In this document: positions 1 to 32,000 of the stretch, in pieces | Position numbering within the stretch: the first letter of the stretch is position 1 | Layout: the number at the start of each line of letters is the position of its first letter | DNA from: a bacterium | GTDB taxonomy: Bacteria > Bacillota > Clostridia > TANB77 > RGIG9151 | Assembly (NCBI GenBank): GCA_963635575.1 | Contig: CAVHFU010000008.1 | Coordinates: 12,575 to 44,574 of the forward strand | Direction of reading: 5' to 3' | Length of the DNA: 32,000 nt | Notes under the pieces: generated by a model | What the model was told of the DNA's origin: nothing | The model's input: the letters and a program-made list of their open reading frames with translations, nothing else | The model's database searches: none | Position numbers and translations under genes: made by a program

Positions 1-408
1 TAAAATTAAAGATATTTTATTCTCTTCTGTTGTTATATCTTTTGATGATTCTGAATTGAAATATGTATTAATGAAATAAGATAGAAAGAGTGGGTTTGTG
101 TTAATTTCAGGGTAGTTTAGAGACGTAGATGAAATTCCAAGAGGTTCAGACGATATGTTTAAAATATTTTTATCAAAACTCACCTTGAAATTATCATCAT
201 CCAAAAATTCCATAGAATATGTGCCTACTGAGTTGTATGCTTGTAAAGCAGTATATTCAGTGGTATTTTTGTTAGAAAAATAGGTTATGTTCATTTTACA
301 TGTATAGTTTTTTATTGATAAAAGTATATCATTTGGAGCGATAACTTCTTGTTTTGGTGCACAAGAAGTTAGAAAAACAATTAATAAAATAATAATAAAT
401 TTAATCAT
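1..408 (-). CDS. Putative secreted lipoprotein, N-terminal 136 codons only (gene continues past the left window edge)
   Basis: Not in the supplied track because it is open at the window edge. Hand translation of the minus strand from ATG 408..406 (GGGAAGG Shine-Dalgarno about 10 nt upstream) gives MIKFIIILLIVFLTSCAPKQEVIAPNDILLSIKNYTCKMNITYF... with no stop down to base 1. It has a hydrophobic signal peptide ending in an L-T-S-C lipobox. Confidence 0.6.
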   Translation of the reverse strand, partial: MIKFIIILLIVFLTSCAPKQEVIAPNDILLSIKNYTCKMNITYFSNKNTTEYTALQAYNSVGTYSMEFLDDDNFKVSFDKNILNISSEPLGISSTSLNYPEINTNPLFLSYFINTYFNSESSKDITTEENKISLIL

Positions 409-476
409 AGTAAATTATCCTTCCCAAACATATTTTTAGATTAATATATGAGGAGGAAGGATAATTTATTAGCTGA

Positions 477-2018
477 CTAAGAAATATTGCCAAAATATCT
501 TTTATCTAAACTTCTATATTGAATTGCCTCTAGGATATGGGATTTTTGTATTTTATCTGAACCGGCTAAATCTGCAATTGTGCGAGTAACTTTTAATATT
601 CGTGAGTATGCTCTTGCTGATAGATTTAATTTTTCAAAAGCAATTTTTAATATGTTTTCACAATCACTATCTAAAGTACAGTATTTATTAATTTTTTTAG
701 CAGTAAGCTGCGAGTTAGAAAAAATATTATCGTTTTTAAATCTGTGCAATTGAATTTCACGTGCCTTGTTAACTCGTTCTTTAATTTTTTCTGAGCTTTC
801 AGGGGTAAGTTTGTCATTTAATTCATCATATTTAACGGTAGGGACTTCGAGTTGAATATCAATTCTGTCTAAGAGTGGACCGGATATTTTACACATATAG
901 TTATGAATTTGTTTAGGAGTACAAGTACAAGAGTTTTGGGTACTTCCGTAATATCCGCAAGGACAAGGATTCATAGAAGCCACAAACATAAAGTTGGCCG
1001 GATAAGTGTAAATTCCATTTGCTCTTCCGATAGTTATAACTCTATCTTCAAGAGGTTGTCTAAGTACTTCTAAGGCATTTTTTTGAAATTCGGGTAACTC
1101 ATCTAAGAATAGAACACCGTTATGTGCAAGGCTTATTTCACCGGGTTTGGGTACTTTCCCTCCTCCGACTAAAGAAACGGACGAAACACTATGATGTGGA
1201 CTCCTAAATGGTCTGGTAGTAAGAAGTGAAAAGTCATTAGATAGTAAACCAGAAATACTATAAATTTTAGTTACTTCTAAAGCTTCTTCAATTGTTAAAT
1301 CTGGAAGAATGGTTGGTATTCTGTGAGCCAGCATAGTTTTTCCGGAGCCGGGTGAACCGATTAAAAGTACGTTATGATTTCCGGCGGCAGCAATTTCTAA
1401 AGCTCTTTTTGCCGTTTCTTGTCCTTTCACTTCTGAAAAATTTATTTCATATTTTTTTGAATTTGAAAAAATTTCTTCCACATTACAAGAGGGAGAAGGT
1501 AGAGGCGTCCCATTGGAAAAGTACGAAATTATATCATTTAGGCTATTTGCAGTTAATATTTTTATATTTTCTATTACACTAGCCTCTTTTTCATTTCCTT
1601 CCGGTATGATTAGGCAATTTATTTTATTTTTTGAGGCACATATTGCCATTGGTAAAATACCTTTTATGGGATTTATTTTCCCATCTAAAGATAATTCTCC
1701 TAAAAAGCAGTAATCATTAAATTTTTCGGGATTAATAATGCCCATTATGGCTAGAATTGACATTGCAATTGGCAGATCAAAAGTCGCACCTTCCTTTTTG
1801 GTATTAGCAGGCGAGAGGTTTAAAATGATTTTGCCGTAGGGAAATTGCAAACCTGAATTTTTTATTGCAGATGTAACTCTTTCTTTAGATTCTCGTATAG
1901 ATGCGTCCGGCAAACCCACTATTTCAATTCCGGACAAACCACTAAGTAAAGTGGCTTCTACATTTATAATATAACCATCTAGTCCATTTAAACCGATAGT
2001 TCTAACTTTAGCAAACAT
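477..2018 (-). CDS. comM: YifB/ComM family Mg-chelatase-like ATPase
   Basis: Track ORF 477..2054, with the start trimmed to ATG 2018 (MFAKVRTIGL...) behind an AAGGAAGTGA RBS. N-terminal Lon-protease-like domain, Walker A GSPGSGKT, and the typical LFLDELPEF and ComM C-terminal region. Confidence 0.9.
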   Translation of the reverse strand: MFAKVRTIGLNGLDGYIINVEATLLSGLSGIEIVGLPDASIRESKERVTSAIKNSGLQFPYGKIILNLSPANTKKEGATFDLPIAMSILAIMGIINPEKFNDYCFLGELSLDGKINPIKGILPMAICASKNKINCLIIPEGNEKEASVIENIKILTANSLNDIISYFSNGTPLPSPSCNVEEIFSNSKKYEINFSEVKGQETAKRALEIAAAGNHNVLLIGSPGSGKTMLAHRIPTILPDLTIEEALEVTKIYSISGLLSNDFSLLTTRPFRSPHHSVSSVSLVGGGKVPKPGEISLAHNGVLFLDELPEFQKNALEVLRQPLEDRVITIGRANGIYTYPANFMFVASMNPCPCGYYGSTQNSCTCTPKQIHNYMCKISGPLLDRIDIQLEVPTVKYDELNDKLTPESSEKIKERVNKAREIQLHRFKNDNIFSNSQLTAKKINKYCTLDSDCENILKIAFEKLNLSARAYSRILKVTRTIADLAGSDKIQKSHILEAIQYRSLDKRYFGNIS

Positions 2019-2095
2019 TTCTATCACTTCCTTATTATGGATTATATTACACAATTTGCAAATTTGTCAATATTTTTAAATGGAATATTTATGCC

Positions 2096-2124
2096 TTGAC
2101 AGTTGTTTTTTTTAATTGTAGAAT
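2096..2124 (+). promoter_or_regulatory. Sigma-A type promoter candidate upstream of rny (TTGACA-17 nt-TAGAAT)
   Basis: -35 TTGACA at 2096..2101, a 17-nt spacer, and -10 TAGAAT at 2119..2124. This implies a leader of roughly 180 nt before the rny start codon. Confidence 0.5.
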
Positions 2125-2310
2125 TGAAGAGTAAAATTGTAAAAGCGTCAATGAAACTTTTTGCAAAAATTTGCTATTAATATATATAAAGAAAAATACG
2201 ATATAAATATGTTAGCAAATTCAAAAAGTGAATTTGAAAATTATTTTCGAGGATATATTTTTCGCGTAAGCGATTTGTACTTTGAAAATTGAAGATTGGG
2301 AGGGAATAAG

Positions 2311-3852
2311 ATGGAAACTGGTATAGTTGTTTCTATCTGCCTTATTGTTTTTGCGGTGGGAATCGCAATAGGATTCTTTATACGCAAAATGATTTCTGAA
2401 GCCAAAATTGGCTCTGCTAGAAAAGAAGCTGAGTCAATTATTGAAGATGCGAGAAAAACTGTTGAAAACGAAAAAAGAGAAATGTTACTTCAAGCAAAAG
2501 AGGAAATACACAAGAATAGGGTAGAATTAGAAAGAGAAATCAAAGAAAGAAGAAATGAAATGCAAAGACTCGAAAGAAGAGTTTTGCAAAAAGAAGAAGG
2601 ATTAGATAAAAAATCCGAAAGTTTAGAACAAAAAGAAGAACAATTGGCTAAAAAGATTAAAGAAAATCAAGAGCTAAAAGAAGAATTAGAAGAAAACATT
2701 AAGAAAGAACAGGCTGAACTTGAAAAAGTTGCCGGAATGACAGCTGAAGAAGCTAAGCAAATGCTTATTAAAAACATTGAACATGAAGTTAAGTTAGAAA
2801 CTGCATTAATGATAAAGAATGCGGAAATGACAGCTAAAGAAGAAGCTAATAAAAAGGCTAAAAACATTATTGCTACTGCAATTCAAAAGTGTGCTGCTGA
2901 CCAAGTGGCAGAACATACAGTGTCGGTAGTTGCATTACCTAATGATGAAATGAAAGGTAGAATTATTGGTAGAGAAGGAAGAAATATCAAAGCGTTAGAG
3001 ACTCTAACAGGAATTGATTTGATTATAGATGATACTCCTGAAGCAGTTATTTTATCGGGATTTGACCCGGTAAGACGTGAAGTTGCAAGAATTGCACTTG
3101 AAAAGTTAATTTTAGATGGAAGAATTCATCCTACAAGGATTGAAGAAATGGTAGAAAAGGCGCAAGCCGAAGTGGAAGACATTATGCGTGAAGCCGGAGA
3201 AGAGGCTTGTTATAGTGTAAATGTTCACAATTTGCATCCTGATCTTGTAAGATTACTTGGAAAATTAAAATATAGAACGAGTTACGGCCAGAATGTATTA
3301 ATACATTCTATCGAAGTAGCTCATATAGCCGGACTTATGGCGTCTGAATTAGGTTTAGACCCAGAAATGGCTAAACGTGCAGGGTTATTACACGATATAG
3401 GTAAGGCTATAGACCAAGAAATGGAAGGATCACACGTACAAATCGGTGTTGACTTGCTAAAGAGATATAAAGAATGTCCTGAAATATTAAATGCAGTTGA
3501 GGCACACCATGAAGATGTTGAGCCTACATCTATTACTGCTATTTTAATTCAGGCTGCTGACTCTATTTCTGCAGCACGTCCTGGTGCTAGAAAAGAAACT
3601 TTAGAAGCATATATCAAGAGAATTGAAAAAATTGAAGAAATTACAACATCATTTAAGGGCGTTGATAAATCATTTGCAATTCAAGCAGGTCGTGAAGTTA
3701 GAATTATAGTAAATCCTGAAGATATTTCTGATGCAGAGATGACATTACTTGCTCGTGATATAGCTAAGAAGATTGAAGCTGAAGTAAGTTATCCTGGTCA
3801 AATTAAAGTAAATATTGTTCGTGAAACAAGAGTAGTAGATTACGCAAAGTAG
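2311..3852 (+). CDS. rny: Ribonuclease Y
   Basis: Track ORF 2296..3852, with the start moved to ATG 2311 (METGIVV...) behind a GGGAGGG RBS. N-terminal TM helix, long Glu/Lys coiled coil, KH domain ([13 protein letters not shown]) and HD domain (LLHDIGKA ... EAHH). Confidence 0.95.
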
Positions 3853-3863
3853 TCATAATTACA

Positions 3864-3889
3864 GGCAACGGTAATCCGTTGCCTTTTTT
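3864..3889 (+). terminator. Rho-independent terminator after rny
   Basis: GGCAACGG (3864..3871), loop TAAT, CCGTTGCC (3876..3883), then TTTTTT (3884..3889). Perfect 8-bp GC-rich stem. Confidence 0.85.
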
Positions 3890-3891
3890 AT

Positions 3892-3966
3892 GCTCCCATA
3901 GTTTAATGGATAAAATGGCAGATTCCGATTCTGCAGATGTAGGTTCGATTCCTACTGGGAGTGCCA
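3892..3966 (+). tRNA. tRNA-Arg (anticodon CCG), CCA encoded
   Basis: Hand-folded cloverleaf of 75 nt. Acceptor GCTCCCA/TGGGAGT, D-arm GTTT-AATGGATA-AAAT, anticodon stem GCAGA/TCTGC with loop TTCCGAT (CCG). 4-nt variable loop, T-arm GTAGG-TTCGATT-CCTAC, discriminator G, CCA. Confidence 0.85.
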
Positions 3967-3995
3967 AATTAATTGTTAGAGAGGAAGTGGAATAA

Positions 3996-5009
3996 ATGAG
4001 ATATCCACGTAATTTAAGAATTGGAGATAGTATAGGAATATGTGCACCATCTTGTGGAATAACAGATGAGAAGAAAATAAAAAGATTAGATTTAGCTTAT
4101 TTACAATTAAAAGAATTAGGATATAAGATACTTGAAACCAATAGCGTACGAAAAGAAATTAAAGGAAGAAGTGCACCTAGTGAAGAAAGAGCAAAGGAAT
4201 TAATGGAATTATTAGAAAATCCGGAGATTGGCTTGGTTTTATATGCAACCGGCGGAGATTTTTTAGTAGAAATGCTAGACTTTCTAGATTGGGAAAAATT
4301 AAAAAACATTGAACCAAAGTGGACACAGGGGTATTCTGATATAACAAGTATTTCTTTCCTATTTAATACTATTTTGGATGTCCCATCTATCTATTGTCAA
4401 ACAATAAAGGATTATGCAATGAAGCCACTTCATAAAAGCCTTATAGATGCATTAAATATTGCGCAAGGAAAGCTGGTAGTTCAAAATTCGTTTGAAAAAT
4501 ATGAAATAAAGAATGAGAATGAAAGCCCAATAGCAACATATAACTTAACCGAAAAGGTAGAGTGGAAAAACCTAAATGGTGAGGAAGAAATAAGAATGCG
4601 TGGTCGCTCGATGGGGGGATGCTTAGACTGCATAAAGTGCTTTTTTGGTACAAAGTATGATAAAATTAATGAATACATAAATAAATATAAAAATGACGGA
4701 ATAATTTGGTTTTTAGAAGTATTTGAAATGAGTACACCGGAAGTTTTTAGAGTCCTTTGGCAAATGAAAAATTGTGGGTATTTTGATAACTGTTCAGGAA
4801 TTATTTTCGGGAGACCATTGTTTGTCAGAAAAGATTATGATATAAGTTTTAATGAAGCAGTTAAAGATGCACTTGGAGGACTTGATATTCCTATAATATA
4901 TGATGCAGATATAGGGCATGTGTCTCCACAACTTGCAATTGTAAATGGTGCAGTACTTGAGATTACTTCTAAAAGTGGAAAAGGAACGGTAAAAACTTTC
5001 TTTGAATAA
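3996..5009 (+). CDS. S66 family LD-carboxypeptidase (MccF/LdcA-like)
   Basis: 337 aa. Typical S66 layout: N-terminal GDSIGICAPS, ATGGDF, nucleophile motif QGYSDITS, and C-terminal DADIGHVSPQ (catalytic His). Confidence 0.8.
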   Translation: MRYPRNLRIGDSIGICAPSCGITDEKKIKRLDLAYLQLKELGYKILETNSVRKEIKGRSAPSEERAKELMELLENPEIGLVLYATGGDFLVEMLDFLDWEKLKNIEPKWTQGYSDITSISFLFNTILDVPSIYCQTIKDYAMKPLHKSLIDALNIAQGKLVVQNSFEKYEIKNENESPIATYNLTEKVEWKNLNGEEEIRMRGRSMGGCLDCIKCFFGTKYDKINEYINKYKNDGIIWFLEVFEMSTPEVFRVLWQMKNCGYFDNCSGIIFGRPLFVRKDYDISFNEAVKDALGGLDIPIIYDADIGHVSPQLAIVNGAVLEITSKSGKGTVKTFFE

Positions 5010-5021
5010 GGGGGAATAGAA

Positions 5022-5324
5022 ATGTTTTTAAATTTTTTGTTTGGAAATCCTAGTAAAAAAACAATTGGATATTATACTAAAATATTCTTTTTTATGATAA
5101 TTCCAGTATTTGGGCTGTTTTATACATTATTTTTAGCTTTTGTTGAAGATAGGGATAATGATATAAATAAATTAGCAAAAGGAGCATTAATAATAAGAAT
5201 ACTTGCGATTATATTATTACTTGCACTACTTACAGTAGCGGTAAAATTTATAATTCCGGATGTGATTCCAAACATCGAAAAGATGATAAATAATTCAATG
5301 ATTTTAATGAGAATATTTAGATAA
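5022..5324 (+). CDS. Small membrane protein, unknown function (two predicted TM helices)
   Basis: 100-aa ORF with an AAGGGGGAA RBS and two hydrophobic segments. Tightly spaced between the neighbouring plus-strand genes. Confidence 0.55.
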   Translation: MFLNFLFGNPSKKTIGYYTKIFFFMIIPVFGLFYTLFLAFVEDRDNDINKLAKGALIIRILAIILLLALLTVAVKFIIPDVIPNIEKMINNSMILMRIFR

Positions 5325-5341
5325 AGTTGGAGATGAATTAA

Positions 5342-5899
5342 ATGAAAGTAATAGTTGGACTTGGCAATCCCGGAAGTGAGTATGAAAGAACAAGGCATAA
5401 TACCGGATTTATGGTAGTAGATAGATTAGCCAGTAAGCATAATATAGAAATAAAGAAAGAAAAAAGTAAGGCATTATTTGGAACTGGCGAAATAAATGGG
5501 GAAAAAGTAATGATTGTAAAACCTCAGACTTTTATGAATTTAAGTGGAGAAGCGGTCAGAGGAATTATGGATTTTTATAAAGAAAGTATAGAAAATCTTT
5601 TGATAATTTTTGATGATATTGATTTAGAACTTGGTAATATAAGAATAAAAGAAAGAGGCTCGGCAGGAACACATAACGGTATGAAATCTATTGTTCAAAA
5701 CTTAGGAACTATGGATTTTAGACGAGTAAAAGTTGGAATTGGAAAGCCAAAGCCTAATATCGACTTAGTTAGTCACGTTTTAGGAAAATTTTCTGATGAA
5801 GAATATAAGATCTTAACTGAGAGCATAGATAAAGCAGTAGATGCAACGGAAATAATAATATCCGGCAATGTAAGCAAAGCTATGAATTTATATAATTGA
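5342..5899 (+). CDS. pth: Peptidyl-tRNA hydrolase
   Basis: MKVIVGLGNPGSEYERTRHNTGF... is the canonical Pth N-terminus; 185 aa. Confidence 0.95.
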   Translation: MKVIVGLGNPGSEYERTRHNTGFMVVDRLASKHNIEIKKEKSKALFGTGEINGEKVMIVKPQTFMNLSGEAVRGIMDFYKESIENLLIIFDDIDLELGNIRIKERGSAGTHNGMKSIVQNLGTMDFRRVKVGIGKPKPNIDLVSHVLGKFSDEEYKILTESIDKAVDATEIIISGNVSKAMNLYN

Positions 5900-5908
5900 G
5901 GTGAAATA

Positions 5909-6574
5909 ATGGTCAATCTAGGCAATTCATGGGATGAAATACTAAAAGATGAATTTGAAAAAGAATATTATTTAAAAATCAGAAAGTTCTTAGTATATGA
6001 ATATAATCATTATAGAATTTTCCCAAATATGAATGATATTTTTAATGCATTAAAAATGGCTGATTATAACGATATAAAGGTAGTAATAATTGGTCAAGAC
6101 CCTTATCATGAAGAGGGGCAAGCACATGGGCTTTCTTTTTCTGTTCAAAAAGGGATTCAAATTCCGCCATCATTAATGAATATATATAAAGAGCTTAATA
6201 CTGACCTGGGTTGTTACATACCCAATAATGGGTATTTGGAGAAATGGGCACGTCAAGGAGTACTATTGTTAAACAATGTATTAACAGTAAGAAAGGGACA
6301 AGCTAATTCCCATAAAGAATGTGGATGGGAAACATTTACTGATAGAGTAATAATCGAGCTAAATAAACGAGAAAAACCGATTGTCTTTATGTTTTGGGGA
6401 GCTTGTGCAAGGAAAAAAGAAGCTTTGGTTACAAATAAAAACCATTACATACTAAAAGCAGCACATCCTAGTCCACTTTCAGCATATAATGGTTTCTTTG
6501 GCTGTAAACATTTTTCAAAAGCAAATGATTTCTTAGGAAAAGATGCAATTGATTGGCAAATCGAAAACATTTAA
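5909..6574 (+). CDS. ung: Uracil-DNA glycosylase (family 1)
   Basis: GQDPYH water-activating motif, LLLNNVLTV and HPSPLSA motifs; 221 aa. Confidence 0.95.
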   Translation: MVNLGNSWDEILKDEFEKEYYLKIRKFLVYEYNHYRIFPNMNDIFNALKMADYNDIKVVIIGQDPYHEEGQAHGLSFSVQKGIQIPPSLMNIYKELNTDLGCYIPNNGYLEKWARQGVLLLNNVLTVRKGQANSHKECGWETFTDRVIIELNKREKPIVFMFWGACARKKEALVTNKNHYILKAAHPSPLSAYNGFFGCKHFSKANDFLGKDAIDWQIENI

Positions 6575-7215
6575 GCATATAGGAAAAAGCACATTCCAAT
6601 AAAATGACATGTTGCGGCTGCAACGATGAATAAGTGCCAAACCATATGGTGATATTTAAAACCTTTTTTTGCATAGAAAATAGCACCTATTGAATATAAA
6701 ACGCCACCTGCCACTATTAGTGATAATAGTACCGGGTTGGCTTTTTTCATTAATAAAGGAAAGAAAAATATAGCAGTCCATCCCATAATTAAATAAATCG
6801 TAAGTGAAACTTTAGGCATTGATTTTCTTGCTAAAGATTTGTAAAGTATACCGAAAAGTACCATTGCCCATTGAATTCCTATAATTACCCAAGCTTGCCA
6901 ACCTTTAATTACAGATAAGGCCACGGGGGTGTATGAACCTGCGATAGCTACATAGATAAAAATATGGTCCAATATATGAAATACGTCTTTATGAGGTGTA
7001 TCATGAGGCATACAATGATATAGCGTTGATACAAAAAACATAAAGAAAAGTGAAATACAAAAAACAGTTACGGCCACAACATCCATAATTGTTCCATATG
7101 TATAGGCTATTATAGAAACAATAGGCATACAAACAAGTACAGCGATAGCAGGAACTAAATGGGTTATGGCATTTGCAACCTCTTCTCCAAAAGATAATTT
7201 TATAGGTGATTTCAT
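6571..7215 (-). CDS. Hemolysin III / PAQR family membrane protein
   Basis: Track ORF 6571..7290, with the start trimmed to ATG 7215 (MKSPIKLSFGEEVANAITH...), which sits 7 nt after an AGGAGG RBS. Seven hydrophobic segments with the conserved His-containing motifs of the family (ANAITH, LYHCMPH, HHMVWHLF). Confidence 0.85.
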   Translation of the reverse strand: MKSPIKLSFGEEVANAITHLVPAIAVLVCMPIVSIIAYTYGTIMDVVAVTVFCISLFFMFFVSTLYHCMPHDTPHKDVFHILDHIFIYVAIAGSYTPVALSVIKGWQAWVIIGIQWAMVLFGILYKSLARKSMPKVSLTIYLIMGWTAIFFFPLLMKKANPVLLSLIVAGGVLYSIGAIFYAKKGFKYHHMVWHLFIVAAATCHFIGMCFFLYA

Positions 7216-7435
7216 ATACATACCTCCTTTAATTAAATTTTTTGTTCTATCTAATATATCAAAATAAAATCTAAAAGTAAATCCTTCCACATATAAAAGT
7301 ATTTGTAAAAAACAGCCGTTTTTTGTCGAAACTTTACCTTATTTTCTTTTACTTTCCACTAATTTATTTAAAAATTTTTTACGATAAGAAATATAGTTAG
7401 TTCCATTAAGTGAGTATTACACCATAAATAACCGC

Positions 7436-7464
7436 TTGAATATATGTGAGCTAGGGTTTAAAAT
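7436..7464 (+). promoter_or_regulatory. Sigma-A type promoter candidate for lon (TTGAAT-17 nt-TAAAAT)
   Basis: -35 TTGAAT at 7436..7441, a 17-nt spacer, and -10 TAAAAT at 7459..7464, about 35 nt upstream of the lon ATG. Confidence 0.5.
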
Positions 7465-7498
7465 ATTTATATGTACCGAAGGTGAAGGGGAGACTACT

Positions 7499-9919
7499 AT
7501 GGATGATATCAAAAAAATTATGAAAAGACAGATGCTACCTTTATTACCGCTTAGGGGGATAACAGTATTTCCTCATATGACGGTTCATTTTGACGTAGGC
7601 AGAACCAAATCTATTAAAGCAATTAGTGAGGCTATGCATAATCATCAATTAATTTTTTTAGTTACACAAACAGATGCGACCGTAGAAGAACCGGATGAAA
7701 ATGGTATATATAAAGTCGGAACCATTGCAGTTATTAGGCAAATACTACGTTTGCCTGGTGATGCTGTAAGAGTTTTAGTGGAAGGAATAAGTAGAGCAGA
7801 AATTGCAGAAGTTATTCAAACAGAACCATACTTTGAAGCAGAAGTATGTGAGAAAGTATATGTACGCGAAAAAAATGATAAAAATGAAGCTAAAGCTTTA
7901 ATGAGAAAAACAATATCGATATTTGAGGAATATGTAAATTTAAACCAGAAAATTAACCCTGAAATTTTTGCAAGGGTATCAGATATAAATGAACTTAGTG
8001 AGCTAAGCGATATTATTGCTGCAAATCTTACAATATCTACTGAAGATAAGCAACAAATTCTATCTGAATTTGATTCAAAAGTAAGACTTGAAAAATTAAT
8101 TTCTTGTTTAGCAAAAGAAATAGAAATTTTAAACTTAGAAAAAAACATAAGTGCCAAAGTAAAGCAACAAATAGACAAAGTGCAAAAAGAATATTATTTA
8201 AAAGAACAAATGAAAGCAATTCAAGATGAACTTGGAGATAAGGACGGAATTGCCGGAGAAATAGCAGAATACAGAGAAAAGTTTAAAGCACTTGAATTGC
8301 CGGAAGAAGTTGCAAAGAAAACAGAAAAGGAATTGGATAGACTACAAAAAATGCAGTCGGGTTCTGCTGAAGGGTCTGTAATAAAAAATTATTTAGACTG
8401 CATAGCAGAATTACCTTGGAATAAGAAAACAGAAGATTATATAGACCTTAAAAAGGCTAAAGAAATATTAGATAAAGACCATTTTGGACTTGAAAAAGTT
8501 AAAGATAGAATCTTGGAATATCTTGCAGTAAAGAAGATGACTAAATCTTTAGATGGTCCTATCTTATGCTTATATGGACCTCCGGGAGTAGGAAAAACTT
8601 CAATAGCTAAATCAATAGCTAAAGCTGTTAATAGAAATTATGTAAGACTTTCTTTAGGTGGAGTAAAGGATGAAGCTGAGATAAGAGGACATAGAAGAAC
8701 TTATGTAGGGGCTATGCCGGGCAGAATAATTAACGCAATGAAACAAGCCGGAAGCAAAAACCCACTAATTCTACTTGATGAAATAGATAAAATGAGTTCT
8801 GATTATAAAGGAGATACAGCGTCTGCAATGCTTGAAGTATTAGACGCAGAGCAAAACTTCTCATTTAGAGACCATTTCTTGGAAGTTCCGTTTGATTTAT
8901 CAGATGTAATGTTTATAATGACTGCTAATAGTCTAGATACAATTCCAAGACCACTTTTAGATAGAATGGAAATAATAACATTATCAAGTTACACTGGTGA
9001 AGAAAAATTAAATATTGCAAGTAAATATTTAATTCCAAAGCAAATGGAAAAACACGGACTTGCAAAGAATAGCCTTACAATAAGTCAATCTGTTATAAAG
9101 GAAATAATAGACGGATACACAAGAGAGGCAGGAGTAAGAACACTAGAAAGAGAAATTGCTACTATTTGCAGACGTTCGGTAAGGGAAATATTAGAGGAAA
9201 ATGTTAAAAAAGTTGTTATAACTCATAAAAACCTTGAAAATTATTTAGGTCCGGTAAAGGTTATGCATGATAAAGCTAATAAAAAGAATGAAATCGGTAT
9301 AGTAACCGGTCTTGCTTGGACTGCTGTTGGAGGGGAAATTCTTAATATTGAAGTAAATACAATGCCAGGAGCAGGAAGACTTGAATTAACTGGCCAACTC
9401 GGAGATGTAATGAAGGAATCAGCAAAAGCTGGATTTACCTATATAAGGTCTATTGCAAATCGTCTGGATATACCTGGAGATTTTTATAAAAATATAGATA
9501 TTCATATTCATATACCGGAGGGAGCAACACCTAAGGATGGTCCGTCTGCCGGAATTACTATGACAACAGCAGTTATTTCTGCATTAACAGGAATACCTGT
9601 AAAACATGATGTTGCAATGACAGGCGAAATTACACTAAGGGGTAGGGTATTACCTATCGGAGGACTTAAGGAAAAAGTTTGTGCAGCGTATAGAGCAGGA
9701 ATAAAGACTATAATTATTCCAAAAGATAATGAAAAGGACTTAGAAGAAATATCTGAAAATATAAGAAATAAGCTTACTTTTGTACCTGCGACAACAATGG
9801 AAACCGTGCTAAAGACTGCATTGGTTAGAGATGCATTTGTAAATAATGCCGATTCGCCAAAGAGAGTAATTGAATTTACCGGTACAACAGCATATCATTC
9901 TGAAGTTGTTAAGCAATAG
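7499..9919 (+). CDS. lon: ATP-dependent Lon protease (LonA)
   Basis: Track ORF 7436..9919, with the start moved to ATG 7499 (MDDIKKIM...) after a GAAGGGGAG RBS. Lon N-domain (LPLLPLRGITVFPHM), Walker A GPPGVGKTS and the protease serine motif PKDGPSAGIT. Confidence 0.95.
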   Translation: MDDIKKIMKRQMLPLLPLRGITVFPHMTVHFDVGRTKSIKAISEAMHNHQLIFLVTQTDATVEEPDENGIYKVGTIAVIRQILRLPGDAVRVLVEGISRAEIAEVIQTEPYFEAEVCEKVYVREKNDKNEAKALMRKTISIFEEYVNLNQKINPEIFARVSDINELSELSDIIAANLTISTEDKQQILSEFDSKVRLEKLISCLAKEIEILNLEKNISAKVKQQIDKVQKEYYLKEQMKAIQDELGDKDGIAGEIAEYREKFKALELPEEVAKKTEKELDRLQKMQSGSAEGSVIKNYLDCIAELPWNKKTEDYIDLKKAKEILDKDHFGLEKVKDRILEYLAVKKMTKSLDGPILCLYGPPGVGKTSIAKSIAKAVNRNYVRLSLGGVKDEAEIRGHRRTYVGAMPGRIINAMKQAGSKNPLILLDEIDKMSSDYKGDTASAMLEVLDAEQNFSFRDHFLEVPFDLSDVMFIMTANSLDTIPRPLLDRMEIITLSSYTGEEKLNIASKYLIPKQMEKHGLAKNSLTISQSVIKEIIDGYTREAGVRTLEREIATICRRSVREILEENVKKVVITHKNLENYLGPVKVMHDKANKKNEIGIVTGLAWTAVGGEILNIEVNTMPGAGRLELTGQLGDVMKESAKAGFTYIRSIANRLDIPGDFYKNIDIHIHIPEGATPKDGPSAGITMTTAVISALTGIPVKHDVAMTGEITLRGRVLPIGGLKEKVCAAYRAGIKTIIIPKDNEKDLEEISENIRNKLTFVPATTMETVLKTALVRDAFVNNADSPKRVIEFTGTTAYHSEVVKQ

Positions 9920-9937
9920 ACTTAGTTGGTGATAGAA

Positions 9938-10201
9938 ATGAAAAACTATGTGTACATTTTAGAATGTAGTGACGGCAGTTTATATACAGGTTGGACAAAT
10001 GATTTAGAAAAGCGAATTGAAAAGCATAATAGTGGCGAAGGAGCTAAGTATACAAGAGGTAGAACACCTTGCAAATTAGTTTATTTTGAAGAATATGAAA
10101 CAAAAATTGAAGCCACTAAAAGAGAATTTGCAATAAAGAAATTGACTCGAAATGAAAAAATGAAACTTATACAAACAAAACCCACCAAGCATAATGCTTA
10201 G
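9938..10201 (+). CDS. GIY-YIG nuclease family protein (UPF0213/YhbQ-like)
   Basis: MKNYVYILECSDGSLYTGWTNDLEKRIEKHNSGEGAKYTRGR is the GIY-YIG signature. Start set at ATG 9938 within track ORF 9926..10201. Confidence 0.85.
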   Translation: MKNYVYILECSDGSLYTGWTNDLEKRIEKHNSGEGAKYTRGRTPCKLVYFEEYETKIEATKREFAIKKLTRNEKMKLIQTKPTKHNA

Positions 10202-10210
10202 TGGGTTTTT
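10181..10210. terminator. Bidirectional intrinsic terminator shared by the convergent GIY-YIG and DUF975 genes
   Basis: CCCACCAAGCA (10181..10191), loop TAA, TGCTTAGTGGG (10195..10205; one mismatch), then TTTTT. An A-rich run lies on the other side. The stem overlaps the TAG stop of the GIY-YIG gene. Confidence 0.7.
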
Positions 10211-10216
10211 ATATTG

Positions 10217-10945
10217 TTAGAATTGCTCTAAAATTAAAGGCTCGTCATTTGGATTATCTTTATTTTCATATATTTCTTTTACTTTTAAATAAAAATGTGA
10301 GGTCGCAGTTTGCATATATGGATATAACCATATATACCCTATTCCACAAGTAAAAGTAGCAAGTAATATCCATCCTATAAATGAAAGTTGAAGTAAGAAA
10401 TAATTCCATTTATAACCTTTCATCATAGCTTCACTTCGTTTAATAGCTTCTGTTGCTGAAATGTCAGGTTCTTCTGCCATAATAAATAAAGTCATTGAGT
10501 ATCCGTAAGCCTTAATAATTCCGGGAATGATTAGAAGCAAGGACCATAAGAAAGTATAAAGTCCAATTAAAAAACCGGCAAGAATAGAATTGCCAAATGA
10601 TTTTTTATACCCGTCAAATAAATTGATGATGTCAGGTTTTTGACTTTTTGAAAACATTAAAAAGTAACTGGTAAAACCTAAAGATAAAGGAATTATTAAT
10701 AAGTTAATTGCTGCGCTTAAAATGGAATTTATGCTTTGCATTATAATAACAACTGCGTTAGTATCTTTAATTATGAGGGATAGTATTTTTGTTAGTACAG
10801 CCGTAATAAGAAAAGTCATTCCGGATAGTGCAGAAGAAGCTGCGATAGTTATTGCAATAAATAATAAAGTCATAATTGCTGGATTACTCCATTTCCCTTT
10901 AAGTTGGGATAAAGCTTTCTTTTTTTGTTCAGATATTGAAATCAT
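10217..10945 (-). CDS. DUF975 family integral membrane protein
   Basis: Track ORF 10217..10972, with the start trimmed to ATG 10945 (MISISEQKKKALSQLKGKWSNP...) behind a GGAAAGGAGAA RBS. The N-terminal motif and multi-TM layout are typical of DUF975. Confidence 0.75.
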   Translation of the reverse strand: MISISEQKKKALSQLKGKWSNPAIMTLLFIAITIAASSALSGMTFLITAVLTKILSLIIKDTNAVVIIMQSINSILSAAINLLIIPLSLGFTSYFLMFSKSQKPDIINLFDGYKKSFGNSILAGFLIGLYTFLWSLLLIIPGIIKAYGYSMTLFIMAEEPDISATEAIKRSEAMMKGYKWNYFLLQLSFIGWILLATFTCGIGYIWLYPYMQTATSHFYLKVKEIYENKDNPNDEPLILEQF

Positions 10946-11071
10946 TAGAATTCTCCTTTCCAAAAACTTCATTTAAATAGTAACATTTTAAATAATAAAA
11001 GTAAAGATTTATTAAAGTGACTTTGTATTTTGCCGATAGAGTGTGTGAAAGGGCTTTTGAGGTGAAAAAAT

Positions 11072-13534
11072 ATGATTAAAAAAGCAGTTGTTACAAGTAT
11101 ATTAACATTAGGTTTGGTTTCATTCGCATATGCATCAAATAATATTACATACTACGGAATACCAAACGGTGACCAAAAAATTAATTTAATAAATTTTAAT
11201 GATGTACTAAGCCAAGGTGAAGGATATTGGGCAAAGTCAGCTATTTATCAAATATCTTCTTTAGATATAATGCAAGGAATGGCAAATGGGGTGTTTTCTC
11301 CAACAACAAAGGTTACAAATGAACAAGCTATAACTACTGTCTTAAACTCAATGGGAAAAGCAACCGAAGTAAATGACCAAAAAGTAATTTCAAATTATTG
11401 GTCGGATAAATATATAAAATATGGAATAAAGAATGGGCTTATTACAGGAAAAACAGTTATGAGACTATCTGAAATAGCTGGAAATTTAGACACGATGAAG
11501 AAAAAGGGAGTGTATGTAAGAGATGCGGCGATAACACGTGAAGAAATGGCTGAGCTTATTGCAAAGGCATTTTCCTTATCATCGACTTCTGCAGATGAGA
11601 AAAAGCCACTTGAATTCATGGATAGTAACCAAATAGATACAACAAAAAAATCATATGTTGATGCAGTTTCAATGAATGGAATAATGGTTGGTTCAGATGA
11701 CAATATGTTTAACCCGAAAAGTGGATTGACTAGGGCAGAATTAGCTCAGATATTAAAAAATTGCGAATCATATATTTTAGCAAACTTAGGAGTTACTAAA
11801 CATACAGGATTTATAGAGAGCGTAGGAACTGGTAGTATTTTAATTTCAGATGAAAACGGAGATAGCATAACGGTAGATTTAACAGGAAAAAATATTCCGA
11901 CATTAAGAAATAACATACTAACAGGTACATATTCATTAAAAAGTTCTGACGAAATTGAGTATTACGTAGATGCTAAAAAGAATGTAAAATTCATAAGAGT
12001 AACTGATGCAAGTATATATGGTGAAGAACAAGAGGAACAAGAAAAGAACCAAAAACAAGGAATTGTTACAGGTAACAGTCCATATTTTTATGAAATAGCT
12101 ATAAAGGATAAAAACGGAAACGTAGAAAAATATACTTACGGAAGATGGACCGAGATTTATAAAGATGGTAAAGAAACATCTGCAAGTAGCATTATGCAAG
12201 GGGATACAGTATATCTTGAGTTTGATAATTTGGGAGACTTAGTTGTTATAAGAGGTGTAACTAATGCAGTTATAAGTTATGCTACTGTTACAGAAATTAG
12301 TGGTACAAAAGTTACTATGGTACCTGATGATGGTAAAGCCGAGAAGTATGACTTGAACAATGTGCCAATTTATAAAAATGGTGAAGAAATATCTGTGGAC
12401 AACTTGCATAATGGTGAGTATGCAAAACTAAGTTTGTCACAAAATAAGCTAATTAAAGTAGAAATTGTTGTTGACGAAAGAAGTTGTGAGGCAATATACA
12501 AAGGATATATAAGTGATATTAATTTAATTCAAGACAGAATTATTATTAGAAATCCGTCACAATTAAAAGATGGAAAGTGGACTAAATTAACAGATAATTT
12601 TATAACATTACCATTAGATAGAAATATGCAAATTAGCTATGAAGGAATTAATATGGCTAAAAATGAATTAGGTGAAAAACAAGTAGGAAAGTTTGCATAC
12701 ATAGCAGCAAGAAAAGATACTGAAGTATTAGAAAAAGTGAAAGCTATGAATATAGGAATAAAAGGAAAAGAAGAAGTTATAACAGGTGAAGTTTCTAAGT
12801 TTAATGAAAGTACAGGAGAATTAAGAATTAGTGGTAACTCTATAAAACCATATGTGGATGAAAATACGGTACTAGTGATAAATAATAAAATAGTAACAAA
12901 GGCCGATTTTAGTAAAGGCGATAACTTAGCAGTAGTTGTTTCTAAAGATGATAATGGAGATTATATCGCTAAACTAATAACAACAATAGACGAAGTGGAT
13001 AGCGAAAGTAGAGATGTGTATGCATATTTCGGAAAAGTAAAGTCTATTGACGAAGGCAATGAAGTAATAATGAATATAAGTGCAAGGTATGAAGATGAAG
13101 AATGGATTATTGGAAAAGAAAGAAACGCATCTTTTGTTATAACATCAAACACAAGAATATTTAATGAGACCGAACCTCTTAACTTTGATGAATTTAATAA
13201 GGAATATAAAGGCAAAGAGATATGTATTGTTGCATATGGAGATGAAGCTGTTATAATTACAGTTGTTTCAATCACAGATACACCATATATATTTATGGGA
13301 AGCGTAGATGATGTGGAAACGGATAAATTTACTGTTACTGATGTCGAGATTTATGACTTAGAAAATGAAGAATGGACTGAAAGCACAAAAGAAGAAGTAA
13401 GCATTTCAGTAAATACAGCAATTACAAAGAACGGAAAGTATGCAAAGTCTTCAGATATAAAATACGGACAAGAAGTCGTAGTAATAAAGCCTGATGAACA
13501 AAGTAGTGCAGCAGTAGTTTTACTTAATGATTAG
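11072..13534 (+). CDS. Secreted SLH-domain cell-wall protein (three N-terminal SLH repeats, large C-terminal region of unknown function)
   Basis: Signal peptide MIKKAVVTSILTLGLVSFAYA. SLH-like repeats lie roughly in residues 40-235 (e.g. FNDV..WAKSAIYQ...GVFSPTTKVTNEQA and FMDSNQID...SYVDAVSMNGIMVGSDDNMFNPKSGLTRAELAQIL). The remaining ~580 aa has no motif I recognise. Confidence 0.8.
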   Translation: MIKKAVVTSILTLGLVSFAYASNNITYYGIPNGDQKINLINFNDVLSQGEGYWAKSAIYQISSLDIMQGMANGVFSPTTKVTNEQAITTVLNSMGKATEVNDQKVISNYWSDKYIKYGIKNGLITGKTVMRLSEIAGNLDTMKKKGVYVRDAAITREEMAELIAKAFSLSSTSADEKKPLEFMDSNQIDTTKKSYVDAVSMNGIMVGSDDNMFNPKSGLTRAELAQILKNCESYILANLGVTKHTGFIESVGTGSILISDENGDSITVDLTGKNIPTLRNNILTGTYSLKSSDEIEYYVDAKKNVKFIRVTDASIYGEEQEEQEKNQKQGIVTGNSPYFYEIAIKDKNGNVEKYTYGRWTEIYKDGKETSASSIMQGDTVYLEFDNLGDLVVIRGVTNAVISYATVTEISGTKVTMVPDDGKAEKYDLNNVPIYKNGEEISVDNLHNGEYAKLSLSQNKLIKVEIVVDERSCEAIYKGYISDINLIQDRIIIRNPSQLKDGKWTKLTDNFITLPLDRNMQISYEGINMAKNELGEKQVGKFAYIAARKDTEVLEKVKAMNIGIKGKEEVITGEVSKFNESTGELRISGNSIKPYVDENTVLVINNKIVTKADFSKGDNLAVVVSKDDNGDYIAKLITTIDEVDSESRDVYAYFGKVKSIDEGNEVIMNISARYEDEEWIIGKERNASFVITSNTRIFNETEPLNFDEFNKEYKGKEICIVAYGDEAVIITVVSITDTPYIFMGSVDDVETDKFTVTDVEIYDLENEEWTESTKEEVSISVNTAITKNGKYAKSSDIKYGQEVVVIKPDEQSSAAVVLLND

Positions 13535-13543
13535 GGGGATAAT

Positions 13544-14980
13544 ATGAAAAAGTTTTTAATGCTTTTAGCGTCAATTTTAATGTTTTCAACGGCCTATGCA
13601 TATGAGCCTTCTATTACTCAGCAGGTTGCGGGAAACAAGAATTTAAATTGTAAGGAAGTAGTTTTTATATCCGGAAAGCCGGTTGAAATGGAAGGGACAT
13701 TGACTGTAAGTAATTCAGGAAAAAGTTCAACGTTAGCGGAATCCTATACGTATAAGTTAGAAGATGAAGAAGGAAATACACTATCTCGCCAACTTACGTT
13801 TTCGATTGCTTCAAGCGAAAAAAATAATGGTCAAGTTTCTAAAGTATGGGATTTAACTAAGTTTAGTGAAAGCATAACTATAGGTGCAACAACATATACT
13901 TTGGAAAAGTATGATTTCGGAAGAACTGAGTTAGACGATGTAAAGCCGGTAGGTACTTATTTTGCCGGCAACTTAAATATAAGTAAGACATATAGTGATG
14001 GAACTGAAAAAGGGAAAATAAAAATTGTCGGCTCCGGCTCATCTTACGGTTATAATACTTGTTGGGCGAATAATGAGGTTGTTAATATGACATATACAAT
14101 TTCAGGCACATCAGAAACAGGTACGAGTTGGACTGGTAAGTATAGAACAACAACGTCTAATACAGATAAAAAGAATATTGTGTATATTGAAAACAAACCA
14201 ACAGAAATAAGTTTTGATGGCGGATTTATGCTATCAGAAAGTAATGTAAGTACACTTAGATATTCTTCAGAATTACCTGAGTTTTATGGAACAAAGATGC
14301 TAAATTATATAGTTACAGATGAAGGGTCGTTTAAGTATGAATCATTTCCTGTCCAAACAAGGCTGGCAAACTATTCTCTAAAAGGAATAAAAGGGCACTG
14401 GGGAGAAAAAGCTCTACGTCAAGCATTTGCACTTGAATATATGGATGAATGGAAAGACAATACAACACCAAATAGCGGGGTAACAAGGGGAGAATTTGCA
14501 AAGATTATTGCGCTTGCACTTAAATTAGATATGAATAACAACACGAAGAAAACCAATACTACAACAAATACATCAGTCAAAGAGCAATTAGTATATAAAG
14601 ATGTCCCGGAAACAAATGAATATTATAAGTACATTATGGCTTTAACTCAGAAGGGTGTAGTGAAAGGAACAGGAAATTCAAGATTTCAACCAAATGCAAT
14701 AATAAGTAGAGCAGAGGCTGTTACAATGATTATAACTGCATTAGGATTTGAAGATAAAGCACCGGAGCCATTACCAATACTAAATTTTAACGATAATTCA
14801 GAAATACCAAAATGGTCAGAGAAATATATATATATGGCAAATAAAATAGGACTTATAAACGGAGATGAGTACGGAAACGTAATGCCAACAAAGGCATTAA
14901 CAAAAGCAGAAATAGCTACTATTACGAATAATATGGTTAAATATATAATTGAAGAATTAGGCGAGGAATATATTTTGTAA
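13544..14980 (+). CDS. Secreted SLH-domain cell-wall protein (three C-terminal SLH repeats)
   Basis: Signal peptide MKKFLMLLASILMFSTAYA. The C-terminal ~200 aa contains three SLH repeats (HWGEKALRQAF...GVTRGEFAKII; YKDVPETNEYYKYIMALTQKGVVKGTG..FQPNAIISRAEAVTMI; FNDNSEIPKWSEKYIYMANKIGLINGD). It starts 9 nt after the previous gene, with a GGGGG RBS. Confidence 0.8.
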   Translation: MKKFLMLLASILMFSTAYAYEPSITQQVAGNKNLNCKEVVFISGKPVEMEGTLTVSNSGKSSTLAESYTYKLEDEEGNTLSRQLTFSIASSEKNNGQVSKVWDLTKFSESITIGATTYTLEKYDFGRTELDDVKPVGTYFAGNLNISKTYSDGTEKGKIKIVGSGSSYGYNTCWANNEVVNMTYTISGTSETGTSWTGKYRTTTSNTDKKNIVYIENKPTEISFDGGFMLSESNVSTLRYSSELPEFYGTKMLNYIVTDEGSFKYESFPVQTRLANYSLKGIKGHWGEKALRQAFALEYMDEWKDNTTPNSGVTRGEFAKIIALALKLDMNNNTKKTNTTTNTSVKEQLVYKDVPETNEYYKYIMALTQKGVVKGTGNSRFQPNAIISRAEAVTMIITALGFEDKAPEPLPILNFNDNSEIPKWSEKYIYMANKIGLINGDEYGNVMPTKALTKAEIATITNNMVKYIIEELGEEYIL

Positions 14981-15061
14981 AAAGTACTTGCCAAAAATGG
15001 ATACATATGGTAACATATATGTAACGAGTACAAATTAGCAAGACTCATAGCGTTAAAAAAA

Positions 15062-15091
15062 AGAGGCTATTTGACGGATAGCCTCTTTTTT
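15062..15091. terminator. Intrinsic terminator after the SLH gene pair
   Basis: AGAGGCTAT (15062..15070), 7-nt loop, ATAGCCTCT (15078..15086), then a T-run to 15091. An A-run precedes it (15055..15062). Confidence 0.85.
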
Positions 15092-15116
15092 GCTACTTTG
15101 CAATAGATGTAGAAAG

Positions 15117-15146
15117 AATTACCACGTAAAAGTGGTAATTTTTTTT
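15117..15146 (+). terminator. Second intrinsic terminator-like hairpin, about 55 nt upstream of the glmU-like CDS
   Basis: AATTACCAC (15117..15125), loop GTAAAA, GTGGTAATT (15132..15140), then a T-run to 15146. Confidence 0.7.
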
Positions 15147-15203
15147 GTTTTATGCTAAAATAACTAAGGAACGCATAATTTTTTCTAAAAGGAGGAAAAT
15201 TAA

Positions 15204-15902
15204 ATGGAAGATAAGATACAATATGCAAAGGAATTAGAAGAAAAAAGAAAGATAATAAATGAAAAACATATGAAAAACGGAGTAACGATTATAGATCCAA
15301 AAGTTACATATATAGACGAAACTGTTGAGATAGGTGAAGGAACAATAATTTATCCCGGAAATATCTTAGAAGGCAGTACGAAAATAGGAAAGAACTGTGT
15401 ACTTGGTCAAAATAACAGAATTGTAGATAGCACTGTTGATGACGAAGCCGATGTAATGAGTTCTGTATTAATGGAAAGTAAGGTAGGGAGCGGAACACAC
15501 GTTGGGCCATTTGCATACTTAAGACCTAATTCAAATGTTGGAAAAAATGCAAGAATAGGAGATTTCGTAGAATTAAAGAATTCAACAATAGGAGACGGAA
15601 CAAAGGTTTCACACTTAACATATGTCGGAGATAGTGATGTAGGCAGTGAAGTAAACTTCGGTTGCGGAACAGTCACAGTAAATTACGATGGAATAAACAA
15701 ACATAGAACAACAATAGGAAATAAAGTATTTATAGGATGTAACACAAACTTAGTAGCACCTGTAAAGCTAGGTGATGGTGCATATACAGCAGCAGGTACA
15801 ACAGTAACCCAAGACGTACCTGAAAATTCTTTAGTAATAGGTAGAGTAAGACAAGAAGTAAAAGAAGGTTGGGCTAAAGGAAAAACAAAAGTAAATAAAT
15901 AG
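15204..15902 (+). CDS. Stand-alone left-handed beta-helix acetyltransferase equivalent to the C-terminal (GlcN-1-P N-acetyltransferase) half of GlmU
   Basis: 232 aa. It aligns by eye to the linker helix plus LbH domain of bacterial GlmU ([15 protein letters not shown], hexapeptide repeats, [34 protein letters not shown]). No N-terminal uridyltransferase (LAAGxGTRM) domain is encoded. Upstream DNA is two terminators and an AGGAGG RBS. Confidence 0.8.
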
Positions 15903-15917
15903 AAAGGAAACTATAAT

Positions 15918-17243
15918 ATGAAACCAATAGTGGCAGTAGTAGGAAGACCGAACGTAGGGAAATCCTCATTTTTTAATTATATAGCCGGAAAAAGAATATC
16001 AATCGTAGAGGATACACCAGGAGTTACAAGAGATAGAATTTATACAGATGTCGAATGGCGTGGGAGAAAGTTTACAATGATAGATACAGGAGGAATAGAA
16101 CCAAAAACTAATGACAGTATCTTAGTTCAAATGAAATACCAAGCCGAACTAGCAATGGATAGTGCAGACGTTATTGTGTTTATGGTAGATATGAAAGATG
16201 GCATCACATCAGCTGACTATGAAGTATCTAAAATGTTAAGAAAAACAGGAAAACCAATAGTATTAGTTGTAAATAAAGTAGATAAAACAGGAGAAATGCC
16301 GGCAGAAGTGTATGAATTCTATAACTTAGATATGGGTGATCCACATCCAATTTCAACACTTCAAGGACTTGGAATAGGTGACGCATTAGATGCTATTTAT
16401 GAAAACTTCAAAGACATTCCGGAAGAGGAAGAAGATGAAGCAGTAATAAAAGTTGCTCTAATAGGAAAACCGAATGTAGGAAAATCATCTTTAATAAATA
16501 AAATCCTAGGTGAGCAAAGGGTAATAGTAAGCGATGTCCCAGGTACAACCAGAGACGCAATAGATACTGACTTTGAGCGTGACGGACAAAAATATACATT
16601 TATAGATACAGCCGGACTTCGTAAGAAAAGTAAGGTTAATGAAAATATAGAAAAGTACAGTGGAATGAGAACTGTAACAGCTATAGAAAGAGCTGATGTT
16701 TGTTTATTATTAATAGATGCAAATGACGGCGTAACAGAACAAGACACAAAAGTTGCAGGTTATGCACATGAAGCCGGGAAAGGTATCATAATTGTAGTAA
16801 ATAAATGGGATATTCATGAAAAAGAAACAGGCACATTAGAAAAGTATAAAGAGAAAGTTTATCAAGATTTGGCATATTTAACATATGCACCAATAGTCTT
16901 TGTATCAGCCTTAACAGGTCAAAGAGTTAATAAGCTTTTTGAATTAATTCCGTATGTAGCTGACCAAAATGCAATGAGAATTTCAACAGGAATGCTAAAT
17001 GATGTAATAAATGAAGCTATTGCAATGGTTCAACCGCCATCAGACAAGGGTAGAAGATTAAAAGTTTTATACGCAACACAAGTTTCTACAAAACCACCTA
17101 CGTTTGTAGTGTTTGTAAATAGTAAAAAATTAATGCACTTCTCATATATGAGGTATTTAGAAAACCAAATAAGGAAAAACTTCGGATTAGAGGGAACTTC
17201 GGTAAAAATGATAGCAAGAGAAAAAGGAAGTAAAGACGAGTAG
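15918..17243 (+). CDS. der: Ribosome-associated GTPase Der (EngA)
   Basis: Two tandem G domains (GRPNVGKSS and GKPNVGKSS, DTGG/DTAG, NKVD/NKWD) plus a KH-like C-terminus; 441 aa. Confidence 0.95.
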   Translation: MKPIVAVVGRPNVGKSSFFNYIAGKRISIVEDTPGVTRDRIYTDVEWRGRKFTMIDTGGIEPKTNDSILVQMKYQAELAMDSADVIVFMVDMKDGITSADYEVSKMLRKTGKPIVLVVNKVDKTGEMPAEVYEFYNLDMGDPHPISTLQGLGIGDALDAIYENFKDIPEEEEDEAVIKVALIGKPNVGKSSLINKILGEQRVIVSDVPGTTRDAIDTDFERDGQKYTFIDTAGLRKKSKVNENIEKYSGMRTVTAIERADVCLLLIDANDGVTEQDTKVAGYAHEAGKGIIIVVNKWDIHEKETGTLEKYKEKVYQDLAYLTYAPIVFVSALTGQRVNKLFELIPYVADQNAMRISTGMLNDVINEAIAMVQPPSDKGRRLKVLYATQVSTKPPTFVVFVNSKKLMHFSYMRYLENQIRKNFGLEGTSVKMIAREKGSKDE

Positions 17244-17264
17244 AAATACGAAGGAGGAATAGAA

Positions 17265-17993
17265 ATGATAAATTTAGCAACGGCATTGTTTTACGGACAA
17301 CTTGTTTTAATAGGAGTAATTGCCTATTTATTAGGAAGTGTTAATTCATCTATTATAGTAGGAAGGTTTTATAAAATAGATATAAGAGAACATGGAAGCG
17401 GAAATGCAGGACTCACAAATACATTAAGAACTCTTGGCAAAAAAGCGGCGGCATTTGTTTTAATAGGCGATGTGCTAAAGGGTGTACTTGCAATTTTAAT
17501 TGCAAGGGTACTTGCGCCAACGGCAATAATTAATACTTTTAATATTAATGGCCATATAATTCCGGTAGAAAAACAATTTACTGACCTAGCTATGCAAATA
17601 GCGGGAGTTTTAGTAATCCTCGGGCATATATTCCCTGTATTTTATAAATTCAAGGGTGGAAAAGGTGTGCTAACATCAATCACAGTAATTTTTATGGTTA
17701 GTTGGCAAGTCGGACTTGCATGTTTACTAGTATTTGTAATAGTAGTAGCATTAACAAGATATGTTTCTTTAGGTTCTGTGCTAGCAGCATTTTCATTTCC
17801 ATTTTTAATAGTTGCAATGGACCCTTATACAGAAATGCTACAAGATTTTAGTTGGTTAATTTTTGCGATTATCCTTGCAAGTTTAGTAATCTTTATGCAT
17901 AGGGGAAATATTGCGAGACTATATAATAACACAGAAAGAAAATTAGGCGAGAAAAAAGAAGATTATGAAAAGAGAATTTTAAAAGCTTACTAA
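17265..17993 (+). CDS. plsY: Acyl-phosphate:glycerol-3-phosphate acyltransferase PlsY
   Basis: GSVNSSIIVGR, HGSGNAGLTN and FKGGKGV motifs, multi-TM. At 242 aa it is somewhat longer than typical PlsY, with an internal insertion and a charged C-terminal tail. Confidence 0.9.
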   Translation: MINLATALFYGQLVLIGVIAYLLGSVNSSIIVGRFYKIDIREHGSGNAGLTNTLRTLGKKAAAFVLIGDVLKGVLAILIARVLAPTAIINTFNINGHIIPVEKQFTDLAMQIAGVLVILGHIFPVFYKFKGGKGVLTSITVIFMVSWQVGLACLLVFVIVVALTRYVSLGSVLAAFSFPFLIVAMDPYTEMLQDFSWLIFAIILASLVIFMHRGNIARLYNNTERKLGEKKEDYEKRILKAY

Positions 17994-18010
17994 TACATAA
18001 GGAGATAAGT

Positions 18011-19000
18011 ATGAATATTTGTACAATTGGTTCCGGAAGTTGGGGAATAGCACTTAGTATGTTGTTATTTGACAACAAACATAATGTAAAAATTTGGTCA
18101 AGAAATGATAATGAAGTAGAGGAAATCAATAATAAACATACGGCAGCTAGATATTTGCCGGGAGTAATAATTCCAAGTCAAATAAAAGCTACCAAAGATG
18201 TGGAAGAAGCATTAAATGATAGTGAAATCGTAATTTTAGCTGTGCCATCTACTGCAATAAGACAATGTTCAAATATGATAGCAAAATATTTAAAAAATCA
18301 AATTGTAGTAAATGTGGCTAAAGGACTTGAAGCGGGTACATTAAAAAGACTATCTGAGGTTATGGAAGAAGAATTACCTAAGGGACAAAAAATAGCAGTC
18401 TTATCCGGACCGAGTCACGCGGAAGAAGTGGCAAGAAAACTGCCTACTGTTGTGGCTGTAAGTTCTTATAATGAAGAAGTTAGAGAAGTTGTAAGTTCAG
18501 CTTTTATGAATGAATACTTTAGAGTATATCCAAATAGTGATTTACTTGGTGTAGAAATTGGAGGAGCTGTTAAAAATGTAATAGCTTTGTGTGCCGGAAT
18601 TTCAGACGGACTTGGATTTGGTGATAATGCAAAGGCAGGATTAATCACAAGAGGATTAGCCGAAATTATCCGTTTAGGAACTAAAATGGGCGGAAAACCC
18701 GAAACATTTTACGGACTTACCGGAATAGGGGACTTGGTGGTAACCTGTGCAAGTAAGCACAGTAGAAACCATAGAGCCGGAGAATTTTTAGGCCAAGGCT
18801 ATTCACTTCCCGAAACATTAAATAAAGTAAATATGGTAGTTGAGGGAGTAAATGCAGCAAAATCCGTACGAGAATTAGGCAGAAAATACTCTGTGGAGCT
18901 TCCGATAACCGAACAAGCATGTGAGGTACTCTTTAATGGAAAAGACCCTAAAAGAGCAGTTTTAGAATTAATGGGAAGAGATAAGAAAAATGAAATATAA
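18011..19000 (+). CDS. gpsA: NAD(P)H-dependent glycerol-3-phosphate dehydrogenase
   Basis: N-terminal Rossmann GSGSWG, GPSHAEEV and GAVKNVIA motifs. The conserved der-plsY-gpsA order supports the call. Confidence 0.95.
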   Translation: MNICTIGSGSWGIALSMLLFDNKHNVKIWSRNDNEVEEINNKHTAARYLPGVIIPSQIKATKDVEEALNDSEIVILAVPSTAIRQCSNMIAKYLKNQIVVNVAKGLEAGTLKRLSEVMEEELPKGQKIAVLSGPSHAEEVARKLPTVVAVSSYNEEVREVVSSAFMNEYFRVYPNSDLLGVEIGGAVKNVIALCAGISDGLGFGDNAKAGLITRGLAEIIRLGTKMGGKPETFYGLTGIGDLVVTCASKHSRNHRAGEFLGQGYSLPETLNKVNMVVEGVNAAKSVRELGRKYSVELPITEQACEVLFNGKDPKRAVLELMGRDKKNEI

Positions 19001-19005
19001 AAATA

Positions 19006-19038
19006 GCCCTATGTTTATTCAACATAGGGCATTTTTTT
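19006..19038. terminator. Bidirectional intrinsic terminator between the convergent gpsA and 2-oxoacid oxidoreductase operons
   Basis: GCCCTATG (19006..19013), 9-nt loop, CATAGGGC (19023..19030), then ATTTTTTT. AAAATA lies on the left flank. Confidence 0.85.
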
Positions 19039-19981
19039 ACTTACTCATTTCAGCAAGTCTCATTAATTCATCCCATCTAGCATCAACTTCAGCTTGAATT
19101 TCTTCAATCATCCATTCATTGCCAGGCTTGAAGATGTGCTTAAATCTCTTTTGAAGTTTTAAGAATTCTTCTACTGGAACTCTTTCCTTTGGAATATAGT
19201 TAATTGTATATTTACCATTTTCAACTTCATATACAGGCCAGAAACGTGTTTCAACAGCCAATTCATTAACTTTCATTAAGTCAGCTGAATTGTACTTCCA
19301 ACCAGTAGGACATGGAGCAAGGCAGTTTACGAAACAAGGACCTTTTGTGTAAATAGCTTTTTCAGCTTTAGTTGTGATATCGCTAAAGTTTTTGAAACAA
19401 GCTGTTTGTGCAACATATGGTAAGTGGTGGTTAGCCATAACCATTGTTAAGTCCTTTCTAAATTGTAGCTTACCAGGCTTTACAGAACCTGCAGGAGTTG
19501 TTGATGTATCCGCATACTTTGGAGTAGCTGAAGAACGTTGAACACCAGTGTTCATGTATGCTTCGTTATCGTAACAGAAGTATACCATGTCGTGTCCTCT
19601 TTCCATAGCTCCAGACATAGATTGGAAACCAATATCGTATGTTCCACCGTCTCCACCGAAAGCTAAGAATTTAACATCCTTATCGGTAGGAAGTTTTCCC
19701 TTTCTCTTTAATGCTTCATATGCTGCTTCAGCACCCGAACAAGTAGCACCTGAGTTTTCAAATGCACTGTGAATGAAAGAATCTTCCCATGCTGTGTATG
19801 GATAAATATAGGTACAAACTTCTAAGCAACCTGTTGCTGAAGTTATAACAGCATGGTCTTCCGGATGAAGTCCACGTAAAATTGCTCTTACAACTGGAGG
19901 AGCTCCACAACCGGCACACATTCTATGACCAGGAGCAAGACGCTCAGGTTTTTTTGCATATTCTTTAAGATTATATGCCAT
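19037..19981 (-). CDS. 2-oxoacid:ferredoxin oxidoreductase, beta (TPP-binding) subunit (POR/VOR type)
   Basis: 314 aa. CAGCG Cys cluster near the N-terminus and the GDG..YDIG TPP-binding motif (FGGDGGTYDIG). It is the last gene of the gamma-delta-alpha-beta operon. Confidence 0.9.
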   Translation of the reverse strand: MAYNLKEYAKKPERLAPGHRMCAGCGAPPVVRAILRGLHPEDHAVITSATGCLEVCTYIYPYTAWEDSFIHSAFENSGATCSGAEAAYEALKRKGKLPTDKDVKFLAFGGDGGTYDIGFQSMSGAMERGHDMVYFCYDNEAYMNTGVQRSSATPKYADTSTTPAGSVKPGKLQFRKDLTMVMANHHLPYVAQTACFKNFSDITTKAEKAIYTKGPCFVNCLAPCPTGWKYNSADLMKVNELAVETRFWPVYEVENGKYTINYIPKERVPVEEFLKLQKRFKHIFKPGNEWMIEEIQAEVDARWDELMRLAEMSK

Positions 19982-20002
19982 TTTTTATCATTCCTTTCAA
20001 AA

Positions 20003-21187
20003 TTATTCTCTAACGCCAAGATGATTATAAACTTCGCCGACATTTCCTGTCTTTACGATATCACTAAGTCTGTCATAAACAACTTCAATATCATCAGTCT
20101 TAACATCTCTACCGCCAAGACCGTAGATGAAGTTAATAACCTTAGGAGTTGTAACACCCTTAACAAACATAGCACTTACAACTTCTTCAAATAAAGGACC
20201 ACCGGCAGCATTTAAGCTATCAGCCTTATCCATAACAGCAATTGCCTTGCAATTCTTAAGAGCATCAGCAATTTCGTCTGTTGGGAATGGTCTAAATACT
20301 CTAGGTTTTACTAAACCAGCCTTAATTCCTTTAGCACGAAGTTCATTAACAACGAATTTAGCTGTACCAGCTGTAGAGTTTAATACAACGATAGCAATTT
20401 CAGCATCATCCATCATATATTTTTCAATTAATTCATATTTTCTGCCTGTCATTTTTTCAAATTCAGCAGCAACATCTAAAATAACCTTTTTAGCATTTTT
20501 CATAGCCATAGCTTGTTGCATTTTATGCTCATAGTGATGAGCTTGAAGGTCTAGAGGACCAACAGCAACAGGATGATTTGGGTCAAGCAAACTCCAAGGA
20601 GCTTTATATTCTCCAACGAAAGCTTTTACCTTATCATCTTCGATAAGTTCGATATTTTCAATAGCATGGCTTGTGATAAAACCATCTTGACAAACCATAA
20701 CAGGAAGACGAACATCTTTGTGTTCAGCAATTCTAACAGCCATAATAGCGTTATCATATGCTTCTTGGTTTGTTTCACTATATAATTGAATCCATCCTGA
20801 ATCTCTAGCACCCATAGAATCTGAATGATCATTATGAATGTTTAAAGGACCAGAAACAGTTCTGTTAACCAAATTTAATATAATTGGAAGTCTTGAACTT
20901 GCAGCTATATAAAGCATTTCCCACATAAGTGACATACCATTTGAAGAAGTGGCAGTCATAGCTCTAGCTCCGGCAGCAGAAGCACCAATACAAGCACTCA
21001 TCGCACTATGCTCACTTTCAACAGCAACGAACTCAGTATTTACTTGTCCGTTAGCAACGAAAGAAGAAAAGTATTGAGGTATTTCTGTAGAAGGAGTAAT
21101 AGGGAAAGCAGCAACAACGTCAGGATTAATTTGTTTCATAGCAGTAGCGACAGCTTCGTTACCACTTAGTCTTTCTCTTATTGACAT
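20003..21187 (-). CDS. 2-oxoacid:ferredoxin oxidoreductase, alpha subunit (POR/VOR type)
   Basis: Track ORF 20003..21256, with the start trimmed to ATG 21187 (MSIRERLSGNEAVA...) behind a GGGGG RBS. The N-terminus (GNEA.A......P.VVAAFPITPSTEI) is typical of PorA/VorA. Confidence 0.9.
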   Translation of the reverse strand: MSIRERLSGNEAVATAMKQINPDVVAAFPITPSTEIPQYFSSFVANGQVNTEFVAVESEHSAMSACIGASAAGARAMTATSSNGMSLMWEMLYIAASSRLPIILNLVNRTVSGPLNIHNDHSDSMGARDSGWIQLYSETNQEAYDNAIMAVRIAEHKDVRLPVMVCQDGFITSHAIENIELIEDDKVKAFVGEYKAPWSLLDPNHPVAVGPLDLQAHHYEHKMQQAMAMKNAKKVILDVAAEFEKMTGRKYELIEKYMMDDAEIAIVVLNSTAGTAKFVVNELRAKGIKAGLVKPRVFRPFPTDEIADALKNCKAIAVMDKADSLNAAGGPLFEEVVSAMFVKGVTTPKVINFIYGLGGRDVKTDDIEVVYDRLSDIVKTGNVGEVYNHLGVRE

Positions 21188-21200
21188 CTTTTTTACCCCC

Positions 21201-21506
21201 TTATTTATTTTCCGTAAAATCATAAGCACCAAAAGGACAAACCTTTGTGCAAACACCGCAACCTTTGCAGTGATCGTAATCTATACCAACCATTTTTCCT
21301 GTTTCTTTATCAACAGTAACAGAAGCATCAGGGCAAACAGGGTAACAAAGTAAACATTGTTTGCATTTTTCTTCGTGCCAAACAGGCATCATAGAACGCC
21401 AGTCACCAGTTTTGAATTGTTTTGAATTACCAGGTTGTGCAATAGTACCACCTTCAGTAATATCCTTGTAAGAAACATCATTTTTTACTATTTCATATTT
21501 ACTCAT
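21201..21506 (-). CDS. 2-oxoacid:ferredoxin oxidoreductase, delta subunit (2x[4Fe-4S] ferredoxin-like)
   Basis: 101 aa with two CxxCxxCxxxCP motifs (CKQCLLCYPVCP, CKGCGVCTKVCP). Confidence 0.9.
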   Translation of the reverse strand: MSKYEIVKNDVSYKDITEGGTIAQPGNSKQFKTGDWRSMMPVWHEEKCKQCLLCYPVCPDASVTVDKETGKMVGIDYDHCKGCGVCTKVCPFGAYDFTENK

Positions 21507-22081
21507 AGACCTTTAACCTCCTGCATAGAACGTTTTAACGCATTCATATTACCTTCGATAACTTCAGGCTTTTTAGCAAACTTATGTCTAAATGAACCTT
21601 CCATATCAGCTAAGAACGCATTTTCATCCATTATACCGCTTACTTTAATAACAGCAGCAAGCATAGGAGTATTAGGGAAGTAAGCACCTAAGCAGTCAAT
21701 AGAAATTGACCTAGCATCAATTGTGCAAATCTTACCTTTATATCCCCCAAGAGTTTCACGAACTTCTTCTGGAGATTTTGTTGTATTGACGATAATAGCA
21801 CCTGTCTCTTTAAGACCAGCTGTTACAGGAACAGACTTAATTAAAGAGTCGTCAACAACTACTACATAGTCAGGTTCATAGATATTGCTATGAACTGTGA
21901 TTCTCTCATCACAAATTCTGTTATAAGCAGTAATTGGTGCACCCATTCTTTCCGGACCGTATTCAGGGAAACCTTGAACATAAAGACCGGTATTAAATGC
22001 AGCATCAGCAAGTAGTAATGATGCGGTTTTAGCACCTTGACCACCACGACCATGCCAACGTATTTCAGTTAATTTTGCCAT
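21503..22081 (-). CDS. 2-oxoacid:ferredoxin oxidoreductase, gamma subunit
   Basis: Track ORF 21503..22123, with the start trimmed to ATG 22081 (MAKLTEIRWHGRGGQGAKTAS...) behind a TAAGGAGGAAG RBS. RGGQG is the gamma-subunit signature. There is a 4-nt overlap with the delta gene. Confidence 0.9.
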   Translation of the reverse strand: MAKLTEIRWHGRGGQGAKTASLLLADAAFNTGLYVQGFPEYGPERMGAPITAYNRICDERITVHSNIYEPDYVVVVDDSLIKSVPVTAGLKETGAIIVNTTKSPEEVRETLGGYKGKICTIDARSISIDCLGAYFPNTPMLAAVIKVSGIMDENAFLADMEGSFRHKFAKKPEVIEGNMNALKRSMQEVKGL

Positions 22082-22128
22082 AATGTCTTCCTCCTTACTA
22101 AACTTGTGGACCCACTCCACCACTAGGT

Positions 22129-22157
22129 AGTATATGACTTATAGAAGATGTTGTCAA
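22129..22157 (-). promoter_or_regulatory. Sigma-A promoter for the oxidoreductase operon (TTGACA-17 nt-TATACT, minus strand)
   Basis: On the minus strand, -35 TTGACA is at 22157..22152, followed by a 17-nt spacer and -10 TATACT at 22134..22129, about 45 nt upstream of the gamma-subunit ATG. Confidence 0.65.
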
Positions 22158-22178
22158 GGAACAGACCCAAAATAAAAT
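22151..22178 (+). promoter_or_regulatory. Candidate plus-strand promoter toward the pilin operon (TTGTCA-16 nt-TAAAAT)
   Basis: TTGTCA at 22151..22156, a 16-nt spacer, and TAAAAT at 22173..22178. Its -35 overlaps the minus-strand -35 back to back. It would give a leader of about 185 nt, and I found no stronger match closer to 22368. Confidence 0.3.
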
Positions 22179-22367
22179 CGCGGGATTTGTAAAAAAATAT
22201 ACAGAAAATCATAAAAAATACTAAACTTATTTTATATATATGCCGATTAATAAATATGAAAAGCAATTGTTATGTAAAACTTCGTGCTTTCATAGCACCA
22301 CAATTAAGATACATATATAACGTAGAAGATAACGAGATATATGTAAAAATCAAAGGAGGAGTTTTTT

Positions 22368-22562
22368 ATGAAGTTAAAAAAATTGGTAAAAAAAGGTGGA
22401 ATCGCTGATATTGTCACTTTGATGATTATTGTAGGTCTAGTTATCGCGTTAATTATCGCAGTTGTTCTTCCTATGGTAAGGACAGCACGTACTGCCGGTG
22501 GAAGTGCAGACGAAGGAATTAATGAAGCTAATAGCACTATTGATTTTATACGTAGTCACTAA
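22368..22562 (+). CDS. Pilin-like small protein 1 (class III signal peptide-like N-terminus, Flp-sized)
   Basis: 64 aa, with an AAAGGAGGAG RBS 7 nt upstream. Sequence MKLKKLVKKGG-IADIVTLMIIVGLVIALIIAVVLPMV-RTARTAGGSADEGINEANSTIDFIRSH: a basic leader, GG, an approximately 25-residue hydrophobic helix and a short polar tail. Confidence 0.8.
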   Translation: MKLKKLVKKGGIADIVTLMIIVGLVIALIIAVVLPMVRTARTAGGSADEGINEANSTIDFIRSH

Positions 22563-22597
22563 TAATGCGAGAGCCTAGTAATAAGCTTGTTATTAAA

Positions 22598-22636
22598 AAC
22601 CGGCATTAATGAAACTATTATTGCCGGTTTTATAAT
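22598..22636 (+). terminator. Terminator-like hairpin between pilin genes 1 and 2
   Basis: AAACCGGCA (22598..22606), approximately 15-nt AT loop, TGCCGGTTT (22622..22630), followed by TATAAT/A-rich sequence. The T-tract is short and partly within the stem, so termination is probably partial. Confidence 0.5.
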
Positions 22637-22674
22637 AAAAGTAAAAAAATTCTCGTTTGAGGGAGTAGATAGAT

Positions 22675-22848
22675 ATGAAAAGAAAACAAAAAGGCGGAAT
22701 AGAAGGAATTATAGCTACTATAATTATGGCGGGACTTGTTCTAGCTCTTATTATTGCAGTAATATTGCCTATGACTAGAGGAACTAAAGTTACTGGAGAC
22801 ACAGGAAAAAATAAAATAACCGAATTAAACAGCAGATTAGGTGGCTAA
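22675..22848 (+). CDS. Pilin-like small protein 2 (absent from the supplied ORF track; 57 aa)
   Basis: Hand translation from ATG 22675 (GAGGGAG RBS upstream) gives MKRKQKGGIEGIIATIIMAGLVLALIIAVILPMTRGTKVTGDTGKNKITELNSRLGG, with stop TAA at 22846..22848. It is a clear paralog of proteins 1 and 3. The track ORFs 22587..22778(+) and 22593..22802(-) are off-frame or antisense shadows of it. Confidence 0.8.
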   Translation: MKRKQKGGIEGIIATIIMAGLVLALIIAVILPMTRGTKVTGDTGKNKITELNSRLGG

Positions 22849-22879
22849 GGTGAGAAATTTATTTAAAGAGGTGATTACG

Positions 22880-23059
22880 GTGAATAGAAAATTAAAAGGT
22901 GGAATGGAAGGTATTATTGCAGCCATTATTTTAGCTGGACTTGTAGTAGCACTTCTTTTAAGTGTTGTTATGCCTATGTCTAATGAGGGAGATAAACTAA
23001 TAGACAAGACTACCAATAAGTTAGTAACCCAACAAGGAAATATGCGACCAACAAATTAA
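22880..23059 (+). CDS. Pilin-like small protein 3 (GTG start)
   Basis: Track ORF 22841..23059. The start is placed at GTG 22880, 6 nt after AGAGGTGA, giving (M)NRKLKGGMEGIIAAIILAGLVVALLLSVVMPMSNEGDKLIDKTTNKLVTQQGNMRPTN. Its leader length then equals that of paralog 2. Confidence 0.75.
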   Translation: MNRKLKGGMEGIIAAIILAGLVVALLLSVVMPMSNEGDKLIDKTTNKLVTQQGNMRPTN

Positions 23060-23094
23060 ACAAATTATACCTATAAAAAGGGAGTGTAGGGAAA

Positions 23095-23601
23095 ATGAGT
23101 GAAAAAGCTTTAAAATTAAAAAAAGGTGGTTTGGATACCATTATTGCATATATCGTGGTAATGCTACCTCTTTTGTATGTTCTTGTTTATATAATTGCTA
23201 CTATATATCATTTTTCCGTACAAATGTATATGAACCAAGTAGTAAAAGAAGCAACAGTTATGGCGAGTACTTATGGTGAGGTAACGACTGGTCATGCAGA
23301 TTACATAGAGGAAAAACTAAAAAATATACTAGATAAAGATGAACATGGAAATGTATGTAGAATCGAGTACTATGTAAGACCATTTGATGAGAATAGCGGA
23401 GTAGTCGGAGCCGTACTAGGACCATATGATACAATTCCTACTGTTAAAAAAGCTGACATAATAGGAATTTATGTTACATCAATAAAGCCGTCAATATTAG
23501 GAAATGTCTCTAGTTTTAGTTTATTTGGTGGTGGTTCAGATACAAATAATTTGTATTATACTTCTTATAGAGAGGAGATTATAAGAAATGAACACCCGTG
23601 A
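23095..23601 (+). CDS. TadE-like pseudopilin/minor pilin candidate
   Basis: 168 aa. MSEKALKLKKGG-LDTIIAYIVVMLPLLYVLVYIIATIYHF..MNQVVKEATVMAS has the same basic-GG-hydrophobic N-terminus as the three small proteins. It resembles the TadE-like N-terminal domain pattern (G-x-x-x-[ED]-x-x-x-x-x-P-hydrophobic ... polar-A-x-x-x-A). Confidence 0.65.
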   Translation: MSEKALKLKKGGLDTIIAYIVVMLPLLYVLVYIIATIYHFSVQMYMNQVVKEATVMASTYGEVTTGHADYIEEKLKNILDKDEHGNVCRIEYYVRPFDENSGVVGAVLGPYDTIPTVKKADIIGIYVTSIKPSILGNVSSFSLFGGGSDTNNLYYTSYREEIIRNEHP

Positions 23602-24571
23602 TATTATAAAAAATAATAAGGGCAGCGGGTTGGGAGTTATCTTATACGGAGTAACTTTGTTACTTATATTGATTTTCGTAGCAGTAAATATAGTTAATGC
23701 GAAAGTTATTGAAAATGGATATAATTCTTTAAGGGACGCCGTGCAATCCGCATCTACCGGTTCTGTTATTCATTTATTAACTAAGGAAAGTAGCACTAGC
23801 ACACAGGCTCAAAAAAATATTATTAGTGGAGATAAATATGACATATATCTTCAGTTGGCCTTAGGGTATATTATAAATAGAAATACTAACGCAATAAACA
23901 ATACTTATGCTCAGTCCGGTGAATTAAATAACTTCATAAAGTTAGACCACCAAAAAGTAGTAAATGAAACTATGGCGCTACTAGAAAATGCAATAATAAG
24001 GAGGAAAGAGGCTAGTACGATAAATGATACCAATAAATATAAAATAATGATGTTCTTTATAGAACCTTACTATGATGATAATACAAGCAAAAAATTTTTC
24101 CATATAGTGGCTTATGGAAATGGGGACTATGATCTTAATCGCGGAATCCAAGAAGAAATAGCGGAAGATATGGTTAGAAGTGATGACACAGATGACTTGA
24201 AGATTGTATATAAAAAAGTAGAAAGTTCTATAAATAATATAGTTAATTGTGGACATGACGGTATGGATGAAGCTGATAAAACATCTTATGGTATGAGTAC
24301 TAGTTTTGAAATAAATTTGAATGCTGATGGCTCTAATGATTATGATAAATTAATTAGAGAAATGGAAACATATCCTCATTACTTAATAGTAGTAAAGGAT
24401 TTTGCACTTCCAACTATATTCGATGGCGTAGAAACTAATAGCGGTAATCCTGGAATAAAGAGTGTATTTACTAGTTTATCCGGTGACGGTTCCTTATCTT
24501 CACCAATGTGTGCGCTAAATACAGGTAAAATTCAAAGACAGACGGAGGATAAAGGCTGGAGCCATAGATAA
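23588..24571 (+). CDS. TadG-like (TadE/G-like N-terminal domain) pilus-associated protein candidate
   Basis: 327 aa, overlapping the previous gene by 14 nt, with a GAGAGGAG RBS. The N-terminus NNKGSGLGVILYGVTLLLILIFVAVNIVNAKVIENGYNSLRDAVQSAS resembles the Tad 'TadE/G-like' motif (hydrophobic helix then L..A.D.A). I do not recognise the remainder. Confidence 0.55.
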   Translation: MNTRDIIKNNKGSGLGVILYGVTLLLILIFVAVNIVNAKVIENGYNSLRDAVQSASTGSVIHLLTKESSTSTQAQKNIISGDKYDIYLQLALGYIINRNTNAINNTYAQSGELNNFIKLDHQKVVNETMALLENAIIRRKEASTINDTNKYKIMMFFIEPYYDDNTSKKFFHIVAYGNGDYDLNRGIQEEIAEDMVRSDDTDDLKIVYKKVESSINNIVNCGHDGMDEADKTSYGMSTSFEINLNADGSNDYDKLIREMETYPHYLIVVKDFALPTIFDGVETNSGNPGIKSVFTSLSGDGSLSSPMCALNTGKIQRQTEDKGWSHR

Positions 24572-24573
24572 TT

Positions 24574-25086
24574 ATGAAAAAGGATTTAATATTTACATTT
24601 GTCTTATTTTTAATACAATGTATTTTAGTAACAGCAATAAAGGGTTTTACTTACCCTTTATTGTTGTTATTTTTAGTTTTTGGAATTTTTACTTATATTT
24701 CAATAATTGACTGGAGAACGGGTCTTATATCTGTAGAATTAAATATCGGTGTTTTTGTGTTATCTGCATTATATGCTTTTTTTAGTTCTATGTCGTTAAA
24801 AGTTATTGGGATTAATTTTTTATGTTTTGTTTTGCCATTTATATTAATAGAAGCATTTTTTCAACTAGTTATAAATAGAGGAAAAGATCCGGAAAAGTTT
24901 TTAGTTGGTGGGGGAGATATATTTCTTTTTGCTAGTATGTCGATGCTTCTTAGCACATTTGGCATGATGATTATGTTATTTTTTGCTTGCTTATTTAGTT
25001 TAATTGCATCTAAAATAATAAAAAAGAGTTTAATTCATTTTGCACCATTTATTCAAATTGGATTACTTATAGCATTATTTTTCTAA
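24574..25086 (+). CDS. A24 family prepilin peptidase (short TadV/CpaA/FlaK-like form, no methyltransferase domain)
   Basis: 170 aa and polytopic. The first catalytic Asp context is YISIIDWRTGLIS (about D46) and the second is LVGGGDIFLFASM (about D115), matching the two-aspartate A24 signature. It starts 2 nt after the previous stop. Confidence 0.8.
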   Translation: MKKDLIFTFVLFLIQCILVTAIKGFTYPLLLLFLVFGIFTYISIIDWRTGLISVELNIGVFVLSALYAFFSSMSLKVIGINFLCFVLPFILIEAFFQLVINRGKDPEKFLVGGGDIFLFASMSMLLSTFGMMIMLFFACLFSLIASKIIKKSLIHFAPFIQIGLLIALFF

Positions 25087-25114
25087 ATTAAAATAATTTT
25101 TAGGGGGAAATAAA

Positions 25115-27670
25115 ATGTTAATATTATCTTTTTTGGTTCCGGTATTACTGTGGTTACTGGCCATAGCAGTATGCGAAATTTTTCCTTTTGGAGAGTATAC
25201 ATTACTTACATCTGATATGTTTTTTCAGTATACTTATTTTTTAGAGTTTTACCAAAGGGTATTACAAGAAGGAATTGATGTATTTTACTCCTTTGCATAT
25301 GGTTTAGGCTCAGAAACATTGGGACTAATAGCATATTATTTAGCTAGTCCCCTAAATTTTATACTTTATCTCTTTAGTAAAGAAAATATAACGGAGGCTA
25401 TATTAACTATTAATCTAGTTAAAATTGGTTTGTGTGGCTTAAGTTTTGGAATATTTCTAAAAGCAAAGTTTAATAAAAAATCTTGGATTAATATAGGATT
25501 TTCCACTTGTTATGCACTTATGGCATATAACATGGTTTATCAATTTAATATAATGTGGTTGGATGGAGTAATTTTATTACCTATTATAGTTTTAGGAATT
25601 GATAGACTCTTTGAAAAAAATAAGCCTTTTTTATTTTACTTTAGCTTGCTTGTTGCGATAATTTCTAATTGGTATATTGGGTGGATGTTATGTATCTTTT
25701 CGTTTTTATATGTAATATATTTATCATCGCCTAATTTTAGAGAAAATATAAAGAAGATAGGTAAGTTAATTTTAGTTGGAATATTATGTGCAGGTTCGGC
25801 TATGATTACTATACTACCAACTGTTTATTCTCAATTACAAGTTGAATCCAGATTGGATTTAGTAAAAGATAATATTGGAAATATAAACTTTAAAGCTTTA
25901 GATATCTTATCTAAGTTTATTACGGGCTCATTTTACTATGGGGAAATAACTAGCAAAAATGTATATTCTGAGTTCTTAAATTTGCCAAATGTTTTTTGCG
26001 GTATTTTTATTACTCTTTTAGTCATATTATATTTTACAAATAAAAAAATAGACAAAAAAGATAAGATTAAAGATGGCGTTATTTTGACGATTATGTTTGT
26101 AAGTTGTTTATTTAACGCTATTAATATTATTTGGCATGGATTTAGTATTAACGCGTGGTTTCCGTATAGATATTCATTTATTATAAGTTTTGTAATGATT
26201 TTTATTGCATATAAGAGTTATTGGAAACTAGATGATATTGATAATAAAAAAACATTAAAGATATTTGGAATAATAGCGCTAATTTGCTTTGTTATCGAAA
26301 AAATGGAATATACTTATTTAGTAGATGGGGTAATATATGTAACATTGCTGATTTTGGGGATGTATATTTATGTACTTATATGTTGTAAAAATAAGAAATA
26401 CTTTATAGGTTTATTGGATTTTATTATTTGTTTTGAATTGCTTATAAACGCCATCATTGTATTCCCCAATTTTTTATATAGAAGTAGAAATGAAATTTAT
26501 GCTACAGAAGCAGCTTTTAATACGGCGATAGAAAGTATAGAAGAAAATGACAATGGATATTTTAGAGTGGAAAATAATATTGGTCAAGCTCCTCTTCAGT
26601 TTGGGAAAAATGTAATAGGAGTAAGTAATAGCAGTAGTACTGCTATGGAAAAGGGATTTGCATTGCTAGACGGATTGGGATTTTATAGAATTAGTAATGT
26701 TACTTTGAATTACAATTTTACTACTCCATTTAACGATTCTATTTTAGGGATAAAGTATCTTGTAGGAGATGGAGAAAAAACTTATTATAAGGAATATGAT
26801 AAGGAAAATAAAATTTGGATAAATCCTGATGCTTTATCTTTAGGGTTTATGGTAAATGGGAAAATAGATAATGTAAAAGATTTATTAAATTTAGCCGGAA
26901 CTTCAAGAGACCCATTTGAAAATCAAAATAATATAGCTCAGAATATGATTAAAAACGGAAAAGAAATCTTTAATAAAATAAATATTTCTTCGATAGAGCG
27001 TAATAATTTAATTGAGAGTGAAGGAAGATTTTATCAGGAAAGTAAGCTTGAACCGTCATCCATTAAATTTGAAATTGATGTTGAAGAAGAAAAAGATATT
27101 TATTTAGAAATATATGGAAAAGGAGCTGATGAAAAGAAAGAGAAGCTATATGTAAATGGTAATGACTTTTTAGGAAAAGAAAAATATGTAGAGGATTTTG
27201 GTATTATTAATCTAGGTAAATTTAAAAAAGGTGAAAAAGTAGAAATTGAAATTAAGTATTTAACTACTGGTGAGTTTCCGGTAAAAAGCGTATATGCGTA
27301 TTATTTTAATGAAGATGAATATAAGGAATTAATAAGTGAATTAAAAAATAATCAGCTAGATATTTATAATATGACTAGTTCGAAGTTAGAAGGAAGAGTT
27401 AATGCGACTAATGATAAAGAAATTTTACTTATAACATTTTTATATAATGGCTTTATGAAAGTAAAGGTAGATGGCGAAGAGGTAAAACCGGTAGAGGTTT
27501 TGGATTCACTAATTGGAATTAAATTATCTGAAGGAGAACATACGATAGAATTATGGTATGAGCCGACATTAGTAAAAATAAGCGGATTGGTTTCGTTGGT
27601 GTTCATTATTAGCTCTTGCTTGGTAATTTCATTGTGTTTTAGAGAAAAAGGTTATAAAAAGGAGTTTTAA
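25115..27670 (+). CDS. YfhO family GT-C membrane glycosyltransferase
   Basis: 851 aa. The N-terminus IFPFGEYTLLTSDMFFQYTYFLEFYQRVLQEG..FYSFAYGLGSETLGLIAYYLASPLNF closely follows the YfhO pattern (compare B. subtilis YfhO as I recall it: YPFG.KTLL..DM..QY..F...). About 13 TM segments, a large extracytoplasmic C-terminal domain and a final TM anchor. Confidence 0.85.
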   Translation: MLILSFLVPVLLWLLAIAVCEIFPFGEYTLLTSDMFFQYTYFLEFYQRVLQEGIDVFYSFAYGLGSETLGLIAYYLASPLNFILYLFSKENITEAILTINLVKIGLCGLSFGIFLKAKFNKKSWINIGFSTCYALMAYNMVYQFNIMWLDGVILLPIIVLGIDRLFEKNKPFLFYFSLLVAIISNWYIGWMLCIFSFLYVIYLSSPNFRENIKKIGKLILVGILCAGSAMITILPTVYSQLQVESRLDLVKDNIGNINFKALDILSKFITGSFYYGEITSKNVYSEFLNLPNVFCGIFITLLVILYFTNKKIDKKDKIKDGVILTIMFVSCLFNAINIIWHGFSINAWFPYRYSFIISFVMIFIAYKSYWKLDDIDNKKTLKIFGIIALICFVIEKMEYTYLVDGVIYVTLLILGMYIYVLICCKNKKYFIGLLDFIICFELLINAIIVFPNFLYRSRNEIYATEAAFNTAIESIEENDNGYFRVENNIGQAPLQFGKNVIGVSNSSSTAMEKGFALLDGLGFYRISNVTLNYNFTTPFNDSILGIKYLVGDGEKTYYKEYDKENKIWINPDALSLGFMVNGKIDNVKDLLNLAGTSRDPFENQNNIAQNMIKNGKEIFNKINISSIERNNLIESEGRFYQESKLEPSSIKFEIDVEEEKDIYLEIYGKGADEKKEKLYVNGNDFLGKEKYVEDFGIINLGKFKKGEKVEIEIKYLTTGEFPVKSVYAYYFNEDEYKELISELKNNQLDIYNMTSSKLEGRVNATNDKEILLITFLYNGFMKVKVDGEEVKPVEVLDSLIGIKLSEGEHTIELWYEPTLVKISGLVSLVFIISSCLVISLCFREKGYKKEF

Positions 27671-27671
27671 T

Positions 27672-28150
27672 ATGCGAAAATATTGTAATTACTTTATAAT
27701 ATTAGCTGTTGCTATTATATTACTAATACCAATGTTTCTTAATGAATATCCAGATTTTAAATCTGATGCATCATTTCATATTGCAAATGTGTTAGCTATT
27801 AAAGAACAGATTTCGCAAGGAAGATGGGAGAGCTTAATTTTAGGTAAAATAGCTAATAATTTTGGATATGGTACAAGAATATTTTACCCTCCTCTCTCTC
27901 AAACGGTAACGGCTTTTATTAGTTATTTTATTTGGGATACAACTTAGAAAAAGGCAATGAGATTATAGACTTATATGAGAATTCTAATGGCTTCTTGGAA
28001 GCTAAAATAAAAGAGAATGGAAGATATATTTTAACACATAAACTTACGATTATACAGAGAATTGCTAGGGTAATTTCGTTATTCACATGTATTAGTTTAG
28101 TTGTAATATATATTGCTAAATTTAGATATAGAAATAACATTAATGAATAG
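27672..28150 (+). pseudogene. Remnant of a second GT-C/YfhO-like membrane glycosyltransferase (N-terminal 91 codons fused out of frame to about 72 C-terminal codons)
   Basis: ORF 27672..27947 encodes TM1 plus a loop with an Asp/His motif (PDFKSDASFHIANVLAIKEQISQGRW...GYGTRIFYPPL), typical of the start of large GT-C enzymes, but stops after 91 aa. ORF 27932..28150 is in another frame and has only a TTG start. It encodes ...ENGRYILTHKLTIIQRIARVISLFTCISLVVIYIAKF, mirroring the YfhO C-terminal end (EGEHTIELWYEPTLVKISGLVSLVFIISSCLVISLCF). Confidence 0.6.
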
Positions 28151-28231
28151 ACAGTATATTTTAACAAGAAAATAACGAAGAAGCAAAACTAGGATATAAA
28201 ATACATTTTTTTTGTCAAATTGCATATAAAT

Positions 28232-28263
28232 ATATTGACGTACGTCAATATGTACGCTAAAAT
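28232..28263 (+). promoter_or_regulatory. yefM-yoeB promoter (TTGACG-17 nt-TAAAAT) overlapped by a perfect 20-bp palindromic operator candidate
   Basis: ATATTGACGTACGTCAATAT (28232..28251) is a perfect palindrome. -35 TTGACG is at 28235..28240 and -10 TAAAAT at 28258..28263. A second GTAC core sits at 28252..28255. Confidence 0.7.
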
Positions 28264-28286
28264 ATATTTATGAGGAGGAGATAAAA

Positions 28287-28538
28287 ATGACAAATGTAAA
28301 TATAACTAATTTTCGAAAAAATGTATATGAATTACTAGAAACGGCTATAAAATACAATGAACCGATTAATATTTCTACTAAAAACGGTAATGCAGTTGTA
28401 TTGTCTGAAGATGATTATAAAAATATCATGGAAACATTATATATATCATCTATACCTGGTTTAAAGGAAGAAATTGTAGAAGGATTAAATGCGAATGATA
28501 GTGAGTTCGTGCCGGAGGACGAGGTGGATTGGAACTGA
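28287..28538 (+). CDS. yefM: Phd/YefM family antitoxin
   Basis: 83 aa, with a GAGGAGGAG RBS. ITNFRKNVYELLETAIKYNEPINISTKNGNAVVLSEDDYKNIMETLYI is the YefM fold signature. Confidence 0.9.
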   Translation: MTNVNITNFRKNVYELLETAIKYNEPINISTKNGNAVVLSEDDYKNIMETLYISSIPGLKEEIVEGLNANDSEFVPEDEVDWN

Positions 28539-28804
28539 TGTATGAAATAGAATACAGAAAACAAATTTTAAAAGATATCCCCAAAATAAAGGAAATAGGA
28601 CTAAATAATAAGGTGGCACAATTAATTGATGTCATAAAAAGTAACCCTTACCAAACACCACCACCATATGAGAAATTACTGGGTGATTTGAATGGTGCGT
28701 ATTCAAGGAGAATTAATAATAAACACAGGCTTGTATATCAAGTGTTAGAGGAAAAAAAGAAAGTTAGGATATTAAGTGTATGGTCACATTACGAAAATAT
28801 ATAG
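28538..28804 (+). CDS. yoeB: Txe/YoeB family toxin (ribosome-dependent mRNA interferase)
   Basis: Start taken at ATG 28538, which overlaps the antitoxin TGA by 1 nt. The C-terminal SRRINNKHRLVYQV....V.ILSVWSHYE matches YoeB catalytic-region conservation. Confidence 0.9.
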   Translation: MYEIEYRKQILKDIPKIKEIGLNNKVAQLIDVIKSNPYQTPPPYEKLLGDLNGAYSRRINNKHRLVYQVLEEKKKVRILSVWSHYENI

Positions 28805-28811
28805 AAGTTTT

Positions 28812-28837
28812 AAAACACGTGTAAAAGCGTGTTTTTT
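28812..28837 (+). terminator. Intrinsic terminator after yoeB
   Basis: AAAACACG (28812..28819), 8-nt loop, CGTGTTTT (28828..28835), with the T-run continuing to 28837. Confidence 0.7.
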
Positions 28838-28962
28838 CTTTTGCAATATGATTTAATGAATAATATTTTTAAATTGCGTTTCAAGATAATTAAAGAAAAA
28901 ACGAGGAAAATGAAGAAAAAACGAGTTTAGAAATGAAGAATTAAAATGTTTTTAAAATTGTG

Positions 28963-28991
28963 TTGACATAGATTATGTTACGTTGTATAAT
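28963..28991 (+). promoter_or_regulatory. Consensus sigma-A promoter of rplM-rpsI (TTGACA-17 nt-TATAAT)
   Basis: TTGACA at 28963..28968, a 17-nt spacer, and TATAAT at 28986..28991. An AT-rich upstream region may act as an UP element. Confidence 0.8.
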
Positions 28992-29056
28992 AGTAAAGTC
29001 GTTGTTAAGGCAATTACATTAAAAAATATATAAAAAGATTGAAAGGAAGGGTAATA

Positions 29057-29494
29057 ATGAACGCAACACATATCGTAAAAGCAAGCGAAATCGAAAGAGC
29101 TTGGTATTTAGTTGACGCTGAAGGACTTACACTTGGTAGAGTTGCAAGTGAAGTTGCTAAAATTTTAAAGGGTAAAAACAAACCTACTTATTCTACAAAT
29201 ATGGACTGTGGAGATTACGTTATCGTTATTAATGCTGATAAAGTAAAACTTACAGGTGCAAAATTAACTCAAAAATTATACAGACATCATACAGGTTTTC
29301 CTGGTGGACTTAAAGAAGTTAAGGCTAAGGACATGTTAGAAAGAAGACCAGTTAGAATGTTTGAATTAGCAGTTAAAGGAATGCTTCCTAAGAATGCTTT
29401 AGGTAGAGAAATGATTAAAAAGTTGAAGGTTTATGCCGGAGCTGAACATGAACATGCTGCACAAAAACCTGAAAAATTAGAAATTAAGGCATAA
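29057..29494 (+). CDS. rplM: 50S ribosomal protein L13
   Basis: Track ORF 29039..29494, with the start moved to ATG 29057 ([32 protein letters not shown]) after a GAAAGGAAGGG RBS. Confidence 0.95.
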
Positions 29495-29507
29495 GGAGGA
29501 AACGATA

Positions 29508-29900
29508 ATGGCTAAGAATTATTTTTATGGTACTGGTAGAAGAAAAGAAGCTGTTGCACGTGTAAGACTTGTTCCTGGAAAAGGAAAGATTACAATTAAC
29601 GGAAAAACTATTGAAGAATTTTTTGGTTTAGAAACACTTAGAATGATAGTAAAGCAACCATTAGTTTTAACAAACAATGAAGCTAAATATGATATCATTG
29701 CAAAGGTTATCGGTGGAGGATATACCGGTCAAGCTGGAGCTATCCGTCACGGTTTATCTCGTGCTTTACTTCAAGCAAACGAAGAGAACAGAGCAGTTCT
29801 TAAGAAAGCTGGTTTCTTAACAAGAGATCCAAGAATGAAGGAAAGAAAGAAGTACGGATTAAAGAAAGCAAGAAAAGCACCACAATTCTCAAAGAGATAA
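29508..29900 (+). CDS. rpsI: 30S ribosomal protein S9
   Basis: 130 aa. [13 protein letters not shown] ... [19 protein letters not shown] ... the C-terminal [12 protein letters not shown] is canonical S9. Confidence 0.95.
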
Positions 29901-29912
29901 TGTCAAACATGC

Positions 29913-29947
29913 AACCCCCAAGAATTTATGTTCTTGGGGTTGTTTTT
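29913..29947 (+). terminator. Intrinsic terminator after rpsI
   Basis: AACCCCCAAGAA (29913..29924), loop TTTATG, TTCTTGGGGTT (29931..29941; one bulged C), then GTTTTT. Confidence 0.85.
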
Positions 29948-30128
29948 GCTATAATTTGAAGATTTATAATGAAATATAGATATATGAATACTAGGATTGC
30001 TAAATATGATATAATAGCCTTGAGTGTTATGAAGTTTAGAAAGTATTATATAAAAATATCTAGTATAAAGCATTAGAATAAAATATTAGTGAAGAATAAA
30101 TAAAATAGTTTTAAGGAGGGAAGTATAA

Positions 30129-31520
30129 ATGTCAGAAAATCAAAATGTCGAGTGGAAAGAAATGTGGCGGGATGAATATCTAAAATGGATTTGTGGTTTT
30201 GCTAATGCACAAGGTGGCAAGTTGGTAATAGGTATAAATGATAACGGAAGAATAATAGGAATAAATAATGCAAAAAGCCTTATGGAATCGATTCCAACCA
30301 AGGTTAGAGATACTATGGGAATAATTGTTGATGTAAATTTAAAAATAGAGAAAGGTAAAGAGTATATAGAAATATATATCGAAACGTATCCGTTTCCTAT
30401 AAGCTTAAGAGGTAAATATTATTATCGCTCAGGTAGTACTTTATTAGAGCTTTCAGGTCATTCACTCGATAATTTTATGTTGAAAAAAGTCGGAAAAACA
30501 TGGGATGGTGTTCCAATACCTTATGAATCTATTGATAGCTTGAGTAAAAATGCTATTAATGTTTTTAGAGAAAAGGCCTTGCAAAGTGGAAGGTTATCGG
30601 CAGAAGATTTAGAAGTAAGTGATGAAATTTTACTTAAAAATTTGCAATTATACGAGGGAGAATACTTAATAAGGGCTGCTATAATGATGTTTCACCCTAA
30701 TCCTGAGAAATGGGTACAGGGAGCATATATAAAGATAGGATTTTTTGGAGTGTCTGATGCCGAGTTGTTATACCAAGATGAAATACATGGACCGTTAATA
30801 GAACAAGCGGATAAAGCAATAGATATAATTTATCAAAAATATTTAAAAGCACTTATAAGTTATGATGATATTCAAAGAGTGGAAACATATATTTTCCCGA
30901 GGGAAGGATTTAGAGAAATTCTATTGAATGCTATCAATCATAAAGATTATAGTACGGGAATTCCAATACAGATAAGTATTTATGAAGATAAAATTTATGT
31001 ATGGAATGATGGGAAATTGCCAAATGAAGTTCCGGTGGAGAAGTTGTTTGAAAAGCATTCTTCAATTCCATTTAACCCCAAAATTGCGGATGTATTTTTT
31101 AAATCAGGTGCAATAGAGTCGTGGGGACGAGGCGTTGAGAAGATTATAAATACTTGTAAAAAGTATAATAACACACCAATACCTGAGTATGATGTTTCAA
31201 CAAGAGGAATAATGGTAAAGTGTGTTGCCAATAGCAAATATATTAACTTATTAAAAGAACACGGATTAATAGAAAATCAGAAGAAGGAACAAGAAGACCG
31301 AACAAGAAAACCGAACAAGAAAACCGAACAAGAAAACAAAATAATAGAATTTTGTAATATTCCTAAAAGCGTTAAGGAAATAATGGAACATATAGGAATG
31401 AAACATAGACCTACATTTATGTATAATTATTTAACTCCTCTAATAGAAAGGGAAATATTGGAGATGACAATACCGGAGCAACCAAGGAATAGGAAACAAA
31501 AATATGTTGTAAAAAGATAA
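30129..31520 (+). CDS. AlbA_2 (Schlafen-like 'divergent AAA') domain DNA-binding protein with HATPase_c_4-like region and C-terminal wHTH-like tail; often auto-annotated as RecG-like or transcriptional regulator
   Basis: 463 aa. The N-terminus ENQNVEWKEMWRDEYLKWICGFANAQGGKLVIGINDNG is the AlbA_2 signature. The central FREILLNAINHKDY and ESWGRGVEKI motifs match the associated ATPase-like domain. Confidence 0.75.
   Translation: MSENQNVEWKEMWRDEYLKWICGFANAQGGKLVIGINDNGRIIGINNAKSLMESIPTKVRDTMGIIVDVNLKIEKGKEYIEIYIETYPFPISLRGKYYYRSGSTLLELSGHSLDNFMLKKVGKTWDGVPIPYESIDSLSKNAINVFREKALQSGRLSAEDLEVSDEILLKNLQLYEGEYLIRAAIMMFHPNPEKWVQGAYIKIGFFGVSDAELLYQDEIHGPLIEQADKAIDIIYQKYLKALISYDDIQRVETYIFPREGFREILLNAINHKDYSTGIPIQISIYEDKIYVWNDGKLPNEVPVEKLFEKHSSIPFNPKIADVFFKSGAIESWGRGVEKIINTCKKYNNTPIPEYDVSTRGIMVKCVANSKYINLLKEHGLIENQKKEQEDRTRKPNKKTEQENKIIEFCNIPKSVKEIMEHIGMKHRPTFMYNYLTPLIEREILEMTIPEQPRNRKQKYVVKR
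31285..31336 (+). repeat. 13-bp tandem repeat inside the AlbA_2 CDS (three perfect copies of CCGAACAAGAAAA preceded by one degenerate copy)
   Basis: Perfect units at 31298..31310, 31311..31323 and 31324..31336. A degenerate unit AGGAACAAGAAGA lies at 31285..31297. Confidence 0.9.
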
Positions 31521-31633
31521 GTGGAACGTGGGCAATGATAATTCATAATATCTTCTGCAGAGATTTCCATAAGCTTTTTCCTTTCAAAAATATCTATGAA
31601 TTTATCTTAACATAATCAAAAAATATGATCAAG

Positions 31634-31658
31634 AAAAAAGCACGTATTCGTGCTTTTT
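31634..31658. terminator. Bidirectional intrinsic terminator between the convergent AlbA_2 gene and the small Asn-rich protein gene
   Basis: AAAAAAGCACG (to 31644), loop TATT, CGTGCTTTTT (31649..31658). Confidence 0.8.
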
Positions 31659-31661
31659 CTG

Positions 31662-31982
31662 TTACTGTGCTACATTAGGAATACTTATTTTAGGCATTTG
31701 ATTTCCATTTTTATTCATATCTAGCATATTATTATTCATAGGTGAATTTGTAGGGGAAGGACTTGGAGAAGAAGTATTATTCATTATATCATTTTTGTTT
31801 ATTTCTGTTGGTAAGTTGCTGTTTTTTGGTTGTGTATTCATTAAGTTTTGGTTTATTTGTTGTGGGGTTGTACCATTATTTTTTCCGATATTATTCATTG
31901 TTCCTGATACAGAAACAACGCCGACTAGTAATACTAAACAAGCTAGTCCGAAGAACATAGCTATCCAATTTTTGTTATTCAT
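31662..31982 (-). CDS. Small N-terminally anchored or secreted low-complexity (Asn/Pro/Ser/Thr-rich) protein, unknown function
   Basis: 106 aa, with a GAAAGGAA RBS. MNNKNWIAMFFGLACLVLLVGVVSVSG forms a signal or anchor helix. The remainder is Asn-rich with SSPSPSPTNSP. Confidence 0.5.
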   Translation of the reverse strand: MNNKNWIAMFFGLACLVLLVGVVSVSGTMNNIGKNNGTTPQQINQNLMNTQPKNSNLPTEINKNDIMNNTSSPSPSPTNSPMNNNMLDMNKNGNQMPKISIPNVAQ

Positions 31983-32000
31983 AAAATCATTCCTTTCGAT

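Follow-up and report, generated by a model that had tools for sequence, protein, structure and literature searches.

We think it rather likely that the operon described here is the pilin, pseudopilin and peptidase half of a very divergent Tad/Flp (type IVc) pilus system, which lies apart from its motor genes and carries a YfhO-family gene as a recurrent accessory. We interpret it as a detached pilin half and not as a motor-less machine, because a Tad motor adjoins the same cassette in one relative (locus L014) and because a motor-only locus exists in another (L018/L019). In the following, the window denotes the whole 32-kb stretch of DNA that was analysed.

Layout of the operon and its encoded proteins

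The gene layout proposed by an earlier reading of the sequence alone (the sequence-only reading) was recovered, with all genes on the plus strand and with spacings of 35 nt between pilin 3 and the gene of the 168-aa protein, then a 14-nt overlap, 2 nt, 28 nt and 1 nt. The neighbours were also as described, with the por operon on the left and Phd/YoeB followed by rplM/rpsI on the right. The features are:

22151..22178, plus strand: weak candidate for a sigma-70-type promoter, TTGTCA-16-TAAAAT (consensus scan, 10/12)
22368..22562, plus strand: small pilin 1, 64 aa
22585..22642, plus strand: hairpin followed by a U-run, between pilins 1 and 2 (-29.4 kcal/mol, z -4.2)
22675..22848, plus strand: small pilin 2, 57 aa; leader MKRKQKGG
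22880..23059, plus strand: small pilin 3, 59 aa from the GTG at 22880; leader (M)NRKLKGG
23095..23601, plus strand: 168-aa pseudopilin-like protein; N-terminus KKGG/LDTII
23588..24571, plus strand: 327-aa pseudopilin-like protein; N-terminus NKGSG/LGVIL
24574..25086, plus strand: A24 prepilin peptidase of the TadV/CpaA type, 170 aa; PF01478
25115..27670, plus strand: intact YfhO-family GT-C glycosyltransferase, 851 aa; PF09586
27672-27947 and 27932-28150, plus strand: two short ORFs, 91 and 72 aa; no Pfam match

The promoter candidate lies upstream of pilin 1, between this gene and the divergent por operon 244 nt away, and sites of its type are not more numerous in the consensus scan than expected from shuffled sequence. 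As a candidate partial terminator or attenuator, the strong hairpin between pilins 1 and 2 may set the ratio of pilin 1 to the downstream genes. The same hairpin is present in L007 and L009, hairpins of different sequence occupy the same place in L011 and L015, and the other cassette loci that were compared lack it. For pilin 3, the most likely start is the GTG at 22880, which has an AGAGGTG ribosome-binding site 7 nt upstream; the orthologues measure 57–59 aa. With this start, pilin 3 does not overlap pilin 2.

In pilin 1, the leader MKLKKLVKKGG precedes a 27-aa hydrophobic helix with LPM at its end, and the tail that follows is polar and variable. Orthologues of pilin 1 were found in all cassette loci, it is the gene most diverged from L007 (dS 0.74), and it is probably the major subunit. 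The common N-terminus of basic residues, GG and a hydrophobic stretch, which had been noticed in the window, turned out to be invariant in 31 small pilins, 41 homologues of the 168-aa protein and 20 homologues of the 327-aa protein, where in the last family the alignment of the 20 homologues reads G-S/D/G-G. Small pilins, 168-aa and 327-aa proteins thus share the invariant GG and an adjoining acidic or polar residue. The features of a class III signal peptide are present, namely a basic leader of 5–13 aa, the invariant GG, a 27-aa hydrophobic segment and an A24 peptidase in the same operon.

None of the five putative substrates matches the Pfam or NCBIfam models for Flp, TadE or pilin N-termini. 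There was no Flp_Fap match at E<=1 among the 31 small pilins, no Flp_Fap, N_methyl or Class_IIIsignal match of pilin 1 in Pfam, and no TadE match for the 168-aa family (all 41 of 41 members scanned) or for the 327-aa protein. The canonical Flp motif G/XXXXEY (Glu+5/Tyr+6 after the cleaved Gly) was not found in the 31 small pilins; these show GG followed by [IVLM]-[E/A/D] and no Tyr. The labels 'Flp-like' and 'TadE-/TadG-like' that the proteins had been given therefore hold by position and context, and no Pfam or NCBIfam model supports them.

For the 168-aa protein, AlphaFold2 predicts a long N-terminal helix (2–60) and a 4-stranded sheet (pLDDT 83); a Foldseek search of this model against the PDB gave a best E of 0.1, with no pilin among the matches. 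Its family is narrow (74 clusters; 27 clusters among 1.84 billion representatives), and the only recurrent weak match is DUF4320 (9 of 41 members, best E 0.0015). The 327-aa protein has 76 homologues, none of them named, and a poor structural model (pLDDT 55) with an N-terminal helix at 13–57; its homologue in L013 is a 667-aa version. In the complete locus L014, the homologue of the 168-aa protein occupies the position of TadE, and the 327-aa homologue occupies that of TadF/TadG.

The assignment of the 170-aa protein as an A24 peptidase is borne out by PF01478 (36.9 bits against a cutoff of 26.5). It has no methyltransferase domain, and its predicted catalytic residues are Asp46 (IIDWRTG) and Asp115 (GGGD). 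Two aspartates had been proposed, and those of DW[KRQ]TG and GGGD are invariant in 11 homologues.

Recurrence of the cassette and its linkage to YfhO

The six-gene cassette of pilins, pseudopilin-like proteins and peptidase recurs as a unit at about 20 loci in a narrow clade of uncultured Clostridia. All six genes are found in the same order in L001–L017 and L022–L026, in at least five different flanking contexts.

The 851-aa protein is a YfhO enzyme as proposed, matching PF09586 over its full length (E 2.5e-168, profile positions 1–835). The nearest NCBIfam models are PgfM1 (E 8e-83) and PgfM2 (2e-78), both below their cutoffs. The six cassette-linked YfhOs share conserved FPFG and S/A-D-M motifs, and S/A-D-M, which contains the conserved Asp of the first extracytoplasmic loop, is invariant among them. 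The window yfhO has a dN/dS of 0.17–0.21.

Downstream of yfhO, the sequence-only reading had seen the wreck of a second GT-C gene (27672..28150). This candidate has no statistical support: the region has no Pfam match at E<=10, and its best alignment to a local YfhO profile reaches 2.9 bits. The two short ORFs are absent in close relatives, YfhO being followed directly by rplM in L007 and L025, and they are probably outside the system.

YfhO is found beside the cassette in three arrangements: downstream in the window, L007, L008 and L025, upstream in L002 and L023, and after one intervening gene in L014. It is not beside the cassette in L004–L006, L009, L013 and L016; at least five species-level loci lack it at this place. 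Because it adjoins the cassette in three arrangements yet is missing in others, YfhO is a recurrent accessory, neither part of the core nor a constant member of the unit. The three YfhO groups are 23–35% identical to one another, compared to 39–56% for the cassette proteins, so that the groups may be non-orthologous.

We have to consider that the adjacency of YfhO may have no function for the pilus, with YfhO glycosylating lipoteichoic acid or another cell-wall polymer and being a neighbour by inherited synteny only. We regard this as a possible but less probable explanation. The teichoic acid role is established, with glycosylation of lipoteichoic acid or cell-wall polymers by CsbB/YfhO in Bacillus (PMC5836110), and about half of the arrangement classes have a cassette with no YfhO beside it. 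Furthermore, the downstream and upstream arrangements share a por...rplM frame and may represent a single event, and YfhO is split into two ORFs in one population (L026). The Ser/Thr content of the pilin tails does not track YfhO adjacency. On the other hand, Ser and Thr make up 20% of these tails compared to 11% of the window's other proteins. The linkage has been kept between L014 and the window although the cassette proteins are only 39–56% identical and the other flanks are wholly different. In the window, the gap between peptidase and YfhO is only 28 nt and contains no terminator-like site. In addition, the family is not limited to teichoic acids, as had been assumed: in streptococci, the YfhO-family enzymes PgtC2 and PgfM1 carry out O-glycosylation of membrane-anchored proteins, on extracytoplasmic tails rich in Ser and Thr (PMC12041528).

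Motor genes in the window and in relatives

The window contains no motor or platform gene, in agreement with the sequence-only reading; this was covered by a Pfam scan of the other 26 ORFs, a search for the T2SSE Walker-A pattern and tblastn with the L014 motor proteins. Most cassette loci likewise have no ATPase within 10 kb.

In the divergent relative L014, cpaB-tadZ-cpaF/tadA and two polytopic membrane genes immediately precede the cassette. The order is CpaB-like protein, TadZ candidate, T2SSE ATPase, two polytopic proteins, three pilins, the 168-aa and 327-aa homologues, A24 peptidase, one further gene and YfhO. The ATPase matches PF00437 (E 2.6e-20), and its best NCBIfam model is the TadA family. 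Its best solved relative is CpaF of the Caulobacter Tad motor (E 1.5e-24), compared to 5e-12 for an archaeal GspE-like protein and about 1e-7 for FlaI and VirB11. Matches to CpaB/RcpC and TadZ were seen only in the relatives L014 and L019. In L014, the CpaB-like protein matches TIGR03177 below cutoff (E 8.6e-10), SAF above cutoff and RcpC, and the MinD/ParA-like TadZ candidate has AAA_31 and MinD-like matches below cutoffs. The two polytopic proteins at the TadB/TadC position have one weak T2SSF match (E 0.2) and weak mutual similarity (E 0.009); by position and by the former match they are a candidate platform pair.

The motor-only locus L018/L019 reads ispG-coaD-...-cpaB-tadZ-tadA-tadB-tadC-dnaE and contains no pilin genes. 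The pilin-only locus L013 also adjoins ispG-coaD, and its ispG is 83% identical to that of the motor-only locus.

Two options had been put forward for the window, a satellite cassette with a linked glycosylation step, assembled by machinery encoded elsewhere, and a distinct motor-less system. In the latter, the Tad motor would have been lost, and the processed small helical proteins would stay in or at the membrane, modified with sugar by YfhO, as a surface coat or envelope component that forms no filament. Consistent with this, there is no ATPase or platform gene within 10 kb in the por-rplM, dCMP-deaminase-HDOD or other contexts, and the cassette genes are still under purifying selection. 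The dN/dS between the window and L008 is 0.12–0.21 for the 168-aa, 327-aa, A24 and YfhO genes (dS about 1), and we thus conclude that these genes are maintained in a lineage where no motor is adjacent. However, the motor-less option gained no positive support, and we consider it improbable. Split loci are the simpler explanation, because of the contiguity with a CpaF-type motor in L014 and the motor-only locus; furthermore, absence from a 32-kb window says nothing on a genome of megabase size. Every type IV pilin characterised so far is known to depend on an ATPase and a platform protein for its exit from the membrane. The satellite cassette is thus favoured, with the motor presumed to be elsewhere in this genome. 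The sequence-only reading had named, as evidence against itself, relatives that always sit beside tadABC, which would make the adjacency in the window a mere rearrangement break: this applies in part, as in L014, but most relatives do not sit beside tadABC.

Last, it is very improbable that the cassette supplies extra substrates and a private peptidase to another type IV filament machine (a Com pseudopilus or type IVa pilus) and not to a cognate Tad motor: type IVa systems normally have pilin-only operons at a distance from the ATPase, different systems sometimes use a common prepilin peptidase (PMC6668835), and one relative's contig (L015) has a weak N_methyl match about 10 kb upstream, but leader and mature N-terminus are unlike the N_methyl type (no match), the cassette brings its own peptidase, and the only contiguous machine seen is of the Tad type.

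Comparison with known systems and proposed mechanism

When comparing the cassette to Tad/Flp loci (flp-tadV-rcpCAB-tadZABCDEFG of Aggregatibacter, cpa of Caulobacter), we find several pilins of Flp size (about 45–55 aa mature), two larger pseudopilin-like proteins and a short A24 peptidase that lacks a methyltransferase domain. L014 additionally has CpaB-, TadZ- and CpaF-like genes and genes for two polytopic membrane proteins, arranged as in Tad loci. In contrast to these loci, the cassette proteins match neither the Flp_Fap nor the TadE model, and in place of G/XXXXEY they show the signature K-G-G/[IVLM]-E-x-I-I, whose acidic residue stands at +2. Tad systems are typically encoded at a single locus (PMC6668835). 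In the window, the pilin half is instead apart from the motor half and has a YfhO gene attached.

Type IVa minor-pilin operons (e.g. fimU-pilVWXY1E) are pilin-only and lie away from the assembly ATPase, and in this respect they resemble the window. They differ in having no peptidase and N_methyl-type N-termini, and they belong to a different filament class.

A GT-C gene beside pilin genes has a precedent: TfpW of Pseudomonas aeruginosa is a GT-C enzyme encoded beside pilA that glycosylates pilins (bioRxiv 10.1101/2020.04.19.049825). In the group IV pilA-tfpW locus, a polytopic GT-C gene (an arabinosyltransferase acting on the pilin) lies directly beside pilin genes, as in the window; however, TfpW is outside the YfhO family and serves a type IVa pilus of a diderm, whereas glycosylation at the locus in the window is putative. 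The streptococcal PgtC2 and PgfM1/PgfM2 belong to the YfhO Pfam family and act on membrane-anchored substrates with the topology expected of processed pilins, but these substrates are adhesins, PrsA, PknB and similar proteins and not pilins. In S. mutans, the gene of the partner GT-A enzyme (PgfS/GtrB) is found close by; the window has no such gene.

For the detached pilin half, we propose the following mechanism. The peptidase would cut the basic leader of 5–13 residues after the invariant Gly-Gly of pilins and pseudopilins, leaving a mature N-terminus [IVLM]-[E/D/A]-x-I-[IV] on a 27-residue hydrophobic helix. Polymerisation of the cassette proteins into a filament would then require a CpaF/TadA ATPase, a TadB/TadC-like platform and CpaB- and TadZ-like proteins, whose genes were presumably split from the cassette by rearrangement in this lineage. 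On the outer side of the membrane, before or during assembly, YfhO would most likely use an undecaprenyl-phosphate sugar donor to modify Ser/Thr residues in the exposed parts of pilins or pseudopilins.

Protein O-glycosylation by YfhO-family enzymes and a GT-C gene beside pilA (TfpW) are already known. By analogy, the YfhO of this operon may glycosylate the pilus subunits of a divergent Tad/Flp system whose host range is uncultured gut and rumen Clostridia.

Gene map of the locus and its flanks

Our ORF list reproduced the gene map drawn in the sequence-only reading, as follows.

Reading frames of the six-gene cassette and its 3' side (window positions)
22368-22562: small pilin 1
22675-22848: small pilin 2
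22841/22880-23059: small pilin 3
23095-23601: 168-aa protein
23588-24571: 327-aa protein (14-nt overlap with the 168-aa ORF)
24574-25086: 170-aa peptidase (2-nt gap after the 327-aa ORF)
25115-27670: 851-aa YfhO glycosyltransferase (28-nt gap after the peptidase)
27672-27947 and 27932-28150: two short ORFs

For pilin 3, the GTG at 22880 is the most likely start codon, because an AGAGGTG ribosome-binding site lies 7 nt upstream and the orthologues are 57-59 aa long. Housekeeping genes account for the remaining 26 sizeable ORFs of the window (comM-like, rny, pth, ung, lon, SLH proteins, der, plsY, gpsA, the por operon, Phd/YoeB, rplM and rpsI). As had been claimed, no motor or platform gene was found in the window: none of these 26 ORFs matches T2SSE or T2SSF in Pfam, and both a search of the window for the T2SSE Walker-A pattern and a tblastn with bona fide motor proteins were negative. 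Extending the contig at its right end led to a 4.3-kb contig without new genes, and a look-up of ComM gave no result. Because the window encodes two large proteins with SLH domains (820 and 478 aa, 11072-14980), we conclude that the organism has an S-layer-type envelope, which any pilus must cross. The sole Rfam match in the window is a tRNA (3892-3963, 65.9 bits).

The two short ORFs had been taken for the wreck of a second GT-C gene. We dropped this candidate as unsupported, since a Pfam search at E<=10 found nothing and a profile built from six YfhO proteins gave no real match. The close relatives L007 and L025 lack both these ORFs and the toxin-antitoxin pair, and rplM directly follows YfhO there. 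Compared with these loci, the window carries about 1.1 kb of inserted DNA (27672-28804), made up of the two unassignable ORFs and the Phd/YoeB pair; a terminator-like hairpin is found at 28812-28835.

Putative pilins, pseudopilins and their peptidase

The five putative substrates of the peptidase have no match to Flp_Fap, TadE, N_methyl or Class_IIIsignal in Pfam and NCBIfam, whether searched singly or family-wide. Sub-threshold matches only, all over the membrane helix, were obtained to DUF6724, DUF7288, one archaeal Pilin_N and DUF4320. The Flp- and TadE-type labels proposed from the sequence are thus not borne out by HMM search, and this KGG/IE family of pilins and pseudopilins has no model in Pfam or NCBIfam. 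The N-termini of the five proteins follow one strict design. Gly-Gly is invariant in the 31 small pilins compared, which come from 13 non-redundant loci. A Lys/Arg-rich leader of 5-13 residues precedes it; after it come [IVLM]-[E/A/D]-x-[IV]-[IV] and a hydrophobic stretch some 27 residues long, usually with a P-M end. Invariant residues are G11, G12, D14 and P25 in the 168-aa family and G12 and G14 in the 327-aa family. A double-glycine bacteriocin leader was ruled out by reasoning, as the leaders are too short and basic and are followed by a membrane helix, and as the peptidase of the operon is of the A24 and not the C39 type.

The AlphaFold2 model of the 168-aa protein (pLDDT 83) comprises a 60-residue N-terminal helix, a short helix and a four-stranded sheet, so that the predicted fold has the general lollipop outline of pilins. 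A Foldseek search of this model against the PDB gave no match better than E 0.1, and none that was significant or pilin-like. The model of the 327-aa protein is too poor for a structure search (pLDDT 55), yet it opens with a helix at residues 13-57. In the variant cassette of L013 (17-4134), the small pilins number five and the 327-aa protein is represented by a longer version of 667 aa; the additional C-terminal half of the latter could be an adhesin domain.

The 170-aa protein is a Peptidase_A24 (Pfam, 36.9 bits against a cutoff of 26.5). Its two catalytic aspartates lie in the motifs DW[KRQ]TG and GGGD, which do not vary among 11 homologues; a search of solved structures with this protein found nothing. 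A 19-bp terminator-like stem within its coding region (24627-24671) is probably coincidental.

The 168-aa, 327-aa, peptidase and YfhO genes have dN/dS values of 0.12-0.21 when the window is compared with L008 (dS about 1), which points to purifying selection. The comparison with L007 (window 22368-27670, L007 7209-12528) reveals a mosaic of divergence, where dS is low for the 168-aa gene (0.03) and the peptidase (0.06) and higher for pilin 1 (0.74), the 327-aa gene (0.33) and YfhO (0.25). This suggests recombination or diversifying turnover of exposed components. Furthermore, a strong hairpin with a U-run lies between pilins 1 and 2 (22585-22642; -29.4 kcal/mol, z -4.2). The same hairpin is found in L007 and L009, hairpins of different sequence occupy this position in L011 and L015, and loci with a gap of only 14-41 nt lack it. 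The hairpin is probably an attenuator that would set the ratio of major to minor subunits; its recurrence agrees with a role of pilin 1 as the major subunit and with reduced read-through into the remaining operon.

Neighbourhoods in relatives and the Tad motor

The 327-aa, 168-aa and peptidase families each form about 60-76 clusters among 5.8 billion proteins, all of them unnamed; their sources are metagenomes or MAGs of human, chicken, rumen and deer gut that carry the label Clostridia or Eubacteriales. A HMMER profile search for the 168-aa family among 1.84 billion representatives retrieved 27 proteins, of which the most distant keep the N-terminus [KR]-G-G/[IVLA]-[DES]-T, and the 327-aa family occurs in only 7 of 185,579 species genomes. 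The six cassette genes have an identical order in every locus and the flanks vary.

Neighbourhoods of the cassette in uncultured Clostridia
Class A (window, L007, L008, L025): por operon, cassette-YfhO, rplM
Class B (L002, L023): por, YfhO-cassette, rplM or KilA-N
Class D (L004-L006, L009, L010, L016): dCMP deaminase, cassette, HDOD-dnaX
L011: LRR proteins, then cassette
L013: cassette (variant), then ispG-coaD
L022: cassette, then three membrane ORFs

The cassette thus recurs as a unit, mostly without an ATPase nearby: no ATPase or platform gene lies within the reach of the neighbourhood look-ups (at most 10 kb) in classes A, B and D or in L011, L013 and L022. The three polytopic membrane ORFs 3' of the peptidase in L022 (2619-4873; 221, 247 and at least 260 aa) have N-terminal loops that look GT-C-like by eye; we dropped them as GT-C enzymes, as they have no Pfam match. 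In L015, a 2450-aa LRR/SLH surface protein (293-7645) is encoded just upstream of the cassette, where LRR proteins are also found in L011.

One locus, L014, combines the cassette with a motor. Its homologues of the 327-aa protein, the peptidase and the 168-aa protein are 45%, 56% and 39% identical to those of the window.

Genes flanking the cassette in L014
Upstream, 688-1587: 299-aa CpaB/RcpC-like protein (TIGR03177, E 8.6e-10; SAF domain)
Upstream, 1615-2451: 278-aa MinD/ParA-like protein, in the TadZ position
Upstream, 2472-3977: 501-aa T2SSE ATPase (PF00437, E 2.6e-20; best NCBIfam model, TadA family)
Upstream, 4003-4962 and 4998-6161: polytopic membrane proteins of 319 and 387 aa
Downstream of the peptidase: 303-aa gene (Cu_amine_oxidN1 domain), then 867-aa YfhO

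The closest solved structure to the ATPase is CpaF of the Caulobacter Tad motor (E 1.5e-24), far ahead of an archaeal GspE-like protein (5e-12), FlaI and VirB11. The 319-aa membrane protein has a weak T2SSF match (E 0.2), and the two membrane proteins are weakly similar to each other in the matching region; searches of solved structures with both found nothing. As the motor genes lie directly upstream of the cassette, we infer a Tad-type system of which the window holds only the pilin/peptidase half.

A metagenome scan with the L014 ATPase detected only three close relatives (81-91% identity) and did not extend to the window's lineage. It yielded L018 and L019, which overlap at 99.5% identity and jointly read traG fragment-ispG-coaD-two small membrane genes-cpaB-tadZ-tadA-tadB-tadC-dnaE, with no pilin genes. 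The pilin-only L013 is also located beside ispG-coaD, and its ispG is 83% identical to that of L018/L019. Thus, both half-loci exist in related organisms. According to the survey of Denise et al., Tad systems usually occupy a single locus and are often transferred, and prepilin peptidases are at times shared or stand alone (PMC6668835); on this basis, a stable split is unusual for Tad but ordinary among type IV filaments in general.

From these comparisons, the locus appears to encode the pilins, pseudopilins and peptidase of a divergent Tad-type pilus system restricted to one lineage. This module would have been parted from its motor module by rearrangement and has YfhO as a recurrent accessory. 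Of the two options in the sequence-only reading, a satellite cassette with its machinery elsewhere is supported by the contiguity in L014 and the motor-only L018/L019. The other, a motor-less machine, finds no support in the window, in the neighbourhoods of up to 10 kb or in the metagenome scan. In a more extreme scenario, the window's lineage would have lost the motor, and the processed, glycosylated helices would form a non-filament surface layer. We consider this unlikely.

YfhO linkage and its implications

The 851-aa protein is a full-length YfhO (Pfam, E 2.5e-168) with the conserved first-loop Asp (S/A-D-M). Its nearest NCBIfam models, both below cutoff, are PgfM1 and PgfM2, two protein glycosyltransferases of S. 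mutans. No terminator-like site was found between the peptidase and YfhO in the window. YfhO adjoins the cassette in classes A and B and in L014 and is absent in the other loci. The three cassette-linked groups share 23-35% identity, compared to 39-56% for the cassette proteins. Since the YfhO proteins of classes A and B diverge roughly in proportion to the cassette, they may be orthologous, and the L014 YfhO may be a paralogue. The linkage extends across the deepest split within the family and outlasts complete replacement of the other flanks; it amounts to about two independent observations and not three, because classes A and B share the por...rplM frame. One population, represented by L026 (2469-4996), has two ORFs of 352 and 486 aa in place of an intact cassette-linked YfhO, either a frameshift pseudogene or an assembly error.

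YfhO enzymes glycosylate lipoteichoic acid (PMC5836110). The targets of O-glycosylation by PgtC2 and PgfM1 are Ser/Thr-rich extracytoplasmic tails, often C-terminal ones, of proteins associated with the membrane (PMC12041528). In P. aeruginosa, pilins are glycosylated by the GT-C enzyme TfpW, whose gene directly follows pilA (bioRxiv 10.1101/2020.04.19.049825). Our searches of the literature on YfhO with pilin and on DUF4320 revealed neither a description of the cassette-YfhO arrangement nor a paper that connects YfhO to pilins. Ser and Thr make up 20% of the pilin tails against a background of 11%. This richness does not track YfhO adjacency, and the pilin tails are therefore only a presumed acceptor. 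We tentatively propose, at somewhat less than even chance, that a clade of uncultured gut and rumen Clostridia builds Tad-type pili from the unclassified KGG/IE family and O-glycosylates them with a dedicated YfhO GT-C enzyme. If true, this would link YfhO to a pilus for the first time and provide monoderm Tad systems with their first dedicated pilin glycosyltransferase.

The kind of machine is already known and no new machine class is involved; what is new are the substrate families invisible to current models, the non-canonical processing signature and the YfhO linkage. A whole Tad-type system of uncultured Clostridia goes unnoticed with the standard models (Flp_Fap, TadE, T2SSF), and surveys that demand an ATPase beside the pilins would also miss the pilin half. 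The very rare 168-aa family (27 clusters among 1.84 billion representatives) provides a compact, well-delimited basis for new pilin and pseudopilin families. The recurrent YfhO linkage points to a concrete candidate, open to testing, for the glycosylation of pilins in a Gram-positive Tad system, and a role in pilin modification would widen the recently discovered protein-glycosylating function of YfhO enzymes. Pilin glycans protect against pilus-specific phages, and glycosylated pili are important for phage resistance as well as for adhesion (bioRxiv 10.1101/150227).

Follow-up and report, generated by a model that had tools for sequence, protein, structure and literature searches.

Three tandem genes and their signal

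Annotation pipelines and pilin finders depend on the G/xxxxE(Y) rule (throughout, a slash marks the site of cleavage). What, then, are three tandem genes that look like prepilin genes and break this rule? These small paralogous genes, p1, p2 and p3 (64, 57 and 59 aa), lie in the genome of an uncultured gut member of the Clostridia, within the 32-kb stretch of DNA that we analysed as a whole (the window). The original prediction described them as mini-pilins with a non-Flp, archaeal-looking class III signal. The region around the three genes reads as follows:

22151..22178, + strand: promoter-like site (TTGTCA, 16-nt spacer, TAAAAT) in the 244-nt gap upstream of p1
22368..22562, + strand: p1, 64 aa, ATG start; MKLKKLVKKGG/IADIVTLMIIVGLVIALIIAVVLPM and a polar tail (open reading frame, ribosome-binding site, family alignment)
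22585..22642, + strand: stem-loop and U-rich run between p1 and p2 (RNA fold)
22675..22848, + strand: p2, prepilin-like paralogue, 57 aa, ATG start; MKRKQKGG/IEGIIATIIMAGLVLALIIAVILPM and a tail (open reading frame, alignment)
22880..23059, + strand: p3, prepilin-like paralogue, 59 aa, GTG start; MNRKLKGG/MEGIIAAIILAGLVVALLLSVVMPM and a tail (open reading frame, alignment)

All three open reading frames were found where they had been predicted, each with a Shine-Dalgarno-like sequence 5 to 8 nt 5' of its start. The mechanical list of open reading frames gives a longer p3 (72 aa, from a GTG at 22841); the predicted start at the GTG at 22880 is supported by the leaders of the orthologues, which are equally short (MSKKLKGG, MNNKLRGG). 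The promoter-like site matches the consensus at 10 of 12 positions and is weak, such sites being no commoner in the region than in shuffled sequence. The stem-loop between p1 and p2 (-28.1 kcal/mol; z = -5.5 against 200 shuffles) is possibly a terminator or attenuator after the first pilin gene, as judged from its predicted fold; it was absent from the output of a simple terminator scan.

Each of the three proteins begins with a Lys-rich leader and an invariant Gly-Gly; about 26 uncharged residues come next, and the polar tail is variable. The predicted alignment pattern was confirmed in the form of an invariant K-G-G, I at +4, G at +12 and P-M at +24/+25. Counted from the Gly-Gly, the mature parts would be 53, 49 and 51 aa long (family medians, 51 and 64 aa), and each has one hydrophobic segment and, after it, a short polar tail, as expected of a very small, one-helix pilin of the Flp/Tad kind. 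Relative to p1, amino acid identity is 47% for p2 and 30% for p3, and the nucleotide identity among the paralogues, which had been called moderate by eye, is 55–61%. That the duplications are old and maintained agrees with the presence of orthologous p1/p2/p3 triplets in every related locus examined and with dN/dS values of 0.17–0.49 in eight of nine orthologue comparisons, which indicate purifying selection on the cassette described below (p1, 0.31–0.34; p2, 0.17–0.49). Among p1-type orthologues, pairwise identity falls from 89% in mature residues 1–26 to 28% in the next 20; this gradient from a conserved helix to a variable tail is typical of pilins. A protein identical to p2 is present on other contigs.

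To describe the signal more generally, we surveyed 169 distinct family members. Gly-Gly is followed by I, V, L or M in 167 of them, and Lys stands at -3 in 150. Leader length ranges from 6 to 23 aa, the median net charge of the leaders is +4, and the stretch after the Gly-Gly is free of charged residues for 26 positions. The family thus shows the arrangement that defines class III signals, a hydrophilic leader with Gly as its last residue and then about 21 hydrophobic residues, and the description of p1–p3 as pilin-like, with a short basic leader ending in Gly and then one long hydrophobic helix, is upheld. The motif statement also stood: not one of the 167 members has Glu or Asp at +5, Tyr at +6 or Phe at +1, and 160 of them carry an acidic residue at +2 or +3, shortly after the glycines.

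The cleavage site predicted from these alignments is KGG/[IVM]. This prediction is supported by leaderless relatives in locus L015, because they begin exactly at the residue aligned with +1 after the Gly-Gly (one of them is 50% identical to p2 over 48 aa). The Lys of the K-G-G junction is at -3 if the cut falls after the second Gly, as the leaderless homologues favour, and at -2 if it falls after the first; archaeal class III signals are marked by a basic residue at -2 with Gly or Ala at -1. A cut after the Gly of 'IEG' or 'MEG', by analogy to 'MKG' in L015, was considered and rejected; this position is D, T or S in most members.

Comparison with known pilin families bore out a distinct family. 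None of p1–p5 (p4 and p5 are introduced below) matched a Pfam or NCBIfam model, including Flp, N_methyl, Class_IIIsignal and Pilin_N; with 34 family members and the p4 and p5 orthologues added, these searches yielded only sub-threshold single-span noise (DUF6724, DUF7288, FeoB_associated). At E ≤ 1, neither p1–p3 nor the 34 members matched Flp_Fap (PF04964) or related Flp-like models, and the G/xxxxEY motif of Flp is absent, Glu5 and Tyr6 being missing from all 167 members. Likewise, p1–p3 and the 34 members gave no match to N_methyl (PF07963; IPR012902 class). The PilFind core pattern ([GAS]-x4-[DE] followed by 14 uncharged residues; regular expression from Imam et al. 2011, PMC3244431), run as the class III predictor check, was absent from the N-termini of p1–p5, which fits a distinct family. 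The archaeal models PF04021 (Class_IIIsignal/DUF361), PF07790 (Pilin_N) and TIGR02537 gave no Pfam/NCBIfam match at E ≤ 1. The sole archaeal-related match was to DUF7288 (14.6–15.3 bits for p2 and p3; best E in the family, 0.0045), below its cutoff of 27 bits. Searches of PDB by sequence and by profile with the mini-pilins and with the peptidase found nothing meaningful.

Larger pilin-like genes, prepilin peptidase and glycosyltransferase

Four further genes follow p3 on the same strand:

23095..23601, + strand: p4, 168 aa; …KLKKGG/LDTIIAYIVVMLPLLYVL…, mature part beginning LDTII (open reading frame, same signal)
23588..24571, + strand: p5, 327 aa, overlapping p4 by 14 nt; …NKGSG/LGVILYGVTLLL…, mature part beginning LGVIL
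24574..25086, + strand: A24 aspartyl prepilin peptidase, 170 aa, short TadV/FlaK type (Pfam PF01478)
25115..27670, + strand: YfhO-family membrane glycosyltransferase, 29 nt downstream of the peptidase gene (Pfam PF09586)

The original prediction had missed this part of the region, that is, p4 and p5 with the same signal, the A24 peptidase directly after them and then YfhO. The signal on p4 and p5 is again G-G or G-x-G followed by hydrophobic-x-x-I-hydrophobic; therefore, all five genes upstream of the peptidase share it.

From its sequence, p4 is probably a minor pilin and distantly DUF4320-like. Homologues of p4 are present in every related locus that extends to its position. Using hhalign, the p4 profile was aligned to post-pilin proteins of Tad-like loci with probabilities of 93% (L015) and 86% (L016), and the 146-aa post-pilin protein of L015 scored 19.9 bits against DUF4320, below the cutoff of 25. 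Window p4 and five orthologues gave no match to DUF4320 (PF14208) itself at E ≤ 10, and a literature search on DUF4320 found nothing.

The AlphaFold2 model of p5 (mean pLDDT 67.5) has a helix at residues 14–58 and an alpha/beta domain. On this model, p5 would be a pilin-like protein in which a long helix at the N-terminus is followed by a globular domain without a known-fold match. It has no Pfam match, and Foldseek of the model against PDB returned nothing at E < 0.1. The sole PDB match of the p5 profile, a designed repeat protein, was judged spurious. The p5 profile showed no relation to a 261-aa protein of L016, and a word-indexed homologue search found only a closed family (full-length matches of at least 39% identity) and no outgroup.

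The peptidase matched PF01478 with 36.9 bits (cutoff 26.5; E = 5.3e-9), and PF01478 is also in the precomputed annotation of all 55 full-length homologues. Asp46 (in SIxDW) and Asp115 (in GGGD, the GxGD motif) are invariant in 22 homologues, and there is no methyltransferase domain. Its AlphaFold2 model is confident (pLDDT 89, pTM 0.82) and had no Foldseek match in PDB at E < 1. As with p5, the word-indexed search found only a closed family (full-length matches of at least 56% identity) and no outgroup. The peptidase follows p5 in every related locus that extends that far and presumably processes p1–p5. Since a dedicated, divergent A24 peptidase always accompanies the mini-pilins, it is a reasonable inference that the family has a peptidase specificity of its own, as had been proposed.

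The YfhO gene matched PF09586 over the whole profile (positions 1–835 of 835; 562.5 bits, E = 2.5e-168). In L003/L004, YfhO is joined to the cassette on the other side; in L006, L009 and L011 it is absent from next to the cassette; and in L017/L018 a Wzy_C enzyme lies inside the cassette. YfhO is a candidate pilin-glycosylating enzyme in facultative association with the cassette.

A cassette with and without a Tad-like motor

The six genes p1-p2-p3-p4-p5-peptidase are kept as a unit, with conserved order and spacing, in at least four genomic contexts, and all six are intact in many lineages. The family is narrow. When 1.84 billion representative proteins were searched exhaustively with profiles, only 105 clusters were returned, and their names were uninformative on look-up (one 'hypothetical protein' only). 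A scan of species-representative genomes returned only four loci, all in uncultured Clostridia or Eubacteriales and none with a motor gene nearby. All source-named contigs with the cassette are metagenome-assembled genomes of Clostridia or Eubacteriales, the flanking genes are clostridial or bacterial (sporulation, SLH, PFOR, ribosomal), and the composition of the cassette is that of its flanks. Neither the whole 32 kb of the window nor, in any context, the sequence up to 10 kb from the window-type cassette contained a gene for a secretion ATPase or platform protein, and no conserved cargo gene adjoins the cassette.

The assembly genes appeared in relatives. On the metagenomic contigs L017 and L018, a homologous cassette lies directly downstream of Tad-type assembly genes, namely an RcpC/CpaB-like gene, an AAA_31/MinD-like gene (TadZ analogue), a T2SSE TadA-like ATPase gene and two weakly T2SSF-like (TadB/C-like) genes, whose platform proteins are small. 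In this cassette, three KGG mini-pilins are accompanied by homologues of p4 (two, with 45% and 37% identity), of p5 (34% identity, E = 1e-56) and of the peptidase (52% identity). The best NCBIfam match of the ATPase was the TadA-family model TIGR03819 (1.8e-26), at 93 bits far below the curated cutoff of 373 bits. More distant members are found in L015, beside a CpaB-like gene (TIGR03177, 5.6e-10, below cutoff), a T2SSE ATPase gene and a T2SSF-like gene, and in L016, with a partial ATPase and two TadB/C-like proteins. Their links to the family are short hydrophobic alignments (profile E of 1.6e-6 and 3.3e-4), with which the genomic context agrees.

Most Tad-type assignments in L015 and L017 are below curated cutoffs; those above are T2SSE in both loci, SAF in L015, and AAA_31 and Wzy_C in L017. 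The gene set that marks a Tad locus (tadA, tadB/tadC, and tadZ and/or rcpC) was seen in L017/L018, L015 and L016, mostly through such below-cutoff assignments, and was not seen in the window-type contexts. A cassette without a motor (L013) and one with a motor (L017) occur together in two metagenomes. In a same-genome check of these two loci, GC content was compatible and the tetranucleotide correlation was 0.96, a value that does not discriminate, all these low-GC contigs giving 0.82–1.00.

A probable divergent Tad-like pilus and its alternatives

We consider it likely that the region supplies the pilins and their processing for a Tad-like (type IVc) pilus, one that is divergent and specific to Clostridia, and is not an archaeal-type system. 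This reading follows from L017/L018, where the cassettes come directly after Tad-type assembly genes; a Tad-like affinity is also indicated by the size of the subunits (mature length about 46–64 aa), by the order of the genes and by a short peptidase that has no methyltransferase domain.

The archaeal look of the signal, taken as kinship, did not hold up: homologous cassettes sit in bacterial Tad-type loci (L017/L018, with similar loci in L015/L016), no archaeal pilin model was matched, and hosts and partner genes are clostridial and bacterial, respectively. The archaeal flavour of the signal is real only weakly. Recent acquisition of an Epd/EppA-like pilin set from Archaea would account for the basic-Gly junction, the missing Glu5, the sub-threshold DUF7288 match and the presence of a peptidase gene alongside those of its pilins, an arrangement known from the Methanococcus eppA operon (PMC2910488). 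We regard it as very improbable, given that PF04021, PF07790 and TIGR02537 are absent from the match lists, that source-named contigs and flanking genes (sporulation, SLH, PFOR) are clostridial, that the linked RcpC/CpaB-like genes are a bacterial Tad feature and that cassette and flanks have the same composition. A decaying remnant, left when a Tad-like locus lost its motor and its function, deserves equally little credence: the motor genes missing beside the cassette are indeed retained in L017/L018, but six intact open reading frames in many lineages, dN/dS values of 0.17–0.49, invariant catalytic Asp residues and conserved order and spacing in at least four contexts all speak for a maintained unit.

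The missing motor could also mean that the proteins work differently. A short pseudopilus, acting as a piston in protein secretion or DNA uptake and driven by a motor encoded elsewhere (for example, a Com or type IVa set), would fit several minor-pilin-like genes with a dedicated peptidase and no motor nearby, and a protein close to the L013 cassette has a weak N_methyl match, so that conventional type IV machinery may exist in these organisms. We think this unlikely, since the linked motors in L017/L018, L015 and L016 are Tad-like rather than Com- or PilB/PilC-like, the hypervariable, Ser/Thr/Asn-rich tail of p1 suggests surface exposure and no conserved cargo gene adjoins the cassette. Quite unlikely, too, are membrane micro-proteins that are trimmed by the peptidase and, instead of polymerising, form an ATPase-independent complex, possibly with YfhO in envelope glycosylation. 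The window-type cassette has no ATPase nearby in four contexts, in two of which YfhO adjoins it, and the sole below-threshold Pfam matches are to single-span membrane families. Against this stand the homologous cassettes embedded in Tad-like assembly loci, a YfhO link that is not universal and the pilin-typical gradient from helix to tail. Substrates of A24 peptidases are not known to have an ATPase-independent function.

For a divergent Tad-like pilus, we infer cleavage and its exact site, filament formation, subunit roles and glycosylation as follows. The products of p1–p3 are probably Flp-sized prepilins, inserted in the membrane with the Lys-rich leader in the cytoplasm, and the short A24 peptidase, with D46 and D115 as catalytic residues, probably removes everything up to and including the invariant Gly-Gly. 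The mature window subunits would be about 46–55 aa long and start with [I/V/M]-[A/E]-[D/G/T/S]-I-[I/V]. They are predicted not to be N-methylated, because the peptidase has no methyltransferase domain, and the acidic residue at +2/+3 would replace the missing Glu5. The likely major subunit is p1, since its gene comes first and is followed by the hairpin and since its hypervariable tail sits on a near-invariant helix; p2 and p3 are likely to be minor or alternative subunits, and p4 (DUF4320-like) and p5 minor pilins with a part in priming or capping the fibre. To polymerise, the subunits would require a TadA-type ATPase and a TadB/C-type platform, encoded immediately upstream in relatives and presumably elsewhere in the genome in the window lineage. 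YfhO (Wzy_C in relatives) may plausibly glycosylate the Ser/Thr/Asn/Gly-rich tails.

A joint reading goes further and is offered tentatively, as we find it rather doubtful when all its elements are taken together. It posits a bacterial type IV pilin lineage that has lost the otherwise universal Glu5 (and the Tad-specific Tyr6), in which a K-G-G/[IVM]-[E/A]-x-I signal is read by a co-evolved mini A24 peptidase; a self-contained, relocatable pilin/peptidase cassette served in trans by a Tad-like motor; sister subunits in L015 that are leaderless from +1; and glycosylation by the interchangeable lipid-carrier enzymes YfhO and Wzy_C. If it is true, the leaderless L015 subunits would make leader removal dispensable for assembly in that branch.

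How far the system departs from known ones can be seen by comparison. Tad pilins are 40–60 aa long and have neither a globular domain nor Pro22 (PMC10710030). As in the Flp/Tad pili of Aggregatibacter (Flp1) and Caulobacter (PilA), mature subunits would be very small and without a globular domain; as in Tad loci, tandem pilin paralogues are followed by larger pilin-like genes (compare the pseudopilins TadE/TadF), the A24 peptidase is of the short kind that has no methyltransferase domain (TadV/CpaA), and the L017/L018 module comes after rcpC/cpaB-, tadZ- and tadA-like genes and two tadB/C-like genes. In contrast to Flp, there is a K-G-G/[IVM] junction with an acidic residue at +2/+3 in place of G/xxxxEY, and unlike Tad pilins the mini-pilins have a conserved Pro at +24. 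Nor is there any match to Flp, TadE or Tad Pfam models, and the pilin and peptidase module of the window lineage is separate from motor genes. Gram-positive tad loci with non-canonical or unrecognisable prepilins have already been noted, and the clostridial 'tad-like' loci of Imam et al. 2011 have Flp-like pilins without Tyr6 or no recognisable prepilin (PMC3244431). These loci resemble ours in their Clostridia hosts, in divergent tadA/tadC/tadV/tadZ/rcpC homologues accompanied by species-specific small genes and in pilins that escape PilFind-type rules; their description mentions neither the mini-pilin family nor its KGG signal nor a motor-less cassette.

An archaeal Epd-like pilus has been proposed as the ancestor of Tad systems (PMC6668835), and in the Epd pilus of Methanococcus maripaludis DUF361 pilins share an operon with the dedicated peptidase EppA (PMC2910488). 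Here, too, the A24 peptidase is co-encoded with its pilins (in Epd, peptidase specificity matches a family-specific +1 region), and in both systems the major pilins are short and do not require Glu5. The Epd signal, however, has Q at +1 in QxSxExxxL and not KGG/[IVM], its host and partner genes are archaeal, and the mini-pilins match no sequence model.

The mini-pilin family is invisible to pilin finders, having no Pfam or NCBIfam model, no PilFind pattern and, at 57–59 aa, a length below common cutoffs for open reading frames; therefore, pili may be overlooked in the annotation of a group of uncultured Clostridia from gut and rumen. If the predicted processing is true, the family would be a bacterial counter-example to the statement that 'Glu5 is absolutely conserved' and would offer a matched peptidase/substrate pair for work on A24 specificity. 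Relatives that lack a leader would then serve as a natural experiment on the need for prepilin leaders. The general view of type IV filaments is unchanged, and the known range of the Tad branch is extended.

Wzy_C-family oligosaccharyltransferases (PilO/TfpO, PglL) O-glycosylate pilins, and YfhO-family GT-C enzymes glycosylate teichoic acids or adhesins. As in PilO/TfpO/PglL systems, the gene for a lipid-carrier-dependent glycosyltransferase lies beside or inside the cassette (YfhO in the window and in L003, Wzy_C in L017); unlike in those systems, the association is absent in some cassette lineages. The repeated occurrence of glycosyltransferase genes at the cassette suggests glycosylation of Tad-type pilins in Firmicutes.

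The six-gene cassette and its common signal

The three small open reading frames of the original prediction (p1, p2 and p3) were recovered, each preceded by a Shine-Dalgarno-like sequence. They are followed by two larger pilin-like genes (p4 and p5) and an A24-family peptidase gene:

p1, 22368-22562, 64 aa
p2, 22675-22848, 57 aa
p3, 22880-23059, 59 aa from GTG
p4, 23095-23601, 168 aa, N-terminus MSEKALKLKKGG-LDTIIAYIVV
p5, 23588-24571, 327 aa, N-terminus ...NNKGSG-LGVILYG

Since p3 orthologues have short leaders (e.g. MSKKLKGG), we favoured the p3 start at 22880 over a longer mechanical ORF from 22841. When aligned, the N-termini of p1–p3 consist of a K-rich leader, Gly-Gly (GG) and [I/M]-[A/E]-[D/G]-I-[I/V]. 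The hydrophobic run is long, with an invariant Gly at +12 and Pro-Met at +24/+25 (+1 being the first residue after GG), and a polar tail follows. The N-termini of p4 and p5 are kept in their respective families. The peptidase (170 aa) matched Pfam Peptidase_A24 with 36.9 bits (curated cutoff 26.5), and its Asp46 (S-I-x-D-W) and Asp115 (G-G-G-D) were invariant in 22 homologues. Thus, a gene for a prepilin-type peptidase comes after five successive genes that share a signal of Gly-Gly or Gly-x-Gly and a hydrophobic stretch. A full-length YfhO-family glycosyltransferase gene lies 29 nt 3' of the peptidase gene. The 14-nt overlap of p4 and p5 (23588-23601) and the 2-nt gap between p5 and the peptidase gene (24571-24574) suggest that translation of the larger pilin-like genes is coupled to that of the peptidase. 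The 112-nt gap after p1 contains a strong hairpin (-28.1 kcal/mol, z = -5.5) and, 3' of it, a U-rich run, consistent with higher expression of p1 than of the remaining genes.

Searching with a profile built from the three paralogues gave 158 small proteins; among the 120 matches listed, none had an informative name and one had a precomputed Pfam match, to an unrelated viral family. We analyzed the signal in 169 distinct family members. GG was followed by I, V, L or M in 167 of these, and 150 had Lys at -3 relative to the predicted cut. Leaders of 6-23 residues had a median net charge of +4, and ≈ 26 uncharged residues came after GG. As predicted, Flp and type IVa hallmarks were missing: position +5 was never Glu or Asp, +6 never Tyr and +1 never Phe. 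The acidic residue expected just after the glycines was at +2 or +3 in 160 members.

Nucleotide identity between the paralogues was moderate (55-61%), again as predicted. The p1, p2 and p3 types form orthologous groups that occur in the same order at every related locus; therefore, the triplication is old. With dN/dS of 0.17-0.49 in 8/9 orthologue comparisons, the earlier proposal of old and maintained duplications was borne out. Within the p1 type, pairwise identity was 89% for mature residues 1-26 and 28% for the next 20, and 53% of tail residues were Ser, Thr, Asn, Gly or Asp. Such a contrast between a near-invariant predicted N-terminal helix and a hypervariable, putatively exposed end is classic for pilins.

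No Pfam or NCBIfam model reached its cutoff for p1–p5 or their orthologues, and the Flp, N_methyl, Class_IIIsignal, Pilin_N, TadE and Tad models gave no match to them even at E <= 1 to 10. PilFind, a published pilin predictor, relies on a core pattern ([GAS]-x4-[DE] plus 14 uncharged residues; PMC3244431) that was missing from all five N-termini. Searches of PDB sequences and with Foldseek found nothing; the structure model of p5, a 45-residue N-terminal helix plus an alpha/beta domain, had no structural neighbours in Foldseek. Since only 105 clusters (E <= 1e-3) came out of an exhaustive HMMER search that covered 1.84 billion representative proteins, the mini-pilin family is small and closed. 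The family reveals a blind spot of pilin annotation.

Linkage of homologous cassettes to Tad-like genes

The p1-p2-p3-p4-p5-peptidase unit was intact in at least four genomic settings:

Setting 1 (L001, L002, L005): between PFOR and YfhO/rplM, as in the window
Setting 2 (L003, L004): YfhO shifted to the upstream side of the cassette
Setting 3 (L006, L009-L011; partial views in L008 and L012, upstream side, and L014, downstream side): between a dCMP deaminase gene and an HDOD/HD-domain gene, then dnaX
Setting 4 (L013): adjoining a giant SLH-domain surface protein

All source-named contigs came from uncultured Clostridia or Eubacteriales in gut, chicken or rumen samples. In none of the four settings was an ATPase or platform gene found within 10 kb of the cassette, and the whole 32-kb window has no T2SSE ATPase or T2SSF platform gene; its flanks are housekeeping genes (PFOR subunits, gpsA, plsY, der, Lon, rplM, rpsI). 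The pilus motor genes of Methanococcus are encoded elsewhere, away from the eppA operon. The gene 3' of the peptidase in setting-3 lineages encodes an HD_5/HDOD-domain signalling protein (L006:9091-10200, with a weak HAMP match; L009:13337-14203; L011:13195-14142; L014:3652-4719), which could be a regulator or merely a conserved neighbour.

The link to Tad came from reading the contigs of weaker matches in the exhaustive HMMER search. The protein P0309 sits on the metagenomic contigs L017 and L018, which have the following gene order:

1, RcpC/CpaB-like protein (weak match)
2, AAA_31/MinD-like ATPase, TadZ type
3, T2SSE ATPase; best NCBIfam model of the TadA family (1.8e-26; 93 bits, far below the curated cutoff of 373)
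4, two proteins where TadB/TadC would be expected: 303 aa (weak match to T2SSF) and 397 aa
5, three mini-pilins with KKGG or KGG leaders
6, two p4 homologues (45% and 37% identity)
7, p5 homologue (34% identity, E = 1e-56)
8, Wzy_C-family enzyme (6e-20)
9, A24 peptidase (52% identity to that of the window)

Judged by homology, this is the gene set of the window joined to its putative motor. The locus of P0308 (L015) has CpaB-like (TIGR03177, 5.6e-10, below cutoff), MinD-like, T2SSE and T2SSF-like genes, five tandem genes of 49-56 aa, and then a protein with a weak DUF4320 match that hit the p4 profile with 93% hhalign probability. P0339 (L016) carries ...EKGG-LSSIISEIIL and is preceded by a partial ATPase and two TadB/C-like proteins. 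Physical linkage of homologous cassettes to Tad-like assembly genes is thus shown. Clostridia have many tad loci (Imam et al., PMC3244431); some encode Flp-like pilins without Tyr6 and others no recognisable prepilin (PMC3244431), a gap that the KGG mini-pilin family fits.

The JGI metagenomes 3300031555 and 3300032167 each yielded a motor-less (L013/L014) and a motor-linked (L017/L018) cassette of similar GC content (0.31-0.32). These might be two loci of one organism, although composition alone is not discriminating; if so, the missing motor would be explained.

Proposed processing and pilus

The five tandem genes of L015 (9602-10545) encode leaderless mini-pilin relatives (MKGIIATIIGFALVVALIIAVIVPIM...) and lie directly 3' of the tadZ/tadA/tadB/tadC-like block. 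Each has its own clear ribosome-binding site and starts M-K-G-I-I-A-T-I-I. Since their alignment with p2 begins at p2 residue 9 (50% identity over 48 aa, part of the tail included), their initiator Met corresponds to the residue directly after GG. The third-residue Gly is not kept in other leaderless relatives (MKS, MKQ, MEK, MKN), so the L015 proteins are probably unprocessed. They would not depend on a peptidase; the contig stops short of where a peptidase gene might be seen. The leaderless relatives provide natural evidence for a predicted mature N-terminus directly after the invariant GG of the window mini-pilins. Cleavage after the first Gly is a possible alternative.

The sequence analysis shows the genes and their common signal, selection on and conservation of the cassette, and A24 membership with both catalytic Asp. 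The cassette is probably the subunit-and-processing module of a divergent clostridial Tad-like (type IVc) pilus. Prepilins would insert in the membrane with the basic leader in the cytoplasm, and the co-encoded peptidase would cut after KGG. N-methylation would be absent, because the 170-aa peptidase has no extra domain. In the proposed fibre, p1 would be the major subunit, p2 and p3 would serve as alternative or minor subunits, and p4 and p5 would prime it or form its tip; a TadA/TadB/TadC-type machine encoded elsewhere in the genome would carry out the assembly. The role of Glu5 may fall to the acidic residue at +2 or +3, and the tails may be glycosylated, by YfhO in the window and by Wzy_C in L017.

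Such a system, known here from sequence alone, would work like the monoderm type IVc (Tad) pilus. The features that define Flp pilins (Glu5, Tyr6, a match to the Flp HMM) are missing from the family. Unlike Tad pilins, which lack Pro22 (PMC10710030), its members have a conserved Pro at +24. The family matched none of the archaeal pilin models, and its nearest relatives found are bacterial Tad-like loci in Clostridia. Of the original prediction, the separate pilin subfamily accompanied by a peptidase of its own is supported, and the archaeal, non-Tad type is not. Its "archaeal-looking" label holds a grain of truth, an archaeal Epd-like system being the presumed ancestor of Tad (PMC6668835). The Methanococcus eppA operon is a precedent for pilins co-encoded with their own specific peptidase (PMC2910488). 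Pilins that lack Glu5, pilins that lack a leader, the specificity of the peptidase and pilin glycosylation are all topics on which the system raises testable questions.

Neighbouring genes and the host surface

The Wzy_C (O-antigen-ligase family) gene (L017:9319-10584, L018:5933-7198) separates the p5 homologue from the peptidase gene, at roughly the place where YfhO adjoins the cassette of the window; therefore, two lipid-carrier glycosyltransferase families are linked to one pilin cassette. In L019, unannotated multi-spanning membrane proteins (2619-4873) follow the peptidase. A 91-aa membrane ORF (27672-27947) begins 1 nt past the YfhO stop codon of the window. It has no Pfam match, resembles an N-terminal piece of a further membrane enzyme, is kept in L001 and is missing from L005; the next ≈ 340 nt contain short ORFs only. 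An overlapping toxin–antitoxin pair, assigned from precomputed Pfam matches of the equivalent L001 genes, is located between YfhO and rplM:

28287-28538, YefM/Phd-type antitoxin, 83 aa
28529-28804, YoeB-type toxin

A protein running off the start of L013 (1-999; 403 aa per gene call) has a weak N_methyl match and lies ≈ 9 kb upstream of a window-type cassette, with a 2450-aa SLH/LRR surface protein in between. Conventional type IV pilins may coexist there with the KGG mini-pilin system. Two adjacent large SLH-domain surface proteins in the window (820 and 478 aa; 11072-14980) point to an S-layer, or to surface proteins anchored by SLH domains, in the host; any pilus would need to pass through that layer.
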